64,000 nucleotides of DNA from an uncultured Ignavibacteria bacterium (GTDB taxonomy: Bacteria; Zixibacteria; MSB-5A5; SM1-73), in contig CAYGCR010000001.1 in the NCBI GenBank assembly GCA_964348415.1, positions 10,639-74,638 on the forward strand, written 5' to 3'. The notes beneath the pieces are model-generated. The model worked only from the letters and a program-made list of their open reading frames with translations. It did not search any database and was not told where the DNA came from. The position numbers were made by a program, and so were the translations under genes. Below are positions 1 to 64,000 of the stretch, piece after piece (within the stretch, counting starts at the first letter, position 1; each line of letters begins with the position of its first letter).

Positions 1-56
1 GGATACTGCGTATTGTAACCGAAATCGGGTACCACCAAGAAAGTGAGGATATCAAA

Positions 57-1454
57 ATGGCTCTTAGGTTCTATAACACTCTGACGAGAATGAAAGACGA
101 GTTCCACACGGTTCATCCGGGTGAGGTCAAGATGTACACCTGCGGGCCCACCGTCTACGACTTCGCTCATATCGGTAACTTCAGAGCTTATGTTTTCGCC
201 GACGTACTGCGCCGGTATCTGGAGTACAAGGGCTACAAGGTTACTCAAGTCGTTAACGTGACCGACGTGGACGACAGGACCATCGACGGATCGCAAAAGC
301 AAGGAATTCCGCTGGAGAAGTACACCAAGAAGTATAAGGACGCCTTCTTCGAGGACCTAAATAGCCTGAACATCAAGCCGGCCGAAGTCTATCCGGAAGC
401 GACCGGACACATAAGAGAGATGGAGGCGTTGGTCAAGAGTCTTCTGGATAAGGGGCACGCGTACGAGAACGAAGGCTCCACTTACTTCAGAATAGCCAGT
501 TTTCCCCAGTACGGCAAGTTGTCCCACATGGACATGTCAGGCCTGAAGGCTGGTGCCAGAGTAGCAGCTGACGAATACGACAAAGAGCAGGTGGCAGATT
601 TCGCGCTGTGGAAAGGATGGGACGAAAAAGATGGACCGGTCTTCTGGGAGACGGAGGTAGGAAAAGGTCGCCCCGGATGGCACATCGAGTGCTCAGCCAT
701 GAGCATGAAGTACTTGGGCCAGCACTTCGACATCCATACCGGCGGGGTGGACCTCATCTTCCCCCATCATGAGAACGAAATCGCCCAGTCAGAATCTGCT
801 ACTGGAGAGAAGTTCGTCAATTTCTGGCTGCATAACGAACACCTGATGGTGGAGGGAAGGAGGATGGCGAAACGCTACGGAAATTACTACGCCTTGCGCG
901 ATCTTCTGGATAAGGGATATAATCCCATCGCCATAAGGTACTTGCTTATGGCCACGCACCACCGGCAACAGTTGAATTTCACCTTCGACGGTCTGGAAGC
1001 AGCCAAGAACGCCCTTCAAAGGCTGTATGATTTTGTCGACAATCTTAGGCTGGTCAGTGGCGAAAAAGACGATCCCGAAATAGATCAGATCTTACAGAAG
1101 GCGAAGGATGACTTCGAAGAAGCATTAGATGATGATCTGAACGCTTCTGAGGCTCTGGGTGTCGTCTTTACGCTGGTCAAAGACGTGAATCGATTGATGG
1201 ATGAGAAAAAGATTTCCACCTCCGGTGCCAATAAGGTTCTGGGATTGACTGACTCTTTTGACTCTGTCTTTGGTTTGTTGAGAAGAGAAGAGCTGATTTT
1301 GGATGAAGAGATAAAAGCGTTGATTGAGAAAAGGACCCAAGCCAGAAAGGCAAAAGACTTCAAGCTGGCAGATCAGATAAGAAAAGATCTTGAGGAGAGA
1401 GGTATTATTCTGGAGGATACGCCTGAAGGAACAAAGTGGAAGAAGAAAATGTAG
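57..1454 (+). CDS. cysS: Cysteine--tRNA ligase
   Basis: YTCGPTVY, HIGN, GRPGWHIECSAM, DIHTGGVDLIFPHHENEIAQ and C-terminal ADQIRKDL..RGIILED motifs; KMSKS loop reads RMAKR. Confidence 0.97.
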   Translation: MALRFYNTLTRMKDEFHTVHPGEVKMYTCGPTVYDFAHIGNFRAYVFADVLRRYLEYKGYKVTQVVNVTDVDDRTIDGSQKQGIPLEKYTKKYKDAFFEDLNSLNIKPAEVYPEATGHIREMEALVKSLLDKGHAYENEGSTYFRIASFPQYGKLSHMDMSGLKAGARVAADEYDKEQVADFALWKGWDEKDGPVFWETEVGKGRPGWHIECSAMSMKYLGQHFDIHTGGVDLIFPHHENEIAQSESATGEKFVNFWLHNEHLMVEGRRMAKRYGNYYALRDLLDKGYNPIAIRYLLMATHHRQQLNFTFDGLEAAKNALQRLYDFVDNLRLVSGEKDDPEIDQILQKAKDDFEEALDDDLNASEALGVVFTLVKDVNRLMDEKKISTSGANKVLGLTDSFDSVFGLLRREELILDEEIKALIEKRTQARKAKDFKLADQIRKDLEERGIILEDTPEGTKWKKKM

Positions 1455-1605
1455 GACGCACTCCAGACTTTGGGTCTGATTTCTGGCAAAAGTCGCCCCG
1501 TTCCGGTTTCAACATCATCTCAGTCAGGGACGGGGCGCTTCTATGGAAGGGAACAATGAGGAGCAGATGTCTGTTTCGTGTTCTCTTCTGAGACTTAGTT
1601 TGTTG

Positions 1606-1634
1606 TTGACTTAACAGACAGGGAAGACTATATT
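1606..1634 (+). promoter_or_regulatory. Sigma70-type promoter for the tRNA pair
   Basis: TTGACT-N17-TATATT, about 25 nt upstream of tRNA-Arg. Confidence 0.7.
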
Positions 1635-1658
1635 GCCGACGACAGAAAATAGAGTATT

Positions 1659-1732
1659 GCGCCTATAGCTCAACTGGATAGAGCATCTGACTTCGGATCA
1701 GAGGGTTGGGGGTTCGAGTCCCTCTAGGCGCG
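1659..1732 (+). tRNA. tRNA-Arg (anticodon TCG)
   Basis: Acceptor stem GCGCCTA/TAGGCGC, anticodon arm TCTGA-CTTCGGA-TCAGA, T-loop GGTTCGAGTCC; CCA not encoded. Confidence 0.95.
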
Positions 1733-1835
1733 ACCCCGCCGAAGGCGGGACGGTTCACAGAATACAGTCTACGGTTCACGGTTGAAACGGTTTTGGTTTT
1801 TACCGTCAACTGAGAACCGTAAACCGGCGAAGCCC

Positions 1836-1910
1836 GTCCCCATCGTCTAGCCTGGTCTAGGACACCGCCCTTTCACGGCGGCGACACGAGTTCAAATCTC
1901 GTTGGGGACG
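1836..1910 (+). tRNA. tRNA-Glu (anticodon TTC)
   Basis: Acceptor stem GTCCCCA/TGGGGAC, anticodon arm CCGCC-CTTTCAC-GGCGG, T-loop GTTCAAATC; CCA not encoded. Confidence 0.95.
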
Positions 1911-1934
1911 CTTTTTGGGTTAGCGCCGATCCTT

Positions 1935-2098
1935 TCCCTGCCAAGATGGAGGTTTCTTGAAGATCTGCCCGGCGCGAAGGAACGTGTGGAACCCCAGTCA
2001 AGCGAGCAGGAGAACCAACCCTAACGAGTCTCATACCAGAACTGAAGGGAGAAAAACGAGAGGCTCTCCGGATCGAACACACCTCGCCTGGACAGGTA
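1935..2098 (-). ncRNA. Probable 6S RNA
   Basis: About 165-nt rod with paired ends (CCTGTCCAGG/CTTGGCAGG, GAGGT/ACCTC) and a central unpaired bubble; minus strand carries GTGTTCG, GAGCC and CTTGAC..GGGTTC in the order seen in 6S RNAs; one G-U pair favours the minus strand. Confidence 0.5.
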
Positions 2099-2114
2099 TT
2101 TTTTTAAAGATATT

Positions 2115-2142
2115 TTGACAAAAGAGAGTATTTTAGTATATT
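2115..2142 (+). promoter_or_regulatory. Sigma70-type promoter upstream of the LivK-like gene
   Basis: TTGACA-N16-TATATT in an AT-rich patch. Confidence 0.55.
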
Positions 2143-2304
2143 TTGTTAGACCAAGAGCGTCGGCTGAGACTTTTAGATTGGGTTTGGGTGCACTGCTCTT
2201 GACAGGACGTGCATGACAAGCGGACCGGGATGCTGTTGTTTGTCATGTTTTTCTGAAGAGACAACGATGTTAACCCCGGCCTCATTTTAAGGGGACACTC
2301 TTCA

Positions 2305-3459
2305 TTGAGCAAGAAAACCATCCTTTGCGTGACTCTTTCCGCTTTCCTGACGCTGGAACTTCTCTCCTCTTGCGCCGAGAGGGAAGACGAAGGGTCCATA
2401 AGAGTCGGCGTTGTCCTTCCGCTCTCTGGCGAGCTCTCCACGTACGGAAACGAGTGCCTCAAGGGGATCGTTCTGAGGTTGGATGAGGCTAACCGTGAAG
2501 GAGGGGTTCGGGGCAGAAAGTTAAGCTACGTTAGCGAAGACAACCAGGGAGATCCTTTGAAGACGGCAAACGCGGTTGACCTTCTGGCCAAGGATGACCG
2601 GGTGTTGGCCATCATGGGTGCTGGCATCAGCGAGAACACCTTGGCCGGTGCCTCAGTGGCCCAACATCTAAAGGTCCCGTTGCTTGCTCCGCTGGCCACC
2701 AGCCCGGTGATAACCGAGGTGGGAGATTATATCTCCCGAATCTGCTTCATCGACCCCTATCAGGGAAGCGCGCTGGCTAATTTCGCCTTCTCCTTCTTGA
2801 AGCTGAAGAAGACCGCGGTGTTGACCAGGGAGGAAGATCAGTACAGCGAGGGATTAACGGAGTACTTCATAAAGAGTTATCGTCAGATGGGAGGTGAGAT
2901 AGTCTCTCACCAGTATTATAAGGGAGAGGAGACAGATTTTGTCTCCCGGCTGAAACAAATCCAGGAGAAACAGCCCGAGGCTATCTTCGTCCCCGGCTAT
3001 TGGAGCGAAGCCGCAGCCATCTTCAAGCAGGCAAAGAAGTTGGGGCTGGAACTCTTCCTGCTGGGGGGAGATGGATGGGAGTCGCCGGACTTCTTCAGAG
3101 AGGTGGGGGCCGAGTTGGAGGAGACCGACAAGATCTATATCACCAGCCATTTCTCTGTTGAAAACGTCGATGTCCGGGCCAAGAAGTTCGTCGAGGACTA
3201 CAGAAAAGTCCACGGCGAGGAACCATCAGCTCCCGCAGCCTTGGGATACGATGCGGCCGGAGTCCTGATCGACGCCTTGAAGCGGACACCCCAGCTATCC
3301 AGGGATGCTTTGAAGGACGCTATAAACACTACATCCAACTTCCCCGGGGTGACCGGCACTATCACCCTGAATGAGAAGAGAAACGCGGTCAAGCCGATAG
3401 TCATATTGAAACCGTACAAGGGCAAGTTCATCTACTTTGCCACGTCCACCGGGTTTTAG
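2305..3459 (+). CDS. ABC transporter substrate-binding lipoprotein, LivK/branched-chain amino acid family
   Basis: Lipobox LSSC, IRVGVVLPLSG, EDNQGDP, RICFIDPYQG, AALGYDA, FPGVTGTITL; TTG start. Confidence 0.9.
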   Translation: MSKKTILCVTLSAFLTLELLSSCAEREDEGSIRVGVVLPLSGELSTYGNECLKGIVLRLDEANREGGVRGRKLSYVSEDNQGDPLKTANAVDLLAKDDRVLAIMGAGISENTLAGASVAQHLKVPLLAPLATSPVITEVGDYISRICFIDPYQGSALANFAFSFLKLKKTAVLTREEDQYSEGLTEYFIKSYRQMGGEIVSHQYYKGEETDFVSRLKQIQEKQPEAIFVPGYWSEAAAIFKQAKKLGLELFLLGGDGWESPDFFREVGAELEETDKIYITSHFSVENVDVRAKKFVEDYRKVHGEEPSAPAALGYDAAGVLIDALKRTPQLSRDALKDAINTTSNFPGVTGTITLNEKRNAVKPIVILKPYKGKFIYFATSTGF

Positions 3460-3494
3460 CAGCATGCCCTGATCCTGGAGGAGGCACAGGTCAC

Positions 3495-4670
3495 ATGAGG
3501 ATAAAAGAGAAGGCGATAGTCCTAATTCTGTTGTTAGTGATCTCCTCTCTCTGGTGGGTCCGGACCTCTTCTCAGACGTCCTACAATCCAGACCTCTACG
3601 GAATCAGCAGGTATCGTTATACCTCCGCCCAGGTCTGCAAGCAGTGTCACACTCAGATCTACCGGATCTGGTCACAGTCCATGCACGCCAAAGGGATTGA
3701 GGATCCCGTCTTCAAGGCGGACTACCTCTCCGCCATCATGGAGGAGGGGGAAGAGATAAAAAGCTATTGTCTCTCCTGTCATGTGCCGACGGTGAAGAAG
3801 ACCGCTGACTATACAATCAAGCGGGAGATCTCCAAGGAGGGGGTTACCTGTGATTTCTGCCACTCCATCTCCGCGGTGGATCTGTCCAATCCGGACGAGC
3901 CTTTCGAGATGGACATAGGTGAGCGAAAATACGGACCTTATGAGGATGCCGATTCTCCCGCTCACGCCACAGTGCCGTCCAAGATGCATACCGAGTCGGA
4001 GTTTTGCGGAGGCTGTCACGAGCTGGTGAATAAGAACGGAGCTTTGATCATGGGCACCTATTCCGAGTGGAAGGAGAGCCCCTATCCGGCCAAGGGAATC
4101 CACTGCCAGAATTGTCACATGCCCACGATATTCGGCATGCCTGTGGTGGATCCTAAGATAAAGAAGACCGATCACATGCTCACCGCGCACGAGTTCCTGG
4201 GAGGACACTCGCAGATCAACCTGGCGCACGCGGCTCAGGTTGAGACCGACGTGGAGATCAAAGGGAATAAGGCCACGGTCATCACTTATGTTACCAATGC
4301 GGAGTCGGGTCACAAGCTCCCCACGGGTACGCCCTCCCGAAAGGTGATTCTGGAGACGAGAATCACGGACAATTCGGGTAACATTTTGGCGGAAACGAAG
4401 AAGGTATATCGGAAGGTGCTGGTGGACGAAAACGGGGTGATCCTGGAGAAGAGCTTCGACATGATCCTGAAGGCCAAAAGCATATTCAGAGACAATAGAA
4501 TCGCCCCCAAGGAGACCCGGAAGGAAGAGTTCGTCTTTGACATCCCCAAGGGTGTCAAATCCTTCCAGGTGGAAAGCACCTTGAAATACGAGTTCTTCAC
4601 GCCTATAATCACCACCAGAAAGATGGAAGTGGAGATGGCACAGGATTCCAAGTCGATATCGATCAAATGA
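3495..4670 (+). CDS. Exported pentaheme cytochrome c (c554-like) with C-terminal beta-rich domain
   Basis: Five CxxCH (CKQCH, CLSCH, CDFCH, CGGCH, CQNCH), N-terminal hydrophobic segment, WSQSMHA, GHKLPTG. Confidence 0.88.
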   Translation: MRIKEKAIVLILLLVISSLWWVRTSSQTSYNPDLYGISRYRYTSAQVCKQCHTQIYRIWSQSMHAKGIEDPVFKADYLSAIMEEGEEIKSYCLSCHVPTVKKTADYTIKREISKEGVTCDFCHSISAVDLSNPDEPFEMDIGERKYGPYEDADSPAHATVPSKMHTESEFCGGCHELVNKNGALIMGTYSEWKESPYPAKGIHCQNCHMPTIFGMPVVDPKIKKTDHMLTAHEFLGGHSQINLAHAAQVETDVEIKGNKATVITYVTNAESGHKLPTGTPSRKVILETRITDNSGNILAETKKVYRKVLVDENGVILEKSFDMILKAKSIFRDNRIAPKETRKEEFVFDIPKGVKSFQVESTLKYEFFTPIITTRKMEVEMAQDSKSISIK

Positions 4671-4752
4671 TCTGCTTCGACCTTGAATCCGTCAGTAGCG
4701 TTGCTGACAAAGTATCCTCAAAAGACCGTAACTCCCGAAAAAACGCGAAAGC

Positions 4753-5253
4753 ATGAAAAGACTGATTCTTGGCATCATCGGCTTGGTCTTTCTGATCATT
4801 GTTGTCAGTGCTACGGGGTGGCTCCAAATCGGAGCCACCAGACAGCCAATCGCGTTCAATCACTCAAAACACGCAGAGCAAGGCTTGGAATGTGTGGATT
4901 GCCACAAGTATGTGACGAAACACAAATTCGCTGGATTGCCTAATATCGAAACCTGCTCCGAGTGTCATGAGGAGAGGCTCACTGAGAGCAAGGAGGAGGA
5001 GAAGCTGGTCCGGTTCATCCAAGATGATGTTCTCATACCCTGGAGCAGCGTTTATCGGCAGCCGGACCACGTCTATTACTCCCATGCCGTCCACGTGGTT
5101 TTGGCTGGTCTGGAGTGCCAGAATTGTCACGGGAATATCGCAGAAAGGGAGACTCCCCCGAAAAGGCCGGCGGTGAACATGTCCATGGACTTCTGCATGG
5201 ATTGCCATCGGAGGCAAAATGCCACTCTGGACTGTCTGGCCTGTCATATTTGA
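4753..5253 (+). CDS. Membrane-anchored pentaheme cytochrome c (ActA/QrcA-like)
   Basis: N-terminal TM helix, QPIAFNHSKH, five CxxCH (CVDCH, CSECH, CQNCH, CMDCH, CLACH), PDHVYYSHAVH. Confidence 0.9.
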   Translation: MKRLILGIIGLVFLIIVVSATGWLQIGATRQPIAFNHSKHAEQGLECVDCHKYVTKHKFAGLPNIETCSECHEERLTESKEEEKLVRFIQDDVLIPWSSVYRQPDHVYYSHAVHVVLAGLECQNCHGNIAERETPPKRPAVNMSMDFCMDCHRRQNATLDCLACHI

Positions 5254-5266
5254 GAGAGATTAGAAG

Positions 5267-7675
5267 ATGCGCGTGTCACGAAGAGAGTTTTTGACGTTCC
5301 TTTCCACGGTAGGCTTATCGTCGTCCCTTCTTGGCTACCTTCCTCGGAGTCTGAGGGCTCAAACGGAGGTGAGGCAGTCCAATCTCCCCCTGCTGGAAGA
5401 CTGGGTGCCTTCCGTTTGCCGACAGTGTCCGGGAGGATGCGGCATCCTGGTGAGAGTGATTCAGGGAAAGGCGATAAAGATCGAAGGTAATCCCCTGCAT
5501 CCGGTTAACCAAGGAAGGTTGTGTCCCAAGGGGCAGTCCGGCCTGCACGTTCTTTATGATCCCGACAGGATAAGGTCCCCTCTGAGGCGCAAGGGTGAGA
5601 GGGGAGCGGGAAAGTGGGAGGAGATCGGATGGGAGGAAGCGATAGGGCAGGTCTCAGACAAGCTGAAAGAACTACGGCGAGAGGACGATGCCCGCTCCCT
5701 GGTGGTTCTCTCCGGGCAGAAGCGGGGAATCGGATCTGAGCTTCTGGAGAGTTTTACCAAGGTTTTTGGCTCCCCAAACTTCGTACTTGACGATTCAGAC
5801 TACAGCCTTTTTTCCCCGTCGGTTTTCTTCATGCAGGGAGTCGACGGCAGACCCTGTTACGACCTTTTGAACGCAAATTACGTTCTATCGTTCAACAGCT
5901 CGATCCTCGAGACTTCCTGGTCTCCGGTACAGGCCATGAGGGCGTACGGCAGCCTCCGGGAGAGGAGACTTTTGAAGCGCTCCAGATTGGTGCATGCGGG
6001 GCCGTACCTTTCGCTGACCGCTGCCAAAGCCGACGAGTGGATTCCCATAACTCCGGGTACCGAAGCTGCCTTAGCCTTGAGCATGTGCCATGTGATCATT
6101 CGTGAGGGTCTGTCAGACCAAGGCTTCTTGTCCAAGTTTACCTTCGGATTCGACGACTGGCAGGACCGCGAGGGAAAAGGGCACATGGGTTTCAAGACCT
6201 TGGTACTGAGAGACTATGGTCCCGGTGACGTCTCGGAGCTTACCGGGATTCCCACTCAAGACATAATCCGATTGGCCAAGGAATTCTCTTTGGCAAAACC
6301 ATCTCTGGCCATCGACGAGGGCCAAGCTGTGGCGCAAAGTCAGGACACATATGCCAAGATGGCCATTCATGCCCTGAACGCCCTGTCAGGTAACATTGAC
6401 GTGCCTGGGGGAGTTCTGTCCCCCAGGCGGCCCGCCTCCTTTGACCTTCCGATTCCCCAGCCGGGCAGCCGCTCCCAGCGAAGCCCGGCCAACAACAGAA
6501 CCGGAGGAAAGGATTATCCACGGGGCTCGGAGCCTCTCGATCAGTTACCTCACAAGATCATGAAAGAGGACCCCCATCCGGTGAGGTGTCTTTTCCTCCA
6601 TTACTCCAATCCTCTTTTTTGCTCGGTCGATTCATCGGCTTTCTCGGAGGCCTTCAAGAAAGTTCCCTTCATCGTAAGTTTCTCTCCCTTCATGGATGAG
6701 AGCTCCCGACATGCTGATGTTATTCTGCCGGACTGCACCTACCTGGAGAAATGGGAGGACGATCCCTACCATACACTGGAGGGTTTCCCACTTCTCAGCG
6801 TAATGCAGCCGGCAGTTCGGCCGGTGTACAACACCACGAATACGGCGGACGCTATCCTGTTGATTTCAAAGAAAGTCTTAGATAACGAGTCTTCGGCTTA
6901 TCCCTGGAGCGATGCCCGGGAGCTAATCAGGCAGAGACTGAAGAACGTCTTCAATACTGCCAGAGGGGACGTCTTTGGGGAGGATTACGAGACCATCTGG
7001 ATAAGGCTGTTGGAGAACATCGGCTGGAGATCCGTATCCTACTCCTCCTTTGAGGAGTTCTTTGACGAGGTCTTGAGAAAGGGCGGCTGGTGGGATCCCA
7101 TGTACTATCACGGCGAATGGGATCGACTTCTCAAAACCCCCAGCGGGAAGTTCGAATTCTTCTCACAGGAACTTCTCGCGCGGTCCGAGTCGGGAGACTT
7201 ACCGAAGTCCGTCGCCCTGGGAGACGTAGCCTGTCTGCCTCACTATGAGCCGGTTAACCCGGATGATGGTGGGAAGGGATATCATTTCCTTCTGAATGTC
7301 TACCCGTTGTTGGCCTTCTTCGGAGGCAGGAATGCCAATCAGGCCTGGCTAAAAGACCTCTCGGGTTTAAAGATTCAGGAGAGGTGGGACGGATGGGTGG
7401 AGATCAATCCGGAAAGCGCCAAGGGGCTGGGAGTCTCTACCGGGGACTGGGTGTGGGTGGAGTCGCGTTTCGGAAAACTGAAGCTGAAGGTAAAGCTCTT
7501 CCCCGGCACTCGACCGGAGGTTGTCAACGTTCCCTTTGGATTCGGTCGCAACAGCGGGGGAAGATGGGCGAAAGATGAGGGAGAGAACATCAACGCTGTG
7601 ACGCAGAAGAAATACGATAGTATAGCTGGTAATGCCCTGTGGAATTATACCAGGGTCAGAATCTATAAAGCCTGA
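5267..7675 (+). CDS. Tat-exported molybdopterin oxidoreductase-fold subunit (QrcB/ActB1-like)
   Basis: Tat motif SRREFL, Fe-S motif CRQCPGGC...LCPKG, YDPDRIRSPL, TAAKADEWIPI.PGTE, C-terminal WVEINP domain. Confidence 0.9.
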   Translation: MRVSRREFLTFLSTVGLSSSLLGYLPRSLRAQTEVRQSNLPLLEDWVPSVCRQCPGGCGILVRVIQGKAIKIEGNPLHPVNQGRLCPKGQSGLHVLYDPDRIRSPLRRKGERGAGKWEEIGWEEAIGQVSDKLKELRREDDARSLVVLSGQKRGIGSELLESFTKVFGSPNFVLDDSDYSLFSPSVFFMQGVDGRPCYDLLNANYVLSFNSSILETSWSPVQAMRAYGSLRERRLLKRSRLVHAGPYLSLTAAKADEWIPITPGTEAALALSMCHVIIREGLSDQGFLSKFTFGFDDWQDREGKGHMGFKTLVLRDYGPGDVSELTGIPTQDIIRLAKEFSLAKPSLAIDEGQAVAQSQDTYAKMAIHALNALSGNIDVPGGVLSPRRPASFDLPIPQPGSRSQRSPANNRTGGKDYPRGSEPLDQLPHKIMKEDPHPVRCLFLHYSNPLFCSVDSSAFSEAFKKVPFIVSFSPFMDESSRHADVILPDCTYLEKWEDDPYHTLEGFPLLSVMQPAVRPVYNTTNTADAILLISKKVLDNESSAYPWSDARELIRQRLKNVFNTARGDVFGEDYETIWIRLLENIGWRSVSYSSFEEFFDEVLRKGGWWDPMYYHGEWDRLLKTPSGKFEFFSQELLARSESGDLPKSVALGDVACLPHYEPVNPDDGGKGYHFLLNVYPLLAFFGGRNANQAWLKDLSGLKIQERWDGWVEINPESAKGLGVSTGDWVWVESRFGKLKLKVKLFPGTRPEVVNVPFGFGRNSGGRWAKDEGENINAVTQKKYDSIAGNALWNYTRVRIYKA

Positions 7676-7685
7676 GAATCGTGGC

Positions 7686-8369
7686 ATGCCAAAGTGGGGA
7701 ATGGTCATAGATCTGGATAAGTGCACCGCCTGCGGTGCCTGTGTGGTGGCTTGCCAGGCGGAGAACAACGTTCCTCCTCCCGACTCGGAAGACCGCAAAA
7801 AGGGTAAGTCGATCCAGTGGATCGATATCATTCCGTTTGTGGAGGGGGAATATCCCTTCGTGAAGATGAGACTGTTGCCAAGACCCTGCATGCATTGCGA
7901 TCACCCGCCCTGCGTTCGAGTCTGTCCGGTGAGAGCGACTTACATCAACGACGAGGGTTTGGTGGGCCAGATTTACCCCCGTTGTATCGGTTGCAGGTAC
8001 TGCACCACGGCCTGCCCATACACGGTTAGGTATTTCAACTGGAAGACGCCTCACTGGCCCGAGAAAATGAGGAACTCGCTCAATCCGGACGTGTCGGTCA
8101 GGACCAAGGGGGTGGTGGAGAAGTGCTCCTTCTGTCACCACCGACTGCTCAAGGCCAGAGAGACAGCTAAGATGGAGAAAAGGAAGTTGCGGGAAACAGA
8201 TTACATACCCGCCTGTGTGCAGACCTGTCCCAGCGGAGCAATGCATTTCGGCGATTTGGAAGACCCGGAGGGCAACGTCTCAAAGTTGGCCCGAGACCTG
8301 CGCGCCTTTAAGCTTATGGAAGATTTGGGTACTGAGCCCAAGGTCATCTACCTGCGGGAGGGAGGCTAA
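7686..8369 (+). CDS. 4Fe-4S dicluster subunit (NrfC/PsrB/QrcC-like)
   Basis: KWGMVIDLDKCTACGAC, CMHCDHPPCVRVCP, CIGCRYCTTACPY, KCSFC...CVQTCP; start moved to ATG 7686 to avoid overlap with the upstream gene. Confidence 0.93.
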   Translation: MPKWGMVIDLDKCTACGACVVACQAENNVPPPDSEDRKKGKSIQWIDIIPFVEGEYPFVKMRLLPRPCMHCDHPPCVRVCPVRATYINDEGLVGQIYPRCIGCRYCTTACPYTVRYFNWKTPHWPEKMRNSLNPDVSVRTKGVVEKCSFCHHRLLKARETAKMEKRKLRETDYIPACVQTCPSGAMHFGDLEDPEGNVSKLARDLRAFKLMEDLGTEPKVIYLREGG

Positions 8370-9698
8370 TTGGAAGATCAGAAGAATCTGGCAGGCGAAG
8401 ACGAGATTCTGTTTCAGCCAATACTGAAGACCGGAAAGAGATTCTATCTGGTAGTGGGTATCCTGCTGTCGCTGTGGGCAGGAGGAGCGTTGGCCTACTT
8501 CACCCAGCTCGAGTCCGGCCTGGGCGTTACCGGGCTGAATCGACCCGTGTTCTGGGGTATCTACATCATCAATTTTGTTTTCTTCATTGGAATAAGCCAT
8601 GCCGGGACTCTGATTTCCGCCATCCTGAGGCTCTCCAAGGCGGAGTGGAGGAGGCCCATCACCAGATCGGCCGAGGTGATCACCGTGATGGTGCTTTTCT
8701 TTGGGGTGGGGAATATCTTGATCGACTTAGGGAGAATCGACCGGATGTTCAACATCATCAAGCATGCCCAGTTTCGTTCTCCCCTTCTCTGGGACGTGGC
8801 CAGCATCACCATCTACTTGACCGCCAGCAGCATCTATCTCTTTCTGCCCCTGATCCCGGACATAGCTCTGCTCAGGGACAGGGGGGAGAAGAGGAAGCGG
8901 TTATACAGAATCCTCTCCCTGGGTTGGATGGGAACTCCCAAACAATGGAGGCGTTTGGAGATAGGAATTGGTATCATGGCTATTCTGGTCATCCCTATTG
9001 CCGTCTCCGTGCACACCGTGGTTTCCTTCGTCTTTGCCATGACCATTCAGCCTATGTGGCATTCGGCTATCTTTGGACCCTATTTCGTGGCCGGGGCAAT
9101 ATTCTCGGGGATCGCCGCATTGATCATCGCCATGTTTATTATCAGGAAAGTATATCATCTGGAGGACTATCTGAAACCGATTCATTTCAACTACCTGGGA
9201 ATTCTTCTTCTGGTCATGACCTTGCTGTGGTTCTATTTCACCTTCACCGAGTACCTGACCACCTTCTACGGTGCGGAGCCGGTTCACATGTCTATCTTCT
9301 ATTCCAAGTTGACCGGTCGCTTCGCCCCCTATTTTTGGATGATGTTCATCACCTGTTTTGTGATACCTTTCGTGCTTCTGTGCAACAGTAAAACCAGAAC
9401 TGTGACAGGAACCGTGATCGCCTCGGTCTCGGTCACCATCGGAATGTGGCTGGAGAGATTCACCATAGTGGTCCCAACCCTTATCAACCCCAGGTTGCCC
9501 TCGGGCTATACCGTCTATCATCCTACCTGGGTAGAGTATCTCGTGACCGTGGCCTGCTTTGCCGCATTCATCCTGTTCTATGTCCTATTCACCAAATTCT
9601 TCCCCATCGTCTCGATCTGGGAGATTCGCGAGGGAAGAGAAAAGGCGTTGAAGGAAGTTGAGGAGAGGGTAAAGACATATTTCCCGGGTGCTGAATGA
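8370..9698 (+). CDS. NrfD/PsrC-family membrane quinone-interacting subunit (ActC-like)
   Basis: NFVFFIGISHAGTLISAIL, WRRPITRSAE, SPLLWD, VSVHTVVS, MWLERF; many TM helices; abuts the upstream stop. Confidence 0.92.
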   Translation: MEDQKNLAGEDEILFQPILKTGKRFYLVVGILLSLWAGGALAYFTQLESGLGVTGLNRPVFWGIYIINFVFFIGISHAGTLISAILRLSKAEWRRPITRSAEVITVMVLFFGVGNILIDLGRIDRMFNIIKHAQFRSPLLWDVASITIYLTASSIYLFLPLIPDIALLRDRGEKRKRLYRILSLGWMGTPKQWRRLEIGIGIMAILVIPIAVSVHTVVSFVFAMTIQPMWHSAIFGPYFVAGAIFSGIAALIIAMFIIRKVYHLEDYLKPIHFNYLGILLLVMTLLWFYFTFTEYLTTFYGAEPVHMSIFYSKLTGRFAPYFWMMFITCFVIPFVLLCNSKTRTVTGTVIASVSVTIGMWLERFTIVVPTLINPRLPSGYTVYHPTWVEYLVTVACFAAFILFYVLFTKFFPIVSIWEIREGREKALKEVEERVKTYFPGAE

Positions 9699-9737
9699 GA
9701 TGTTTCGATAACAGCAATCAAAGCTGAGGGCCAAGAA

Positions 9738-10907
9738 GTGGGTTTGAGAGTCGGAAGAGTCAATTCAGTCCTGTGGGGGTCGGTGCTTCTCTTTTTCTTT
9801 CTGACCTTCCTGGGTTTTTCTCAGGTTGAGTTTCGTCTCTCCCCGGGTGAGGTCAAAGAGGGCTGGAGAGTCTTTTATCAAAAGGGTTGCTTTGAATGCC
9901 ACTCGTTGTGGGGTCAGGGCGGAAGGGTGGGTTCCGAACTATCCGGGAAGACCGGGGAGGTCCTCTCCGCCACCAAATTGGCAGGCATATTGTGGAACCA
10001 TGCCCCCGAGATGTGGCACCGCATGGGGGAGGAGAAGATAGCCTCCGTTCAGATCGGGGAGGAGGAGATGGCTCACCTGCTCAGCTTCCTTTATTTCATC
10101 CGGTTCACGGACCAGCCCGGGGACACAGCCCGAGGGGAGAAGCTGCTTTACGAGAAGCGGTGTGGGCTGTGCCATTCGCTTCGCGGTGCAGGAGGAAAAA
10201 TCGGTGCAGACCTGTCAACCTGGGGGAATTTCGTCAACCCCATCCTCTGGGCTCAGATAATGTGGAATCACGCTCCCCAAATGAGAGAAGAGATGAGAAG
10301 AAGAGAGCTCTCCTGGCCCCAGTTCCAGGAAGGCGAGATGAACGATTTGATCAGCTATATAAGAAGCGTAAGTCCACCCCAAGAGAGGGTCTATCTCCCC
10401 TTGGGCAACCCGGAGTCGGGAAGGGGACTGTTCTCCCAAAAGGGATGCGGAAACTGTCACAGTGTGGGAGAGGGGAAAGGAATTGATCTGACCAGGGTCG
10501 AACCATTCCCCTTAACCTTCAGCCAGGTGGGCGCTCTGATGTGGAATCATCTACCCAAGATGTGGAACCTGATGGAGCGGAAAGGGATCAGTCCTTCGGA
10601 GCTTTCAGCCCAAGAGATGGCTGATCTTATTTCCTATATCATCTCCTCGCGCTATTTCAAGCGTGGAGGAAAAGAAGAGGTCGGCAAGAGAATATTCTCG
10701 GAGAAAAGGTGCGATCTGTGCCACACTGCAGAGACCGCTCTGGGCGGATTGGAAGAAGAGATCACCCCGATCTTCCTGGCTCATTCCATGTGGAATCACG
10801 GCCAGACAATGTTGAGGGAGATGAGAGAGAGGGGGCTCAAGTGGCCTGAATTCCGGGATGATGAAGTGGAGCACCTGCTGGAGTATCTCAATAGCCGCGC
10901 AGAATAA
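9738..10907 (+). CDS. Cytochrome c with four tandem class I-like heme domains
   Basis: CFECH, CGLCH, CGNCH, CDLCH, each followed by a [LM]WNHxxxM motif; N-terminal signal/TM segment. Confidence 0.85.
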   Translation: MGLRVGRVNSVLWGSVLLFFFLTFLGFSQVEFRLSPGEVKEGWRVFYQKGCFECHSLWGQGGRVGSELSGKTGEVLSATKLAGILWNHAPEMWHRMGEEKIASVQIGEEEMAHLLSFLYFIRFTDQPGDTARGEKLLYEKRCGLCHSLRGAGGKIGADLSTWGNFVNPILWAQIMWNHAPQMREEMRRRELSWPQFQEGEMNDLISYIRSVSPPQERVYLPLGNPESGRGLFSQKGCGNCHSVGEGKGIDLTRVEPFPLTFSQVGALMWNHLPKMWNLMERKGISPSELSAQEMADLISYIISSRYFKRGGKEEVGKRIFSEKRCDLCHTAETALGGLEEEITPIFLAHSMWNHGQTMLREMRERGLKWPEFRDDEVEHLLEYLNSRAE

Positions 10908-11091
10908 GATGGTTTGCCCGTACCGAAACCAGAGCGCAACCTGTTATTCTCAGGGGCAAAGTTCCACACCCAGAAAGTCTTTTTCAGACTGATCCCCGCT
11001 AGATAAAGGCCCAGAACGTCAAAGGGCTTGGTCAAGGCGGGAAAGGACGAAAGACCGAAGCGTCAAAACACCCTAACCAGGAGAACGTGTC

Positions 11092-11232
11092 GTCATCGAA
11101 CTGCTCAAGAGATTCAACGTTTTCGAGGGCATGGAAGATGAGGAGTTGCAGGAGATCGCCTCGTCTTGTAGCATAAAGCAGTTCTCGAAGGGAGAACAGG
11201 TCTTCCGGGCGGGAGACCCCGGTCCCATTTAG
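11092..11232 (+). pseudogene. Truncated cyclic-nucleotide-binding (Crp/Fnr-type) domain fragment
   Basis: Translates VIELLKRFNVFEGMEDEELQEIASSCSIKQFSKGEQVFRAGDPG then stops; SD-like AGGAGA at 11079-11084 precedes an out-of-frame GTG. Confidence 0.7.
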
Positions 11233-12043
11233 CCATATCGTAGACCGTCGAGTAGAGCCCTCCGGCCGAATACGGTAGGCTACTGTGAACTGCTACCCCA
11301 GGCACAAGGGTACTCGCGGAATCGAACGTGTGGCCCCTTGCCGAGCCAGGTAGATCCATGAATCCATCCGGGAAACTGCTATTGCTCATGCCAAGCGGCT
11401 CAAAAACGTGTTTACGCATATATTCCCGGTAAGTCTCCCCCGATACTTTTTCAATGATCAAACCAAGCAGATAATAACCTGAGTTGCTATAGCGCCATTC
11501 CGAGCCAGGTTCGAATAGCAGAGGAAGATCTTTGAATATGGACACAACATCTTCTAATCTGGCCGGCCTGTCGTACATTTCCTCAAACCGCGGCAAATCA
11601 GTATATTCGGTAATACCTGACGTATGAGTCAACAGATGGTAGGAAGTAACCTCGTCACCTGCTGGTTTGGGATAGTCTGGCAAGTACTTGACTATTGGAT
11701 CGTCGAGATTCAGAAGCTTCTTTTCTGCCAGTTGCATGATGGCAGTTGCGGTAAACTGCTTTGTCACAGAACAGATCAGGTATTTCGTTTCCGGCGTATT
11801 CGGCTCGGACGATGAAACATCAGCCATGCCGTATCCCTTGGTGAAAAGAACTTTGTCGTCTTTCGCGACCAGGACAGCGCCGCTGAAATTCAGAACGCGC
11901 TGAGCGGCATCAAGGTACTCTTCGAATTTCTGGTCTAAGGTCTGCGCCGATGATATATTGGCTGACGTCATTATGACGAATGCGGCAAGGCAGAATAGTG
12001 CGAAACGGTGTCGGTGCGTCTTTAATTTGAATAGTGGTGACAT
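11114..12043 (-). pseudogene. C-terminally truncated serine hydrolase (beta-lactamase class C-like family)
   Basis: Signal peptide, SVTK (SxxK), YSNSGY, AGGLYSTVYDMAKWDR, then non-homologous tail from about 11220; SD GGAGG before ATG 12043. Confidence 0.8.
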
Positions 12044-12097
12044 GGTACCTCCAATGATTTGATTGAACACTGTGTGCTCTTATTCTGAGTTGAACGA

Positions 12098-12445
12098 CTA
12101 TTTATTCTCGGAATCTTTGCGAACCCCAGGCGGCTTAGTGAACAACTCCTTCATCTTGTTGCGATAGATCTCAAACGCTTCTCTACCTTGGTCGGTCAGG
12201 CTGAGGAACGTCTTAGGTATCTTGCCGACGAACTCCTTCTGAACGGTCAGATACCCGGCCACCTCCAGTTTACTCAGGTGTGAAGACAGATTCCCCGGCG
12301 TCAGGTGAGTTTGATTCTGGACAAAGAGGAATTCGGCTCTCTCGATCACGTAGAGCAACGCCATAATGTCGTATCTCGCCGGCTCATGAATGAGCCGATC
12401 GACCTCGGACAACCGGTAGCTGTCGGCGTCGTTATCTGTCGACAT
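12098..12445 (-). CDS. Winged-helix transcriptional regulator (MarR/ArsR-like)
   Basis: IHEPARYDIMALL, LTPGNLSSHLSKLE.AGY, LTDQGREAF; start ATG 12445 overlaps the upstream gene end. Confidence 0.85.
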   Translation of the reverse strand: MSTDNDADSYRLSEVDRLIHEPARYDIMALLYVIERAEFLFVQNQTHLTPGNLSSHLSKLEVAGYLTVQKEFVGKIPKTFLSLTDQGREAFEIYRNKMKELFTKPPGVRKDSENK

Positions 12446-13070
12446 CAGGCGCCTCCGGGGTTGGCTTTGGGTATTTCTTCGTGAATCCGGAAAGAAGCGT
12501 GAGTCCATAAACGAGGATTACGGCCCCCGGTATGCCAAAGCTAATAAGGGAGTTGAATGGCTTGTCAAGGTATCGATACATGAAATCCGAATAGGGAATA
12601 CCGACGAACAGTACCGCCGCATAGACGTACATTCGAGGATAGTCCAGGAAATAAGCCGCGATAACTATCACGGGCGCTAGGACCAGACCCACGGTCAGCG
12701 GTAAGCCGAAATTCTCTGCCAGACTTGCTCCGAAACCTTTTGCCGTTGTCATGAGAAGCAACGGAAGCGTGAGGAAAAAGAAGGCGGCACAGATCACCAG
12801 GAAGAATAGCCTTCTTGATCTCCGTTTTGGTCCAAACTCAACAGCCCCCAGCCTCGGAATCGTGACGCACCGCTTCCCCAACCAGACAAAAACAGCGGGG
12901 ATGAACCCAAACAGATATCCGTAGAATCTAGGGATTCCGATGGACTGCAGAACCGGGATCAACGCCAGAATCAGAAACAGCATCCCAAAGAGGATATCGT
13001 AGATACCGTCGTCGAAGGTTGAGCGATACGCCCTCCTCTCGATTTCCTTGAGGGAATCAGTCATTCTCAT
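12432..13070 (-). CDS. Multi-pass membrane protein of unknown function
   Basis: About six hydrophobic segments; overlaps the wHTH gene start. Confidence 0.75.
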   Translation of the reverse strand: MRMTDSLKEIERRAYRSTFDDGIYDILFGMLFLILALIPVLQSIGIPRFYGYLFGFIPAVFVWLGKRCVTIPRLGAVEFGPKRRSRRLFFLVICAAFFFLTLPLLLMTTAKGFGASLAENFGLPLTVGLVLAPVIVIAAYFLDYPRMYVYAAVLFVGIPYSDFMYRYLDKPFNSLISFGIPGAVILVYGLTLLSGFTKKYPKPTPEAPDVDR

Positions 13071-13110
13071 AGATGATCACCTCCGTTGAACGAGTTATGT
13101 TGGGTCAAGG

Positions 13111-13127
13111 ACTTTGCGTTACAAACT
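13111..13127. promoter_or_regulatory. Candidate operator for the wHTH regulator
   Basis: Near-palindrome ACTTTG-N5-CAAACT about 40 nt upstream of the operon start. Confidence 0.4.
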
Positions 13128-13431
13128 ATTCTACGTAGCAGAACTAAGATTGTTTCACAATGTCAAGAAAATTCACAAATTTTCTGCCTGGATCGAAAGA
13201 ATCCCCGTTAGGCTCTCAGACGTCACAGGTCAACCTAAGCGCTTGTTATACAACATATTATTGTTAGAATGGATTGATCAAGAGGGGGGATAAAGTGGAA
13301 GTCAGTCTGGAGTCCAAAAAGGCAGCGTCGTTAAAGTACTGACCTGCCCCGACATTTCTGTTCTGTCAGGTCGTGCCCTGACAGCCGCAGCCGAAGTCCG
13401 CATTCCGGATACAGACATGCACTCTTCATGA

Positions 13432-13478
13432 GCGTCAGGTCACAGTCAGGGCGGGGCATGAGTAAGACCTGACGCAAC
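13432..13478. repeat. REP-like palindromic element, family A
   Basis: GCGTCAGGTC...GACCTGACGC; shares CATGAGYAAGACCTGAC.CAAC with the copy at 20158-20205. Confidence 0.65.
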
Positions 13479-13534
13479 CGGAAAGCCCCGGCACAGTCGA
13501 GGGCTCTCTCATCACCCAGACTCCGGGGCGGTCG

Positions 13535-15049
13535 CTACTTAACCTCCAGCGTCATGGGATCGCGAAGGGGCAGAATGTTGATTTCACCGAAATCCGAAAA
13601 ACGTTCGTCGTGTTTGTCTGACCCTTCCTGCACGGCCTCCGGATCGCCTACGACCAAGAACACCAGCTTGTCGGGATGTAGGTATTTCTGTGCAGCCGCC
13701 AGGATGTCATCCGCAGTTAAGGCCTCGGTATTCTTTGTGTAGTTTTTCCAATAATCATTCGGCCGACCGGTGTAATCATCATCCGCAAAGGTGTTGACGA
13801 TGGTGTTCTTGCTGCTGAAGGGATTGACCACTTTGCTGATGAAGCTGGCTTTGGAATTTTCGACGACTTCCTCTTCGCATTTTTCAGCACGCATGCGGCT
13901 GATCTCTTCGACGATAAGCGCTGTGCCGAATGCTGCGGTGGCGTGCTTGGTCTGGAACCATGCCCGAAACGTGCCGGGGTACACCACAGGAGTCTCGAAG
14001 CTGCTGCCGGTGTTGTAAGCCAAGCCCTCGTCTGAACGCACCCGACGCTTGATGCGCGAGGTGAAGCTGCGGCCACCCAGGATGTCGTTCATCACTGCAA
14101 GGGCATACTCATCGGGTATGTCCCGCTTGACGCCAAGGTGTCCCACGCTGATGCGCGACTGGTTGACGTCCTCCTTCTTGATCATATATATCCCGGGTTT
14201 GGGAGCGGGGATCTGGTCGGGAATTGTGGGAAGCTCCAACTGCTGATCGGGCCATCCGTCAAGCATGTTGTTGAGCTTGGCTAGGATTTCATCGGTCTTG
14301 AAATCCCCGGAGACGGCGAAAATGAAGTTTTTCGGGAAGAAGTATTTCTTATGGAACGCAATCAGGTCTTCCCGGGTGATCGAATTGACGGACCCTTCCG
14401 TGCGGCGGTAGGGAATGGTGCACGGGTGGTCGCCGTACATCAAGAACTTCCACTCGCGGGATTCGATGGCAGAGGTAGAGGCATTACGTTGCTCCATCTC
14501 CGAGAGGACATCCGCGCGGTAACGATCCAGTATATCCTGATCGAAAACCGGGGTGCGCAGGATCTTCTTTAGCAACTCCAGCCCCTCATCTATGTCTTTC
14601 GACAGGCAGAAAAGAGTGGCCTTTCCCTGCGATTCGCTCATATTAACGGAAATCTCCCCGGCCAGGAAGGCAAGCCTGTCATCCAGTTCTTTCGCGGTCA
14701 TCCCCTGGACGCCGCCGTTGCGCATCAGGTAACCGGTCATATCGGCCAGTCCCGCTTTCTCCATCGGTTCGTACATCGAACCCGTGCGAACCAGAACTGT
14801 CAATTCAAACGTGGGAACTTCGTGATTTTCCGCCACGTAGGCAGTGGCACCACATTTCAATGTATGACGGTAATCGTCAGGCTTGGGCGGCTGATATTTC
14901 AATTCCTTGAATTTCAGTTTGTCGGGATGATCGACGATTTTCTCCGCCCGCGTAACAGAGGCGGAACCCAACACGGCAGCCAATGCCAGGATCGTCAACA
15001 GCGGCACCAAGCGGCTGAGCGATGAATTTGATAATCTCTTCATGTTCAT
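13535..15049 (-). CDS. M16 (pitrilysin) family peptidase, non-catalytic subunit
   Basis: Signal peptide, LAVMNDILGG..FTSR...RVRSDEGLAY; no HxxEH. Confidence 0.88.
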   Translation of the reverse strand: MNMKRLSNSSLSRLVPLLTILALAAVLGSASVTRAEKIVDHPDKLKFKELKYQPPKPDDYRHTLKCGATAYVAENHEVPTFELTVLVRTGSMYEPMEKAGLADMTGYLMRNGGVQGMTAKELDDRLAFLAGEISVNMSESQGKATLFCLSKDIDEGLELLKKILRTPVFDQDILDRYRADVLSEMEQRNASTSAIESREWKFLMYGDHPCTIPYRRTEGSVNSITREDLIAFHKKYFFPKNFIFAVSGDFKTDEILAKLNNMLDGWPDQQLELPTIPDQIPAPKPGIYMIKKEDVNQSRISVGHLGVKRDIPDEYALAVMNDILGGRSFTSRIKRRVRSDEGLAYNTGSSFETPVVYPGTFRAWFQTKHATAAFGTALIVEEISRMRAEKCEEEVVENSKASFISKVVNPFSSKNTIVNTFADDDYTGRPNDYWKNYTKNTEALTADDILAAAQKYLHPDKLVFLVVGDPEAVQEGSDKHDERFSDFGEINILPLRDPMTLEVK

Positions 15050-15074
15050 TTCTCCTTCTACAAATGCTTTATTC

Positions 15075-16859
15075 TTACTCGGAGGCTTTGAGTTCTTTGA
15101 GGCGTTCGCTAGCGATTTTCAACAGTTTTTCCATCTGCGCTTTCTCTTTGGGATCTTCAACTTGGTCCATGCGCATGGAAAACATGTTGATCATTTGCTC
15201 GAGCCGGGCCGCATCGGTCACCGACTTGATCATCTGCACCGCCTGGGCGAACTGCGGATCTTCGGCGCCTGCGGCCTTAACCTCTGGGCCGGCTTTCGTG
15301 TTGATAACTAACACGTTCCGCTGATCATCAGCGAAATACTTGTTGGCCACGCGCTGGACATCCTCGGCAGTCACCAGATCACACATCTCCGGGTTGTTGT
15401 TTGCTTCGGTCCAGTCACCCATGGCGGCATTCGAGCCGAGATAAAACAGGATGCCGATTCCCGACATGATGTCCATGAACCTGATTTTTTGGACGCGCAA
15501 ATGGTTTTTTACTTTCTGCAATTCTTCTTCCGGGACCGGGTTGTTCTTCAAATCTTCCATGACTTCGTACATCGCCGCTTCCAGTTGCTCTGCCCGCACA
15601 CCGGAGACTCCGTCGGCAGTGATCTGGAACGCTCCGGCATACTTCTTGGAGTCTTGGGCGGCATTCACCGCCAGGCCACTGCCTCCCATCATGCGCCTGC
15701 CGCGGCTGGCGGAACCCTTGGCGATGCCCTTCTCCTCGACCAGCTTCTTGTATAGCCGTCCGGTCTTGCCGCTTAAGATCCCGGCCAGAACTTCCAGCGC
15801 ATAGCTATCCGGGTGTTTCCAGGCCACGGTGTGGTACCAGATTTCGGCCTTGGGGTTGGTTTCCGCTTCGGCAACTAACCGCTTTTCTCCATGTTGTGTC
15901 TCTTCGAGTGTCACCACGTCCGGCGGGTCTATTTCACCGCGTCGAAGACGTTCAAAGTACTTCTTGACCAGTTTGATCATCTCGTCCGGTTCCAGATCAC
16001 CCACCAGGATCATGGTCAGGTTGTTCGGGGCGTAGTAGGTATCGTAGTACTGATTGGCCTGCTCACGAGTGATGCTGCCCAGATCGGAAGCCCAGCCGAT
16101 GACATCCCAGTGATAGGGCGATGATTTCCAGAACATGGCCCGGAAATCCTCCTCGATCAGACCGGTCGGGGTGGATTCGACACCCAGGCGGCGTTCCTCG
16201 CGCACGACGTCCCGCTCCGAGTAAAATTCCCGGAATACCGGATCATTAAAGCGGTCGGATTCCAGCCACATGTACAATTCGATTTTGTTCCTGGGCACGC
16301 GGACGAAGTATGCGGTCATATCGTCGGAAGTCATGGCGTTCAGGAAGAATCCGCCGTGCTTGGTGTAGATCTCATCAAGCTGGTCTTTGATGATGAGTTG
16401 GCGTTGCTCCAGGATCAGGCTATCGAATACGGCATCGATTTCCCGGTAGCGCGGGGTCTTGGCTTCGGGATCCAGCATGTCCGCAATTTCCCCGCGGCGC
16501 AGCTTTTCACGCATGATCCGCTCCTCGGCCCGCATCAATTCTCTGAGCGAGTCGAGCTGCGCCATAATCTTCAGGTCGCGCTGGATGTCTTTGGTCCCGA
16601 TGGTTTCGGTCCCTTTGAACATCATATGTTCGAAGAGATGGGAGATCCCGGTAATACCGATGATTTCGTTGGCCGAGCCGACCCGGGCGAAAATCGCGGC
16701 CATGATTGTCGGAGTTTCATGCCGCTGGACCATCAAGACCTGCATGCCGTTGTCCAGCCAGTACTCTTTGGCATCAATGTTTTGCGCAGCCGCTGGAATC
16801 GCGGCAGCCAGTATCACCACCGCACAGACGAAAACCGCAGATATAATGCATCTGTTCAT
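15075..16859 (-). CDS. M16 (pitrilysin) family zinc peptidase, catalytic subunit
   Basis: GISHLFEHMMFKGT (HxxEH), LNAMTSDDMT, ERDVVREERR, YYAPNN; SD AGGAG before ATG 16859. Confidence 0.92.
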   Translation of the reverse strand: MNRCIISAVFVCAVVILAAAIPAAAQNIDAKEYWLDNGMQVLMVQRHETPTIMAAIFARVGSANEIIGITGISHLFEHMMFKGTETIGTKDIQRDLKIMAQLDSLRELMRAEERIMREKLRRGEIADMLDPEAKTPRYREIDAVFDSLILEQRQLIIKDQLDEIYTKHGGFFLNAMTSDDMTAYFVRVPRNKIELYMWLESDRFNDPVFREFYSERDVVREERRLGVESTPTGLIEEDFRAMFWKSSPYHWDVIGWASDLGSITREQANQYYDTYYAPNNLTMILVGDLEPDEMIKLVKKYFERLRRGEIDPPDVVTLEETQHGEKRLVAEAETNPKAEIWYHTVAWKHPDSYALEVLAGILSGKTGRLYKKLVEEKGIAKGSASRGRRMMGGSGLAVNAAQDSKKYAGAFQITADGVSGVRAEQLEAAMYEVMEDLKNNPVPEEELQKVKNHLRVQKIRFMDIMSGIGILFYLGSNAAMGDWTEANNNPEMCDLVTAEDVQRVANKYFADDQRNVLVINTKAGPEVKAAGAEDPQFAQAVQMIKSVTDAARLEQMINMFSMRMDQVEDPKEKAQMEKLLKIASERLKELKASE

Positions 16860-17097
16860 CAAGCACTCCTTCCAGGATTCTGAATTGAATGGATAAATCA
16901 TTCCAACTTACGTTCCTTTGCGGGCTTTACTGAAGTAAATTGATAATCTATTGAACCGTCAAAGTCAAGCACGAAATTACTGTCACACAGGGAGCGTGAC
17001 TCGGTCTGCCCTGCCTAGGCGGGGAAGCTTGCCAGACCGCGTATATTCCGGCCAAGCAGGCATGGCAAGCCATGAGCAAGACATGCTGCAACTGAAC

Positions 17098-17148
17098 GGA
17101 CACTGCCTTTGACGGCGGCGACAAGAGTTCAAATCTCGTTGGGGACGC
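17098..17148 (+). repeat. Degenerate direct repeat of the 3' half of tRNA-Glu (att-like relic)
   Basis: Matches 1860-1911 with 3 substitutions and 1 deletion; GAGTTCAAATCTCGTTGGGGACGCT is identical; 5' half of the tRNA is absent. Confidence 0.85.
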
Positions 17149-17849
17149 TCTTTTTATCCGAACTTCCCCCAAAGCAACCCTCTAAACAACAAGTCAAACG
17201 GGACAGAACGAAATCGCCAAGCCAAAACAAAGCCAACCAAATTGGTTTATTTTGACTTGAAGACGGCACAAGTCCGGCTCAAAACTCCAATCCAGGTTTT
17301 TCCGAAAAATGCGGAGTATCGTTGCCGGAGTAGTCCAATACATCAGGTGCGCGAAACGCCTGTTTTTTTGTACGTAATCCTATGAACCTCGATAACTCTG
17401 ATTTGGTCAGAAGCATTAGATTTGCCCTGCAACTCCTAAGGCGCTTTTCTTTTCCCAAACCCTTTGCAAGCCGAACGCAGTTCAGCATGCCTTTGACAGC
17501 AGACCTAGTCTTGCGATGAGTGATCACTTGCCGCTTATTAGGCATGTTGTGCTGGTAACCTGAATACGCTTGTTTTGACTCACGGGGTCGGAAATCCGTT
17601 CAGTGCTTCGCAACAAGAAAGAGGTTGATTCACGGCCACGAATGGTTTATAATCCACAAGAATAGTTTTATATCTATTGTAAGGAGTCAACAGAAAGAAT
17701 GACACGAGTATTAATAATGATATAAAATATGCCAGGGGCTCAGAATGCCGAAAATGGAGGGAAAGAGAGATAGGCAACAAGGAACAGCTGGTGTGATTCA
17801 ATAAAACCAAGCAGAGGACAACAGTTAAATAAACAGCCAACATTTTTGA

Positions 17850-18836
17850 ATGCCAAAGGAGAAGTTTGTCGTGGGTAACAAATGCATACAACTGACTTGC
17901 ATCATTCTGTTGGCACTTTGCCTGGGACTATTCAAAGTTGGTGGGCAAACACCATATGGGCAGCCGTACGGGGAGAAGTATAGGAGGGCAATCGCTAAAG
18001 AGATTGCATATGGTAAAGAAGAAGAAATGGTGGGTATGGTCTATGTAAAAGATCAGCCCCGCTTAGGCCCCGAATCTTTTTCAAACGATTCTGAAGGAAA
18101 TCTTTACGTTTGTGACGGGGTTAATCAGAGAATCCAAATTTTTTCCCCAAACGGAAAACATGAGTCTACAATTTTCTTAGAAAAAGGAGTGAGAGCAAGT
18201 GATATTGCAGTAGACAGATTTGGGTTTATATATGTTTATGATGCACAGGGGAAACTTTACCAGTACGACAGGAAGGGAAACCTTCTACGTACAATAGATG
18301 TGGACAGTTCCCGTTGGCAGGTTAGAATGGCTATGCATATGGTTGGTGGCAATATCTACATTCGAAATGTTGATCAGGAAGATGTGCTAATTGGTAAGGT
18401 TATAAAAGGCGTATTAACGGCACCTACAACAGAGGAACTCGCTCAGCCCCCTGAAAAGGGCATTCACGGATCGAGCGGGCGGAGGTATATTCTGACGTTA
18501 TTAAGGTGGCAAAAAGGCGTAGTAGAAATCCTTGATACAAGTGGGACAACTGTTAATATCGAGATGCCGATAAAGGATATAGTCTCTACAACATTTTTAC
18601 GGGAAGATAACCAAGGGAATTTCTACATTCAGACCGAGCGCGTTGAAGACAGCAAAATTGCGCTTGAAGTTCACAAATTCGACGCTCAGGGGAACCTTCT
18701 AACCGTCATCCCGATTCCAGATACTAATTATTCCACGTGGACAATCAAACTTCTTTCCCTTGATGACGAGGGAAATATTTATCAGTTTCTGCCCGGAAAA
18801 GAAAAAGCGCAACTAAATGTTTTTCAACCGGAATAA
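17850..18836 (+). CDS. Secreted NHL/beta-propeller repeat protein
   Basis: Signal-like N-terminus; GPESFSNDSEGNLYVCDGVNQRIQIF, DIAVDRFGFIYVYD, DDEGNIYQ repeats. Confidence 0.75.
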   Translation: MPKEKFVVGNKCIQLTCIILLALCLGLFKVGGQTPYGQPYGEKYRRAIAKEIAYGKEEEMVGMVYVKDQPRLGPESFSNDSEGNLYVCDGVNQRIQIFSPNGKHESTIFLEKGVRASDIAVDRFGFIYVYDAQGKLYQYDRKGNLLRTIDVDSSRWQVRMAMHMVGGNIYIRNVDQEDVLIGKVIKGVLTAPTTEELAQPPEKGIHGSSGRRYILTLLRWQKGVVEILDTSGTTVNIEMPIKDIVSTTFLREDNQGNFYIQTERVEDSKIALEVHKFDAQGNLLTVIPIPDTNYSTWTIKLLSLDDEGNIYQFLPGKEKAQLNVFQPE

Positions 18837-18864
18837 CTATCCATAACTGAGTACGGGATCAAGG

Positions 18865-19566
18865 ATGAAGCTCAAAGCCCTTATACCGGCAACATTTGTC
18901 AGTAGCATACTGTTAATGACAATATGCTACGGTTCGAGCGGAGACACCTGGGGTCCGATAAGCAGGCAAGCTATAACCTCAATAGCAGGTCAAATGATAG
19001 ATTCTTCTTGGACTCCAAGGTCCACTATTCGCAACTGGGCTTATGGTTCTGTGTGGTATTATTTTTACTCTGGAATGACGTACAGAGGTGAAGCATATTG
19101 TCAACAGAACGCTCAGGAGAATTGGGCTGAGTTTTTCAGCTTTGTAGATAACACCAAAGGTGGGGACACGTATTTTGGAAATGACTGTTCTGGTTTCGTA
19201 AGTATAAGCTGGCGGTTACCGAAAAGATATACCTGCACAGATTTTGAATGCGATGCTATAAGTAGCACCAATCGTTTTTGTGGCCCTTATCATGACCCCT
19301 GGAGTGATGATTATGCCCAAAGTCTCGGAAATGTGGGCAGTGGCGGGCAGGTAACTCTATTGCAGGGAGATGCTCTGGTTAATTCCGGAGTCCATATAAT
19401 ACTTTTTGATAGGTATGCCACTTCTGGAATAGTATCAATGGAGCAAACTCCAGGACCTCGGGTGTCTTCAGATGAGATGAGACGGTATTGGTCCTGGACC
19501 TCGTTAAGTAGCTATAGGCCAATACGGAGAAATTTGCTTGGTGGTCCTTCCGTTTCAGGCCACTAG
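18865..19566 (+). CDS. Secreted NlpC/P60-like cysteine hydrolase, possibly truncated by a nonsense codon
   Basis: Signal peptide, GNDCSGFVSISW (catalytic Cys), GVHIILF (His), MEQT. Confidence 0.7.
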   Translation: MKLKALIPATFVSSILLMTICYGSSGDTWGPISRQAITSIAGQMIDSSWTPRSTIRNWAYGSVWYYFYSGMTYRGEAYCQQNAQENWAEFFSFVDNTKGGDTYFGNDCSGFVSISWRLPKRYTCTDFECDAISSTNRFCGPYHDPWSDDYAQSLGNVGSGGQVTLLQGDALVNSGVHIILFDRYATSGIVSMEQTPGPRVSSDEMRRYWSWTSLSSYRPIRRNLLGGPSVSGH

Positions 19567-19749
19567 GATAGTGACGGAGGAGATGCTTTTGGCTACTTCG
19601 AAAATAATCTGCTTTGCTTGAATGATTGGCAAAGATCAGTAGCCCCGTGCTCCTGACAGTATTCTTGTCATCTGAAACCTCGCCCCTGAGTCATCCTCTC
19701 CACAATGGTTGACCTACAAAATCGTGCCGAAGCTGGCGGCATTTTTCTC

Positions 19750-19778
19750 TTGATTTTTCCAAGCGAAGTGCATAATAT
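19750..19778 (+). promoter_or_regulatory. Sigma70-type promoter of the histone-fold gene
   Basis: TTGATT-N17-TAATAT; SD AAGGAGG at 19825-19831. Confidence 0.5.
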
Positions 19779-19837
19779 TCGAAGGTCAGAGGAGGGTGGT
19801 TCAGGGGTGTCAGTAACTATCAATAAGGAGGATGGCC

Positions 19838-20014
19838 ATGGCCAAGAGTTACGTGGTTGCTTCCAGGATCCAGAATTTCGCAGGTAAACAGAAGATGAGG
19901 CTGAGTAGTAAGGCCATAACCGTCGTAGACGGCAAGATTGAGGAATTGCTGAAGACGGCCATCACGAGAGCCAAGGGCAACGGACGCAAAACAATAATGC
20001 CGTACGATCTCTAA
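19838..20014 (+). CDS. Bacterial histone-fold protein (singlet, 58 aa)
   Basis: MAKSYVVASRIQ...MRLSSKAITVVDGKIEELLKTAITRAKGNGRKTIMPYDL; GRKTI-x3-D motif; strong SD 6 nt upstream. Confidence 0.85.
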   Translation: MAKSYVVASRIQNFAGKQKMRLSSKAITVVDGKIEELLKTAITRAKGNGRKTIMPYDL

Positions 20015-20157
20015 ATTGACAACATCAGGCGACTGGTCAGACGACGAATCCTAATCTTCTGATGTTTGGAGAATAGGAATTCCAGAAGCTCATTGTCTTT
20101 GTTGTTCCGTCAGGTCTTCCTTGCCCAGGCGGGTATGATCTGTCACTAAGGACAGAG

Positions 20158-20205
20158 TGTGTCAGGTCACACTGATGGTAACCCATGAGCAAGACCTGAC
20201 ACAAC
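20158..20205. repeat. REP-like palindromic element, family A
   Basis: TGTGTCAGGTC...GACCTGACACA between convergent genes. Confidence 0.65.
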
Positions 20206-20225
20206 GAAGACTATTGTGATCGAGG

Positions 20226-23200
20226 TCATCTCTTCTTGACCTCAACCCAATTATTGTCTCTTTCGCGGTCTATCAAGACCACATAGGGGTCGATGCTTGC
20301 CCGAACCGGTTTCTTGTCCACCAGAATTTCGATCTCTGTCTCGTTCTGGGTCAACCTGTGTTTCTTCAGATATAGCTCTTCATCATCTTCTCCCAGAACG
20401 CCTATGTCGATATAATCTTGAATGGGAATTTCGGTCTGGTTACCGACACTGTCGGCCCTGAATTTGTGGCTGGAGACTTCCAGCGTAACCTTATACTTCC
20501 CGTCATCCAATTCTGTATAGGAAGCCGACTTTGCTTCATTCTCCCACAGCGTGATGGTCTCGAACACATCGGTGATGATGTATCGCAAGCTGTCTGGAGC
20601 GGCGGCCTTGAAGGCGTTTACCACGTCAAGGGACGTAGGAAAAACATCATCCCTGTGCCCGTACTCCTTCACAATTTCCCTCAGAGCCGCATTGACCCGA
20701 TCCTCACCAATCAAGTCCTGCAGGGCATACATCACCGCAGCGCTCTTAGGATAACTCAGATAATACTGATCTATGTAACCTCTCATCAGGGATCGCTCGC
20801 CGGCCACGTCCTTTTTCCGCCTGGAGAGATAACGCTCCATCTCCTTCTTTAAGAACTTACGGGATATCTCCTTCCCGTATTCCTTTTCCAGACACATTAC
20901 TTCAACGTACTGGGCTATAGTCTCGGTGAGCATCTCGGCACCCTCAGCACGAGCGGGCTTGACGATATATGGCCACCACTGATGGGCCATCTCGTGTGTA
21001 CAGATACCGAATACTAAGTCGATGTCCCCGGGGTCTTCCAGGTTGCTGATGAACCCCGCATCCTCCCGCCAAGTAAACAAAGTAGGCTGGGAGCGTGCTC
21101 CGAAATGAACGTACCTGGGAATCTCGGCTATTCGGAGAACTCGGTAAGGGAAAGGACAGAAATTCCTGGTACAATAGTCCAGGGACCGCTTCACCCCTTT
21201 GATCATGCGCTGCACGTTATGGGGATGCTTCTTATCATGGTACACTTCGATTTTAATCCCCCCGTATTCGTCTTCGGCTATCTCGTATTCGGAGGAGGCA
21301 AAGACAAACTCGGTATGCATTGGAGCTTCAGAGCCGAAGTGGAAATAGTTTCTTCCGTCCTGGGTCCATTCTCGGACCAGACTCCCGTTGCTGACAACTC
21401 TCTGAGATCCGCTGGTGCTGATGGTGGCTTCATATTCCGTAAGGTCGAACTCAGGCTCGCAAATCGATCTGTCGGCTTCCTCCAATGGCGGACTCTTGGG
21501 CTGTTTTGGCAGGCCATGCTTTTCCCGATCTCTTTCTTTGGTGAGCTCCAGGCCTCGCACGTAACCTATGAGAGGGAAATATTCGGGGGACTGCGACATA
21601 AGCAGAAAACAGGTTCCTTTTCGGGCAAGCTGATCTTTTGGATTGTTCTCGGTGAACCCTTTCGCTTTGGCGGTCAGGTCGAACTCAAGCCGGGTTTCCT
21701 CACCGGGAGCGAGAGGGGCGTCCAATTGGAGAATGCGAAATCCGTATTCCTCGCCCAGATGCGCCAGTGTTGCCGGGCTTGACAATTCGAGTCGGCCCTC
21801 GTTGGTGATATATCTGTCTGAAAGATTGATGTAGATCTCGCGGATGGGTTGGTGGGTTTTGTTCTTCAGCACATAATATCCTTCAATGTCCGCCTTTCTC
21901 GCTTCGGGGAAAATGTCCACGGTCAGCTTAACATCCGTTATCCTGGGCTGGGGAGCATTTTTATACTGTGCATATTTCTTTTCGTAATCGGCTCTGATTC
22001 TTTTTCTCTGGTCTCTTGACGTGTATTGATTCAGAATGTATTTGTTATAGGAAATGTACCCCCCGGTTGCCAAGAACAGAACCAGCAGGATACCCAATGC
22101 CCAATGAAACCGCCTGTTTAGTTTCTGCAGTCCCACCCTGAATCGGAACTTCAGAGCCGTTTCGTTGTTGCGACGCCACAGGAGTGACGTCAGGACACCC
22201 AGGATGCCTGCGAACAGAATCCAATATATGGAGTACCAGATCAGAAGGGGCCCGTAGTGCCCGAAGCCGTTTAAGTTGGAATAGGTGAACGGAGGCAGTT
22301 GACCGTATCGGAGGAGGAAATTCTCCGCCTTTAAGACCTCGAAGATGATCAGATCGGCGGCAACGTAAATGGCGGAGATGAAGAATCCCAGGATCTTGTT
22401 ACCCACCAGGTTGTGGATGAAAAAGATGATTATCGTCAAGAACCAGAATTTCAGCAGTGTGATGCCGAACAGGTGCTTAAGATACAGACCCAATTCGAGG
22501 TTGGTGTAGCCGAAGCCGATTACCTGGGTGGCGATCCCGGTGAGCATGGCCAGCACCACGTAGAAAAGCTGAATGGACATCATGGTCAAAAGCTTAGACA
22601 GATAGCTCAGCCAGTCGGGTAGCGGAAGCGTGTCGTAGAACTCGTTGGACCCATGATCCCGCTCCCGCCAGATGATCAATCCGCCGAATAGAATGGTCAG
22701 CGGAATCATGTAAATCCAGATATGCAGGGTCTGTTCCAGAAAGCGTGAGGTGAGGGGGTAAACGTTGTCTCCCATGTGGCCGGCATTTGCCGCAAAATTC
22801 ATGACCAGCTCACCCATGGCCATGACGGTCAGAATGAGGAAGGCCGGATGGAAAACGATCCTTTTGAATTCTCTGAAAACGAGGTGGAAGCATTTCTTTA
22901 GTTGGAAGCCAAAAGCATCGTCGATGATCGTTGGTCGGATCTTTCGCAGGGTATGGACAGCCTTGAATTCGATCCCTTCGATGCCCAGTCGCTTTTCTTT
23001 TTTCTTCTCCAGGAGCGAAACGAATTCAAATCGTGTCAAGGTATAAAGAAGAATGGCAAGACTGACCACCATCCAGATGATTCGGTTCCATATGAGGGGA
23101 GCCTGCAAAGGAATCTGTTTAAGGTTGATGTCGGCCACGGTCCAGTACTTGGTCAGGATGCCCAGCCCGGAGATGCCGAAGGGGTCGAGCAGGATTTTCG

Positions 23201-23813
23201 CGGTGTCGTTTTCCCAACCGGTGAAACCACCCTGCACTGCGCCGTAGATCATAAGGAATCCAACACCTGCCAGGTAGGTCATCAACATGTTTCGGCTCAG
23301 GGTCGCCAGGGAGAAGAAGATGCTGCCGATAAGCAGCAGGTTTGGAATCAAGATGATCACCGCCGGAAGCAGGAACGCCGATAGGTTAAACGGGCCGTAA
23401 TATTTGGGATTGATGACCAAACAGCCTGCGACAAATCCGAGGGCGATGCCGGAATAGATGAGAAAATTGGCCGACAGTCCGCCCAGAAACCGGCCACCGA
23501 GATAGGAAGCCTTGCTCATGGGAACGGTGAAGAAGAAGTCGTGGATCCCAGCGGAGAAGTCGCGGGTCACGGCACGCCCCACCATGACCATGGTGAACAG
23601 CACCCCCACCACGCTGAAGCGCGCCGTCAGCTTGGCAATGAGCAGGGGCGCGTTGTGCCATTCCTTGCCGATGCTAAGTCCCATGATGTATGAATGTGGA
23701 TTGAGATTGGACGCGAATATATATGCTCCGAAGAACAACAGAGCAGAGAAGATGTAGAAGGAGGCACCTTTGAGGTTTCTTTTGAATTCGATCAAATAAA
23801 TATCTAAAAACAT
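20226..23813 (-). CDS. ABC-2 type permease fused to an M1-family aminopeptidase domain
   Basis: Two blocks of about six TM helices, then a soluble domain with HEMAHQWW and downstream LTE; YLSYPKSAAVMYALQD. Confidence 0.9.
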   Translation of the reverse strand: MFLDIYLIEFKRNLKGASFYIFSALLFFGAYIFASNLNPHSYIMGLSIGKEWHNAPLLIAKLTARFSVVGVLFTMVMVGRAVTRDFSAGIHDFFFTVPMSKASYLGGRFLGGLSANFLIYSGIALGFVAGCLVINPKYYGPFNLSAFLLPAVIILIPNLLLIGSIFFSLATLSRNMLMTYLAGVGFLMIYGAVQGGFTGWENDTAKILLDPFGISGLGILTKYWTVADINLKQIPLQAPLIWNRIIWMVVSLAILLYTLTRFEFVSLLEKKKEKRLGIEGIEFKAVHTLRKIRPTIIDDAFGFQLKKCFHLVFREFKRIVFHPAFLILTVMAMGELVMNFAANAGHMGDNVYPLTSRFLEQTLHIWIYMIPLTILFGGLIIWRERDHGSNEFYDTLPLPDWLSYLSKLLTMMSIQLFYVVLAMLTGIATQVIGFGYTNLELGLYLKHLFGITLLKFWFLTIIIFFIHNLVGNKILGFFISAIYVAADLIIFEVLKAENFLLRYGQLPPFTYSNLNGFGHYGPLLIWYSIYWILFAGILGVLTSLLWRRNNETALKFRFRVGLQKLNRRFHWALGILLVLFLATGGYISYNKYILNQYTSRDQRKRIRADYEKKYAQYKNAPQPRITDVKLTVDIFPEARKADIEGYYVLKNKTHQPIREIYINLSDRYITNEGRLELSSPATLAHLGEEYGFRILQLDAPLAPGEETRLEFDLTAKAKGFTENNPKDQLARKGTCFLLMSQSPEYFPLIGYVRGLELTKERDREKHGLPKQPKSPPLEEADRSICEPEFDLTEYEATISTSGSQRVVSNGSLVREWTQDGRNYFHFGSEAPMHTEFVFASSEYEIAEDEYGGIKIEVYHDKKHPHNVQRMIKGVKRSLDYCTRNFCPFPYRVLRIAEIPRYVHFGARSQPTLFTWREDAGFISNLEDPGDIDLVFGICTHEMAHQWWPYIVKPARAEGAEMLTETIAQYVEVMCLEKEYGKEISRKFLKKEMERYLSRRKKDVAGERSLMRGYIDQYYLSYPKSAAVMYALQDLIGEDRVNAALREIVKEYGHRDDVFPTSLDVVNAFKAAAPDSLRYIITDVFETITLWENEAKSASYTELDDGKYKVTLEVSSHKFRADSVGNQTEIPIQDYIDIGVLGEDDEELYLKKHRLTQNETEIEILVDKKPVRASIDPYVVLIDRERDNNWVEVKKR

Positions 23814-23920
23814 GGCTATTGACCTCTCGTAAAAAGCGACCTAAGTGAGTTCAAATCCTGAGAGCTTGGAGTCGCCGACATCGAGGACATATGTTGTTAC
23901 TTCCGGCATTTCAGATCGCT

Positions 23921-24793
23921 TCAGTTCACTTTGTTTAAATGATAGAAATAGACATCCTCCAGCGACGGCTTGATATTCGAAAATCCGTTTTCAGGACTGA
24001 CTTCGCTGTAGATATAAATGAACGTCTTGCCTGCGAAGAGCCGCGTGGAGATTACGCTATACTTCTCTTCATATTCGGGTAGGTCAGCTTTTGAAATTTC
24101 TTTTTCCCAGATCTTTCCTTCCAGTTGGGACATGGCCTCCAGCGTGTTCTCTTTCAATATGATTCTGCCCCCGTCTATGATGGCCATGTTCGTACAGAGA
24201 TCGCTCACGTCGTCCACGATGTGCGTCGAGAGGATGACCACAACGTTCTCGCCGATTTCACTGAGCAGGTTGTGAAAGCGGACGCGCTCCTCCGGGTCCA
24301 GTCCGGCCGTGGGCTCATCCACGATGATGAGCTTGGGATTTCCGATGAGTACCTGGGCGATGCCGAAGCGCTGCCTCATACCGTTGGAATACGTGCCCAG
24401 CCTTTGCTTCCGCTCGTTCCAGAGATTGGCCCGCTTAAGGAGTTCTTCGACTTTGACCCTTCTTTCTTTTTTGTCTTTGACACCTTTCAGCAGGGTAAAA
24501 TGATCCAGCAGATCGTAGCCCGTGTCCTTGGGATAGAATCCGAAAGTCTGGGGCAAGTAACCCAGCAGTTTCTTCACTTCATTCTTCTGTCTCAAGACGT
24601 CAATGCCTTCGAACGTGATCTCGCCTGAGTCAGCTTCCTGGAGGGTAGCGATGGTCCTCATCAGAGTGGACTTTCCAGCCCCGTTGGGACCCAGCAAGCC
24701 AAACAGTCCGGTAGGGATCTCTAAGGACACGTCGTCCAACGCCACAACCCCGTTGGCATAGGTTTTGGAAAGATTGTTAATTGATAGTTCCAT
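23921..24793 (-). CDS. ABC transporter ATP-binding protein
   Basis: GPNGAGKST, YSNGMRQR signature variant, IIVDEPT, STH. Confidence 0.95.
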   Translation of the reverse strand: MELSINNLSKTYANGVVALDDVSLEIPTGLFGLLGPNGAGKSTLMRTIATLQEADSGEITFEGIDVLRQKNEVKKLLGYLPQTFGFYPKDTGYDLLDHFTLLKGVKDKKERRVKVEELLKRANLWNERKQRLGTYSNGMRQRFGIAQVLIGNPKLIIVDEPTAGLDPEERVRFHNLLSEIGENVVVILSTHIVDDVSDLCTNMAIIDGGRIILKENTLEAMSQLEGKIWEKEISKADLPEYEEKYSVISTRLFAGKTFIYIYSEVSPENGFSNIKPSLEDVYFYHLNKVN

Positions 24794-25351
24794 GATTCTT
24801 TTTCCTCCGATATTTTCTGAGTCCGTTCCAATATCCGCTTAGAATATCAATCCCTGTATTTTCAGAAGCGTTGCACGCCTTTTTGCTTCATATAGGCTTC
24901 CGCTCATCCTGCGTGAAAGCACGACACAAGAATTACACTTCACACTAAATAATCCGGCTTGGCTTTGCCAGTCTTTCGCCGCTAAATAACCCCAGCAGCA
25001 CGCAAGGATATTCATGACCTTCTCTATTCGGATTCTTCAGAATTTCAGTTTCTGCCTTTTTTCCAGAATCTCCTTCCGGTGCTCTTCAGTCCCCATCACT
25101 CTTCATTAGACGCCTTAATCAATGTTTTGTTTCACAGAGTCTAGGGATAGATGGTGCTGGGGCAAGGAGCGAGGTGTGCTCTGATGAGGACTAAAATCAC
25201 AAAGAAAGTATCAGGAGAAAAACATCAGGCCTCGGTTCTTCCAAGCTTGCCAGGGAAGTTCGAAAATGGTCTAATTGGGAAGGCTGTTTTTGGGGAGTTG
25301 CCTCAGCCTTTGAAGAAGTGAATAGAGAAGCCGGCGCTCAGCTGAGACTTG

Positions 25352-26107
25352 TTAATCCACCACAACAGCAAGTGTGGCGGAGAAGATGCTCTTTGCGCCT
25401 GAGTCCTGAAGCATTCTGGCACACTCATTCAAGGTAGCCCCGGTGGTGGTAACGTCATCCACCAGGATCAGCTTCTTGTTCTTTGCGATTTCCGGCTGAC
25501 TGATCGAAAAAGCATCCCTGACGTTCTCCGCTCTTTGTTGAGCATTCAGATAGGTCTGATCTTTGGTGTTCTTTTTCCTTTTGAGGATGCGTCTTGCCAG
25601 CGGAATATTCGCCACTTCAGATACGCCCTCCGCTAGAATCTCACTTTGATCAAATCCCCTTTCCCTGTATCTAGCACGGTGGAGAGGAACCGGAACGATA
25701 AGGTCGCAGCCGGCAAATTCTTTCTCTCGTGCGACTGCATCTCCTAACCGCTGAGCCAAGCGCCTGCCCAGGGGGATCTTTTTCCCGTACTTGAATCGGT
25801 GAATGAGCCTCTGGTAGTAATCATCGAAGGTACCTACGGATATCGCAGCAAGAATCCTGCGATCTTCCGGCTTGTCCAAACAGGGACATCCGTGTTTCAA
25901 AAGCTCCGAGCTATCTTCAAGAAAAGACTTGCAGTAAGGACAGAAGGGAGCCGGAAGTATTGCCAAGGTTTGCCAGCAATCCTCGCATACCTCTTTTTCA
26001 TCTCTTCTCAGAGGCCTTTGGCAGATAGGGCAACCTTGGGGATAGATGAAATCCAGAATGTCATCTTTAAGTTCCAGAAGAAAATCTCTGATATTAAGCG
26101 CAGGCAT
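25352..26107 (-). CDS. comF: ComF family protein (double zinc ribbon + phosphoribosyltransferase)
   Basis: CPIC/CEDC/CPYC, VPVPLHRARYRERGFDQ, LVDDVTTTGATL; start set at ATG 26107. Confidence 0.9.
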   Translation of the reverse strand: MPALNIRDFLLELKDDILDFIYPQGCPICQRPLRRDEKEVCEDCWQTLAILPAPFCPYCKSFLEDSSELLKHGCPCLDKPEDRRILAAISVGTFDDYYQRLIHRFKYGKKIPLGRRLAQRLGDAVAREKEFAGCDLIVPVPLHRARYRERGFDQSEILAEGVSEVANIPLARRILKRKKNTKDQTYLNAQQRAENVRDAFSISQPEIAKNKKLILVDDVTTTGATLNECARMLQDSGAKSIFSATLAVVVD

Positions 26108-26130
26108 CGGATACGACAAAGAGTCGGGGG

Positions 26131-26982
26131 CTAACCTTCGGGCTCGTGCTTGGTGGTGAGGGTGTAGCCGAAGCTGGTTTCGACCTTCGACTTCCTTCTC
26201 AGGTAGATCCACATAAACACAGATACGATGAAGATCAAAACGATCAAAGCCTGGTTGACTGTGAAACTTGCACCTCCCATTCTGAGAAAGATCATGCTCT
26301 CCTCATAATATCTGAAGAAGTCGATGGTAAATCTTGCCGCAGAGTAAAAAATAAGCATCAGCCAGAATGTAAAACCATCAAACCGTTTGAACCTTTCCAG
26401 CAGCAAGAGCATCCCAAAGATGAAAAAGCCCAAAAAAGACGCAACCAGTTGAATGGGGAAGATTGGTGTATCCGGGAACATGTACCCTCCCGGAGAGTTG
26501 TAAGGGAAGATCACAGAAAGAGAACTCTCGCTGGGATTGCCGAAACAACAGCCGTTTAGAAAACAACCAATGCGTGCTATACTCAAGCCCAACATTATCG
26601 AAGGAGCCACGATGTCGGCTATTTTCCATACGCCCAGTTTCTTTATGTGGACATAAACAATCCCACATACGATTGCCAAGACCAGTCCCCCGAACATGGA
26701 CAGCCCACCAATGCCTATCTCTCCGGTGCTCTGGATGGGGTTAATCATATCCAGAATGCGACCCTCAAACTCCTTCAGATGGTAGATTACATAGAAGAAC
26801 CTTGAGCCCACGATGGCAGAGATCAGAACGATAAGGGAAAGATCGGGAAGCCATTCGATGCCTGACCCCTGCTTTTTAGCTCTTCTGGCGGAGAACCAGA
26901 TGCCCATTACGAAAGCTAAGACCAAAAGAAAGCCGTACGTCCGGACCGCCAGAGGACCAAGTTTAATCAAAACAGGATACAT
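26131..26982 (-). CDS. lgt: Prolipoprotein diacylglyceryl transferase
   Basis: MYPVLIKLG.LAVRTYG, GSRFFYV, GLSMFGG, RIGCFLNGCCFG, RFTIDFFR. Confidence 0.9.
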   Translation of the reverse strand: MYPVLIKLGPLAVRTYGFLLVLAFVMGIWFSARRAKKQGSGIEWLPDLSLIVLISAIVGSRFFYVIYHLKEFEGRILDMINPIQSTGEIGIGGLSMFGGLVLAIVCGIVYVHIKKLGVWKIADIVAPSIMLGLSIARIGCFLNGCCFGNPSESSLSVIFPYNSPGGYMFPDTPIFPIQLVASFLGFFIFGMLLLLERFKRFDGFTFWLMLIFYSAARFTIDFFRYYEESMIFLRMGGASFTVNQALIVLIFIVSVFMWIYLRRKSKVETSFGYTLTTKHEPEG

Positions 26983-27194
26983 TGATTTCTCCAGGATCAA
27001 TCTCTTTTCGTGTTTACTTTCAGAGCACCTTTAATTCAAGAGAATTCGCCTGCAGAGGAATGAAAAACTCATATTTCACCTGGCTCGACCGGAATTCCGT
27101 CTTCCATGTATAGACCAAAGAAAGTTGGAGCCGAGGCACAAAAAATTCGTCCAGCCAGTTCTCTTGGCGTTGAGTGAAGCGGATCAGAACGTGA

Positions 27195-28418
27195 TCAATA
27201 CTCATACCACCTGGAGTTGATTGCCAGCAGCATGCCTAAGATGGCCCAGCTTAGAAGCATAGAGGAGCCGCCGTAACTGACAAAAGGCAAAGGCAAGCCT
27301 GTCACCGGCATAACGCCCAGAGTCATTCCTATATTGACCGTCATCTGAAAACCGATTATGGCGGTGAGCCCCATGGCCACGTTGCTGGCAAAAGTGTTCC
27401 TGGTCTTTTGAGCGATAAGGATTCCCCTGACTATTAGAAGACTGAACAGTGCCAGCAGAATAATTCCGCCTGTCAGCCCGAATTCCTCTCCCAGCACAGA
27501 AAATACGAAGTCGGTATGTTGATGAGGAAGAAAAGCCAGCTTTGTCTGGCTTCCCTCCAGATATCCCTTTCCAGTCAGCCCGCCCGATCCTATCGCAATT
27601 TCGGACTGGATGATCTGGTAACCCGCTCCCTGCGAGTCCTTTCCTGGATCCAAAAATACGATGATGCGCTGCTTCTGATAATCATGCAATTTGTCCCAGA
27701 CGACAAGGGTGACTGCTCCGAAGGCCAGATTGAGCAAAAGGAAGCTCATGGAGAAAACGAAAGTTGGCCTCAAACGATATAACAACGTAATCAGAGCCAA
27801 GAAGAACACCGCCCAAATCAAGGGATGAAAGCCGCAGATAAGGCTGATGACTGGAGAAACTATCAAAAATAGGTAAGACAGACGGACCCCTGACCAAAAG
27901 AGCATGGAGATCAGTACTGCAAAGAAGACCAGAGAAGTCCCTAAGTCGGGCTGCCTCAAGATCAACAACGCGGGCAACAGCGCCATGCCCACGACACTTA
28001 CCAGCCATCTGAAGCTATGGGCAGAACGCTTGGAATAAGCCAGGTACCGAGCTAAAGGCAGGACGGTGGCGATCTTGGCAAACTCAGAGGGTTGGATATT
28101 AAAGCCACCCACGGAGATCCAACGTGCGGCTCCCAACTTGGATGAGCCCATTACTAATATCAACACCAGAGTGAGCAGGGAGATGAAATACAATACGTTA
28201 GAGAAGAACTCGAATAATCTCAAGGGGATGGAGAAGGTCAGAATGCAGACTAAAAGGCCCAGCAAAACCCAAATGATCTGTTTAATATAAATCCCTCTGT
28301 CAGCCGGGTTGTCGCTATGCAGCTTAGCGCTGTAAATTAACAAGATCCCGATGAAGGAGAGGATCAAAGCAGCTATTACCAAAAGGAGATCGAACTCCTT
28401 TGAGCCGATTCTTATCAT
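27195..28418 (-). CDS. rodA: Rod shape-determining SEDS protein RodA
   Basis: GAARWI, IQPSEFAK, QPDLGTS, YQKQRI, PHQHTDFVFS, LPFVSYGGSS. Confidence 0.95.
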   Translation of the reverse strand: MIRIGSKEFDLLLVIAALILSFIGILLIYSAKLHSDNPADRGIYIKQIIWVLLGLLVCILTFSIPLRLFEFFSNVLYFISLLTLVLILVMGSSKLGAARWISVGGFNIQPSEFAKIATVLPLARYLAYSKRSAHSFRWLVSVVGMALLPALLILRQPDLGTSLVFFAVLISMLFWSGVRLSYLFLIVSPVISLICGFHPLIWAVFFLALITLLYRLRPTFVFSMSFLLLNLAFGAVTLVVWDKLHDYQKQRIIVFLDPGKDSQGAGYQIIQSEIAIGSGGLTGKGYLEGSQTKLAFLPHQHTDFVFSVLGEEFGLTGGIILLALFSLLIVRGILIAQKTRNTFASNVAMGLTAIIGFQMTVNIGMTLGVMPVTGLPLPFVSYGGSSMLLSWAILGMLLAINSRWYEY

Positions 28419-30382
28419 GGCCTTTCTTCACTGACATCTTGGAGAGTTGATTGACCAGTAATCTCTAGTTTGCCATCTTCCTGGTCTTGCACCAAATCTT
28501 GCCTGAGGTAGTTTTCTATGATCCTTTTTGCTGCCGGTGCTGCGAAAGTGCCGCCATGGCCGACATTTTCTATCAGCACCACCACCACTATCCGCGGGTC
28601 TTCGGCCGGGGCGTAGCCCACAAACCAAGCATGATCCGCTCCATGCGGATTCTGGGCGGTGCCGGTCTTTCCGGCCACGACCACATCCGGACTCCGAGCC
28701 AAAACCCCGGTTCCGCGGGCATTATTCACTACACCTATCATGGCCTCTTTCAGTACGCTTAGAGTCGAAGACGAAAAAGGAAGGTATCCAACTATTCTGG
28801 GCCGGGTGGAGATGACTCGTCCGTCAGAGGTGGTTTCCTCTTTCCAGAGATAAGGCCTGGTAAGCCGGCCGTCCGTGGCCAGACCGCCGAACAATACTGC
28901 CAGTTGCAGAGGGGTAGTCAGAATCTCCCCCTGCCCGATAGAGAGATTGACCACCAGGTTTTTGACCCATTCACCCTTTCCGTACCTCTGATGATAATAG
29001 TCCAGCGTTGGGACCAAGCCTTTTGCCTCGTCCGGAATATCTATGCCAGTCTTCTGTCCCAGCCCGCACATCTCGGCGTACCGGCTCCATCTTTCCAGTC
29101 CCACCTGAAGCCCCAGTTGATAGAAATAAACGTCGCAAGATTGAATGATGGCGTCAACCAGATTTAATCTCCCGTGTCCCTCAGGTCGCCAACATCCGAA
29201 TCTCTTCTTTCCGAAATAGAAGGATCCGCCGCAGGGAGACAGAAAGGTATATTTGTTTGCCACCTTCTCTTCTAAGGCTATTGCCGCGGTGAGAAGCTTC
29301 AAAGTGGAGCCTGGAGGATAGGTGGCTTGAATGGGACGGGTCAGAAGAGGGTGGAGGGGATTTTCCAGGATCTGGTTCCATTTTTCCGACGACATGGTCC
29401 CGGCAAAGAGATTGGCATCCAATCCAGGCTTGCTGACCAGAGCCAATATCTCACCATTTCTGGGATCCAGAGCCACCACCGCTCCACTTTCGTACTCCAC
29501 TAGAGCCGATTCAGCCTCGGTTTGAAGATCAAGATCTATGGTCAATTTCACATCCGAACCACTGACCGGAACATCGGGTTTCTTCTCCTCTAAAGTACCC
29601 AATATCCTGCCTTGAGCGGTTACTTCCAAAAAAGCCACTCCACTTGTCCCTCTCAAAATGTCATCATACTGTTTCTCTATCCCTTTTCTTCCAATCACCC
29701 CTCCCAGGCGGAACTTCTCCCGAGTTGAGTCGCTTGACAATTCTTCTCTGGTAAGCTCGTTCACGTATCCTAAGACGTGTCCCACCCAGCCGGCTTCAAG
29801 ATACTTTCGGGTTGGCTCTACCTGATAACTCACTCCGGGCAGATCCTCGTTCTGTTCCTCGATCACACAGATGGTGTTAAAATCCACGTCCCTTTTGAGC
29901 TTTATAGGCTGATATCCTCGGAACCAGTCGGGTGTCACCTTCTGCCTCAGGGCAGAAGCATCCAGCTTTAAGCACGAGGCAATCCTCTCCACCAAGGGGG
30001 TCAAGTCTCCTTCTTTATCAGATGTCCCGTTGCGAGGGAACGCGTCGCGGACCTCATAGGGAACCAGCAAAACGGTATAGGAGGGGCGGTTTGTTGCGAT
30101 AATCTTCCCATTTCGATCTGCCACGACACCGCGTGAGGCGGGCAGAGTCAGGAGGTGTATGCGGTTCTTCTCAGAGGTGTTTTTATAGTGAGCACCTTTC
30201 ACCACCTGCAGGAAAAACAACCTCCCGACCAGCATGATGATAACAAGACCCAGCAAGCCAAGCAGGATTTTGGCTCTTCGATCTTTGGGGATAAAACCGG
30301 TGAACGATTTCTCCAGCAAAGACCAACCTAGCCTCCGATACAATCCGAGCGAACTTCTGTTTTGCGTAGTCCTTTGTGCCAC
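28415..30382 (-). CDS. mrdA: Penicillin-binding protein 2
   Basis: YPPGSTLK (SxxK), SCDVYFY (SxD variant), AGKTGTAQ; overlaps rodA by 4 nt. Confidence 0.95.
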   Translation of the reverse strand: MAQRTTQNRSSLGLYRRLGWSLLEKSFTGFIPKDRRAKILLGLLGLVIIMLVGRLFFLQVVKGAHYKNTSEKNRIHLLTLPASRGVVADRNGKIIATNRPSYTVLLVPYEVRDAFPRNGTSDKEGDLTPLVERIASCLKLDASALRQKVTPDWFRGYQPIKLKRDVDFNTICVIEEQNEDLPGVSYQVEPTRKYLEAGWVGHVLGYVNELTREELSSDSTREKFRLGGVIGRKGIEKQYDDILRGTSGVAFLEVTAQGRILGTLEEKKPDVPVSGSDVKLTIDLDLQTEAESALVEYESGAVVALDPRNGEILALVSKPGLDANLFAGTMSSEKWNQILENPLHPLLTRPIQATYPPGSTLKLLTAAIALEEKVANKYTFLSPCGGSFYFGKKRFGCWRPEGHGRLNLVDAIIQSCDVYFYQLGLQVGLERWSRYAEMCGLGQKTGIDIPDEAKGLVPTLDYYHQRYGKGEWVKNLVVNLSIGQGEILTTPLQLAVLFGGLATDGRLTRPYLWKEETTSDGRVISTRPRIVGYLPFSSSTLSVLKEAMIGVVNNARGTGVLARSPDVVVAGKTGTAQNPHGADHAWFVGYAPAEDPRIVVVVLIENVGHGGTFAAPAAKRIIENYLRQDLVQDQEDGKLEITGQSTLQDVSEERP

Positions 30383-30689
30383 CTTTACCTCGGTTCAAAC
30401 AAAAGCCTGTCCAGGTAAACCTGGAGGCTTGCCCATAGGCTCAGGGACCACAGGTTGACGCGCCTGAGAAGATTGTCTGGCTACCTGTGGAATTCCGCTG
30501 TTTTTGTCTTTATCACCTGTGTTTGCAGCAAAATACCTTCTCGGTTTATCCCATATTACTTCGAACCCCAGATCAACTCTGTTTTGACCTCGAGCCCTCC
30601 TAAAATATTCACCGTTCTGGAGTCAAAGACACCAACACATACTGATGACAAGTTAGACCAAGTCCCATGGCAACGGAATAATGTTTGCT

Positions 30690-31220
30690 CTAATCAAATT
30701 GAAAAGAGCGCTTTTCAGTCTCCGCCTGCTCCGATCGGATTTTGCTCACACCAAGAAAGAGCAACATCCCCACGGCTGCGGTATATAAAGCCGAGACGGA
30801 TGAGTAGTTGCTTAATATTCTAAAGGTTGCAGCATTTGGCCCGGTGACGAAGATATAATACAGAAAATCATTGAACATAAGCGCAAAGAATATTAGCCCT
30901 CCCCTTGAGTATACGCTTTCCAGATACAAATTATCTTTGAAACTTCCCACGGCGAATCCAATTAGACATTTCACCAGAGCTCCCCACCCCATGGCTTGTG
31001 GATTAAGGACGTCCAGGAGCAGCCCGATTAGAAACCCGAAGATAACTCCATAGCCGGGACCGCGGGTTAAAGCGATGTAAACCAGGATAACGATGGCCAG
31101 ATCGAATTTAAATCCCAATATGGTGACTAAATCAGAGAGCAGGCTTTGAAAAAGTATCAGTATGAAAAGTATCACCGCCCCCGAGAGGATTTTAGAAGAT
31201 ATGGCACTTCCCCACAACAT
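30690..31220 (-). CDS. mreD: Rod shape-determining protein MreD
   Basis: Small multi-TM protein, FGFLIGLLLDV, between mreC and mrdA. Confidence 0.85.
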   Translation of the reverse strand: MLWGSAISSKILSGAVILFILILFQSLLSDLVTILGFKFDLAIVILVYIALTRGPGYGVIFGFLIGLLLDVLNPQAMGWGALVKCLIGFAVGSFKDNLYLESVYSRGGLIFFALMFNDFLYYIFVTGPNAATFRILSNYSSVSALYTAAVGMLLFLGVSKIRSEQAETEKRSFQFD

Positions 31221-31300
31221 GGACTTAGCACCTTTCTTATTTTATCTGGAACATCATCTCCAGGGAAAAGATGATATCAATGAGATTCGTCTGAATGAGA

Positions 31301-32131
31301 TTATTTTTCCTTTTCCACCCTGGTCCAATCCAGTACGAACATCTCCTCCAGAGTGCTGAAATCGACTGAAGGTTTGACCTGGATCATTTTGAATATTCCA
31401 AAGGAGCGATCTTCTTTGGAGAAAGTCTCCTCGCTTTCAACTGCGGTCACCTCCCCTATTTGTAACCCGGGAGGGAATATGCCACCCAACCCGGAGGATA
31501 TCACCTGGTCTCCCACCTTTACATCTTCGTGCAAGGGGACGTTGTCCAGTTGCAGGGTGAATCCCGTGTGGGGTTTTATGATTCCGAATACTCGGCTTCT
31601 CTGATCCAAGGCTGAGGCCCGGAAGCTGGGATCGATCATCAGCTGAACCACTGAACTGTGGGATGAAACGTTCAAGATCTTGCCCACCAGTCCGCGCATA
31701 TTCACTGCGGGCATGTTCCTTTTTACTCCTGCTCGATATCCCTTGTTTATAGTAATCGAAAAACGTCTTCGGTTCGGATCTGTCGCCATCACGTCAACCG
31801 GGATGATCCTGTACCTTAGCTCCGACCGAAAGTCCAAAAGCTCCCGCAGTCTCTGGTTTTCCAAATGCTCCTCGTTTAGCCACAAGTTCCTCAAAGAAAG
31901 CTCCATCACCTTCCGGTGCAGCCTTCGGTTCTCCTCCCTCACCTGCTCTAATTCTTTGACGTGATTGCTCAAAGCATAAAAGGGTCCATAGGTAAATCTA
32001 AAAATGAAGCCGGAGAGATCTGATTTGAGCTTTTGAGGAAGGACTAAGAGAAGAAAGGACAAAAGCAGGAACATGATTAACTGAAGAAACGTTTCCCTTC
32101 TAATATGAATCAGGAAAGAGAGTCTGTTCAT
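31301..32131 (-). CDS. mreC: Rod shape-determining protein MreC
   Basis: EENRRL, ENQRLRELL, TINKG, GLVGKI, VISSGLGGIFPPGLQIGEV. Confidence 0.93.
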   Translation of the reverse strand: MNRLSFLIHIRRETFLQLIMFLLLSFLLLVLPQKLKSDLSGFIFRFTYGPFYALSNHVKELEQVREENRRLHRKVMELSLRNLWLNEEHLENQRLRELLDFRSELRYRIIPVDVMATDPNRRRFSITINKGYRAGVKRNMPAVNMRGLVGKILNVSSHSSVVQLMIDPSFRASALDQRSRVFGIIKPHTGFTLQLDNVPLHEDVKVGDQVISSGLGGIFPPGLQIGEVTAVESEETFSKEDRSFGIFKMIQVKPSVDFSTLEEMFVLDWTRVEKEK

Positions 32132-32376
32132 AAAATGTCAGGCTGATTTGGGAGTTCTTGCCTTCTTCTTCGGGTCATTTCCTATTCGCACCCACAATCT
32201 GAAGAAACTCAATTCCACTAAACTCTGACTAATGCTTTTTCAGTTCCGGTCCGGGTCAGTTCTCGGACCATGATCTGCAAATATTTAGACTCAAACAGAA
32301 TTGCTCTGGTTTCCACAAGCTCTGCTGCGAAGGCGGCCAGACGCCTTTCGCTCCAACCTCATCATCTGGCTTGTGT

Positions 32377-32829
32377 TCACTCGTACGAATCCAGCACCTC
32401 CAAAAGCTCTTTCGGGCTTTTGATCTTCATTAACTTCTCTCGGTTTTTTTCGCTCTTCATGAGAAAGGAAAGTCGGGCCATGACGTTTAGATGAGCGCCG
32501 ATGGCATCCTCCGGGGCGGCGATCAAAAAGAAAAGATGAACCGGCTTTTTGTCCATAGAATCGAAATCGATACCTGGTTTGGACCTTCCGAAGGCGATGA
32601 TAATACCCCGGACAGCCTTGGACTTCGCATGAGGAAAGGCCACCCCGTAGCCCACCCCGGTGGTGACCAGTTTCTCCCTCTCCAGAATGTCCTTCAGAAG
32701 GTGGTCGGCCTCCTTGACCAGCTTGGAGTTTGATGCCAGATCCACCAATTCTTTGATTGTTTGGTCTTTGGTCTGCGCTCTAAGTTCGAAAGATATGAGA
32801 TCCTCGCCGCAGAATTTTGAGAGCTTCAT
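32377..32829 (-). CDS. PTS EIIA component (PtsN/fructose-mannitol family)
   Basis: EREKLVTTGVGYGVAFPHAK (phospho-His), GIDFDSMDKKPVHLFFLI. Confidence 0.9.
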   Translation of the reverse strand: MKLSKFCGEDLISFELRAQTKDQTIKELVDLASNSKLVKEADHLLKDILEREKLVTTGVGYGVAFPHAKSKAVRGIIIAFGRSKPGIDFDSMDKKPVHLFFLIAAPEDAIGAHLNVMARLSFLMKSEKNREKLMKIKSPKELLEVLDSYE

Positions 32830-32872
32830 CCTCGGATTCCTCCTGTTTTGTTTGCACTCATCTCAATCTTCT

Positions 32873-33037
32873 TTAAAACCTCTCCGCCTGCTCTATCAGC
32901 ATTATCGGGATATCATCCTTCACCGGATACTTCAGCCGGCATTTTTCACAGACAAGCTTCTGATTTTGTTCATCATAGATCAAATCGCCTTTGCAGAGCG
33001 GACAGGCCAAAATCTCAAGAAGCTTTGCATCGAGCAT
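32873..33037 (-). CDS. Trm112-like protein (UPF0434)
   Basis: LLEILACPLCKGDL...LVCEKCRLKYPVKDDIPIML. Confidence 0.9.
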   Translation of the reverse strand: MLDAKLLEILACPLCKGDLIYDEQNQKLVCEKCRLKYPVKDDIPIMLIEQAERF

Positions 33038-33263
33038 TGCTTTTTTCCTCCTTCTTGCCAAGCCAATATAACCCGGGAACACCTAAAGCTGAATCACAAA
33101 AGGATAACCCCAAAAGAAGAGTTTGTGGTAACCGCTTTTTTGAGACCACGAGACCGAAACCCGAACGGAGAGCTTTAGTATTCTTAAGTTCCATCATATG
33201 TTCTCGGAGCCAAGTAACCTGCGGACGAGCTTTGAAAGCTTGCCACTGAGGGTCAGCACCTGA

Positions 33264-34247
33264 CTATCCCTTTCCCTGCAAATATTCCCCCATTACCCGG
33301 AACTTACTTATTCTTCTCTCGACCAAATCGTCCGGGCTCAACTCGCTCAGTTGGTCAAGAGCAGAGAGGATCTCCAGTTTAAGAATATCGGCTTGGCCTT
33401 CGGGATTCCGATGGGCGCCTCCTTTTGACTCAGGAATGATCTTGTCTATGACTTTCAGCCTCATAAGATCAGCAGCGGACAGCTTCAAAGCTTCTGCCGC
33501 CTCGGGAGCTTTGGCGGCGTCCCTCCACAAGATAGCCGCACATCCTTCCGGGGATATCACTGAATACCAGGCGTTCTCCAACATAAAGACTTTATCTCCC
33601 ACGCCTATCCCCAGGGCTCCTCCGCTGGCTCCCTCGCCGATAATGTTGATGATGATGGGCACAGTAAGACGCGTCATCTCCCTCAAATTTCTGGCGATCG
33701 CTTCTGCTTGCCCCCTTTCCTCCGCCCCTATGCCGGGAAACGCTCCCGGGGTGTCGACCAAAACGACAATGGGCTTGCCAAAGCGCGCAGCCAATTGCAT
33801 CAGTCTCAAGGCCTTTCTGTACCCTTCCGGATGGGGCATGCCGAAATTCCTATACAGTTTCTGCTTGGTATCTTTTCCCTTCTGCTGTCCCGCCACCAGT
33901 ACCGGTCTGCCATCCATTTTGGCGAAACCTGCCACTATGGCTTTATCATCTGCAAAATTTCTGTCCCCGTGTAGCTCAAGGAAATCCGTGGTCATCAGCG
34001 AGATAAAATCCAAAGCACACGGGCGGCGGGGGTGACGGGCCAACTGGACTCTTTGCCATCGGGTAAGCTTGGAATAGATCTCCTGGGTGAGTCTGTCCCG
34101 TTTCTCCTCCAGGGATTGGATCTGCCGGGACAATTCCGAACCATGCGACGGATCTTCACCTTCCCGGCCAGCCAGCTCCTTGAGGTCTGCTATCCTTTTT
34201 TCCAACTCGTGTATTGGCTTTTCAAAATCCAAATAGGGCCCGTTCAT
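33264..34247 (-). CDS. accA: Acetyl-CoA carboxylase carboxyltransferase alpha subunit
   Basis: YLDFEKPI, ARHPRRP, FGMPHPEGYRKA, DTPGAFPG..AEERGQ, YSVISPEGCA. Confidence 0.97.
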   Translation of the reverse strand: MNGPYLDFEKPIHELEKRIADLKELAGREGEDPSHGSELSRQIQSLEEKRDRLTQEIYSKLTRWQRVQLARHPRRPCALDFISLMTTDFLELHGDRNFADDKAIVAGFAKMDGRPVLVAGQQKGKDTKQKLYRNFGMPHPEGYRKALRLMQLAARFGKPIVVLVDTPGAFPGIGAEERGQAEAIARNLREMTRLTVPIIINIIGEGASGGALGIGVGDKVFMLENAWYSVISPEGCAAILWRDAAKAPEAAEALKLSAADLMRLKVIDKIIPESKGGAHRNPEGQADILKLEILSALDQLSELSPDDLVERRISKFRVMGEYLQGKG

Positions 34248-35155
34248 CGCTTGCTCTTTAGTAGATTTGGTTTCCCGCCAGTTCCCAGAAGTCTTTCCCA
34301 GATGGTGAACCAGAGGCGAATCAATATACTAAAAAAAACGACAGCCCTCAAAAGAATGTTGGGGAGGTGGTGCTTTTGGTAAAAATAATACATGCTCCGA
34401 TGGTGCTCTACCAGCATGGAAAGTTTCCTCCGACGGGTGCTTTGACCAACATGGTGAATAACTGTTACTTCTGGAAAGTAGTACACCCCAAAACCGGCCT
34501 TTTTCGCTCTATAGCAAAAATCCACATCTTCCGCATACATAAAGAAAAGCTCATCTAGCCCCCCTATCCTGTCCAAAACCTCTCTCTTGGTTAGGAGACA
34601 TGAACCGGAGACCCAATCCACTTCTTTCTCGTTAGTCCGGTTGAGGTCTTTCAAAAGGTACCTTCTGGATAATGGATTCTGAGGAAAAAGCTTGTTTAAC
34701 AGGGACTGACTGGAGGAGATGGCGGTCAGGTAAGAAGGAAATGATCTGCAGGAGAAAAGGACCGCTCCCTTTGTATCGACCATCCGCGGCCCGCAGATTC
34801 CCGCCTGTGGATGGCTGTCCAGGAACTCGATCATCCTGGTTGTCCCGCCAGGGGTAAGCTCCGTGTCCGGGTTTAGAAGCAAAATGTAACGTCCCCTGCT
34901 CCGCTTTATCCCCTGATTGCAGGCGACGGAGAAACCAAGATTCTGCTCGTTTTCCAACAGATTAACCTGGGCGAACTCGTCTTTGATCATCCTGGCGCTT
35001 TGGTCCGCAGACTTGTTGTCTATCACCACCACCTCAAAACTCAAATCCTTTTGGTAATCAAGAATCGATGCCAAGCATTTCCTTAACAGATTCCTCACAT
35101 TGTAGCTGACTATGATAATGGAGAGGTCTATTTCTGGCTCAAAAGTGAACAGCAT
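34244..35155 (-). CDS. Glycosyltransferase family 2 (WbbL-like)
   Basis: SIIIVSYN, LLNPD, DWVSGSCL, FFMYAEDVD. Confidence 0.9.
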   Translation of the reverse strand: MLFTFEPEIDLSIIIVSYNVRNLLRKCLASILDYQKDLSFEVVVIDNKSADQSARMIKDEFAQVNLLENEQNLGFSVACNQGIKRSRGRYILLLNPDTELTPGGTTRMIEFLDSHPQAGICGPRMVDTKGAVLFSCRSFPSYLTAISSSQSLLNKLFPQNPLSRRYLLKDLNRTNEKEVDWVSGSCLLTKREVLDRIGGLDELFFMYAEDVDFCYRAKKAGFGVYYFPEVTVIHHVGQSTRRRKLSMLVEHHRSMYYFYQKHHLPNILLRAVVFFSILIRLWFTIWERLLGTGGKPNLLKSKR

Positions 35156-35247
35156 GGATGAGTGGCTTTTCCCATGAGTTCGACTGCCTCGGATAATTAC
35201 TTCAACTTTGCTCCAACTTGCTTGCTACCCGGATGGTTTGCTGATAA

Positions 35248-35961
35248 TCACAATTTGCCCAGAAGACTCCAGAGTCTCAGTCTCCATACCATCCAGACAG
35301 CTTCCCTTACGATCTTTTTAGACATCTTGGACTGCCCCACCCTTCTGTCCTCGAATACGATAGGTATCTCCTTTATCCTGAATCCCTTTTTCCAGGCGCG
35401 AAAGCTCATCTCTATCTGAAAGGAGTACCCGTTGGATCTGACTTTTTCCAGATCGATGGCTTCAAGAACCTCCCGGCGAAAGCATTTAAACCCGCCGGTA
35501 GCATCCCTGACCGGAAGACCGGTGACAATCCTTGAGTAGACATTGGCGTAATAGGACAGGAGCAGTCGGGACATGGGCCAGTTTATTACGTTGACCCCCC
35601 TTATATAGCGGGACCCGAGGACTAAATCTTGCTCCTTGATGGCTTGCAGGAAATCAGGGATGTACTTGGGATCGTGAGAGAAATCGCAATCCATTTCGAA
35701 CACGTAGTTAAAGTCCCTTTCCAGGGCAAACTTAAACCCGGTTATATAGGCGGTCCCAAGCCCGCTTTTGTTCTGCCGATGAATCACGAAGATACGGTCG
35801 TTCTCCTTTGCCATCCTGTCTGCGATCTCGCCGGTGCCATCCGGTGAGTTGTCATCTACTATCAGTACGTGGATGGATGGATCCCTCTCCAAAACCAAGG
35901 GAACGATCCTCTCGATATTTTCCCGCTCGTTATACGTGGGTATGATCACCAAGCTCTTCAT
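35248..35961 (-). CDS. Polyprenol-phosphate sugar synthase (DPM1/Ppm1-like GT2)
   Basis: IIPTYNE, VDDNSPDGT, GLGTAY, MDCDFSHDP, SNGYSFQIE. Confidence 0.92.
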   Translation of the reverse strand: MKSLVIIPTYNERENIERIVPLVLERDPSIHVLIVDDNSPDGTGEIADRMAKENDRIFVIHRQNKSGLGTAYITGFKFALERDFNYVFEMDCDFSHDPKYIPDFLQAIKEQDLVLGSRYIRGVNVINWPMSRLLLSYYANVYSRIVTGLPVRDATGGFKCFRREVLEAIDLEKVRSNGYSFQIEMSFRAWKKGFRIKEIPIVFEDRRVGQSKMSKKIVREAVWMVWRLRLWSLLGKL

Positions 35962-36000
35962 CTCTCAGGTTCATCTCCGGCTTACCCGGGTCTATGGCTT

Positions 36001-38472
36001 TTAGTTTTCCTTATTCTGACGAGTCCGTCCGACCACATAAAATACAAACATAACCACAAGCAGCCCGGCTGTCAACAGTCCGGACGTCTTGCCAGCCCGG
36101 TAGGCACCGGACCGGAAGATGAACCTCACCTCGTGTTTCCCCGGCCCTAAATGAACCGCCCGGAAAAGATAGTCCGCCCGATATATTTTTGCCTCCTGGC
36201 CGTCCACGTACGCTTTCCACGACGGATAATAGTTCTCGCTCAAGACCAAAAAACCAGGCCGGGACAGTTCAGCTTTGACGATCATGCTGTTTATGTTATC
36301 CGTCTCAATCCAGGCGATACCGGAAGCCGACGAGGTGTCCGTTTCGGCCGAGTGAACTTCCGGCTCCTGCTCGAGGATGACGGAGTTTTTGTGATCGAAA
36401 TCCGGATGGGATATCCTGTTCAGGATTTCCTCCCGGTCTGCGATCACCTCGTAATCGAAGACGATCCGGGCGCGGGGAAGGTAATTCTGGTTCTGCAGCA
36501 CATAGACGCCATCGCCCTGAAATACCTGCTTGAATTTGGGGTCCTGCAGCGGCTGCCTGGAAACCAGGTATTTGGTGTTCAAAAGGTTCAGCTTGTTTCC
36601 CAAGATGAACTGTGAGTATCTTCTCCCGTATTCCTCCTGGGTTCCGGCTCCTTCCCGATAGCTTCTTTCGGTGAAATCGTCATAATCTTTCAGCTGGTTG
36701 CCGTGGTAACCGAAGACCTGTTGAACGTTGTACAGGGCTAGGGTATTTTGACCCTGGTAGGTCCGGGGAAGGGACAGTACCCGAAACTTGTCCTGGTCTT
36801 TCAGCAGAAAATCAATGGCGCTGTCTTTTCGGAAGTAGCTTTGATAGTCGAAATTTTGGATGAATTTCCCGTCCACCCGCCAAAGATCGAAAACCAAAAG
36901 GACTCCAATCCAGATAAAGAAACCGGAGCGCCCCAACTTCTGTTTGACCAAAAGATAGATCGCCGCAGCAGTCAGTCCCACCAACAAGAAGGCCATCCAG
37001 AATCCCTGTGCCATGCCCGGCAGATTCTGGCTTAGGGCCTGGGCCTTATACGGGTTTATGTCCGAATAGATAATTCCCGTCCAAATTGACAAAAGGGCAC
37101 TTCCTGCTGCGGAAAAAAGAAGAGCAAGGATCAGAAAGACTGCGGTGAGAATAAGAAGCAGTTTGAGCAGCCTTCTTTGTTCAGAGACGTTTTTCATCCC
37201 TTTCAGCAAGCGCTCCAGGAAAAGCGCGGACAGGAAGACTAAGGAGAAGACCAGCAGGAAAAGAATCAAGCCAGGCGCCCGAAAGCTCTTGACGCCTGGA
37301 ACCAGGTGATAGAAAAGCCTGTAGATGGGAGTATGTCCGCCCAAGGCATAGATCACCGCCAGGCCGGATAATCCCAGAAAAAACCACAGTTTCTTGTCCT
37401 TGACAAAGAAAAACGCAAGAAACGCAAATAGCAAGGGAATGATGCCTCCGTAGTCAGCGTTTTGCTTGAAGGGGTTCCTGCCCCAATAGGTGCTCTCCTG
37501 CTGAAGGTTATATCCGCAGAATTCCGGTACCACCTGAGAGGCCAGTTCCTCGGGATGAGACGACCATGAGACCGCATACTGGTATCCTCTGGCGCCCTCG
37601 GCTCTGGGCGAGTACTTGTTGACGTAAATGTAGGTGGGCAGTATTTGCACCAGCGACAGCGCAAGCCCGATGATCACGGCTATGACAAAAAGCGCGATCG
37701 GCTTGATCAGCGGTTTGACCCGCTGGGATTCGGCTTCCTTTTTGCGGGTGGAGAAGTCTAGTACCAGCCGGAAGATAAAATACAGACCAACCGCCCAAAG
37801 CGCGTAGTAAGCCAGCTGGGGGTGATTTGCCAGGATCAAAAGCCCTATGGACAATCCCAGCCCCAGATAGTAAACCCACTTTCGGGTGTCCAGACCCCTT
37901 TGAAGGAAGAAAAACAGCAAAGGCAGAAGGCTGGTCACGTACATCCTCCCGTCCTGACCTCCGTACACCCAGGAGACTAAATTGGCCGAAAACATATACG
38001 CCAACGCAGAGAATATGGAAACCAGCCTCGAAAATCTGAAAGCCCGCATACAAAGATAGGTGAAAACGCCGGCTAAGAAAACGGTCAACACCAGCTTCCA
38101 TCCCAAGGCTCGATGGAAGGGCAGGATGAATTGCAGGACGGCCAGAGGATAGAAGGCATCTCCGGCCATGGCATCCACGAAGGGAACGCCTCCGAAAAGG
38201 TAAGGATACCACAGAGGCATGGTATGATATTCCCTGACAAACGAGGACAAAAATGACCGGTACATCACCCCCGCTTCCACGGTATCGCTTCCGTAAAGCA
38301 TCTGATCGGAGAAGACGAAGCTGGAAAACAGGGTCATGGTCAGAAGGAACATCAAAACCCAGGGAAGATATCGCCAGAGTCTTTCCTGCTGCTGTGCGGT
38401 AAGACCCACACTTCTTCTTTTTTCGATCTTCTTGGCTTTTTTGGTTTTTTCTTTTCTTTTTTTCATGACCAA
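36001..38472 (-). CDS. YfhO-family multi-pass membrane protein (GT-C superfamily)
   Basis: PLWYPYLFGGVPF, many TM helices, C-terminal LVLSENYYPSWKAYVDG...ADYLFRAV. Confidence 0.85.
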   Translation of the reverse strand: MVMKKRKEKTKKAKKIEKRRSVGLTAQQQERLWRYLPWVLMFLLTMTLFSSFVFSDQMLYGSDTVEAGVMYRSFLSSFVREYHTMPLWYPYLFGGVPFVDAMAGDAFYPLAVLQFILPFHRALGWKLVLTVFLAGVFTYLCMRAFRFSRLVSIFSALAYMFSANLVSWVYGGQDGRMYVTSLLPLLFFFLQRGLDTRKWVYYLGLGLSIGLLILANHPQLAYYALWAVGLYFIFRLVLDFSTRKKEAESQRVKPLIKPIALFVIAVIIGLALSLVQILPTYIYVNKYSPRAEGARGYQYAVSWSSHPEELASQVVPEFCGYNLQQESTYWGRNPFKQNADYGGIIPLLFAFLAFFFVKDKKLWFFLGLSGLAVIYALGGHTPIYRLFYHLVPGVKSFRAPGLILFLLVFSLVFLSALFLERLLKGMKNVSEQRRLLKLLLILTAVFLILALLFSAAGSALLSIWTGIIYSDINPYKAQALSQNLPGMAQGFWMAFLLVGLTAAAIYLLVKQKLGRSGFFIWIGVLLVFDLWRVDGKFIQNFDYQSYFRKDSAIDFLLKDQDKFRVLSLPRTYQGQNTLALYNVQQVFGYHGNQLKDYDDFTERSYREGAGTQEEYGRRYSQFILGNKLNLLNTKYLVSRQPLQDPKFKQVFQGDGVYVLQNQNYLPRARIVFDYEVIADREEILNRISHPDFDHKNSVILEQEPEVHSAETDTSSASGIAWIETDNINSMIVKAELSRPGFLVLSENYYPSWKAYVDGQEAKIYRADYLFRAVHLGPGKHEVRFIFRSGAYRAGKTSGLLTAGLLVVMFVFYVVGRTRQNKEN

Positions 38473-38539
38473 GGAACAGTTGGCCTCTTTTCAATTCTCT
38501 GGCGAGACTACAAGTTCCGTGCCTTCGGCCCTGCCCTGT

Positions 38540-39466
38540 TCATTTCAAAGGTATGGCAATCAGAAAACATAAAAGCTCCGCAACCGTGACCCACAGGCGG
38601 GCAAGAAGAGCTATCAGAGTTGCCACCGGCAGGGGGAAGAAGGCAGGAAACATAGACGATAGCAAAACCACCAGGAGGCCTTCCCTCACCCCTATCCCAC
38701 CCGGAACGAACAGGGCCAAAAAACCAACGTTCACGGAGAAAGCAAAAGCACCGGTAAAGCTGGGATACATGGAAAAAGAAGCCTGGGCCAGCGCTTTTAC
38801 GAATACCAGGAATGCCAGTCCGAATAGAAGCCACGACACAGAGTAACACAAAAGGTAAATAATAACATCCTTGCTGTTGATATCAAGTGTAATTTTCTCC
38901 TTTTTCAAAATCTTCAACCCCATATTAACGGCTCTGCGGAGCAAGTCGGGGTAGACCACCAGCGCAATGACGGCCAGAGAGAACAAGCCCATCACTCCTA
39001 CCAGGGCTGGACTTTCGGAGAGAAACTCAGAATACAGGTTTACGCCCAGAAAGGCAAAGGCGATCAGCAGGCCGGACATCACCGAGCAGGTCTGGGCCAA
39101 GACCACCGTGGAAAAAGTGTTCTTGGTGGGCACTCCCCGTTTTTCCAGCATGTAGAGCATTCCCAGAAACTGCCAAACCTTTCCCGGAAGATATCTGCCC
39201 AGATTGGCGAAGAACCAGATTTTGAAAAGACCCGAATAGGAAATGGTCGAACCGCTGTGACGGAGAATCCAGCGCCAAATCTGAACCAGCCAGCAAAGCG
39301 CCATTATCTGAAAGACAAAGGAGATGATCAGAAGGGGATAGTTGAGTCTCCACTCGAAGCCCCTTACCTCATTCCAGTTGGCTATGACGCTTTTGACCAG
39401 GAAATAGAATATCAGAATGATAACGACGAGCTGCGCTGATCTGACTAGTATCTTCTTTGTATCCAT
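38540..39466 (-). CDS. Lysylphosphatidylglycerol synthase TM-domain (flippase-like) protein
   Basis: LGRYLPGKVW, VPGGIGVREG, multi-TM. Confidence 0.85.
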   Translation of the reverse strand: MDTKKILVRSAQLVVIILIFYFLVKSVIANWNEVRGFEWRLNYPLLIISFVFQIMALCWLVQIWRWILRHSGSTISYSGLFKIWFFANLGRYLPGKVWQFLGMLYMLEKRGVPTKNTFSTVVLAQTCSVMSGLLIAFAFLGVNLYSEFLSESPALVGVMGLFSLAVIALVVYPDLLRRAVNMGLKILKKEKITLDINSKDVIIYLLCYSVSWLLFGLAFLVFVKALAQASFSMYPSFTGAFAFSVNVGFLALFVPGGIGVREGLLVVLLSSMFPAFFPLPVATLIALLARLWVTVAELLCFLIAIPLK

Positions 39467-40650
39467 CGGAGCACTTCCACATACTTCTTGAGAAACGCCT
39501 CCTGGGAGAATCTTGCCTCGGCACTTCGGTAGCCGGCTTCTGACAGTCGGGAAGCCAGCGTCCTATCCCCCAGTACCTCCTCCACGGCAGATGCCAGACT
39601 TTCGTAATCTCCGGGCGGAAACAGAAGGCCGGTTTTTCCGTGCTCAATTATCTCCGGGATTCCGCCGGAGTCGGCTCCTATCACCGGCTTTCCGCACAAC
39701 TGCCCCTCCACCACAACCAATCCGAATCCTTCCTTGATGGAAGGAAGTATGACCATATGGCACTTGTTATAATATTGGTTTAGACTTTCCTGGGGCATAA
39801 GATCATAAAGGAAGACCTCTTTCTCCAGTCCCAGGTCCCTTATCAAGGCTTGCAGGTTTGCCTTCTCCGGACCTTCTCCAATGATCACCAGATCGAGCTT
39901 GTCCCGCTTTTGCAGAACCAGGTGAAATGCGCGAATCAAGGTAGCCAGGTCCTTTTGCCTGGTCAGTCGAGCCACACACAGAATCATCTTTCGTTCCCGC
40001 ACGGGAGTTTCCATCCGGTGGATCTTCTCCGGATCGATGGGCATGGGGAGGACGAAAACCTTGTCGGGAGCAACGCCCAGTTTGCCGGTCAACTGCGCCT
40101 TGATGAATTCTGAGACCACGGTGATTCCGGCGGCATGCTTAAACACCCACTTAGCCAGAGCGGAAAAGAGGGGATTGGTGCCGATCAGCCTGACGTCAGT
40201 GCCGTGAAGCGTCACCAAAAGGGGAAGGTTTCTCAGGCCTGAGACTACGCATCCCAACACCCCTGTGGGAATCCACCAGTGTGCATGAATGCACGACGGT
40301 CTCTTCTTCAGTGCGAGTTGGGAACCCGTGTGGAGAAAACGGTACAGAAAAAGAGGGCACAAGACAAATAGATTGAAGGGGTTTTTGACCACCATCTCCT
40401 GCATGCGCCCGGTGTAAGCCAGCCTTTCCCATTTCTCCGAAAAATACCGGAAGCGAAAGATCTCCACCCCCAGGATTTGCTCATGCCGAGCCAAACCCTT
40501 CTGGTGCGGCGCCAGAACCGAAACCTGCCAGTTCGCCCCGATCAGAAGCTTGGCCGCGACGAATATGTGTTTGCTTAAGATGTCCCCTCTGTACTTGATA
40601 AATGATTGGGTGAGTATCAATACTCTATCTTCAGGCGGTTTTGATGCCAA
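39445..40650 (-). CDS. Glycosyltransferase family 4
   Basis: HAHWWIP, TLHGTD, EGFGLVVVEGQLCGKPVI. Confidence 0.92.
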   Translation of the reverse strand: MASKPPEDRVLILTQSFIKYRGDILSKHIFVAAKLLIGANWQVSVLAPHQKGLARHEQILGVEIFRFRYFSEKWERLAYTGRMQEMVVKNPFNLFVLCPLFLYRFLHTGSQLALKKRPSCIHAHWWIPTGVLGCVVSGLRNLPLLVTLHGTDVRLIGTNPLFSALAKWVFKHAAGITVVSEFIKAQLTGKLGVAPDKVFVLPMPIDPEKIHRMETPVRERKMILCVARLTRQKDLATLIRAFHLVLQKRDKLDLVIIGEGPEKANLQALIRDLGLEKEVFLYDLMPQESLNQYYNKCHMVILPSIKEGFGLVVVEGQLCGKPVIGADSGGIPEIIEHGKTGLLFPPGDYESLASAVEEVLGDRTLASRLSEAGYRSAEARFSQEAFLKKYVEVLRWIQRRY

Positions 40651-42325
40651 GGGTTATCTTTGCTCCTTTTCGTATTCCATCCAGCTTCACCAGAGTATTA
40701 TCCCCTTCTGTCACCATATCAAAATTGCATCCATCCACGCTCGTTTTCCCTGCTTTTGCGCCGATCAGTTCCAAGCTAATCTTGTCCAAAGAATCGGATG
40801 CCGCAAGCTCCCAGGATGACTCTTTATCCCCGGCAGATCGACACTTCAGTTCCAGACTCTTTCTTTTCCTCCACCACTCGGCCAGCTGGCTTCCCGGGGC
40901 TACAAAATAACCCTTCTGGTGCACAAAATCCAATATTTCCTCATACAGCCGGGGATAGCCGGAAAACCCCAGTTCATCGACCATGTGAGTATGCCAGAGT
41001 ATGGTGACCATTCCACCCAAGCCCTCCAATTCCTGGAACCTGCTGATGATGTCTTCTTTTATCTGTTTTGGGGAGAAGGAGAGGTACTTGGAATAAGTCC
41101 GGTCCATTACCGCCAGAGGCAATTCCAAAAGGTCCAGCTTCCGGTCATTCTGCAGATCATAGACATCAAAGGGGAAGGCAAAGCTGGCTCGGTAACCCGA
41201 TTGGTCGGCAAACCCCAGGCTGGTATCGTAGGAGAAGTGGCAGTCTTGGTGATCTATCCAGCTTTGGGGGATTCTGAGTCTCAGGAAGTGTTGTCTGATC
41301 CCCCGGACGGGAGACCCGACCAAGCGCCTGAGCTCTTCCTTTTCCTCCCATAACAATCGGGAATTGAGAAAAGTGTGGTAACTGGCGTGCAGGCCCACCT
41401 CCAGTCCTTTCGACAAAAGCTCTTTGGCTCTATCGAGAATCTCGGGACTGGCAAGATCATAGGTCAGATCAGAGCTCAAAACGGACTTGACCCCCGGCCT
41501 TCCGGTCATGAAATAAAAAGAGGATTTGAAAGAGAAGTTCTCTTCTGCAGAAGTTATCTGCTCGAAGGCCAGAGCCGGGTTCTTGCCGGAGAAAAGTCCT
41601 TTGGACAGGCTCCAGAAGGTCTTGAGCAAAGATGAGAGCCGACCGCTTCTTATCAACTCAAGACACCGGACCATCGAATACAGATACCATTTTTTGATGA
41701 TGTCGACGTCGTGGGTCAAACAGACGGCCAGCTTCTCTGCATTGGGCCAGAAGCATCTTCTGATCAGGGGGATGTTCTTGGAGCGGGCGACTTGGCAGAT
41801 GATCTCCAGCAGGAGCTTGAGATATTCGTTCACCACCGCCCTTTGAGAAAACCCGTGTTTAAAAGGGATGCTCTCCGGTGTGGGGAAGCGGCCGTGCTTG
41901 TCGAAGGTTCCCGTTTCCGTCTCCTCCCGGCGAGACAGGAAGAAGAAGGACGAGAAGATCAGATCGGCATTCACAACTACCGGGCCGTGCGCGGAGTGCA
42001 CGACTTCTTGAGGAAGCTCGACTCCCTTTTTGCCCAGGACCGGAAGCTTTCTGCCGTCAGGAGTTACCGGAAACCCGACTTGGATCGAGTCGGTGCTTTC
42101 GGTCCAGTTCTCCGATATGATTATGGTCTCGGTTTTTCCTTGGCTGTTCTTTTTCCAATCGGTGGATGTTCCGTAGACGACCAGGATGCCTGGGGTGATC
42201 TTGTCGCGCTCCCCTGAGTTCACGAAAGCATAAGGGAAACCTAACGTATCGAAGAGCACCTCGAATGCGTATCTGGCTTTCTTGACGTGTGCTGGACTGC
42301 AATCCAGTAGGACGTAGATGCACAT
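40631..42325 (-). CDS. Polysaccharide deacetylase family protein
   Basis: CLTHDVD, EVGLHAS, RQHFLR, YDTSLGF, TILWH. Confidence 0.85.
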   Translation of the reverse strand: MCIYVLLDCSPAHVKKARYAFEVLFDTLGFPYAFVNSGERDKITPGILVVYGTSTDWKKNSQGKTETIIISENWTESTDSIQVGFPVTPDGRKLPVLGKKGVELPQEVVHSAHGPVVVNADLIFSSFFFLSRREETETGTFDKHGRFPTPESIPFKHGFSQRAVVNEYLKLLLEIICQVARSKNIPLIRRCFWPNAEKLAVCLTHDVDIIKKWYLYSMVRCLELIRSGRLSSLLKTFWSLSKGLFSGKNPALAFEQITSAEENFSFKSSFYFMTGRPGVKSVLSSDLTYDLASPEILDRAKELLSKGLEVGLHASYHTFLNSRLLWEEKEELRRLVGSPVRGIRQHFLRLRIPQSWIDHQDCHFSYDTSLGFADQSGYRASFAFPFDVYDLQNDRKLDLLELPLAVMDRTYSKYLSFSPKQIKEDIISRFQELEGLGGMVTILWHTHMVDELGFSGYPRLYEEILDFVHQKGYFVAPGSQLAEWWRKRKSLELKCRSAGDKESSWELAASDSLDKISLELIGAKAGKTSVDGCNFDMVTEGDNTLVKLDGIRKGAKITLGIKTA

Positions 42326-42327
42326 GT

Positions 42328-42780
42328 TTACTGGGTTCGCTCGAGTTTTCTGATTATCTTGGCGGGTATTCCGCCCACGATATGGTAAGGGGGAACGTCT
42401 TCTGTGACCACCGATCCGGCCCCCACCACGGCACCCTCGCCGATGGTCACGTTAGGCAAGATTATGGCACCGCATCCGATCCAGGCATCATTCCGGATTA
42501 TCACCTTACCCCGCTGCACCGGGGCAAAGGACCGGATCTTAGAAAAATTGGGGTGAGACGAGGTGACTATGGTCACCCGGGGAGCAAAGCTGACCCGGTC
42601 GCCGATCACCACATTGCCCTTGTCCGCCAGTTCCTCGACGATGATGAAGTCGTCTGCGATATAGACATCTTTGCCAATTTTGAAATGGCACATGCGCAGA
42701 AGCGAAATTCTCCACTTGTACCAGATGCAGTTCCGGGCTAAAGTCTTCAAGATCTTCTTTTTCAGTTTGAAGAATTTCAT
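42328..42780 (-). CDS. Hexapeptide-repeat acyltransferase
   Basis: [33 protein letters not shown]. Confidence 0.9.
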
Positions 42781-42781
42781 G

Positions 42782-43825
42782 TCAGGCCAGATGTTTGTAC
42801 AGAAATGCTCCCTTTCGGGTCAACCATATGGGCATCCTCTTCCACGTGCCGGTGAGGAGCCGGAACTTCCATCCCGCCCGGTCGGTGGCTCCCACGCCTC
42901 TTATTTCCGGCCAGTAATAATAATACAAGTCTTTTTCTTGAGCGCCCCATCTTTTCTTGAATTCGGCTAAGCCCGTGTTATCTTGAGATACTCTTCCCAG
43001 ATCAAACACGCGGTAGTCATTCTCCATGGCCCAAAGCATGGTCTGCCACAGCAGCAGATGGTTGGGGCGACAGAACAGATACTTCGGATCGGATGCCCCA
43101 TACATGTAATAAACCTTGTCCTTGAACAGGAAAAAGAAAGCCCCGGCCACGGGTCTTTCCTGATATCTGGCCAGAACCAGCTTGGCCAGACCATTCTGCA
43201 CCAGCATGTGCCGGACGTTCTTTAAAAACGAATAAGGCTGAGGGGGAATTCCGTGAAACCGACACGTCCCCAGGTTCAGCCTCCAGAAGTCTCTCAGCCC
43301 TGCTTCGGTTTCCGAGAATTCGATTTTCACTCCATCCTTCTTGGCTTTGTTTATGCTTCTCTGAGTGCTGCTCTTGTGCAGATTCCGCCAGTTTGCGTCC
43401 GGATCGGCCAGGTGCACGATGTAAGTTCGATAGTAGTCGCTGGCATGAAACCCCAGGCTCTCGGCAGCTCCCTCTTCATGGTCGGCTTTTATCTCGAAGT
43501 ATTTTGATCCCGTCTTTTCAGCAATCCGCAAGCCTTCCTCAAGCAGGCGTAGAGCGATCTGGTGGGAGTCGGCCAGGGGGCCGCAGACATAGGAAAATGG
43601 CAAGGACGCCATTCTCTTGCCGGTCAACCGACTATCGACGAACAAAAGCGGCAGGACGCCGGTGATCTTTCGGTCTTGCTCTTGGGAGCAAAGATAGTGC
43701 GGTTGGAAGCGGAATGATTGCTCGATTACCTTTTTCCAGATCAAAAGGTGAAAGAAGGATGAGCCTTGGTTTCGAAAAACGTACTCATCCCAGGCCTTTT
43801 CATCCGTGACGCGGGTTATTTGCAT
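42782..43825 (-). CDS. FemAB-like GNAT family protein
   Basis: [27 protein letters not shown]; start set at ATG 43825. Confidence 0.85.
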
Positions 43826-44843
43826 TCGTGTTTCCGGGACGTCCGGAATTTTGAGGGGGTTTTTTGCCATGCGATCTAAAACGATCGAAACGTCTTGCCT
43901 TTGTTCCGGCGGCTGGCCTGGTCAGTTTTACCCGCAGATTCTCGATTTCCTCTCTGATTCCGGTCATGGCCTCGGCCAAAAATCCTAATGCGAAAAATGA
44001 AATACCGGAGAGAACCAACAGAATCACCAGGTAGAGAAGTGGCCTCAAGCCTTCATGTTTTGCTATTCTCAAGTAAACGGCGACTCCTCCGGTCAAAACG
44101 CCCAACAGTATCAACAGCAGTCCCAAAGAGCCGAACAAAAGCAAGGGCTTTTTCATAAAGGAAAGCTGGAATTTAACCGAAAGCAGATCCAGAAAACCAA
44201 TGGGGATTCTCCACAACCCGAACTTGGACTGACCGAATCTGCGTGGATGTAGTTTCACCTTTACCTCTCCGATATTGTACCCTTTATGTGCCGCCATCAC
44301 CACCATGTATCTGTGCCAGTCCTTGCGCATGGGCACATCGTCAACCACCTCCCGGCGGAAGGCTTTGACCGAGTTGAGATCATGCACTTTGATCCCGAAC
44401 ACGATCCGGGAGAGAAGATTATAAAAGAAGGAGACGAATCTCTTCAAACCGTATGATCCCTGTTTCCATCCGCAGACCACATCGTATCCGTCGTCTATTC
44501 TCTCCACCAGCTTGGGGACGTCCCCAGGTAGGTATTGAAGATCGGCTGGCCAGAAGACAAATATCCTTCCTCGGGCCCTCGCGAATCCGGTCATCAGAGC
44601 CTGGGTAAGACCCAGGTTCCTCTTGTGAGCTGCCACCCGCAGGAAATTATATTTCTCCTGACATTCCTTGGCTTTAAGAAAGGTTCCGTCGGAGGAGCCG
44701 TCATCCACCAGGATCACCTCCCCGTTCATTCTGGTGGAGGCGAACATCTTCGCGAATTCCTGCATCAAAGGAGGGATATTGTCCACTTCGTTATAAGCCG
44801 GAACCACCACCGAGACCTTAACATTTAAATCGTTTCTTCGCAT
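43800..44843 (-). CDS. Undecaprenyl-phosphate glycosyltransferase (ArnC-like GT2)
   Basis: VVPAYNE, VDDGSSDGT, DLNSVKAFRR, RRFGQSKFG, two C-terminal TM helices. Confidence 0.88.
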   Translation of the reverse strand: MRRNDLNVKVSVVVPAYNEVDNIPPLMQEFAKMFASTRMNGEVILVDDGSSDGTFLKAKECQEKYNFLRVAAHKRNLGLTQALMTGFARARGRIFVFWPADLQYLPGDVPKLVERIDDGYDVVCGWKQGSYGLKRFVSFFYNLLSRIVFGIKVHDLNSVKAFRREVVDDVPMRKDWHRYMVVMAAHKGYNIGEVKVKLHPRRFGQSKFGLWRIPIGFLDLLSVKFQLSFMKKPLLLFGSLGLLLILLGVLTGGVAVYLRIAKHEGLRPLLYLVILLVLSGISFFALGFLAEAMTGIREEIENLRVKLTRPAAGTKARRFDRFRSHGKKPPQNSGRPGNTNANNPRHG

Positions 44844-44847
44844 AATC

Positions 44848-47091
44848 TCAGTATCCTTTTACTCTTTCCAATTCTTCCGCCAGCTGGGCGTTCCCTGGGA
44901 AAAGCTCCAGAGACTTTTCCCACTGGGCAATTCCCATTGATCTGTAGCCGTCGTCACCGGTTACACTTGCCATGACCATGTACACTGAGCCTAGCTGCTG
45001 GCGGATCACAAAGTCAGTAGGATGGAACCCTGCCGCCCGCCTCAATGAGCTTATGGACTTCTCAAGCTGACGGATGTTAAAGTAAAGTTCTGCCAGTGCC
45101 TGGTACCCGCTGAAGCTATTCGGATGCTCGGACACGAACTTCTCGAATACGACCAAAGCTGAATCGCCCTTGCCTGCTTCTTTCAGCAACTTTGCGGTCT
45201 CAAAATCTGACAGTTGATACCTCTCCGTCTCGGAGTTGCCGGTCCATTCCCCTATTCTATAGATATCGACCGGAATGTTCCTGAGCCAATAGGTGACCAC
45301 GACTCTAGCTTTGTTCATCACCTGGGGATAGTCCTGAAAAGCTCTCTCCTGATTTTTTCCCCTTTCCAGAGCCAGATGAGTGATTGGGTAGGTGAGGAAA
45401 AGCTCTGGGTCGGGTTCGGTGACTCCGAACATGTGGATCAAATTCTTCAGCTGGTTATCCCATGCCAAGGCCGGTCCATAAGGGCCCGAGACCATGGCCT
45501 GGTCATTTAGAATCTCCCCCAAATCCAGAGACGATCGGTAAAGAGAATACGTTGGGTTGGAAGCCCAGGTGGCATACTGCAAACCGTTGACCGTAATCGA
45601 AATTACGGCCAGGGCCAGCACCGTTAAAAACCTCTGTCCCAAGCTAAGCCTTCTTGTTTGCGCAGCGCCGTCTGCCTTGGCTCTGCCTCTGGATCGGGCA
45701 AGCCGCCAGGCATACAGGGCTCCCAAGAGCAGGGTGACAGCCAGAGAGACAAGAAGAGTGTAGAGCAATGGAACCGGTTTCTCACCTAGCAGGTAATAAG
45801 TGCTGATTACATGATTAACACAAAACGCTATGGCCGCCGCAAAAACGATCCAGAATAGAATTCCGGGCGACCGCTTTCCTTTGGAGTCAAAAGAGGAGAG
45901 GAAAGAATCCAGCCATAATCCCGCCATGGCGCAAATGGGAGGAATCAGATACAGCTGGTAGCGTAGCGGCCTGTAGTTCAGAATCATCAACAGGAAGAAA
46001 GCCACCAGAAACCATAACACCAAAAACAACTCAGATTTGGACCTGGGATCTCTGCGCTTGATTAGTTTCTTGAGGGGTCCGGCGTTTCGAAAAAGCAGGA
46101 GAAGTCCCAACAAAGACAGCACAAAGACTACGGGCATACGATAGAAAAACGAGACAAAGACAACGTCCGTGCCAAAGGTGAACAGAGCATCAATGAACCC
46201 GAGAACGGATTGGAGGGCGACCGGAAAGCCGTAAAGACCCAATGCCTGCTCACCCAGATAACCTGCCACCTCCTTCTTGGCAGGCAGATAGCTGAAGAAG
46301 ACCCAGAACACGGTTACCGAAAGAAAGCCTGCAGCAAACAACAAAGCAGGTTTGAAGTCGACCTTGCGGCTGGTTTGAGTGGAATGGTCAAACGTCCACA
46401 AAAGCAGGACCCCAAAACAAGCCGGCAGTATGAATGCCGCCATGGTCTTTCCGAAAAAGACCGCCGCGGCAAAGCAGATGCCTGATGGTATCAAAAGGAG
46501 GCTTTTCGTAAAGGATAAGACCATGAAATAAAACCCCAGGGTCAGAAGGAACATGGCGGAGATCTCCAGAAACGGATTGCGGCCGTACATAGTGAAAACA
46601 AAGTTTACGGCCAGGAAGAACAGGGACAAGAATGCTGCTCGCTTGCCGAAGACCTTTCTAATAGCCAGAAACAAAAGCAGCATGGTGAGAAGATTCAGTA
46701 TCACCGCCACCAGATTGGCTTGAAATCTGCCTGTGCCGAAGATGGAAAAGACGATGTACGATGCCAAGGAACTGAAAGATTTCAAAAAGAAGACGAAGCG
46801 ATTATGTCCGAAAAGGTCCCAGCTGCCCCACAGGACGTTATTCCTGGCAAAATAGGTATATTGAGGCGGGTCGGTGGCCACATCCTGACTCCAGGAGATG
46901 TGAGGGGGATCGGAATTCAGGAAGAGCAATCCCCCCATGAGGGCCAACCCCATGATCAAACAGAATAGCAGGATTTCAAAAGCTCTTGAGGAGAAGACCG
47001 GGTTTTTGAAAAACTCAGTTAAGGCGGACTTTTTCTCTGTCGAGCCCTTCGGTGCTGACTGTTTTATTGACTTTTTCCTTTTTGATTTCAT
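44848..47091 (-). CDS. ArnT/PMT-like GT-C glycosyltransferase with C-terminal TPR
   Basis: Multi-TM body, D-x-x-x-Y after the first helix (DPPQY), C-terminal TPR-like helices. Confidence 0.8.
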   Translation of the reverse strand: MKSKRKKSIKQSAPKGSTEKKSALTEFFKNPVFSSRAFEILLFCLIMGLALMGGLLFLNSDPPHISWSQDVATDPPQYTYFARNNVLWGSWDLFGHNRFVFFLKSFSSLASYIVFSIFGTGRFQANLVAVILNLLTMLLLFLAIRKVFGKRAAFLSLFFLAVNFVFTMYGRNPFLEISAMFLLTLGFYFMVLSFTKSLLLIPSGICFAAAVFFGKTMAAFILPACFGVLLLWTFDHSTQTSRKVDFKPALLFAAGFLSVTVFWVFFSYLPAKKEVAGYLGEQALGLYGFPVALQSVLGFIDALFTFGTDVVFVSFFYRMPVVFVLSLLGLLLLFRNAGPLKKLIKRRDPRSKSELFLVLWFLVAFFLLMILNYRPLRYQLYLIPPICAMAGLWLDSFLSSFDSKGKRSPGILFWIVFAAAIAFCVNHVISTYYLLGEKPVPLLYTLLVSLAVTLLLGALYAWRLARSRGRAKADGAAQTRRLSLGQRFLTVLALAVISITVNGLQYATWASNPTYSLYRSSLDLGEILNDQAMVSGPYGPALAWDNQLKNLIHMFGVTEPDPELFLTYPITHLALERGKNQERAFQDYPQVMNKARVVVTYWLRNIPVDIYRIGEWTGNSETERYQLSDFETAKLLKEAGKGDSALVVFEKFVSEHPNSFSGYQALAELYFNIRQLEKSISSLRRAAGFHPTDFVIRQQLGSVYMVMASVTGDDGYRSMGIAQWEKSLELFPGNAQLAEELERVKGY

Positions 47092-47304
47092 TTATCGTCT
47101 ACCCAAGACCGTGACTGTGGCTTTCAGTTATGGCTCCAGTTCGACTGGCTCAGCAGGACAAAATCCCGGCCTCACCCCCTTAGTCCCCCTCTCCACAAAC
47201 TGGAGAGAGGGAAACAGGGGAATAGCCAAACGATCTTTTTTCTGTTTACACTTTCTTCCGTCGTCTCTCGGGACCTGTTGATCTGTCCTGGATAAGTCCT
47301 GCTC

Positions 47305-48024
47305 TTACTTTCTGATTCTTAGCAGCAGATAGAAAAGCGGCTTGACTATGGGCCACCAGTCCAAAAACGGTCTGATTTTGGAGTATTTCTTCTTCGATGG
47401 GTAGATTTTAGAGACCGGCACCTCACCGAATTTGTATTTCAGCTTAAGAACCCAGAAGTGAATGTAATACTCCAGCTCATAGGTAGAAAGCCAATTCTGC
47501 CATATGTTTATCTTGGGATCATCAAACAAGGATACTTTGTATGCACGGAAGCCGTTGGTCACGTCGCTCAGCTTTCTTCGCAGCAGCACAGACCACAAAA
47601 AGGTGAAAGCTCTGATTGCAAACCTTCGCGCAAAGGGAAGATTCCCGGCCTCGCCTCCCTCTAAGTACCTGGAGCCCTGTATGTAATCATAATCCTCTTC
47701 AAAAATCGGTTTAAGGAGCCTAGGTATCTGTTTGGGGTCGTCCTTGCCGTTGCCTGCCATAACGGCTACCAGAGGAAAGCTGTTTTTTCGTGCGTAATCG
47801 ATTCCGTCTCTGATGCAGCTTCCCACCCCTTGTTTTTGCCGGTGATGGATATTCTCCACATTAAAGCTCTTTAAAACCTCCGCAGTAGCGTCGGTGGAGC
47901 CGTCGTTGACCACAAGAACCTTATCCATCTGCACCTGCTTGAACTTCTCCAGCACCGTTTTAATCCCGTTCTCTTCATTGTACACCGGAATGATCACCAG
48001 AGTTTTCACTCTTTTTTCTTCCAA
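47305..48024 (-). CDS. Glycosyltransferase family 2 (DPM1-like)
   Basis: IIPVYNE, VNDGSTD, GNGKDDP, DVTNGFRAY. Confidence 0.88.
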   Translation of the reverse strand: MEEKRVKTLVIIPVYNEENGIKTVLEKFKQVQMDKVLVVNDGSTDATAEVLKSFNVENIHHRQKQGVGSCIRDGIDYARKNSFPLVAVMAGNGKDDPKQIPRLLKPIFEEDYDYIQGSRYLEGGEAGNLPFARRFAIRAFTFLWSVLLRRKLSDVTNGFRAYKVSLFDDPKINIWQNWLSTYELEYYIHFWVLKLKYKFGEVPVSKIYPSKKKYSKIRPFLDWWPIVKPLFYLLLRIRK

Positions 48025-48230
48025 GCGCAGACTCCAGAGTGAGAGCTGATATCTATCCTTAAGTCTTGAGGCGGGATGAATTCCCGCCTCTATGTGCTGT
48101 TAAGCTTTATCGAACACACAGCAGAGCCCAGGCCTTATTGGAATTTCGGCTTTCTGAAATTTTCCGGCAAAACTAAACCTTTGCACTCCGATAAAGATGC
48201 CGCCAACGGGTTTCCCTACCCCAACTGCAC

Positions 48231-49340
48231 TTAGCCTTTTGAATAGAACTCTTTGATGCAGTCGGTCGTGTACTTTATCTGTTCCTCAGTTAGTTCGGCG
48301 AACATGGGGAGCGACAGGATCTCATCCATGCATCCCTCGGTCACCGGGAAGTCTCCCCTCTTGTATCCCAGGAAACTGTACGCCTTCTGCAGATGTATGG
48401 GTATGGGGTAATGGATGTTGGTGAAGACGCCCTTCCCTTTCAAAAAGTCCATGAGCTTCTCTCTATCCTTCACCCGCACGCAGAAGACGTGATAAACGTG
48501 CTTGGCATATGGCATCTCTTCCGGCGTGTTCACGTCTGTTCCTTCCAGGTGTTTCCGATAGATGTCGGCGTTTTTTCTTCGGGCGCGGTTCCACTTGTCC
48601 AGATGCTTCAATTTGACCGAGAGAACCGCTCCCTGAATACCTTCCAGCCGGCAGTTGTTGCCGATGTGGTCGTGATAGAATTTCTTGGGCGAACCGTGAT
48701 CCCTTAACATCCGGAGCTTCTGGGCCAGGTCATCATCGTCTGTGGTTACTGCGCCTCCTTCCCCATAGGCACCGAGGTTTTTGCCCGGGTAGAAGCTGAA
48801 ACATCCAGCCTTTGCCAGACCGCCGATTCTTTTCCCCTTGTACTCAGCTCCGTGTGCCTGACACGCGTCCTCGATGACGGTTATTCCCTTCTTTTCTGCT
48901 ATCCGGAGCACGGGATCCATGTCTGCCGGCTGCCCATACAGGTGCACGGGAATTATCGCCTTAGCTTTTTTGGTAACAGCCTTCTCCAGTTTGGCTGGAT
49001 CCATATTGTAGCTTCTATCTTCTATGTCCATAAGTACAGGCCTTGCACCGGCAAAGGAAATCGCTTCAGCCGTGGCTATGAAGGTGTTGGTCGTGGTTAT
49101 AACTTCATCTCCCTCCCCAACCTCTAACGCTTTTAATGTAAGGAGCAAAGCCGAAGTCCCCGAATTGACACCGATGCAGTGCTTCACGCCGCAGTAGTTG
49201 GCAAATTGCTGCTCGAAATCCACCACAGCTTTGCCAAGAATGAAAGCGGTGTTGGAGATGACGTCCTGAATGGCTGAGTCGATCTCCGGTTTGATGGCCT
49301 GATACTGGGCTTTCAAGTCGACGAAATTTACCTTCATCAA
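48231..49340 (-). CDS. DegT/DnrJ/EryC1/StrS PLP aminotransferase (WbpE-like)
   Basis: NSGTSAL, PVHLYGQ, IEDACQAHGA, SFYPGKNLGAYGEGG. Confidence 0.95.
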   Translation of the reverse strand: MMKVNFVDLKAQYQAIKPEIDSAIQDVISNTAFILGKAVVDFEQQFANYCGVKHCIGVNSGTSALLLTLKALEVGEGDEVITTTNTFIATAEAISFAGARPVLMDIEDRSYNMDPAKLEKAVTKKAKAIIPVHLYGQPADMDPVLRIAEKKGITVIEDACQAHGAEYKGKRIGGLAKAGCFSFYPGKNLGAYGEGGAVTTDDDDLAQKLRMLRDHGSPKKFYHDHIGNNCRLEGIQGAVLSVKLKHLDKWNRARRKNADIYRKHLEGTDVNTPEEMPYAKHVYHVFCVRVKDREKLMDFLKGKGVFTNIHYPIPIHLQKAYSFLGYKRGDFPVTEGCMDEILSLPMFAELTEEQIKYTTDCIKEFYSKG

Positions 49341-49476
49341 ATCCTCCTCGAGCTTCCTTGATGTATGATACGTTTTAGGCTAAGATACGTCATTACCCTC
49401 GAAAGTCAAGCGTTTAGTGAGTAACCTTCCCATGACCGACGCAATCACAGAGTTTGCCATTTGTTGTTATGAAAAG

Positions 49477-49504
49477 CCAGCACCCAACTTGAGTTAGGTG
49501 CTGG
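49477..49504. repeat. 28-nt palindrome, family B
   Basis: CCAGCACCCAACTTGAGTTAGGTGCTGG; near-identical copy at 58536-58563. Confidence 0.65.
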
Positions 49505-49553
49505 TTTCTCTTGTGTGCAATCCCGCAGTCCGCCTATCACAAGCTCCTTCGAA

Positions 49554-50249
49554 TCAGCCCTCCTCGTACGGCGGCCACAGGTAAGGTCTTTTGAAGGCTC
49601 CTATATAACACTCCAACTCGTCAATCTTCTTCACTACTCTGGCAGGATTTCCCACTGCCACCGAGTCTTCCGGTATATCCCCGGTCACAACCGATCCGGC
49701 ACCGATCAAAGCATTTCTTCCGATCTTGACTCCCGGACAAAGCACGGAGCCTGCTCCGATTTTCACCAGATCCCCTACCTTCACTCCGCCTCTGCATTCC
49801 TTATACTTTGGGCACAGCATGGGATGAGGGTCGTCGGTGAACACAACGTTGGGCCCGAAGAACACGTGGTCTCCCGTGGTGACCATCTCCAGAAAGCACA
49901 GGCTGTGAATTCTGACGTGGTTGCCTATCTTGTTCTCGAACTCCAGCACCGCGTTGGTTCCCACGCTAACGTCATTGCCGATAACGTTGTCTTCCCGAAT
50001 CGAGGCTCCCTGTCCGGTCTGGAAATTGTCCCCGACTCTGTTCCCCGCATAAATAGTGGTGAAGGGGCGAATCACCGCGTTCTTGCCGATAACCAGCTTA
50101 AGCTCCCCGTCCTTTTTACCCCGAGGCGGCTTGCCCAGAACGCAGGGCCCTTCGATCACCGACCCCTGGCCTATCTTCACGTTTTTGTATATGGCAACAT
50201 CTCTGGTTATCTTCACGTTTTTGAATTTTGGCTTCGCTTTCGGACTCAT
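49554..50249 (-). CDS. Hexapeptide-repeat N-acetyltransferase (WbpD-like)
   Basis: Left-handed beta-helix repeats, GPNVVFTDD, VAVGNPAR. Confidence 0.88.
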   Translation of the reverse strand: MSPKAKPKFKNVKITRDVAIYKNVKIGQGSVIEGPCVLGKPPRGKKDGELKLVIGKNAVIRPFTTIYAGNRVGDNFQTGQGASIREDNVIGNDVSVGTNAVLEFENKIGNHVRIHSLCFLEMVTTGDHVFFGPNVVFTDDPHPMLCPKYKECRGGVKVGDLVKIGAGSVLCPGVKIGRNALIGAGSVVTGDIPEDSVAVGNPARVVKKIDELECYIGAFKRPYLWPPYEEG

Positions 50250-51256
50250 ACTCTGACTACCTTCCCTTTCTGCTTCATCGATTCGGTAGCGGATTGCAGG
50301 AGCTTCACCACTCGTAGTCCAGCCACACCGTCAGTCAGGGGTTTTCTATTTTCGCTTATGCAGTCCGTGAATTCTTCGCTCACCAGTCTTAATGCTTCGG
50401 TGGTCTCCAGCTTTGGGGCCAACATGTCGCCTGATCGATACTGAACCAGCATCTGATAAACATCCTCCCTCTTCTCGTGGTAACTTACTCCCTTATCGTA
50501 GATCTTCACCTTTTCGCTGGGCTCAGTATCGTCATATATGATCATCTTCTTAGTGCCGCCGATGAGGGTCGTCCTCACCTTGGCCGGAGCCAGCCAGTTG
50601 ACGTGGATGTGGCCCAGAAGATTGCCAGGATACTGCACGGTGATATAGGCCATGTTCTCCAGATCGCCCAGGTGACATACGCCTACCGCCGAGACCATCT
50701 CCGGATCTTTTTGCAGAAGGAAGTCCATGATGGAGAAATCGTGCGGAGCCAGATCCCAGATCACGTTCACGTCGTGCTGGAAAAGTCCCAGATTCACCCG
50801 CACCGAGTCGAAGTAGTACAGATCGCCCAGCTCACCGCTTTCCACCAGCTCCTTCATCTTTCTCACCGCTCCGGTGTACAGGAAGGTGTGGTCCACCATC
50901 AGTTTTTTGTTTTTCTTTTCCGCCAGCTCGATTAGCTTCTCCGATTCTTCCACGGTCGCCGTCATGGGTTTCTCTAAGAGAACGTGTTTGTCGTTTTCCA
51001 GAGCCTCTTGGGCAGCCGGAAAGTGATTTGAAACAGGCGTTGCGATCACCACGGCGTCAATCTCGCGATCCTTCGCCAGTTCCTTGTAGTCGGTGGTGGT
51101 CTTGATGGTGGGATATCCACGCTCCACCAGAGCCAACCTGTCCTTGCTCAAATCGCAGACCTTGACGACCCTGGCGCCTTTGTTGGCATAGAAGTTGCGA
51201 ACCATGTTGGGTCCCCAGTAACCGTAACCGATAACTCCTACGTTAATCATTTTCAC
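50246..51256 (-). CDS. Gfo/Idh/MocA oxidoreductase (WbpB-like)
   Basis: VGVIGYGYWGPN, HVLLEKP, WDLAPHD. Confidence 0.92.
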   Translation of the reverse strand: MKMINVGVIGYGYWGPNMVRNFYANKGARVVKVCDLSKDRLALVERGYPTIKTTTDYKELAKDREIDAVVIATPVSNHFPAAQEALENDKHVLLEKPMTATVEESEKLIELAEKKNKKLMVDHTFLYTGAVRKMKELVESGELGDLYYFDSVRVNLGLFQHDVNVIWDLAPHDFSIMDFLLQKDPEMVSAVGVCHLGDLENMAYITVQYPGNLLGHIHVNWLAPAKVRTTLIGGTKKMIIYDDTEPSEKVKIYDKGVSYHEKREDVYQMLVQYRSGDMLAPKLETTEALRLVSEEFTDCISENRKPLTDGVAGLRVVKLLQSATESMKQKGKVVRV

Positions 51257-51349
51257 CTCTAGAGCTTGGGATATTAACAGATTGATAAAACATGCTGAAA
51301 TTAATACGAAAGGAGCTTGAAAGTCAATAACTGCAGGCTCATTTTCATT

Positions 51350-52348
51350 TCAGGCGAACAAGTCATAATTCATAAGTACTTCCTTGCTCAGAGTCGTGTA
51401 AAACGTGGTCCTTTCCGTGAGCTGTTGGGCATCAAATCCTTTCTCTCTCAGGCACTTCACAAGCTCGGCAAAACCGTGCACGGTATAGATCTTTTTGGGC
51501 TGAACCTTCCTCACGTATTCGATGAGTTCTGAGAAATCGGCGTGATCGGAGAGGGGGATAGCTGCATCTGTACCGGAGTAGAACCTTGTCCCTGCATCCA
51601 TGGCCCAACCGGTCAGTATGGCGGTTGTCTTCCGGGGTATACTCTCAACCATTCGGGATCTTCTCGACTGAGGCGGTATGATCAGCACGTCAGCGTCCAG
51701 ATTCTCGCCTCGGTAAAGCTTGTAACTTCTGAGTTTCACCCCGAACTCCTCATATATCTTTGCGATATCATAGATTCTCTGGTGCACGCTGAGCTTATAG
51801 CCCCTGTTGGACAGTATCTTCATGGCCTCCTGCGCTTTGCCCAAGGAGTACGCCAGAAAGACCGGGATTTCGCCTCTTGCCCGGGCATCTTGCACAAATT
51901 CGATCATCTGCGCCTGAACCTGTCTGGGGCGAGGAAATACATAGTGGGGACGCCCGAAGGTCGACTCCATGATGAGAATATCACATTTCTTGATCTCCGC
52001 GCTTGTTGCGGTCAAGCTTCGTCTTAGTTTAAAATCCCCGGTATAGACAATTCTGACTCCCCCTTTTTCTATTAGAATCTGGGCTCCACCCAAGATGTGA
52101 CCGGAAGGAAACAGTTCCAGCTTTACGCCATCGAATCTTCTGGGTCGGTTGTATTCCAGAGTTTTGAATTTGGCTTTTCCGTAGCGGTGCTCAAATAGCT
52201 TGGCAGTTTCCCTGGTGGCAAGGATCTCGGCATGTTTGATTGCATGATCTGCGTGGGCATGGGAAACAAAGCAGAAATTCACTTTTCTTCGGGCATCCAG
52301 CCACAAGCCTGTGCCCTTTATGTGAATTCCGTTGTCAAACTCGATCAT
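51350..52348 (-). CDS. Metallo-beta-lactamase/beta-CASP nuclease
   Basis: SHAHADH, SGHILGG, YTGDF, ESTFG, AYSLGKAQ, LSDHADF. Confidence 0.88.
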   Translation of the reverse strand: MIEFDNGIHIKGTGLWLDARRKVNFCFVSHAHADHAIKHAEILATRETAKLFEHRYGKAKFKTLEYNRPRRFDGVKLELFPSGHILGGAQILIEKGGVRIVYTGDFKLRRSLTATSAEIKKCDILIMESTFGRPHYVFPRPRQVQAQMIEFVQDARARGEIPVFLAYSLGKAQEAMKILSNRGYKLSVHQRIYDIAKIYEEFGVKLRSYKLYRGENLDADVLIIPPQSRRSRMVESIPRKTTAILTGWAMDAGTRFYSGTDAAIPLSDHADFSELIEYVRKVQPKKIYTVHGFAELVKCLREKGFDAQQLTERTTFYTTLSKEVLMNYDLFA

Positions 52349-52388
52349 AAAATATCAGACCCCTGGTTTGCCTTTGCCTGATGGCCAA

Positions 52389-52591
52389 GCGCAGGATAAA
52401 TTCCTGCGCCTATGTACGAAATTCATGGATCACTGACCGTAGGCGAGGGCATTCAGCCCCCGCCTGAAGTCCAAGCCATTCCTGAACAATCCCTTCAGAC
52501 TCAATCTTCTTCAGCGGGGCTGGGAGCCCCGCCTACGAGTACATAGATCAACTCCATCCTGATCGCAGGGCGGGCACCCTTGCCCGCCCTG
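52389..52591. repeat. Cluster of four GC-rich REP-like palindromes
   Basis: GCGCAGGA/TCCTGCGC, AGGCG/CGCCT, GCGGGGCT/AGCCCCGC, CAGGGCGGGCA/TGCCCGCCCTG; related hairpin at 48068-48090. Confidence 0.65.
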
Positions 52592-52618
52592 TGTTTACAC
52601 GTTCCTGGAGGATTTATG

Positions 52619-53107
52619 CTACCAACTCAGCTTATAGCCAATTCTCCTTAAGAACTGCTTTCTTTCTTTTACGTCTTCTTCGGTTTCCACCCTTTTGGGA
52701 ACAGAACCGTCAACCACGCCGATGATTCCTCGCCCTTGATCAGTTTCAGCGATTATCAATTGCAGAGGGTTAGCCGTGGTACAGAATATTCCCGCTACCT
52801 CCGGGCAATTCTTGATGGCGTTCAACACGTTAATAGGATAGGCATTCTTGATATAGATTATGAAGGTATGACCCGCTCCAATGTCAAAGGCACTCTGAGC
52901 GGCCAGTTTTTTCAGCTCCACATCATTTCCTTCCGACCTGACCAGGCAGGGCCCCGATGCCTCGCAAAAAGCCAGACCGAATTTTATCCCTGGCACCGAA
53001 CCAATCAAGGCTTCATATAAATCCTCCGCGGTTTTGATAAAATGAGTTTGCCCCACGATCACGTTTGTCTTTTCCGGCATGGGAACCTTGTAGACTCTGA
53101 ATTCCAT
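52619..53107 (-). CDS. DUF355 / adenosine-specific kinase family protein
   Basis: [36 protein letters not shown]. Confidence 0.88.
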
Positions 53108-53168
53108 ATTTCCCTCCTTATGCTAAAAGCGCATAAATTAAAAGTCCCGGATCAATGCTTCCACTTTT

Positions 53169-53498
53169 CTGTCGCGTCGGGACATTGTTATCCCGGCGCC
53201 TGGTCACCATCTACTGGGCTTAAGCATCGGGACTACAAAGTCCCGATGCAACAGAAGGCCGTATATATTAAACCGCCACCTCAACCTGTATTCCGTGTGT
53301 TCCTCCGAGCCAGCGCGATTCGAAGGTGCGAGATCAAAAGAACATTGGTCTATTAATTTAAGAGCCGAACACCAAAAGGCAAGAAAAATAAACCAGACAG
53401 GCTTGGAAGACCCTGTTGCATCGGGATATTGTTATCCCGATGCCAGGTTACTATCTATCAGGCTAGAGCATCGAGACCACAAAGTGGCGATGCGAGGG
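53169..53498. repeat. Two 86-nt double-hairpin elements (53169-53254 and 53413-53498)
   Basis: Each is built from two GCATCGGGA-N7-TCCCGATGC-type hairpins with a conserved spacer. Confidence 0.75.
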
Positions 53499-53637
53499 AA
53501 AACTCCCCCTCGGAATCGACGAGAAAGAAACAAGGGCTAGGGGCAAGGCAAACAACCATGGGATTAGAACTCCAAGCGGGACGGATTTTCTTAATGGGAG
53601 ATTTCTATAAACTCAGCGGTCACAATCGACCAATGGC

Positions 53638-54780
53638 CTACTTCTTGGCTTTCATCAGGAGGATTGTCCCCAGGACAGCAAAGAGGATGTTTGCGGACCA
53701 GGCGGCAAGAAGCGGCGGTAATATTCCCTCGTGTCCAAGAATTAAGGAACCTTTGATGACGATGTAAGAGCAGAAGGCTATGAAAAGAGTTATTGCCACG
53801 CCCACCGCCATTCCACTCCGACGAGGATTTGCAGCTATCGGTGCACCAAAAAGGACGATGAGGAAATTGATAAAAGGATAAGCAATCTTTGAATTCAGAT
53901 CGGTAACCTCTTTAAGAGTTTCGGCACCGGCCCGTTTTCTGATCTTGACATATTCGGCCAGCTCCATATACCCCATTTCCTCAGGCTGCTTTTGTCTCCG
54001 GACCAGAGCTTCGGGTTTTATCTTCAAGTCCAAGCGGAACAGCCTATCGAAAGCTTGATATCTTTCTGCAGTAGCTGGGGCAAGCGAATCCAGATCCGTC
54101 TTGCTCTGATCTTCGGAATCTGCGGATTTCATGGAGGAATCGGAAAAGACTCTTTCCACCCCGTGCTCGAAAAGCCAGCCATCGTTTCCCCAGCTTGCCT
54201 TCTTAGCCCGTATCTCCTCTTTGAGCCGGCTCTCTTGGAATCTCTGAACCAACGCGTCGGTACCGGCTTTCTTCCTGGTGTCATAACTGGCTAAATGGAA
54301 TATCCTTCCATCCTCTGCTTGAGCGAAGACATTGTGGAGTATTATATTCCTTTCGCGTCTTCCCTTTTCAATCTCAACTGCTTTGATCTCTTCCTTCTTC
54401 TGAGAGGTGTGCGGAAGGATTGTCTCGCCGAAAGCAACGGTGAAGAGGCTTATTAAAAAAGACAGGACAAACAGAGGAAGCAAGATACGGTACAAGCTTA
54501 CGCCGGCTGACTTCATGGCTGTAAGTTCATTATGCCTGGCCAATTGACCCAGGGAGAAAAGGCAGGCAAGAAGCACCGCCACAGGAAGGGCGAGAACCAA
54601 AATATAGGGAGTGTAGAAGGCGTAATACTTAATCACCAGAAACAACGGGGCCTGTTTATCGATGAACTTGTCCACATGCTCAACCAGATCCACCACCAGA
54701 AAAACAAGCCAAAAAGCTACCAAGCTGAAGATCAGAGTTAAGCTGAATTGCCGAATCAGATATCTGTCCAATATTCGCAT
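53638..54780 (-). CDS. lptG: LPS export permease LptG
   Basis: MRILDRYLIRQF, RHNELTAMKSAGVSL, AAWSANILF; start set at ATG 54780. Confidence 0.85.
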   Translation of the reverse strand: MRILDRYLIRQFSLTLIFSLVAFWLVFLVVDLVEHVDKFIDKQAPLFLVIKYYAFYTPYILVLALPVAVLLACLFSLGQLARHNELTAMKSAGVSLYRILLPLFVLSFLISLFTVAFGETILPHTSQKKEEIKAVEIEKGRRERNIILHNVFAQAEDGRIFHLASYDTRKKAGTDALVQRFQESRLKEEIRAKKASWGNDGWLFEHGVERVFSDSSMKSADSEDQSKTDLDSLAPATAERYQAFDRLFRLDLKIKPEALVRRQKQPEEMGYMELAEYVKIRKRAGAETLKEVTDLNSKIAYPFINFLIVLFGAPIAANPRRSGMAVGVAITLFIAFCSYIVIKGSLILGHEGILPPLLAAWSANILFAVLGTILLMKAKK

Positions 54781-54845
54781 ATGTTCTTGAACCTTGAAAT
54801 TCCGGAGATATTCTTTTAGACTGCCGGCGCGCGACTGCTTGGCGA

Positions 54846-56198
54846 CTACGGCTGCCGCTTGTCTCTGAATCGTGTGGCCACGAACTTTCGGGCCCATGCC
54901 CGGGGGATGAGTTTGGTTTCTCTGGCAGATTTTATCAAGATATAGATTCCGGTTCCACCGATGAGAATATTGGCTGACCACATGGCCAGAAAGGCGGGAA
55001 CGAGCTGTCTGTCCGCCAGTTCCTCACCACCAATGAGAAACGCCCAGTATAAGACGAAGAATCCCAAACTCAATGCCACTCCCACTATCCCTCCTCTTCT
55101 TGCCATTATGCCCAACGGGGCTCCCACCAGTATGAAAACCACACAAGCTCCGGCCAGAGCAAACTTCTTGTGTACCTCCACCATGAGACTGTTGATGTAT
55201 CTTCTTTTGTTCTTGACGTTTTCCTTTTCACTTAAGATCTGATTGAGGATATTGTGGTTCTCCTTGATCAGGTTGTCCAAAATAGCTTTTTCCTCAACCA
55301 TGGGATGTTTGGATTGCGCTGTCTCTGCCGTCTTATCCCAGGCCAAATTTGCTGTCTTTACGATTTTGTGCTTCGAGGCTAGTACTTCTGCCTCCAACTT
55401 CCTGACTTCATTGAGCATCTGCGCAGAGGTTTTTTCCCGGTCGGTGCGGAAACCTGACTGGGAGCGCATGAGTTTGCTCCCCACGTCATGTATGTAAATG
55501 GTCTGTCGGTCGAAGCTTATCCGGCGGTACCGCTGAGGCTCGGTTTCATCGGCTTCATGCACTTCGCCGTTGAAAAGCTTGAAAACCAGAGTATTTCCGT
55601 CAGGGGTGAATTCTACCTTGCCCTTCTCAGCTATAATGGTTCGGGGGCTGCGTCGGTTTTTTTGGTCGTATATGGTCACCCCTTCCACGTCAGAGGAATG
55701 CGGATCCACCTTTCTTATCAGGATGTGATACTCCGGAATCTCGTCGATGAACACGTTCTCCTTCAGATTCCAAGTAGGGCGCTTCTGGTGAATATCCGTG
55801 GCTAAAAGACGGGCTTTATGGTTGAGCTCAGGCAAGACCCTGTCGTTGAAAAAAATCATGCCCACACATATGACAATGGAGATGATCAAGGCAGGCAGGA
55901 TCAGACGATAAAGGCTTACTCCACTGGCTCTTAACGCGATTACTTCGTTATCCTGGGAAAGCCTTCCAAAAGCCATCAGGGTAGAGACCAAAACCGCCAT
56001 GGGAATTGCCAGAGCCAACATCCAAGCCAAGTTTAGCCCGAAAAGCTGAAGAATAGTGAATGCATTCAGGCCCTTGCCGATGATCAGTTTCAGTATCTCG
56101 ATGATGAAGTCCATAACCAGCACGAACATGATCACCGCAAGCCCAAAGAAGAAAGGCCCCACGTGTGCTCTGATAATGTATCGATGCAGTATCTTCAT
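54846..56198 (-). CDS. lptF: LPS export permease LptF
   Basis: MKILHRYII, AFGRLSQDNEVIALRASGVS, EVHKKFAL, MWSANIL. Confidence 0.85.
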   Translation of the reverse strand: MKILHRYIIRAHVGPFFFGLAVIMFVLVMDFIIEILKLIIGKGLNAFTILQLFGLNLAWMLALAIPMAVLVSTLMAFGRLSQDNEVIALRASGVSLYRLILPALIISIVICVGMIFFNDRVLPELNHKARLLATDIHQKRPTWNLKENVFIDEIPEYHILIRKVDPHSSDVEGVTIYDQKNRRSPRTIIAEKGKVEFTPDGNTLVFKLFNGEVHEADETEPQRYRRISFDRQTIYIHDVGSKLMRSQSGFRTDREKTSAQMLNEVRKLEAEVLASKHKIVKTANLAWDKTAETAQSKHPMVEEKAILDNLIKENHNILNQILSEKENVKNKRRYINSLMVEVHKKFALAGACVVFILVGAPLGIMARRGGIVGVALSLGFFVLYWAFLIGGEELADRQLVPAFLAMWSANILIGGTGIYILIKSARETKLIPRAWARKFVATRFRDKRQP

Positions 56199-56273
56199 GC
56201 CAGTGAACTCTCCTCAGTTAGTATCGGACTGGAATATAAGTCTGCCCTTTGGCCATCACAAGGATTTTTGTCC

Positions 56274-56303
56274 TTGACTTTGATGGAGCCGGTGCTCTAT
56301 ATT
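56274..56303 (+). promoter_or_regulatory. Sigma70-type promoter for yhaM-like/mreB
   Basis: TTGACT-N18-TATATT. Confidence 0.5.
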
Positions 56304-56358
56304 ATTAACTCGTAAATTTCGGGCATGTTTGAGAAAGAGTTTAAGGGCTTGATAGAGA

Positions 56359-57321
56359 ATGAAGGCTTTGTTTGTAAAGGATCTGAAACCGGGCAATCAG
56401 GTGACTGGATTCTTTGTGCTCCGCAGAAAAGACATCAAGGAGTATGACGGTCAGACCTTCCTGAAGCTTGAGTTGGGGGACAAAACCGGAAGAATAGACG
56501 GGGTGGTATGGGACAACCCGGAGCAGATTGCAGATGAAGCCCAGAGCGGTGAGATAGTAAAGATCAAAGGTTGGGTGACCACATATAAGGAGAATCCTCA
56601 GCTCAAGGTGGAGAAGCTCAGAAGAGCCAAGGACGAGGAGATCGACCTGGCCGACTTTTTGCCCGCGTCAGAGCGGAGTTTAGATTCCCTTTTTGAGGAT
56701 TTCAAAAGGGCGGTGTCTTCCGTTCAGGATCCCCACCTGAGAAGACTTCTGGAGCTTCTTTCGGAGGATTCGCCGCTTACAGAAAAGCTGAAAAAAACTC
56801 CCGGGGGCAAGCTGTGGCATCATGCTTACGTTGGCGGGCTTCTGGCACATACCTTAAAGGTGGTTCAGATCTGTGAGGAAGCGGCCAGCATGTATGAACT
56901 GGTGAACCGTGATCTTCTGATCGCGGGGGCTTTGCTTCACGACATGGGAAAGATTCACGCGTATTCGGCTAAGGGGTTTCTCGACTATACCGACGAAGGA
57001 AGACTGGTGGGACATATAGTCTCGGGGGACGAGCTGGTGGATAGGAAGATACAGATGATTGAAGACTTTCCTCCGAATCTGGCTCTTCAACTTAAGCATT
57101 TGATCCTTTCCCATCAGGGCGAATTAGAGTTCGCCTCGCCGGTGGTGCCCAAGACCATAGAAGCAATAATCCTGCATTATGCGGACGAGATGGATGCCAA
57201 GGCCGATGCTTTCGCCCATATCATAAAGACCCAAAAATCCAAGGGCAAAAAATGGAGTGATTGGGTCAGTCTCATAAACAGACATATCTATTTGGGAGAA
57301 GATGAGGTGACGGAAGAGTAG
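56359..57321 (+). CDS. OB-fold + HD-domain 3'-5' exoribonuclease (YhaM/Cbf1-like)
   Basis: N-terminal OB fold (LGDKTGRI), HHAYVGGLLAH, LLHDMGK, ILSHQG, LHYADEMDA. Confidence 0.88.
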   Translation: MKALFVKDLKPGNQVTGFFVLRRKDIKEYDGQTFLKLELGDKTGRIDGVVWDNPEQIADEAQSGEIVKIKGWVTTYKENPQLKVEKLRRAKDEEIDLADFLPASERSLDSLFEDFKRAVSSVQDPHLRRLLELLSEDSPLTEKLKKTPGGKLWHHAYVGGLLAHTLKVVQICEEAASMYELVNRDLLIAGALLHDMGKIHAYSAKGFLDYTDEGRLVGHIVSGDELVDRKIQMIEDFPPNLALQLKHLILSHQGELEFASPVVPKTIEAIILHYADEMDAKADAFAHIIKTQKSKGKKWSDWVSLINRHIYLGEDEVTEE

Positions 57322-57451
57322 CGCCACTGAAAAATCGCAAGGGCATCGAGAAAAATGCCGATAAATTCTAAAGACCGAGGTGGCGATACCTCGGGGGCGA
57401 TTTGATATTTCTCATTTTGAATCTTTTTTGACTTTGATTTTCGGAGGAACG

Positions 57452-58480
57452 ATGGGCTTTCTTGATTTTATTTCCAACGACATAGGCATTGACCTGGGGA
57501 CGGCCAATACGCTGGTCTACCTGCGCGGGCAAGGTATAGTGTTGAACGAGCCTTCGGTAGTGGCGATTGAAGTATCGTCCAAGAAGATATTGGCGGTTGG
57601 AGCCAAGGCCAAAGACATGGTGGGCAGGACCCCGGGAGAGATCATGGCTATCAGACCATTGAAAGATGGAGTGATCGCCGATTTCGAGATAACCGAAACG
57701 CTTCTTTCTGATTTCATTCGCCAGGTGGTGAGGCATCGATACTTTATGAAACCCCGCATCGTCATCTCCGTCCCTTCGGGAATAACCGAGGTGGAGAAAA
57801 GAGCCGTCCGGGACTCAGCGGAAAACGCCGGAGCAAGGGAGGTCTTCTTGATCCAGGAGCCCATGGCTGCTGCCATCGGAGTGGGTTTGCCAGTCCATCT
57901 TCCTTCGGGAAGTATGGTCATAGATATCGGAGGTGGAACCTCCGAGATTGCGGTAATCGCTCTGGACGGCATCGTCAATAACATCTCCATCCGCATCGGA
58001 GGGGATGAGATGGACGAAGCCATAATGCTCTACCTGAAGAAGAATTACAATCTCTTAATTGGCGAAAGGACCGCCGAGGAGATCAAAATGGCCATCGGCT
58101 CTGCCTATCCCCCGGAGGAGGAGGAGAGCATGGAGATAAAGGGCAGGGATCTGGTGGCAGGAATTCCCAAAACCATGAAGCTAAGCTCAGTGCAGGTAAG
58201 AGAGGCTCTAAGCGAGCCGCTGGACGCTATCATCGAAGCCGTGAGACAGGCTTTGGAGGAGACTCCTCCGGAACTTTCCGCCGACATCCTGGACAAGGGG
58301 ATAGTAGTTACCGGAGGAGGCGCCCTGCTCAAAGGACTGGACAACAGGCTAAGAGAAGAGACCAACCTTCCCATAAACATAGCCGACGACCCGCTGAGAT
58401 GTGTAGCAACAGGGGCTGGCATCGTGCTGGAAAAAATGAACGAGTTCTCGAAAGTTCTTATTAAGAGCAGAAGGGATTAG
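57452..58480 (+). CDS. mreB: Rod shape-determining actin-like protein MreB
   Basis: IGIDLGTANT, RPLKDGVIADF, EPMAAAIG, DIGGGTSE, TGGGALL; SD GGAGG before ATG 57452. Confidence 0.97.
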   Translation: MGFLDFISNDIGIDLGTANTLVYLRGQGIVLNEPSVVAIEVSSKKILAVGAKAKDMVGRTPGEIMAIRPLKDGVIADFEITETLLSDFIRQVVRHRYFMKPRIVISVPSGITEVEKRAVRDSAENAGAREVFLIQEPMAAAIGVGLPVHLPSGSMVIDIGGGTSEIAVIALDGIVNNISIRIGGDEMDEAIMLYLKKNYNLLIGERTAEEIKMAIGSAYPPEEEESMEIKGRDLVAGIPKTMKLSSVQVREALSEPLDAIIEAVRQALEETPPELSADILDKGIVVTGGGALLKGLDNRLREETNLPINIADDPLRCVATGAGIVLEKMNEFSKVLIKSRRD

Positions 58481-58535
58481 GGAAGAACGCAAGATTGGGA
58501 TTCGTAAGGCCAAAAGACGCCAAAGCGATTCGCAA

Positions 58536-58569
58536 CCAGCACCCGACCTAAGTCAGGTGCTGGTTTTTT
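58536..58569 (+). terminator. Hairpin + T-run after mreB (family B palindrome)
   Basis: CCAGCACCCGAC-CTAA-GTCAGGTGCTGG followed by TTTTTT. Confidence 0.7.
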
Positions 58570-58746
58570 GCAAATGAGAAAAGCACACGTCATCGTATCT
58601 TGTCCTTACGTTTGTCCTCCCCTTCCCGTTAAATGAAAGGAGGGTGACAGGTACTTACATAGATCGAATTGGTGCGGATGCTGCTGCCGGAGGAAAAATC
58701 TTCCGCGAAGAATTAAACCCCTTTAAGCCCTCGTGTGTCCGTTTAA

Positions 58747-59307
58747 GTGAAAGAAAAAGAGATGAAGGACGAGAAAGATTCGAGCCTGGTTCGGAGGTTC
58801 AGGGAAGGTGATGAAAAGGCTTTCAACCAGCTGGTTGTGCGCTATCAGAGAAGAATCTACGGCTTGATATACAGGATGGTGAGGAATCAACAGGATGCGG
58901 CCGATCTATCCACGGAGGTTTTTGTGAGGGCTTACAGGAGCTTGAAGAGTTTCGAGGAAAGATCGAGCTTTTACGTCTGGCTGGCGAAAATAGCGGTGAA
59001 CTTGTGCATCAATTTCACCAGAAGAGAGAAATTCAGGTCGTTTCTCTCCATTCTTGATTTGTCAGATAAGCTATCGGTCTCCGGTTCAGCCGCAGATAAA
59101 GTCGAGAAGGAGGAGTTGAAGCTTGCCATTAACCGGGCTATCAAGAATCTACCTCCCAGGCAAAGGAGCAGTTTCATTCTGAAGTACTATGAGGGGTTAA
59201 CCCATCAGCAGATCGCTGAGATTTTGGGGATAACGGAGGGGGCGGCAAAAGCTAATTATTTCCAGGCAATTCAGAAGCTAAAGAAGCTTCTGGCTGATTT
59301 TCGCTGA
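58747..59307 (+). CDS. ECF sigma factor
   Basis: AFNQLVVRYQ, DAADLSTEVFVRAY, LPPRQR, GLTHQQIAEILG. Confidence 0.93.
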   Translation: MKEKEMKDEKDSSLVRRFREGDEKAFNQLVVRYQRRIYGLIYRMVRNQQDAADLSTEVFVRAYRSLKSFEERSSFYVWLAKIAVNLCINFTRREKFRSFLSILDLSDKLSVSGSAADKVEKEELKLAINRAIKNLPPRQRSSFILKYYEGLTHQQIAEILGITEGAAKANYFQAIQKLKKLLADFR

Positions 59308-59324
59308 AAGGTCGTGAGGGACAT

Positions 59325-59960
59325 ATGAGATGCAAAGAGATTGAGAGTCTTCTACCTGGGTATCATGAAAGTTCTCTTGACCCAAAAGATGGTGAGAAGG
59401 TCCAGCGGCATCTGGCGGAATGCGCGGATTGCCGACTGAGGCTGCAGGAGATTCGGAATACCCTGCAACTGCTTTCGAAAGACGGCATTCCAGAACCGGA
59501 GGAGAGCTTCTGGACGAACTTCCTACCCCGGGTAAGGTCAGGGATTGAGTCTCAAGAGAAGCCAGGATTTACCATTTTCCCGAAACCCCGATTAGTGTTC
59601 GGTCTTCTCTCCGCTGTCGTGGTAGTGGCACTGAGCTTCTTCCTGTTCAGCGCGGATAAGAAAAAGATGGTGGAAGTGCCGACAAACTTGTCCTCGGAAA
59701 GCATTCTGCCGGAATACGAGCTTTCTGCATACACGGATCAACTGGCGGAGATTCTCTCGTCGCAGGACGGTGAATCCCTTGCCATAGAGGTGTTCTTGTC
59801 CAGCAGTGGAGAGGAGGAGTTGGAATCGACCGAGAGAATTTTAGAAGAGGATTACCTAAGCCAGAGAAGCTTAAGCTCTATCCTGAGAGAATTAAGCGAC
59901 GAGGAGTTAAGGCAGATCGAAAAGAGCATCAAAGCTCTCCAGGTGAGGGATCTCCTATAA
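59325..59960 (+). CDS. Zinc-binding anti-sigma factor (ZAS) with one TM helix
   Basis: C.EIESLL..YH and HLAECADC (HxxxCxxC), central TM segment, acidic C-terminal domain. Confidence 0.85.
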   Translation: MRCKEIESLLPGYHESSLDPKDGEKVQRHLAECADCRLRLQEIRNTLQLLSKDGIPEPEESFWTNFLPRVRSGIESQEKPGFTIFPKPRLVFGLLSAVVVVALSFFLFSADKKKMVEVPTNLSSESILPEYELSAYTDQLAEILSSQDGESLAIEVFLSSSGEEELESTERILEEDYLSQRSLSSILRELSDEELRQIEKSIKALQVRDLL

Positions 59961-60024
59961 ATGCTAAAAATGACCTTTGGCTGTTGGGACAGACCGAAAG
60001 GTATTCACCTGAAGACAGGAGGCG

Positions 60025-60549
60025 GTGATAATGACAGAGTTCAAGAGAACGGTGATTCTGGTCTTATTAAGTGTGGCTCTTTTACTTCCCGGAGAGATTC
60101 TGGCACAAAGATCTCTTCCTCGTCACGGTGATCTGCCCGAGCGAACAGAGGAGAGAGAGAGAATCAGGGAAAACATCGAGACGCTGCGCATGTGGAAGCT
60201 TCTGGAGGCCCTGGACCTTTCCTCGGAGCAGTCCACGCAATTTCTGCCGGTTCTGAAGGATCTTCAGGATGCCAGGAAGAGATTCGAAGAGAGGAGAAGG
60301 GAGCATCTATCGGAGTTGGAGGTGGCCTTGCAGTCAGAAGAGAAAGACGAGAAAAAGCTTAAAGAAGCTCTGAGCGGTCTGGAGAGTGCCAGAAGACAGT
60401 TTCAGGCCGACCTCGAGAAGTTTCAAGAGAGATCCAAGGAAATGCTGACTCTAGAACAGCGAGCTAGAATGCATCTTTTCGAGGAGAGGTTTGAAAGAAG
60501 GCTGAAAGACACGATTCACCGGATGAGAGAGAAAGGTCCGCGCTGGTAA
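60025..60549 (+). CDS. Periplasmic Spy/CpxP-like helical protein
   Basis: Signal peptide, LDLSSEQ and LTLEQ motifs, charged helices. Confidence 0.7.
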   Translation: MIMTEFKRTVILVLLSVALLLPGEILAQRSLPRHGDLPERTEERERIRENIETLRMWKLLEALDLSSEQSTQFLPVLKDLQDARKRFEERRREHLSELEVALQSEEKDEKKLKEALSGLESARRQFQADLEKFQERSKEMLTLEQRARMHLFEERFERRLKDTIHRMREKGPRW

Positions 60550-60630
60550 GCTTTGGAACGTAGGGAATGGAGATTTGAAATTACAATTCAGCTAAGTAGA
60601 ATCCTTAGCATTGGAAGGAGGTCACCGGCC

Positions 60631-61113
60631 ATGAATAAGAGAACTTACCTCTTGGCGATCGCCGCAATCGGGACTTTGGTTTTGACCTTTTCCTTGGCTT
60701 ATGCTCAGCCACCTGGTCGCGGTCCCATGAAGGCGGCAGAGGAATTGAACTTGACCGCCGATCAGATTGAGAGCATCAAGGAGATCCGGTACGACTTCGA
60801 GAAAGCCCAGATCGGGCTGAGGGCGGATTTGAAAACGTCCCGCCTGGAGCTTCGGCATCTGATGATGCAAAAGCAGCCAGACAGGAAAGAAATCGCCAAG
60901 CTGGTTGACAGGATAGCCGACACGCAAAAGCAGCTTCTCAAAAACAACGTGGACAGAAAGCTGTCTATGAAAGAGGTCTTGACTCAAGAACAGTTTGAGA
61001 ATTTCATGAAGATGAGAGGCGAGCGGGGAAAAAGAATGATGAAAAAGGCAAGAGGAGAACGCCAGCATCATTCTCGCCGTTTCTGCCCGCATAGGGAGGG
61101 CCGTGGGTTCTGA
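60631..61113 (+). CDS. Spy/CpxP family protein (LTXXQ motifs)
   Basis: Signal peptide, LNLTADQ and VLTQEQ; SD GGAGG before ATG 60631. Confidence 0.8.
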   Translation: MNKRTYLLAIAAIGTLVLTFSLAYAQPPGRGPMKAAEELNLTADQIESIKEIRYDFEKAQIGLRADLKTSRLELRHLMMQKQPDRKEIAKLVDRIADTQKQLLKNNVDRKLSMKEVLTQEQFENFMKMRGERGKRMMKKARGERQHHSRRFCPHREGRGF

Positions 61114-61146
61114 GAGGCGATCTAAACTGGTCTCGAACGAAACCTA

Positions 61147-61178
61147 AGCCTGGAGTGAGCATAACTCCGGGCTTTTTC
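61147..61178 (+). terminator. Intrinsic terminator
   Basis: AGCCTGGAGT...ACTCCGGGCT followed by TTTT. Confidence 0.7.
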
Positions 61179-61180
61179 GT

Positions 61181-61209
61181 TTGACAAGTTTTCCGCATTG
61201 TGATATCAT
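61181..61209 (+). promoter_or_regulatory. Sigma70-type promoter, probable leaderless transcript
   Basis: TTGACA-N17-TATCAT ending 6 nt before ATG 61216; no SD. Confidence 0.65.
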
Positions 61210-61215
61210 TCGATC

Positions 61216-63069
61216 ATGTCAAAGGTAGTGAACAGAAGGGCCGGGACACCCGCCGGCTTCATGCTTCTGGCGTTTGTCCTAGTGTGGCAATTGGGAGTGA
61301 ACCCGTTATCAGACCAACTCAGCGCAGAACAGAGCTTTGAAGCTTACGTGGAAGCGCTACAAGAGGGACGCCAGGAGGAGGCAAAGGATTTCTGGAATAA
61401 GGAGGAGACGCAAAGACATAAGACCTATGATTGGCAGTGGGCATATTTGATTTACAGAATGCTCGACCCACGTCATCTGAATTACAGGATAACAAGAACA
61501 GAGGCGACGGAAGACTACGTCGTTTTGGAGGTGGAATGGTACTATCGGGAAGGCAAGGCCGGGCCCATCCAAGAAGACGTCAGGTACTTCGTCAGGCAAG
61601 AAGGCAAGATGGTGGGGGCAAATCCCATTTTTGTGTACACGCGAGATTGGCTGCAACAGGAATCGAAGCACTTCGTTTACCATTACAAGCAAGAGGAGGA
61701 CAGGCCCGTTGGCGCGCTGCTTGAGGAAATGGACCAGTTCTACGAGAAAACGGTTGACCTTCTGGGGGTATCTTACCAGGACAAAATCGATTATTTCACG
61801 AGCGATTCGATTGAAGAAGTCGGTCGGCTCTTCGGAATGGAGCCTTCCCTGGCCCGCAGCCAGCCCATCAACGGAGTGGTGGCGTCTATCCAGAGATTCG
61901 TCCCGCACGAGGTGGTTCACATAATCTCCCACCGGCTCCTTCCTACGGACGAAAAGACTGTCCCGCCTGAGTATCTGAGCGAAGGGCTGGCTTATTATCT
62001 GGGAGGCGCGTCCTTTTTTTCCCCCGAACTTTTGCTGTCCTGGGCAAAGAAGAAGTTGGAAGCCGATGGAAATGTCTCTCTCGACTCGTTGATGCTCAAT
62101 CCGTGGAGATTCGGAAAAAACGAGGGTGCCGGCCTTGCTGCATCTTTCGCCAAATTCCTGATGGAGACTAAAGGCAGTTGGGGGTTCAAGCAGTTGTTAG
62201 CGAGCGGCGCAAGGTATGGGGAACAAAGGCAGGCACTGGAGGAACTATACGGCCGAACCGTGAATGAGTTGCAGGCAGAATGGAAAGAATTCGTGATGAG
62301 TCTACCACTGCCTGGAGTAGAGATCGTGGACTTTCCTCCGGCAAAAGAGACTTTTTACATGGAAGATCCTGCGGGCGACGACAAAGGGGACGGAGATTAC
62401 CTCTATCCAAAGAACGAAAGGGCGCTTCCCGCCCTTTTCGACCTGATCGGTTTTGAAGTTAGCTCAGATGATGCACTGATATATTTCCGGCTCCGATTTG
62501 GCAATTTGAACGACGAAAAAATATCCTCAGATGAAGCATTTAACGGAACATTTGCAGTTGTGGCCATAGATCAGGATGACAGGAAAAGTAGCGGCAACAC
62601 CAAGCTTTTCTTCGAGAATGGAAACGTGGGGTTTTCCGCGAGCGATGCGTACGAATTCGTCATCGAGATGAGCAACGCAGGAGTTTTGGTATACGACCAA
62701 GATTGGGTATGGCATCTTCTGTTTCTGGAAGCTTCCTCACAGAAGAATCACCTAAGGGGTAATGAAATCTCTTTCGCCATTCCTCAGGAAATCGTCGGCG
62801 CGCCCAACTCAGACTGGAAGTACCAGGTTCTCACCGGGGGACAGAAGGGTGGGCATAAGGACGCGGCATATGGGGTGGGCAAGTTCATGAAGGTTGGCCA
62901 GCAGCCAACACAGCAGCAAGGCGGGGGAGGTACGGACACCGATTTCAGCCCCGACATCTACGATATTCTCAACCTTCAGGGCACAAATCAAGTGGAGATT
63001 CTGAGCAGCTACGACGTGACGAAAAAGAAGAAAGCGATTGTGCCCCTGACCAAGCTGCAGCGAAAATAG
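61216..63069 (+). CDS. Exported gluzincin-like metallopeptidase domain fused to a glucodextranase-type DOMON-like domain
   Basis: HEVVH ... YLSEGLA; C-terminal DPAGDDKGDGDYLYP...FDL, GGQKGG, DIYDIL. Confidence 0.7.
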   Translation: MSKVVNRRAGTPAGFMLLAFVLVWQLGVNPLSDQLSAEQSFEAYVEALQEGRQEEAKDFWNKEETQRHKTYDWQWAYLIYRMLDPRHLNYRITRTEATEDYVVLEVEWYYREGKAGPIQEDVRYFVRQEGKMVGANPIFVYTRDWLQQESKHFVYHYKQEEDRPVGALLEEMDQFYEKTVDLLGVSYQDKIDYFTSDSIEEVGRLFGMEPSLARSQPINGVVASIQRFVPHEVVHIISHRLLPTDEKTVPPEYLSEGLAYYLGGASFFSPELLLSWAKKKLEADGNVSLDSLMLNPWRFGKNEGAGLAASFAKFLMETKGSWGFKQLLASGARYGEQRQALEELYGRTVNELQAEWKEFVMSLPLPGVEIVDFPPAKETFYMEDPAGDDKGDGDYLYPKNERALPALFDLIGFEVSSDDALIYFRLRFGNLNDEKISSDEAFNGTFAVVAIDQDDRKSSGNTKLFFENGNVGFSASDAYEFVIEMSNAGVLVYDQDWVWHLLFLEASSQKNHLRGNEISFAIPQEIVGAPNSDWKYQVLTGGQKGGHKDAAYGVGKFMKVGQQPTQQQGGGGTDTDFSPDIYDILNLQGTNQVEILSSYDVTKKKKAIVPLTKLQRK

Positions 63070-63177
63070 AGGTAATCATTCCGTATCAATCAATAGTCAG
63101 TGCGATGACAGATAAGGGCACAGGAAGCGACTGAAAAAGGTTGGCTCGCTTCCGAGGGCAATTCAAGTCCTATTCCT

Positions 63178-64000
63178 ATGAACAAAGATCGAGAGCAAAT
63201 TCTTGAGTTTCTTTCCAGCGCGGGGCATAGACCTCTTAAGTTGCGGGAGTTGGCCAAGAAGATGGAAGTCCCCGAAGAGAGATACGGTAGCTTCAGAAGG
63301 ACCATCAGGGAGATGCTCCGGGATGGTTTGCTGGTCAAGGTGAAGAGGGGCAGGATTGGCCTGCCCGATAAAGCCAATCTGGTGGTGGGAAGGTTGGTTT
63401 CCGGCAAAGGCGGTTATGGGTTCGTTGTTTCCGAAGACAAAAACGAGGACGTTTACATCCGTTCAGAGAATATGGGCTACGCTCTGCACGGTGACAAGGT
63501 GGTGGCTCGCCTACTTGGCAGGAGAAGAGGACCCGCGCGTGAAGGGACCATCACAAAGATTTTGCAGAGAGCTAAGGCAAGCCTCGTAGGAACCTACCGC
63601 AAAGGCAGATTCTCCGATTACGTTGAGCCAGACGATCAAAGGATCTCCAGAGATATTTACATTGCCCCGGAAAATTCGCTGGGGGCGCTCGACAGGCAGA
63701 AAGTACTGGTGTCGCTCCTGGATTGGGAAGATGTTCAAATGGGTCCGGAAGGGAAGGTTGTCGAGGTCTTGGGCTACCCGGATGAGCCCGGAATGGATAT
63801 TCTGTCTCTGATCAAGGAATTTGGTCTCCCTTTGAGCTTTCCGGATGAGGTCCAGCAGGAGTTGGCTGACATTCCCGAAACGTTGGCAGGAAAGGAGCTT
63901 CGGAGACGACTGGATCTTCGCAACAAGAACTGTTTTACCATCGATCCGGTAGACGCCAAAGATCATGATGATGCAGTCTCTCTGGAAATCAAACCTAACG
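63178..64000 (+). CDS. rnr: Ribonuclease R (5' part, runs off the window)
   Basis: N-terminal wHTH, GKGGYGFV, DVYI..ENMG.ALHGDKV, RRRLDLR...CFTIDP.DAKDHDDAVS. Confidence 0.93.
   Translation, partial: MNKDREQILEFLSSAGHRPLKLRELAKKMEVPEERYGSFRRTIREMLRDGLLVKVKRGRIGLPDKANLVVGRLVSGKGGYGFVVSEDKNEDVYIRSENMGYALHGDKVVARLLGRRRGPAREGTITKILQRAKASLVGTYRKGRFSDYVEPDDQRISRDIYIAPENSLGALDRQKVLVSLLDWEDVQMGPEGKVVEVLGYPDEPGMDILSLIKEFGLPLSFPDEVQQELADIPETLAGKELRRRLDLRNKNCFTIDPVDAKDHDDAVSLEIKPN

Follow-up and report, generated by a model that had tools for sequence, protein, structure and literature searches.

A conserved multiheme cytochrome/NrfD operon of uncultured bacteria, akin to alternative complex III and Qrc

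The window, the whole 64 kb stretch of DNA analyzed here, harbors an operon of six closely spaced plus-strand genes at positions 3495-10907, separated by intergenic gaps of 0-83 bp. All six open reading frames (ORFs) were found at the coordinates listed below. Gene calls made independently on two public copies of this contig match them apart from the start of the Fe-S gene, which those calls put at 7686 rather than 7632. The genes, with the evidence for each assignment, are as follows:

3495..4670, + strand: periplasmic pentaheme cytochrome, 391 aa (Pfam, NCBIfam, PDB, CxxCH)
4753..5253, + strand: membrane-anchored ActA/QrcA-like pentaheme cytochrome, 166 aa (PDB, NCBIfam, CxxCH)
5267..7675, + strand: TAT-exported subunit of the Mo-bisPGD fold (Mo-fold subunit), 802 aa (Pfam, PDB, NCBIfam, TAT motif)
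7686..8369, + strand: Fe-S subunit, 227 aa; 245 aa from the start at 7632 (PDB, NCBIfam)
8370..9698, + strand: NrfD-family integral membrane subunit, 442 aa (PDB, NCBIfam)
9738..10907, + strand: tetraheme cytochrome c, 389 aa (Pfam, AlphaFold, Foldseek)

Pfam assignments (pentaheme; Molybdop_Fe4S4, Molybdopterin and Molydop_binding; Fer4 dicluster; NrfD) agree with the core order pentaheme, Mo-fold, Fe-S, NrfD proposed in an earlier sequence-only reading of this DNA, and the motif count reproduces its 14 CxxCH motifs (5+5+4), which give 14 heme sites. A fifteenth CxxCH, CSFCH at residue 147 of the Fe-S protein, sits in an Fe-S cysteine group and was rejected as a heme site. N-terminal hydrophobic helices are present on all three cytochromes. 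The same reading had reported no genes for ActD, ActE, ActF or an oxidase, and the 64 kb window indeed contains none: ActD and ActE from the bona fide alternative complex III (ACIII) of a Gemmatimonadota MAG (locus L079) matched no window ORF of at least 40 aa at E≤0.01, an ActF query from the same source matched the NrfD gene alone, and Pfam searches of ~40 further ORFs turned up nothing but cell-envelope and housekeeping genes, and none for an oxidase, for ccm or for the quinone pathway. A search for expression data found the operon sequence in DNA metagenome runs only.

Relatives of the Mo-fold protein occur in at least 592 species genomes, and the idea that the operon is peculiar to one genome was therefore rejected. 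The best 80 loci, which span about ten phyla, show a recurrent order of pentaheme, Mo-fold, Fe-S, NrfD and tetraheme. Among 76 family loci, likewise from about ten phyla and counted for each gene over the loci assessable for it, the Fe-S gene is present in 72/72 and the NrfD gene in 63/64, the ActA-like pentaheme lies upstream of the Mo-fold gene in 55/70, and, of the 50 loci with an ActC-type NrfD, 43 have the tetraheme gene after the NrfD gene. Heme motifs are similarly retained, with five CxxCH in 59/65 homologues of the ActA-like pentaheme and four in 60/65 tetraheme homologues. An arrangement kept in the same gene order in different phyla goes far beyond chance. The operon belongs to a large, conserved family from uncultured bacteria of many phyla. 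Our literature search returned no biochemical study of this complex family. Such clusters have already been noticed in MAG papers under three different labels: 'ACIII-like', where the cluster includes a four-heme 'ActE-like' protein (PMC9386147); for Zixibacteria RBG-1, an 'undescribed DMSO-reductase-family oxidoreductase' (PMC3903129); and, for similar four-gene sets, Qrc (PMC9324843).

The NrfD subunit has ~10 hydrophobic segments and scores 260 bits against Rhodothermus marinus ActC, followed by further PDB ActC chains at 242, 226 and 224 bits and ActF at 44 bits; the NCBIfam models QrcD (34 bits) and DsrP (136 bits) fall below their cut-offs of 570 and 350, respectively. The ActC-type motif ascribed to this subunit was recovered at residues 76-86, which read S-HAGTLISAIL compared with GHAGTLISAIL in R. 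marinus ActC, an identical HAGTLISAIL. When the channel and quinol-site residues listed for ActC (PMC5928083) were compared, NrfD was found to keep 14/14 of the cytoplasmic half-channel, 4/6 of the periplasmic one, the coupling residue Ser245 (ActC numbering) and the quinol-site residue Asp169 (Asp142 in NrfD). Two other quinol-site residues are changed, His139 to Asp119 and Asp253 to Val221, and Pro136 is replaced by Ile116. His139 and Asp253, thought to deprotonate or coordinate the quinol, are systematically replaced by Asp and Val; an Asp at the former position is common to non-ActC NrfD proteins of the same loci and, by numbering rather than alignment, may be the equivalent of Asp120 of the menaquinone reductase subunit QrcD (PMC6303296). 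In neighbor-joining trees built with limited reference sets, NrfD groups with ActC/ActF, apart from the other NrfD types of the same loci, in 156/200 bootstraps; ActC is monophyletic in 200/200, with no replicate placing a family NrfD inside it, and the NrfD family itself is monophyletic in 85/200. The window protein shares 35-39% identity with ActC vs 52-74% within the family. By these sequence comparisons, NrfD lies near bona fide ActC but outside the ActC clade, with a putative quinone/quinol site of altered pocket and a putative proton path.

The Fe-S subunit and the 166-aa pentaheme likewise resemble ACIII subunits. The Fe-S subunit carries four complete cysteine groups and is predicted to bind four [4Fe-4S] clusters. 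In the PDB it is closest to R. marinus ActB, whose C-terminal B2 domain it matches at 201 bits, ahead of ArrB (137 bits) and PsrB (118 bits), and it scores 309 bits against NCBIfam QrcC (cut-off 400). Its group III motif is CIGCRYC, an all-Cys form found in 70/75 family members, whereas ActB has CIGTRYC, the [3Fe-4S] form; the motif of the proximal cluster is thus 4Fe-4S here vs the +140 mV 3Fe-4S cluster of ACIII. The 166-aa pentaheme, with a hydrophobic N-terminal helix at residues 4-22 and CxxCH motifs at residues 47, 68, 122, 148 and 161, matches PDB ActA chains at 83, 77 and 75 bits and NCBIfam QrcA at 110 bits (cut-off 180), and is predicted to act as a heme wire that takes electrons from the Fe-S subunit or gives electrons to it.

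Strong matches to ActA, ActB2 and ActC could simply denote an ordinary ACIII with ActD, ActE, ActF and an oxidase encoded elsewhere in the genome, particularly as the gene content of ACIII clusters varies (actABCEED, lacking ActF, in Caldithrix abyssi; PMC5317091) and a split ActB occurs in Fe(II) oxidizers (PMC4643136). We consider this very improbable. Dozens of loci across many phyla have the same five genes in the same order and without ActD/E/F; L079 carries a complete canonical ACIII and the module as adjacent but separate operons; the ActC clade (200/200) excludes the family; and both the diagnostic 3Fe-4S motif and the ActC residues His139/Asp253 are missing. Moreover, ActC and ActF were found strictly paired in 521 genomes (PMC8076601). 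Conversely, the unfused layout resembles QrcABC, but all four Qrc models score under their cut-offs and QrcD is essentially unmatched. The complex family is related to ACIII and Qrc and a member of neither. The description 'intermediate between Qrc and ACIII' captures these mixed subunit affinities, and is too narrow in that the Mo-fold subunit is equally near ArrA/ArxA/PsrA and QrcB.

The Mo-fold protein, encoded separately from the Fe-S gene, in line with the claim of an ActB-like part split in two, contains an RREFL twin-arginine motif and all three Mo-enzyme Pfam domains. Its closest solved structure is ArrA, matched over the full length (250 bits), followed by PsrA (199 bits) and ActB (60-67 bits); NCBIfam QrcB (305 bits) and PhsA (308 bits) score below their cut-offs of 440 and 694, and most ActB1 references are farther away (22-31% identity). 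Its FS0 cysteines C51, C54, C58 and C86 are invariant in 20/20 relatives, whereas the column of the ArrA/PsrA ligand Cys varies within the family: in the window protein this Cys aligns with Tyr or Leu, the loop GSPNFVLDDSDYSLFS lacks Cys, and neighboring Arr/Arx pocket residues are also unconserved. Across the Cys-less group the ligand loop is variable while structural motifs are invariant. Ten relatives keep the Arr/Arx-like H-x-S-[ILVM]-C; all ten lack the tetraheme gene and nine also lack the pentaheme gene, whereas both cytochromes and an ActC-type NrfD were seen for 38 of the 58 Cys-less members. Loss of the Mo-ligand Cys tracks the presence of the two cytochromes, and this co-occurrence points to a changed function. 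Since the FS0 cysteines are kept while the Mo-ligand Cys is gone, we predict a non-catalytic scaffold or electron-transfer subunit, probably devoid of Mo, as are its closest characterized cytochrome-bearing relatives, the cofactor-less QrcB and ActB (PMC6303296, PMC5928083).

Alternatively, the Mo-fold subunit could be catalytic after all: a true Mo/W-bisPGD enzyme whose protein ligand is unusual or missing, turning over some periplasmic substrate and linked by the cytochromes and NrfD to the quinone pool. Mo enzymes without a protein ligand do exist, arsenite oxidase among them, and the ArrA match, the three Pfam domains, the TAT signal, the retained FS0 and the HSSIC of related family members would all suit such an enzyme, as would the TorD/NarJ-like chaperone genes of eight related loci, some of them Cys-less (e.g., L029). 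An Arr/Arx-like protein with an anaerobic catalytic role was proposed by Castelle et al. for the RBG-1 homologue (PMC3903129). We nevertheless find this doubtful given the unconserved ligand Cys and pocket residues, the variable loop, the gain of two cytochromes with Cys loss, the cofactor-less state of QrcB and ActB, and a window with neither a TorD/NarJ-type chaperone gene nor a Moco riboswitch.

The four-repeat cytochrome of the sequence-only reading proved to contain four class-I cytochrome c domains in tandem behind a hydrophobic N-terminal helix; every domain has a CxxCH (residues 51, 142, 237 and 325) and a WNHxPxM-type motif (Pfam Cytochrom_C 75 bits, Cytochrome_CBB3 61 bits). A PDB sequence search gave no meaningful match, ActE being unmatched and the top match, an engineered c555 trimer (41 bits), covering weak stretches only. 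Foldseek with an AlphaFold model (pLDDT 83, pTM 0.75) returned single-domain class-I cytochromes only (c555, Kustd1711, QcrC, NorC, c2; E≥1.7e-3). The sequence-only reading had taken both flanking cytochromes for dedicated partners; the downstream tetraheme, syntenic in 43/50 loci, is the signature partner of the module and its predicted electron exit or entry.

What is observed, namely which subunits are encoded, their topology signals and cofactor motifs, and the conservation of synteny and of residues, supports the proposed quinone-linked, periplasm-facing electron conduit of Qrc/ACIII-type modules. The most probable function, to which we give about an even chance, is that of a non-catalytic quinol:cytochrome c oxidoreductase, a five-subunit respiratory complex with one accessory cytochrome. 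By homology with ACIII structures, menaquinol would be oxidized at a periplasmic-side pocket of the ActC-like NrfD, and electrons would pass through the four-cluster chain of the Fe-S subunit to the anchored ActA-like pentaheme, possibly also via the clusters to FS0 of the Mo-fold subunit, which would have no Mo active site and serve as a scaffold or Fe-S carrier. The anchored tetraheme, replacing ActE, would be the exit toward soluble partners (e.g., the co-encoded c552-like pentaheme) and toward terminal reductases or oxidases whose genes lie elsewhere. Turnover may be coupled to the movement of charge or protons, as the intact ActC-type cytoplasmic half-channel suggests. This coupling is an inference, and so, most of all, is the direction in which electrons flow, which the sequence does not fix. 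Quinol-to-cytochrome flow is favored by the four class-I domains with conserved CxxCH and Met/His motifs at the exit, such domains usually being higher-potential carriers than bis-His multihemes, and by ~19 Thermodesulfobacteriota loci in which the module adjoins a Rieske/cytochrome b complex, another quinol oxidase. Counting against the reading as a whole are the replaced His139/Asp253, the 4Fe-4S proximal motif, the absence of ActD and ActF, which have been proposed to be necessary for ACIII proton pumping, and, as regards the lack of Mo, the few family members that retain a loop Cys and the eight loci with a chaperone gene.

Flow could instead run in the Qrc direction, in which the periplasmic cytochromes (tetraheme and/or c552-like pentaheme), receiving electrons from periplasmic dehydrogenases, Fe(II) or other sources, would be oxidized and menaquinone reduced, with cytoplasmic protons taken up through the NrfD channel in an electrogenic redox loop. 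The QrcABC-like layout, the QrcA/B/C models among the top NCBIfam matches, the replaced His139/Asp253, with an Asp at the former position shared with non-ActC NrfDs and possibly with QrcD (Asp120), and a half-channel fully kept on the cytoplasmic and partly on the periplasmic side, which fits a cytoplasm-to-quinone proton path, are consistent with this direction, as are the MAG sets labeled Qrc (PMC9324843) and the 'uphill' operation proposed for split-ActB ACIII-like clusters of Fe(II) oxidizers (PMC4643136). We regard it as possible but rather unlikely. The window lacks genes for a periplasmic hydrogenase, formate dehydrogenase, c3 and dsr, and class-I cytochrome c domains are atypical as low-potential donors. 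NrfD scores 260 bits against ActC vs 34 against QrcD, no Qrc model reaches its curated cut-off, and the position of QrcD Asp70, which joins channel and quinone site (PMC6303296), would be Phe69 here, as in ActC (Phe89), by numbering rather than alignment. In addition, Qrc has been reported only from deltaproteobacterial sulfate reducers, with cytochrome c3 (PMC8076601, PMC6303296).

The upstream 391-aa cytochrome begins with a signal or anchor and carries five CxxCH motifs (residues 48, 92, 119, 171 and 204) and a heme-free C-terminal domain. Its description as a c554-like pentaheme was right as to the five hemes; the family is better given as c552/ExtKL, with 98 bits against NCBIfam ExtKL (cut-off 250; residues 108-390) and a closest PDB match to the Thermochromatium tepidum pentaheme c552 (5ze8, 56 bits), compared with 52 bits for Pfam Cytochrome_C554. 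Its only cysteines are the ten within the CxxCH motifs, and the defining features of MccSep, its heme-ligating Cys and its Sec/Cys, are therefore missing (bioRxiv 10.1101/2025.11.18.688581); by sequence it belongs to the non-catalytic type of the c552/ExtKL(MccSep) family. It is an accessory partner outside the conserved core and an occasional rather than dedicated neighbor: in 8/76 family loci a convincing homologue lies no more than 9 kb from the Mo-fold gene, and in seven of these eight it adjoins the operon.

Open reading frame calls on the window placed six plus-strand genes in 3495-10907, with intergenic gaps of 0-83 bp:

First gene (+): pentaheme cytochrome, 391 aa, five CxxCH motifs.
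Second gene (+): pentaheme cytochrome, 166 aa, with an N-terminal membrane helix and five CxxCH motifs.
Third gene (+): TAT-exported protein of the Mo-bisPGD enzyme type, 802 aa, with all three Mo-bisPGD domains (the Mo-fold subunit).
Fourth gene (+): Fe-S protein, 227 aa, with four cysteine groups.
Fifth gene (+): NrfD protein, 442 aa, identified by Pfam.
Sixth gene (+): tetraheme cytochrome, 389 aa, with one hydrophobic helix followed by four class-I cytochrome c domains.

The contig is also public in an NCBI metagenome assembly and in a Logan assembly, whose gene calls match except for the start of the Fe-S gene (7686). Gene calls, motif counts and subunit matches bear out the operon as described in the sequence-only reading, including its 5+5+4 CxxCH motifs across the three cytochromes. 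A fifteenth CxxCH in the operon, CSFCH at residues 147-151 of the Fe-S protein (window 8124-8138), is not a heme site because it is part of the fourth of the cluster-binding cysteine groups in a subunit that has no signal peptide of its own and presumably travels out with the TAT-signal Mo-fold subunit. The flanks are unrelated to the operon (cysS, two tRNAs and a periplasmic binding protein upstream; a beta-lactamase-fold gene, a regulator and M16 peptidases downstream), and the remainder of the window is devoted to cell-envelope functions (MreBC, RodA, PBP2, LptFG, Lgt and glycosyltransferases). No oxidase, ccm or quinone-pathway genes are encoded within the 64 kb. A promoter and terminator scan gave nothing exceeding shuffled expectation, an Rfam scan of the window returned two tRNAs only and no Moco riboswitch, and among sequencing runs the sequence is contained in DNA metagenomes alone, with no expression evidence.

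More than 2,000 entries of the protein collection are related to the Mo-fold subunit at E ≤ 1e-20, many of them full-length with 43-47% identity; few are named, and their labels are just those of MAG molybdopterin oxidoreductases. When one genome per species was scanned, at least 592 genomes proved to have relatives; the best 80 loci all lie in MAGs. These 80 loci come from Thermodesulfobacteriota, Aminicenantes, Acidobacteriota, Nitrospirota, NC10/Methylomirabilota, Rokubacteria and Zixibacteria RBG-1, and further from Planctomycetia, Binatia, Tectomicrobia, Calditrichaeota, Gemmatimonadota, Chloroflexota and Anaeromyxobacter, so that the family ranges over about ten phyla, in contrast to Qrc, which is reported only from deltaproteobacterial sulfate reducers. 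Gene order was scored for 76 Mo-fold genes by searching the six window proteins against all ORFs of the best 80 loci.

Conservation of gene order around the Mo-fold gene; denominators are assessable loci.
Fe-S gene beside the Mo-fold gene: 72/72
NrfD gene beside the Mo-fold gene: 63/64, of which 55 are of the ActC-like type found in the window
Pentaheme gene upstream: 55/70
Four-repeat cytochrome downstream, all loci: 45/58
Four-repeat cytochrome, loci with ActC-like NrfD: 43/50
Four-repeat cytochrome, loci with another NrfD type: 2/8

Beyond the module itself, about 19 Thermodesulfobacteriota/Syntrophaceae-like loci (L003-L024, L028, L035, L039) share a conserved gene set directly after it, ~7-12 kb downstream of the Mo-fold gene, which encodes a cNMP-binding protein, a GltD-like NAD(P)H flavoprotein with Fe-S domains, cytochrome b6/PetD-like and Rieske proteins, and a five-heme cytochrome. 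Some 13-16 loci of this type also harbor a set of tetraheme, Fe-S and second NrfD genes directly before the module, 1-3.5 kb upstream of the Mo-fold gene; together with the Rieske/cytochrome b set this makes three quinone-interacting modules per locus. A histidine kinase and a sigma-54 response regulator are encoded upstream of the module in 14 loci other than L059, the RBG-1 locus.

The NrfD subunit scored 224-260 bits against ActC of the four solved structures of alternative complex III (ACIII) and shares GHAGTLISAIL with it, but only 34 bits against the QrcD model NF041784 (cut-off 570) and 136 against DsrP (<350), and is therefore not a QrcD; QrcD and ActC fall in separate clades (PMC6303296, PMC8076601). 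In a neighbor-joining (NJ) tree with bona fide ActC represented by the four solved structures and by the canonical ACIII of a Gemmatimonadota MAG (locus L079), the NrfD proteins of the window type formed a large group adjoining ActC. All family members lay outside a monophyletic ActC in 200/200 bootstraps; the family together with ActC and ActF separated from the other NrfD types of the loci in 156/200, and the NrfD family alone was monophyletic in 85/200. The window protein is 35-39% identical to ActC versus 52-74% within the family.

Residues named in the R. marinus structure paper, in which ActC has a quinol site of His139, Asp169 and Asp253 and, besides it, two proton half-channels (PMC5928083), were mapped onto the NrfD alignment. 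The cytoplasmic half-channel is fully conserved (14/14 residues), as is the quinol-site Asp169, and the periplasmic half-channel keeps 4/6 residues, with Tyr323 replaced by Thr in every member and Glu338 occupied by His or Glu. The quinol pocket is altered: His139 is Asp in 58/58 family members, Asp253 is Val in the window and Val, Ile or Leu across the 58, and Pro136 is mostly Ile. Pairwise HMMER alignment returned the same correspondences. Since unrelated NrfD proteins of the same loci also have Asp at the His139 position, the histidine looks like an innovation of ActC. By residue numbering alone, unaligned, Asp119, Leu139 and Asp142 resemble QrcD Asp120, Leu140 and Glu142, and Phe69 takes the place of the channel-linking Asp70 of QrcD (PMC6303296), which we regard as a lead.

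The Fe-S subunit scored 201 bits against the B2 domain of R. marinus ActB, 137 against ArrB, 118 against PsrB and 309 against the QrcC model NF041782 (<400). Its four cysteine groups are all complete, and group III reads CIGCRYC versus C-x-G-T-x-x-C in every ActB examined; the [3Fe-4S] cluster of R. marinus sits next to the quinol site at +140 mV (PMC5928083). The all-Cys form of group III is found in 70/75 family Fe-S members, and a small subclade has Val instead, with CIGVRMC for CxxCxxC at L047, L054, L057 and L075 (and probably L071), which predicts a 3Fe-4S cluster of an origin independent of ActB. In ACIII, ActB consists of a cofactor-less Mo-fold domain (B1) and an Fe-S domain (B2) that binds one [3Fe-4S] and three [4Fe-4S] clusters, either fused or split. 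The operon thus does not encode an ActB of the ACIII kind: its subunits are split, as some ACIII allow, but group III is all-Cys and FS0, the [4Fe-4S] site of the Mo-fold subunit, is kept.

Among solved structures, the Mo-fold subunit matched ArrA over its full length (250 bits), PsrA (199) and ActB (60-67); its scores with the QrcB model NF041783 and with PhsA were 305 (<440) and 308 (<694), respectively. The FS0 cysteines C51, C54, C58 and C86 are invariant. In the alignments Tyr stands opposite the Mo-ligand cysteine of ArrA and Leu opposite the one in PsrA, so the Arr/Arx ligand is missing; the ligand loop of the window protein, GSPNFVLDDSDYSLFS, contains no Cys and follows an invariant GSPN, with poor conservation of the loop among relatives. 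Identities are 30-35% to ArrA, ArxA, PsrA and QrcB and 22-31% to three named ActB1 references. NJ trees were built on ~360 N-terminal columns, using the first 400 aa of QrcB, ActB1, ArxA and PsrA references from a paper supplement and ArrA/PsrA references from PDB alignments. A BLOSUM62 tree set the family beside Arr/Arx, and bootstrapped p-distance trees resolved no sister relationship (family 5/200, family with Arr/Arx 39/200, family with Qrc and ActB1 37/200). We therefore claim only that the protein appears roughly equidistant from ArrA, ArxA, PsrA and QrcB. In published trees ActB groups with Arr/Arx (PMC10100899), and the RBG-1 protein branches deeply next to Arr/Arx (PMC3903129).

An Arr/Arx-like H-x-S-[ILVM]-C motif is kept in 10/76 relatives (L032, L036, L037, L042, L056, L062, L068, L070, L074 and L082). 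None of the ten has a tetraheme gene, nine have no pentaheme gene and six, most of those with readable flanks, have a non-ActC NrfD; their loci probably encode genuine, uncharacterised molybdoenzymes. The loop is devoid of Cys in 58/76 relatives, 38 of which have pentaheme, ActC-like NrfD and tetraheme genes together, and in most of the remaining Cys-less relatives the neighborhood is cut by contig ends. Loss of the catalytic cysteine thus accompanies gain of the heme wire, a pattern that fits what would be expected if the Mo-fold subunit had become a scaffold, as in QrcB and ActB. We keep this reading conditional because genes for TorD/NarJ-type chaperones occur in eight related loci, at least one of them Cys-less, and some family members may bind a pterin cofactor. 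These chaperone genes (Pfam Nitrate_red_del) are within the module or close to it at L007, L012, L029, L042, L043, L048, L062 and L081; at L029 the Mo-fold protein nevertheless has no ligand-loop Cys, and the gene at L012 comes after a second, Arr-like Mo-enzyme gene and not after the module. The window has no TorD/NarJ-type gene. That the Mo-fold subunit is a true molybdenum enzyme, as the chaperone genes and the Cys-keeping relatives might suggest, is in our view improbable for a protein with a Cys-less ligand loop.

The 166-aa pentaheme protein, with its five CxxCH motifs and N-terminal helix, is ActA-like, scoring 83, 77 and 75 bits against ActA chains 8k9e_A, 6lod_A and 6f0k_A and 110 bits against the QrcA model NF041781 (<180); five CxxCH are present in 59/65 homologues of this small pentaheme. 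For the tetraheme protein 824 relatives were found, none with more than a generic name, and exactly four CxxCH occur in 60/65 homologues, two of the others being tandem fusions with eight. These fusions of ~770 aa are at L003 (8298-10604) and L004 (5544-7856), and many other loci have two separate tandem copies. In the repeats CxxCH is invariant and a WNHxPxM-type motif is largely conserved with an invariant terminal Met, so that His and Met are both conserved and either would be compatible with the role of sixth heme ligand. Searches of PDB sequences gave nothing meaningful for this protein. Its AlphaFold model (pLDDT 83, pTM 0.75) comprises an N-terminal helix and four helical domains, for which Foldseek found only weak matches to single class-I cytochromes and diheme proteins, never to ActE. 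Kinship with ActE was rejected: there is no match in sequence or fold, the protein has four hemes and no lipobox Cys, and ActE of L079 as a query finds nothing in the window.

The 391-aa pentaheme protein scored 56 bits against T. tepidum c552 (5ZE8) and 98 bits against the ExtKL model (cut-off 250). In common with 5ZE8 and with MccSep/ExtKL of Geobacter (9WT8) it has a five-heme N-terminal part and a C-terminal domain. Recent work identified MccSep as a polysulfide reductase, dependent on a Cys that ligates heme and on a Sec/Cys (bioRxiv 10.1101/2025.11.18.688581). In contrast to MccSep, with its heme-ligating Cys239 and Sec/Cys325, the 391-aa protein has neither residue, and an MccSep-type reductase was rejected on the lack of a free Cys, of Sec and of an internal in-frame TGA. 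Because it has no cysteine outside the heme motifs, the protein is most likely an electron carrier. Read-through of its TGA stop as Sec was also rejected, as the ExtKL model alignment already ends at the C-terminus; at 4668-4943 the frame stays open past the TGA (ORF 4683-4943) and overlaps the next gene, which we judge to be chance. Homologues of this c554-like protein occur within 9 kb of the Mo-fold gene at convincing scores in 8/76 loci, adjoining the operon in seven, on either strand, and belong to NC10, Nitrospirota, Thermodesulfobacteriota and Poribacteria MAGs and one unclassified MAG. As a partner of the module it recurs without being obligatory. Of the two dedicated flanking cytochromes proposed from the sequence alone, the downstream tetraheme protein is therefore firm (43/50) and the upstream pentaheme is not (8/76).

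With best matches spread over ActC, ActB2, ActA, ArrA and the Qrc models, the predicted complex is a mosaic, and no characterised family appears to account for all its parts. It resembles ACIII (6F0K, 6BTM, 6LOD, 8K9E) in its pentaheme ActA-like subunit, its Mo-fold and four-cluster Fe-S module, its 10-helix NrfD with HAGTLISAIL and the 14 cytoplasmic half-channel residues, its periplasmic topology, and a c-type cytochrome as the predicted exit. It differs from ACIII in having Mo-fold and Fe-S subunits as separate genes, a retained FS0, a proximal motif for a 4Fe-4S instead of a 3Fe-4S cluster, Asp/Val for His139/Asp253 of ActC, and an anchored tetraheme class-I cytochrome in place of ActD, ActF and a lipoprotein monoheme ActE; adjacent oxidase genes are absent. 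In ACIII, ActD is a two-helix subunit bearing the coupling Glu, and ActF is a second NrfD-like subunit. ActD and ActE queries from the genuine ACIII of L079 matched no ORF of the window, and the ActF query matched the single NrfD gene only; in a survey of 521 genomes, ActC was always paired with ActF (PMC8076601). An ordinary ACIII whose other subunits are encoded at some distance in the genome would share these likenesses, but it is very improbable as an account of the operon, since L079 carries the module and a complete ACIII side by side. At that locus the canonical ACIII operon (224-8645, minus strand) is divergent from the Mo-fold/Fe-S/NrfD module copy (9231-14771, plus strand) and encodes ActA, a fused ActB with the 3Fe-4S motif, ActC, ActD, lipoprotein monoheme ActE and ActF; a second pentaheme at the end of the ACIII operon is nearer to the window's pentaheme than ActA is (168 vs 118 bits).

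Like QrcABCD of Desulfovibrio, the operon has the order multiheme cytochrome, unfused Mo-fold subunit without Mo ligand, Fe-S subunit and NrfD, and QrcA/B/C are among its best NCBIfam models, with all four Qrc subunits below the curated cut-offs; some QrcB (Desulfatibacillum) also keep the FS0 motif. Unlike Qrc, it has an ActC-like membrane subunit, an extra tetraheme class-I cytochrome and a predicted 4Fe-4S rather than 3Fe-4S proximal cluster. With Arr/Arx it has in common the TAT signal, FS0 and four all-Cys clusters, ArrA being the best solved-structure match of the Mo-fold subunit and ArrB a good match of the Fe-S subunit, and some family relatives keep HSS[IVM]C. Unlike Arr/Arx, the window protein is without the Mo-ligand Cys and the arsenic-binding pocket residues, and the operon includes pentaheme and tetraheme partners and an ActC-like membrane subunit. 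The earlier description of the complex as intermediate between Qrc and ACIII is reasonable as far as it goes; it is too narrow in that Arr/Arx has to be included.

We propose a periplasm-facing complex in which the quinone site of NrfD would adjoin the proximal cluster of a four-cluster wire leading to the anchored pentaheme, as from FeS1 to heme I in ACIII, and perhaps also to FS0, with the anchored tetraheme class-I cytochrome as a possible interface with soluble partners. Full conservation of the cytoplasmic half-channel of ActC type points to coupling with charge or proton movement, even though ActD and ActF are absent. Electron flow in the direction of quinol oxidation is favored, at about even confidence, because of the ActC, ActB2 and ActA affinities, because the partner cytochrome is class-I, and because a Rieske/cytochrome b complex neighbors the module in ~19 loci. 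A Qrc-like reverse direction, for which the altered quinone pocket of NrfD speaks, is less likely. Qrc itself works with a periplasmic hydrogenase or formate dehydrogenase and type I cytochrome c3 in sulfate reducers; none of these is encoded within the 64 kb window.

In the literature, a review of NrfD complexes covers ACIII, with ActC always accompanied by ActF, and Qrc, from Deltaproteobacteria only, and does not include the present arrangement (PMC8076601). MAG papers have applied three labels: 'ACIII-like' (MBNT15 SHF-111, 'ACIII-like cluster 4'; PMC9386147), an undescribed oxidoreductase in RBG-1, and 'Qrc' in other phyla (PMC9324843). The RBG-1 protein was reported as a 'previously undescribed DMSO-reductase-family oxidoreductase' that has a TAT signal and a 4Fe-4S motif, does not conserve the Arr/Arx pocket and is adjoined by mono- and multiheme cytochromes (PMC3903129). 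Locus L059, from RBG-1, has exactly the five-gene module with a Mo-fold protein 42% identical to the window's and is a candidate for the published gene. Upstream of its module, at 6356-9484, are a Rrf2-family regulator and three small single-CxxCH ORFs, one a Pfam-confirmed cytochrome c, and after it (16105-21523) are EamA transporter, Fur, TonB-dependent receptor and ZIP transporter genes. Compared with the present analysis, the MBNT15 and RBG-1 reports are at the level of annotation, favor other readings (Fe(III) reduction; arsenic or another substrate) and define no family; unlike the MAG-annotated clusters, the window has no separate ActD-like gene. No biochemical or structural study of the operon type was found in the literature. 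The operon type is thus real, widespread and inconsistently annotated, and had already been noticed in MAG papers.

Complexes between the quinone pool and periplasmic cytochromes determine how much energy is conserved and which electron acceptors can be reached. Hundreds of uncultured species have the module, among them Thermodesulfobacteriota, Aminicenantes, Acidobacteriota, Nitrospirota, NC10, Zixibacteria, Binatia, Tectomicrobia and Planctomycetia. Its current annotations vary between Qrc, ACIII, Arr-like enzyme and an unspecific 'molybdopterin oxidoreductase', so metabolic reconstructions may get both its function and its direction wrong. Tentatively, and short of even confidence, we suggest that the family may be a distinct and widespread class of energy-conserving quinone:cytochrome c oxidoreductase, which would rank with bc1/b6f, ACIII and Qrc and be used by bacteria of anaerobic and microaerobic life in sediment and groundwater. 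The family may also be a surviving evolutionary intermediate between catalytic Arr/Arx and the cofactor-less ACIII/Qrc, a reading drawn from the unfused subunits, the retained FS0 and four 4Fe-4S clusters, the lost Mo ligand, the gained heme wires and the ActC-type proton channel without ActD/F. A single ActC-type subunit without ActD/F is a natural minimal system for asking if NrfD/ActC alone pump protons, and the loss of the Mo-ligand Cys that tracks cytochrome gain within one family offers a concrete view of how a molybdoenzyme turns into an electron-transfer scaffold.

Elsewhere in the window, three ORFs of 328, 233 and 212 aa at 17850-19566 (plus strand) and 12432-13070 (minus strand) have no Pfam match at E ≤ 1e-5. 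An ORF of 1195 aa at 20226-23813 (minus strand) joins an M1 peptidase domain to a membrane region of the ABC-2 type, an unusual fusion, and is adjoined by an ABC ATPase gene at 23921-24793.

What the first reader, a model, noticed from the sequence alone, without database searches (positions are those of the whole stretch)
19750..20014. Stand-alone bacterial histone gene
This 58-aa basic ORF has its own promoter-like sequence and a strong SD. It shows the histone-fold pattern: short alpha1 (VVASRIQ), loop MRLS, long alpha2 (KAITVVDGKIEELLKTAITRAK), then GRKTIMPYDL. That last stretch carries the R-x6-D clamp of archaeal HMf (GRKTIKAEDI) and ends with a truncated alpha3. From memory it aligns along its length with Bdellovibrio Bd0055 (VVTSKVK...AKADGRKTVMARDI). 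Bacterial histones are recently described and studied in few species, and genes this small are easily missed or left hypothetical. Whether it acts as a dimer or a face-to-face tetramer cannot be told from sequence. It sits between accessory blocks, so it may be core or acquired.
Basis: partly seen in the sequence, partly recalled or inferred. Interest (0 to 1): 0.85.

Follow-up and report, generated by a model that had tools for sequence, protein, structure and literature searches.

The report
Face-to-face-type bacterial histone gene
This is a real, conserved 58-residue gene for a bacterial histone in an uncultured marine-sediment bacterium; its sequence marks it as the ring-forming, DNA-wrapping "face-to-face" type, a protein class described in 2024-2025 but not reported from this lineage in the papers I could search.

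Summary
A 58-aa, very basic ORF (19838-20014, +; pI 10.4) follows an invariant AAGGAGG Shine-Dalgarno. It is conserved in eight orthologous metagenomic loci with dN/dS 0.06-0.26.

It is a histone-fold protein of the α3-truncated family. A family profile hits HLp, HTkC and HBb at E 1e-16 to 1e-15. An AlphaFold2 model (pLDDT 87.8) superposes on them at TM 0.84-0.91.

R44, N48, R50, T52, D57 and a C-terminus one residue after the Asp reproduce the face-to-face (FtF) signature exactly. R44 matches HTkC R45, whose R45A mutant is a dimer. The HBb family has S/A/N and D at these two positions and six residues after the Asp.

Most likely it forms a toroidal tetramer that wraps DNA non-specifically.

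Two caveats apply. Whole-sequence scores do not place it in either characterised cluster. The clade also lacks the family's conserved α1 lysines (Q12, G16).

The gene looks native, not mobile. The source is a Zixibacteria-labelled MAG in the FCB group. Verdict: new member of a known kind, moderate interest.

The parts
19838..20014 (+). Coding sequence, 58 aa plus stop: MAKSYVVASRIQNFAGKQKMRLSSKAITVVDGKIEELLKTAITRAKGNGRKTIMPYDL. An α3-truncated histone fold: α1 8-17, L1 18-23, α2 24-47, L2 48-54, α3 55-57.
   Evidence: ORF; 8 ortholog clusters at 79-100% identity; dN/dS 0.06-0.26; profile hits to HLp, HTkC and HBb at E 7e-17 to 9e-16; AF2 pLDDT 87.8; Foldseek TM 0.84-0.91 to the same three proteins.
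19967..20011 (+). Codons 44-58 (RAKGNGRKTIMPYDL): the FtF signature. R44 is the tetramer Arg, N48 the tetramer Asn, R50-x-T52-x4-D57 the L2 DNA-contact and RD clamp, and L58 the C-terminal carboxylate one residue after the Asp.
   Evidence: R44, N48, R50 and D57 are invariant and T52 nearly invariant in 83 relatives at 34-52% identity. The spacing is identical to the FtF HMM positions 48/52/54/56/61 (PMC11390915). These residues match HLp R49/N53/R55 (PMC12701072) and HTkC R45, whose R45A mutant is a dimer. In independent reference sets, FtF proteins have R+N and 1 residue after the Asp in 117/118, while the HBb family has S/A/N+D and 6 residues after it in 112/112.
19825..19831 (+). Shine-Dalgarno AAGGAGG, 6 nt upstream of ATG 19838.
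   Evidence: Read directly from the sequence; invariant in 8 orthologous loci.
19750..19778 (+). Promoter-like TTGATT - 17 nt - TAATAT (alternatively CATAAT with a 15-nt spacer), preceded by a T-rich tract at 19742-19749.
   Evidence: 8/12 consensus match, below the scan threshold, so not called by the scan. CTTGA, the flanking T-runs and ATAA are invariant or nearly so across 8 loci. That this is a promoter is inferred.
19705..19837 (+). Conserved upstream block of about 130 nt that travels with the gene. It includes GGTTGACCTACAAA (19707-19720), a weak hairpin plus T-run (19724-19749), the promoter-like element and the 5' leader.
   Evidence: Homology between loci begins here even though the genes further upstream differ. 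Mean identity is 79%, against 73.5% at third codon positions and 60% further upstream. There is no RNA covariation (term +0.8). The motifs are unique in the window.
20015..20100 (+). Conserved 3' flank with a hairpin at 20049-20078 (TCCTAATCTTC...GGAGAATAGGA). It is not a canonical intrinsic terminator because no T-run follows.
   Evidence: Mean identity 72.6% over 85 nt. RNAalifold predicts the hairpin with only 2 compensatory pairs and a covariation term of +0.61. Function unknown.

Best explanation
The locus is a monocistronic, native gene for a 58-residue prokaryotic histone of the α3-truncated family, of the face-to-face (FtF) class.

Proposed mechanism, by analogy with HLp and HTkC: two chains form the usual handshake histone-fold dimer. 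Two dimers then close face to face into a toroidal tetramer. The contacts are a salt bridge from R44 to the C-terminal carboxylate (L58) of the opposing dimer, and hydrogen bonds from N48 to R50. The very basic ring (12 K/R against 4 D/E per chain, pI 10.4) binds the DNA backbone without sequence specificity. It would do so through the A8-S9-R10 'paired ends of helices' and the L1/L2 loops (K17, K19, R21, R50, K51, T52), wrapping roughly 60 bp and compacting the nucleoid as an abundant nucleoid-associated protein.

Shown here: the gene is real and under purifying selection; it has the histone fold; it belongs to the α3-truncated family; it carries every FtF-diagnostic residue; its genomic context is native.

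Inferred, not shown: tetramerisation, DNA binding and wrapping, and high expression.
For: Gene reality: 8 ortholog clusters and dN/dS 0.06-0.26.

Fold: AF2 pLDDT 87.8, with a 24-residue α2 and a 3-residue α3. Foldseek gives HBb TM 0.89 (rmsd 0.9-1.5 Å), HLp TM 0.88-0.91 (rmsd 1.0-1.1 Å) and HTkC TM 0.84-0.86, and every lower hit listed is also a histone.

Family: profile hits to HLp 7e-17 (gap-free to the C-terminus), HTkC 1.8e-16, HBb 8e-16 and HMfA 1e-3. Pfam DUF1931, Histone and CBFD_NFYB_HMF give weak hits.

FtF class: R44, N48, R50 and D57 are invariant and T52 nearly so in 83 relatives. The spacing and the C-terminal position equal the published FtF signature and the HLp interface residues R49/N53/R55. 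The equivalent Arg in HTkC is experimentally required for the tetramer. Nearly all of the top 150 relatives carry R/N and end 1 residue after the Asp. Independent reference sets separate the classes cleanly on these features. The window protein's nearest neighbours are R/N-class: mean 45.8 bits against 29.4 to the Bd0055-like class, while HBb shows the reverse.

DNA binding: A8-S9-R10 aligns with the HLp DNA contacts A13-S14-K15, and T52 with T57. Charge is +12/-4.

Native gene: GC3 0.66, like typical genes of the window; conserved convergent neighbour; no phage, plasmid or viral relatives.
Against: Whole-sequence scoring does not place the protein in the characterised bacterial FtF cluster: 38.5 bits to the Leptospira/Planctomycetota FtF HMM against 33.3 to the HBb-family HMM, and HBb itself scores 44.7 on the FtF HMM. 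By single-sequence phmmer, HBb is the best PDB hit.

The clade has lost the family's most conserved α1 basic residues. Position 12 is K/R in 87% of relatives but Gln here, and position 16 is K/R in 62% but Gly here. These align with the DNA-contacting K17 and K21 of HLp.

There are no expression data. The promoter match is only 8/12.
Confidence: 0.6

Rival explanations
1. It is a Bd0055/HBb-type 'bacterial dimer' histone. It would stay a dimer and bend DNA in the manner of HU/IHF instead of wrapping it.
For: HBb is the best single-sequence PDB hit (E 1e-4, 34-36% identity, full length) and the top Foldseek hit. The whole-sequence HMM scores for the two classes differ by only 5 bits. The GRKT loop is identical to HBb's. 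The loss of the α1 lysines K12 and K16 might alter the wrapping surface.
Against: The class is defined partly by the absence of the FtF Arg and Asn, and the window protein has both, invariantly. All 112 HBb-family members have S/A/N and D at these positions and a 6-residue C-terminal extension, whereas the window protein ends 1 residue after the Asp. All its nearest relatives are R/N-class. Monomer fold similarity cannot distinguish the classes, since HLp and HBb match about equally well.
Confidence: 0.22
2. It is a histone-fold protein that has moved away from global chromatin packaging, for example a specific regulator or a protein-protein adaptor. The altered α1 surface would reflect a different ligand.
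For: The family-conserved α1 basic residues are replaced (Q12, G16), and position 25, acidic in about 70% of relatives, is Lys here. An upstream block more conserved than synonymous sites could be an operator for tight or auto-regulation. Schwab et al. caution that not all histone-fold proteins are global organisers.
Against: Net charge is higher than in HBb or HLp (+12/-4, pI 10.35). The L2 RKT motif, the RD clamp and the A-S-R 'paired ends of helices' are intact. There is no extra domain. The strong SD and stand-alone architecture resemble the abundant nucleoid-associated protein genes.
Confidence: 0.12
3. It is cargo of a mobile element, phage or genomic island, or a contaminant contig, and not a core gene of the host.
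For: It lies 2.7 kb from a tRNA-Glu att-like remnant. It sits directly downstream of two low-GC3 genes whose position is occupied by different genes in other loci. The MAG has 7.4% estimated contamination.
Against: It lies outside the tRNA repeat pair. GC3 is host-typical. The gene and the downstream ABC-2/M1 and ABC ATPase genes are syntenic in all loci long enough to show it, from about ten independent samples. There are no PHROG, phage, plasmid or IMG/VR relatives.
Confidence: 0.04
4. It is a chance ORF with no function.
For: The ORF is very short, and NCBIfam has no match.
Against: dN/dS is well below 1, 43 of 58 residues are invariant among orthologs, there are hundreds of relatives, and the fold prediction is confident.
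Confidence: 0.01

Closest known systems
HLp, the FtF histone of Leptospira perolatii (PDB 9QT0/9QT1/9QT2; Hu et al. 2025, PMC12701072)
   Same: Single histone fold with a truncated α3. The alignment is gap-free over 56 residues to the C-terminus. The tetramer residues R49/N53/R55 correspond to R44/N48/R50, and both proteins end one residue after the Asp. The DNA contacts A13-S14-K15 and T57 correspond to A8-S9-R10 and T52. Predicted fold TM 0.88-0.91, rmsd about 1 Å.
   Different: Only about 25% identity, and no BLASTP hit was recorded between the two. There is no N-terminal tail, whereas Leptospira FtF histones always have one and most bacterial ones do. HLp's DNA-contacting K17 and K21 are Q12 and G16 here, and T27 and G29 are L22 and S24. 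K51 replaces T56. The genomic neighbourhood differs: no SMC, MAP or DUF350 neighbours. The phylum differs (FCB group, not Spirochaetota).
HTkC, the archaeal FtF histone of Thermococcus kodakarensis (PDB 9F2C; PMC11390915; bioRxiv 10.64898/2025.12.06.692711)
   Same: A tail-less chain of about 58 residues. R45, which is required for the tetramer (R45A gives a dimer), corresponds to R44. Profile E 1.8e-16 and TM 0.84-0.86.
   Different: HTkC has Glu where the window protein and nearly all relatives have Asn48. It has a 2-residue longer L1. It is archaeal and coexists with nucleosomal histones.
HBb/Bd0055, the 'bacterial dimer' histone of Bdellovibrio bacteriovorus (PDB 8CMP, 8FVX, 9EZZ)
   Same: Best pairwise sequence match (34-36% identity over the full length). 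Same α3-truncated fold (TM 0.89). The V-V-x-S-K/R N-terminal motif and the GRKT loop are shared.
   Different: HBb has Ser and Asp where the window protein has R44 and N48. It carries 6 residues after the clamp Asp and has a 1-residue longer L1. It is a dimer that bends DNA (PMC11317129, as cited).
Archaeal nucleosomal histones HMfA/HMfB
   Same: Histone fold, RxTxxxxD / RD clamp, DNA binding through L1-L2 (profile E 1e-3).
   Different: They have a full 10-residue α3, an α2 that is 4-5 residues longer, and an open four-helix-bundle interface that allows hypernucleosomes. The window protein has a 3-residue α3.
Pfam DUF1931 (PF09123) pseudodimeric histones such as Aquifex Aq_328
   Same: This is the only Pfam model that reaches its gathering score (22.1 against 21.8 bits). 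UniRef names the Leptospira FtF histones 'DUF1931 domain-containing' in the same way.
   Different: The match covers only 32 of 138 profile positions. DUF1931 proteins are two-fold pseudodimers said to lack conventional DNA-binding residues, whereas this is a single basic fold.

Membership tests
Histone-fold superfamily | α1-L1-α2-L2-α3 helix-loop-helix architecture with a long central α2 | tested here: met
   AF2 model with pLDDT 87.8: helices 8-17, 24-47 and 55-57. All 50 Foldseek PDB hits listed are histones.
Histone-fold superfamily | L2 RxTxxxxD motif (RD clamp plus DNA-contacting Thr) | tested here: met
   R50-K51-T52...D57. R50 and D57 are invariant and T52 is present in 75/76 non-orthologous relatives.
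α3-truncated prokaryotic histones (Schwab et al. 2024) | α3 of only 3-4 residues, and α2 shorter by 4-5 residues than in nucleosomal histones | tested here: met
   The model has a 3-residue α3 (55-57) and a 24-residue α2. The definition is quoted. The profile E-values to HLp, HTkC and HBb are about 13 orders of magnitude better than to HMfA.
Face-to-face (FtF) histones | Conserved Arg (HMM position 48; HTkC R45; HLp R49) that salt-bridges the C-terminal carboxylate of the opposing dimer | tested here: met
   R44 aligns with it, is invariant in 83 relatives, and is present in 117/118 independent bacterial FtF proteins and 0/112 HBb-family proteins.
Face-to-face (FtF) histones | Conserved Asn (HMM position 52; HLp N53) at the dimer-dimer interface | tested here: met
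   N48 is invariant.
Face-to-face (FtF) histones | C-terminus exactly one residue after the clamp Asp, so that the carboxylate is positioned for the Arg | tested here: met
   D57-L58-stop. One residue after the Asp in 117/118 FtF reference proteins, and 6 residues in 112/112 HBb-family proteins.
Face-to-face (FtF) histones | Confidently predicted or observed toroidal homotetramer (the class-defining criterion) | not testable with these tools
Face-to-face (FtF) histones | Strongly conserved α1 lysine (HMM K16; HLp K17) proposed to bind DNA | tested here: not met
   The aligned position is Q12, invariant in the window's orthologs, although it is K/R in 87% of relatives. R10, K17, K19 and R21 are present nearby.
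Face-to-face (FtF) histones | Sequence clustering with known FtF clusters (CLANS in the source papers) | tested here: inconclusive
   38.5 bits to the bacterial FtF HMM against 33.3 to the HBb HMM, with HBb itself scoring 44.7 on the FtF HMM. The nearest neighbours at 42-52% identity are uncharacterised R/N-class 58-aa singlets.
'Bacterial dimer' histones (Bd0055/HBb class) | Lack of the FtF Arg48 and Asn52, and membership of the HBb sequence cluster | tested here: not met
   The window protein has both residues. The HBb family has S/A/N and D in 112/112. Mean BLAST score to Bd0055-like hits is 29.4 bits against 45.8 to R/N-class hits.
Pfam DUF1931 (PF09123) | Two-fold pseudodimer covering the 138-position profile | tested here: not met
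   Only profile positions 22-53 are matched, at 22.1 bits against a cutoff of 21.8. This is a single fold of 58 aa.
Archaeal nucleosomal histones (HMf/HTk type) | Full-length α3 and an open four-helix-bundle tetramer interface that allows hypernucleosomes | tested here: not met
   α3 is 3 residues. The profile E-value to HMfA is only 1.2e-3, and the match starts at position 21.

The most novel reading that the evidence does not exclude
Histone-based chromatin extends into the FCB superphylum (Zixibacteria or Ignavibacteria-labelled lineage). This clade's FtF histone would be a major nucleoid organiser, and its re-wired DNA-binding surface would give a binding or wrapping geometry different from HLp and HTkC. 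The re-wiring is the loss of the conserved α1 lysines at positions 12 and 16 and the gain of K17, K19 and K25.
Probability: 0.2. Interest if true: 0.6.

Novelty: new member of a known kind. Interest (0 to 1): 0.42.

Why it matters
Bacterial histones were characterised only in 2023-2025, and only two have been studied structurally: the dimeric DNA-bender HBb and the tetrameric DNA-wrapper HLp.

Published surveys place bacterial FtF histones mainly in Spirochaetota, Planctomycetota, Bdellovibrionota and Myxococcota. I found no mention of Zixibacteria or Ignavibacteria in the text and supplements I could search.

A persistent, natively encoded FtF-signature histone in an FCB-group sediment lineage widens the known taxonomic range. 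It also offers a tail-less, minimal 58-residue bacterial variant with a naturally altered α1 surface. That is useful for testing which contacts matter for wrapping.

It also shows that the dimer-versus-tetramer class of such small genes can be read from three sequence features, which helps annotation. NCBI leaves the homolog unnamed, and JGI calls it 'histone H3/H4'.

Tried and rejected
No quaternary test was possible.
- First AF2 run with only 8 close orthologs: pLDDT 73.6, α1 over-extended, Foldseek E about 1e-2 with rmsd 5-8 Å. It was superseded by the 83-sequence run.
- Whole-sequence HMM classification against independently gathered HBb and FtF families did not discriminate. I kept it as a caveat.
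- RNA-structure explanation for the conserved 5' and 3' flanks: RNAalifold covariation terms are unfavourable (+0.8 and +0.61), and there is no Rfam hit at E<=1 in 16880-20240. I rejected a conserved structured RNA for the 5' block. The 3' hairpin remains unexplained.
- The terminator-like hairpin at 19724-19742 as the terminator of the upstream operon: unlikely, because the block is conserved even where the upstream gene is divergent (L005), and the stem is not maintained across loci.
- Mobile or phage origin: the only PHROG hit is at E 0.16, with no phage, plasmid or IMG/VR relatives. The 83-sequence alignment A2 was too diverse for the search for related loci.
- NCBIfam: no family.
- HU/IHF or a second histone in the window: none by tblastn. 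A 64-kb window says nothing about the whole genome.
- Recurrence of the upstream motifs elsewhere in the window: none beyond chance.
- An integrase between the tRNA-Glu repeats: none among the six ORFs scanned there.
- P0013 (4438 aa) and P0071 (1370 aa), high in the exhaustive search, are repeat proteins whose weak partial matches add up. They are not histones.

Full report
**Observation**

The window carries an ORF at 19832..20014 (+) of 60 aa. The sequence shows AAGGAGG at 19825-19831, followed at once by ATG 19832 and then by ATG 19838.

In the alignment of eight orthologous loci, the SD and the second ATG are invariant. The first ATG is ATA or ATT in five of the seven other loci. Seven of the eight database gene calls are 58 aa.

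The protein has 12 K/R against 4 D/E and a pI of 10.35. Its core is conserved in all eight loci.

**Is it a real gene?**

Eight clusters at 79-100% identity exist in public data, with 43 of 58 residues invariant. I retrieved eight distinct orthologous loci from independent metagenomes and MAGs.

Nei-Gojobori dN/dS among five distinct sequences is 0.06-0.26, at dS 0.34-0.90.

An exhaustive profile search of 1.84 billion representatives found 275 proteins at E<=1e-3. At least two of the high scorers are repeat-protein artefacts.

**What is it?**

- Pfam gives DUF1931 just above its threshold (22.1 against 21.8 bits, partial), plus sub-threshold Histone and CBFD_NFYB_HMF hits.
- Single-sequence phmmer against PDB sequences finds HBb/Bd0055 (E 1e-4, full length), HTkC (9e-3) and HLp (0.04).
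- A profile of 83 singlet relatives (34-52% identical to the window protein) hits HLp at 7e-17, HTkC at 1.8e-16 and HBb at 8e-16. Archaeal HMfA (1e-3), NF-Y and H3 follow.
- AlphaFold2 with that alignment gives pLDDT 87.8, with α1 8-17, α2 24-47 and a three-residue α3 at 55-57.
- Foldseek places the model on HBb (TM 0.89), HLp (TM 0.88-0.91, rmsd about 1 Å) and HTkC (TM about 0.85). Every lower hit listed is a histone.

This meets the published definition of the α3-truncated histone family: an α3 of 3-4 residues and a shortened α2 (PMC11390915).

**Which class?**

Schwab et al. define FtF histones by a toroidal tetramer. They report the most conserved residues at HMM positions 48 (R), 52 (N), 54 (R), 56 (T) and 61 (D). 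The Arg at position 48 salt-bridges the C-terminal carboxylate, which lies one residue after the Asp. 'Bacterial dimers' such as HBb lack R48 and N52.

In HLp, the tetramer contacts are R49, N53 and R55. In HTkC, the R45A mutant converts the tetramer into a dimer.

The window protein has R44, N48, R50, T52, D57 and then L58-stop. The spacing is identical, and the residues align column for column with HLp and HTkC.

These residues are the invariant columns of the 83-sequence alignment. Nearly all of the top 150 relatives carry R/N and end one residue after the Asp.

As a test independent of my query, I gathered the HBb family and the Leptospira/Planctomycetota FtF family separately.
- HBb family: S/A/N and D at the two positions, and six residues after the Asp, in 112 of 112.
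- FtF family: R and N, and one residue after the Asp, in 117 of 118.

The window protein carries the FtF state for all three features.

**Caveats on class**

Whole-sequence HMM scores do not discriminate. The window protein scores 38.5 bits on the FtF model and 33.3 on the HBb model, and HBb itself scores 44.7 on the FtF model.

The window clade forms its own cluster. Its nearest neighbours are uncharacterised 58-aa R/N-class singlets at 42-52% identity.

The clade also lacks the family's most conserved α1 basic residues. Position 12 is K/R in 87% of relatives and Gln here. Position 16 is K/R in 62% and Gly here. These align with HLp K17 and K21, which contact DNA in the crystals. Instead the clade has K17, K19 and K25. 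The 'paired ends of helices' contact A-S-K of HLp is kept as A8-S9-R10.

**Mechanism (inferred)**

The proposed steps are a handshake dimer, then a face-to-face toroidal tetramer closed by R44 to the L58 carboxylate and by N48 to R50. The ring would bind the DNA backbone non-specifically through α1, L1 and L2, and wrap on the order of 60 bp with compaction, as measured for HLp and HTkC.

I put the histone identity at about 0.95 and the FtF wrapping mechanism at about 0.6. The main rival is an HBb-like bending dimer, at about 0.2.

**Context**

The gene stands alone. The upstream gene ends 272 nt before it, and the downstream gene is convergent.

The downstream pair, a 1195-aa ABC-2 permease/peptidase M1 fusion and an ABC ATPase, is syntenic in all loci long enough to show it. 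The upstream neighbour differs between loci: an NHL-repeat protein, a TPR/CsgG protein, DUF3795, a response regulator or a radical SAM enzyme.

Homology between loci begins about 130 nt upstream of the ATG. That block is 79% identical on average, against 73.5% at third codon positions and 60% further upstream. It shows no RNA covariation. It therefore behaves as promoter or operator DNA that belongs to the gene.

GC3 of the gene is 0.66, which matches typical genes of the window (0.62-0.69). The two upstream genes are at 0.41.

There are no PHROG, phage, plasmid or IMG/VR relatives. The gene looks native to the clade.

**Source**

The window matches GCA_011772335.1 contig WVZS01000798.1 at 99.8% nucleotide identity over 12.1 kb. 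[quoted passage not shown] It is 88.7% complete with 7.4% contamination (PMC8319310).

The closest representative genome, at 88% nucleotide identity over syntenic DNA, is labelled 'uncultured Ignavibacteria bacterium'. Both labels lie in the FCB group (my own knowledge), so only that level is safe.

The held text and supplements of the three main surveys do not mention either lineage or this sequence. Literature searches that paired each lineage name with 'histone' found nothing relevant.

**Verdict**

It is refined from 'Bd0055-like, oligomeric state unknowable' to 'FtF-signature α3-truncated histone, probably a DNA-wrapping tetramer'.

It is a new member of a known, recently described kind, in a lineage not highlighted before, with a naturally altered α1 surface. 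Interest is moderate.

Noticed in passing
window 1836-1911 (tRNA-Glu) and 17106-17153; L001 2294-2344 and 7184-7231: The 3' half of tRNA-Glu(ttc) is repeated 15.2 kb downstream (48 nt, 94%), which looks like an att-type remnant of integration at the tRNA. The related MAG L001 has the same pair only about 4.9 kb apart and lacks window ~1917-13536. No integrase was found among the six ORFs scanned between the repeats; they are a periplasmic binding protein, a molybdopterin oxidoreductase, a beta-lactamase-family protein, two M16 peptidases and one ORF with no Pfam hit. The histone gene lies 2.7 kb outside the right-hand repeat.
   Followed up: partly
window 17850-18836 and 18865-19566 (+): The two genes directly upstream of the histone gene are an NHL/beta-propeller-like protein of 328 aa and a 233-aa protein with no Pfam hit. 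Their GC3 is 0.41, against 0.62-0.69 for other genes in the window. Unrelated genes take their place in several orthologous loci, so they look like accessory or acquired DNA.
   Followed up: partly
window 20226-23813 (-) and 23921-24793 (-): A 1195-aa fusion of ABC-2-type permease domains with a C-terminal peptidase M1 domain, followed by an ABC ATPase. This pair is the invariant convergent neighbour of the histone gene in all loci long enough to show it. No functional link is evident.
   Followed up: no
P0009 (119 aa; loci L014-L016) and other ~120-aa hits: Natural tandem doublets exist, with two α3-truncated histone folds in one chain. P0009 is very close to the window protein (E 1.8e-38), and both of its halves keep the R/N signature. 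This suggests that a dimer of doublets could form the same torus. The contigs are too short (about 1.4 kb) to show context.
   Followed up: partly
window 20093-20208: A long imperfect inverted repeat (GTCTTTGTTGTTCCGTCAGGTC ... GACCTGACACAACGAAGAC) lies in the convergent intergenic region. The 219-nt region folds with a z-score of -4.08. In the alignment the central part is absent in L008 and partly missing in L001. It may be a bidirectional terminator or a small inserted element.
   Followed up: partly
window (whole) versus L001: The taxonomic labels conflict. The window's MAG was deposited as Zixibacteria, while a genome sharing 88% nucleotide identity over syntenic DNA is labelled Ignavibacteria. 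One of the two labels is probably wrong.
   Followed up: partly
L012 42-254: A neighbour gene in one orthologous locus carries CHU_C (weak) and Por_Secre_tail (faint) hits. From my own knowledge these are type IX secretion sorting domains, which would fit an FCB-group host.
   Followed up: no
L002 1393-1482 (Candidatus Woesearchaeota MAG JAWAQC010000016.1): An archaeal contig encodes a match at 60% identity to residues 29-58 of the window protein. This fits the close sequence relationship between archaeal and bacterial FtF histones noted in the literature.
   Followed up: no
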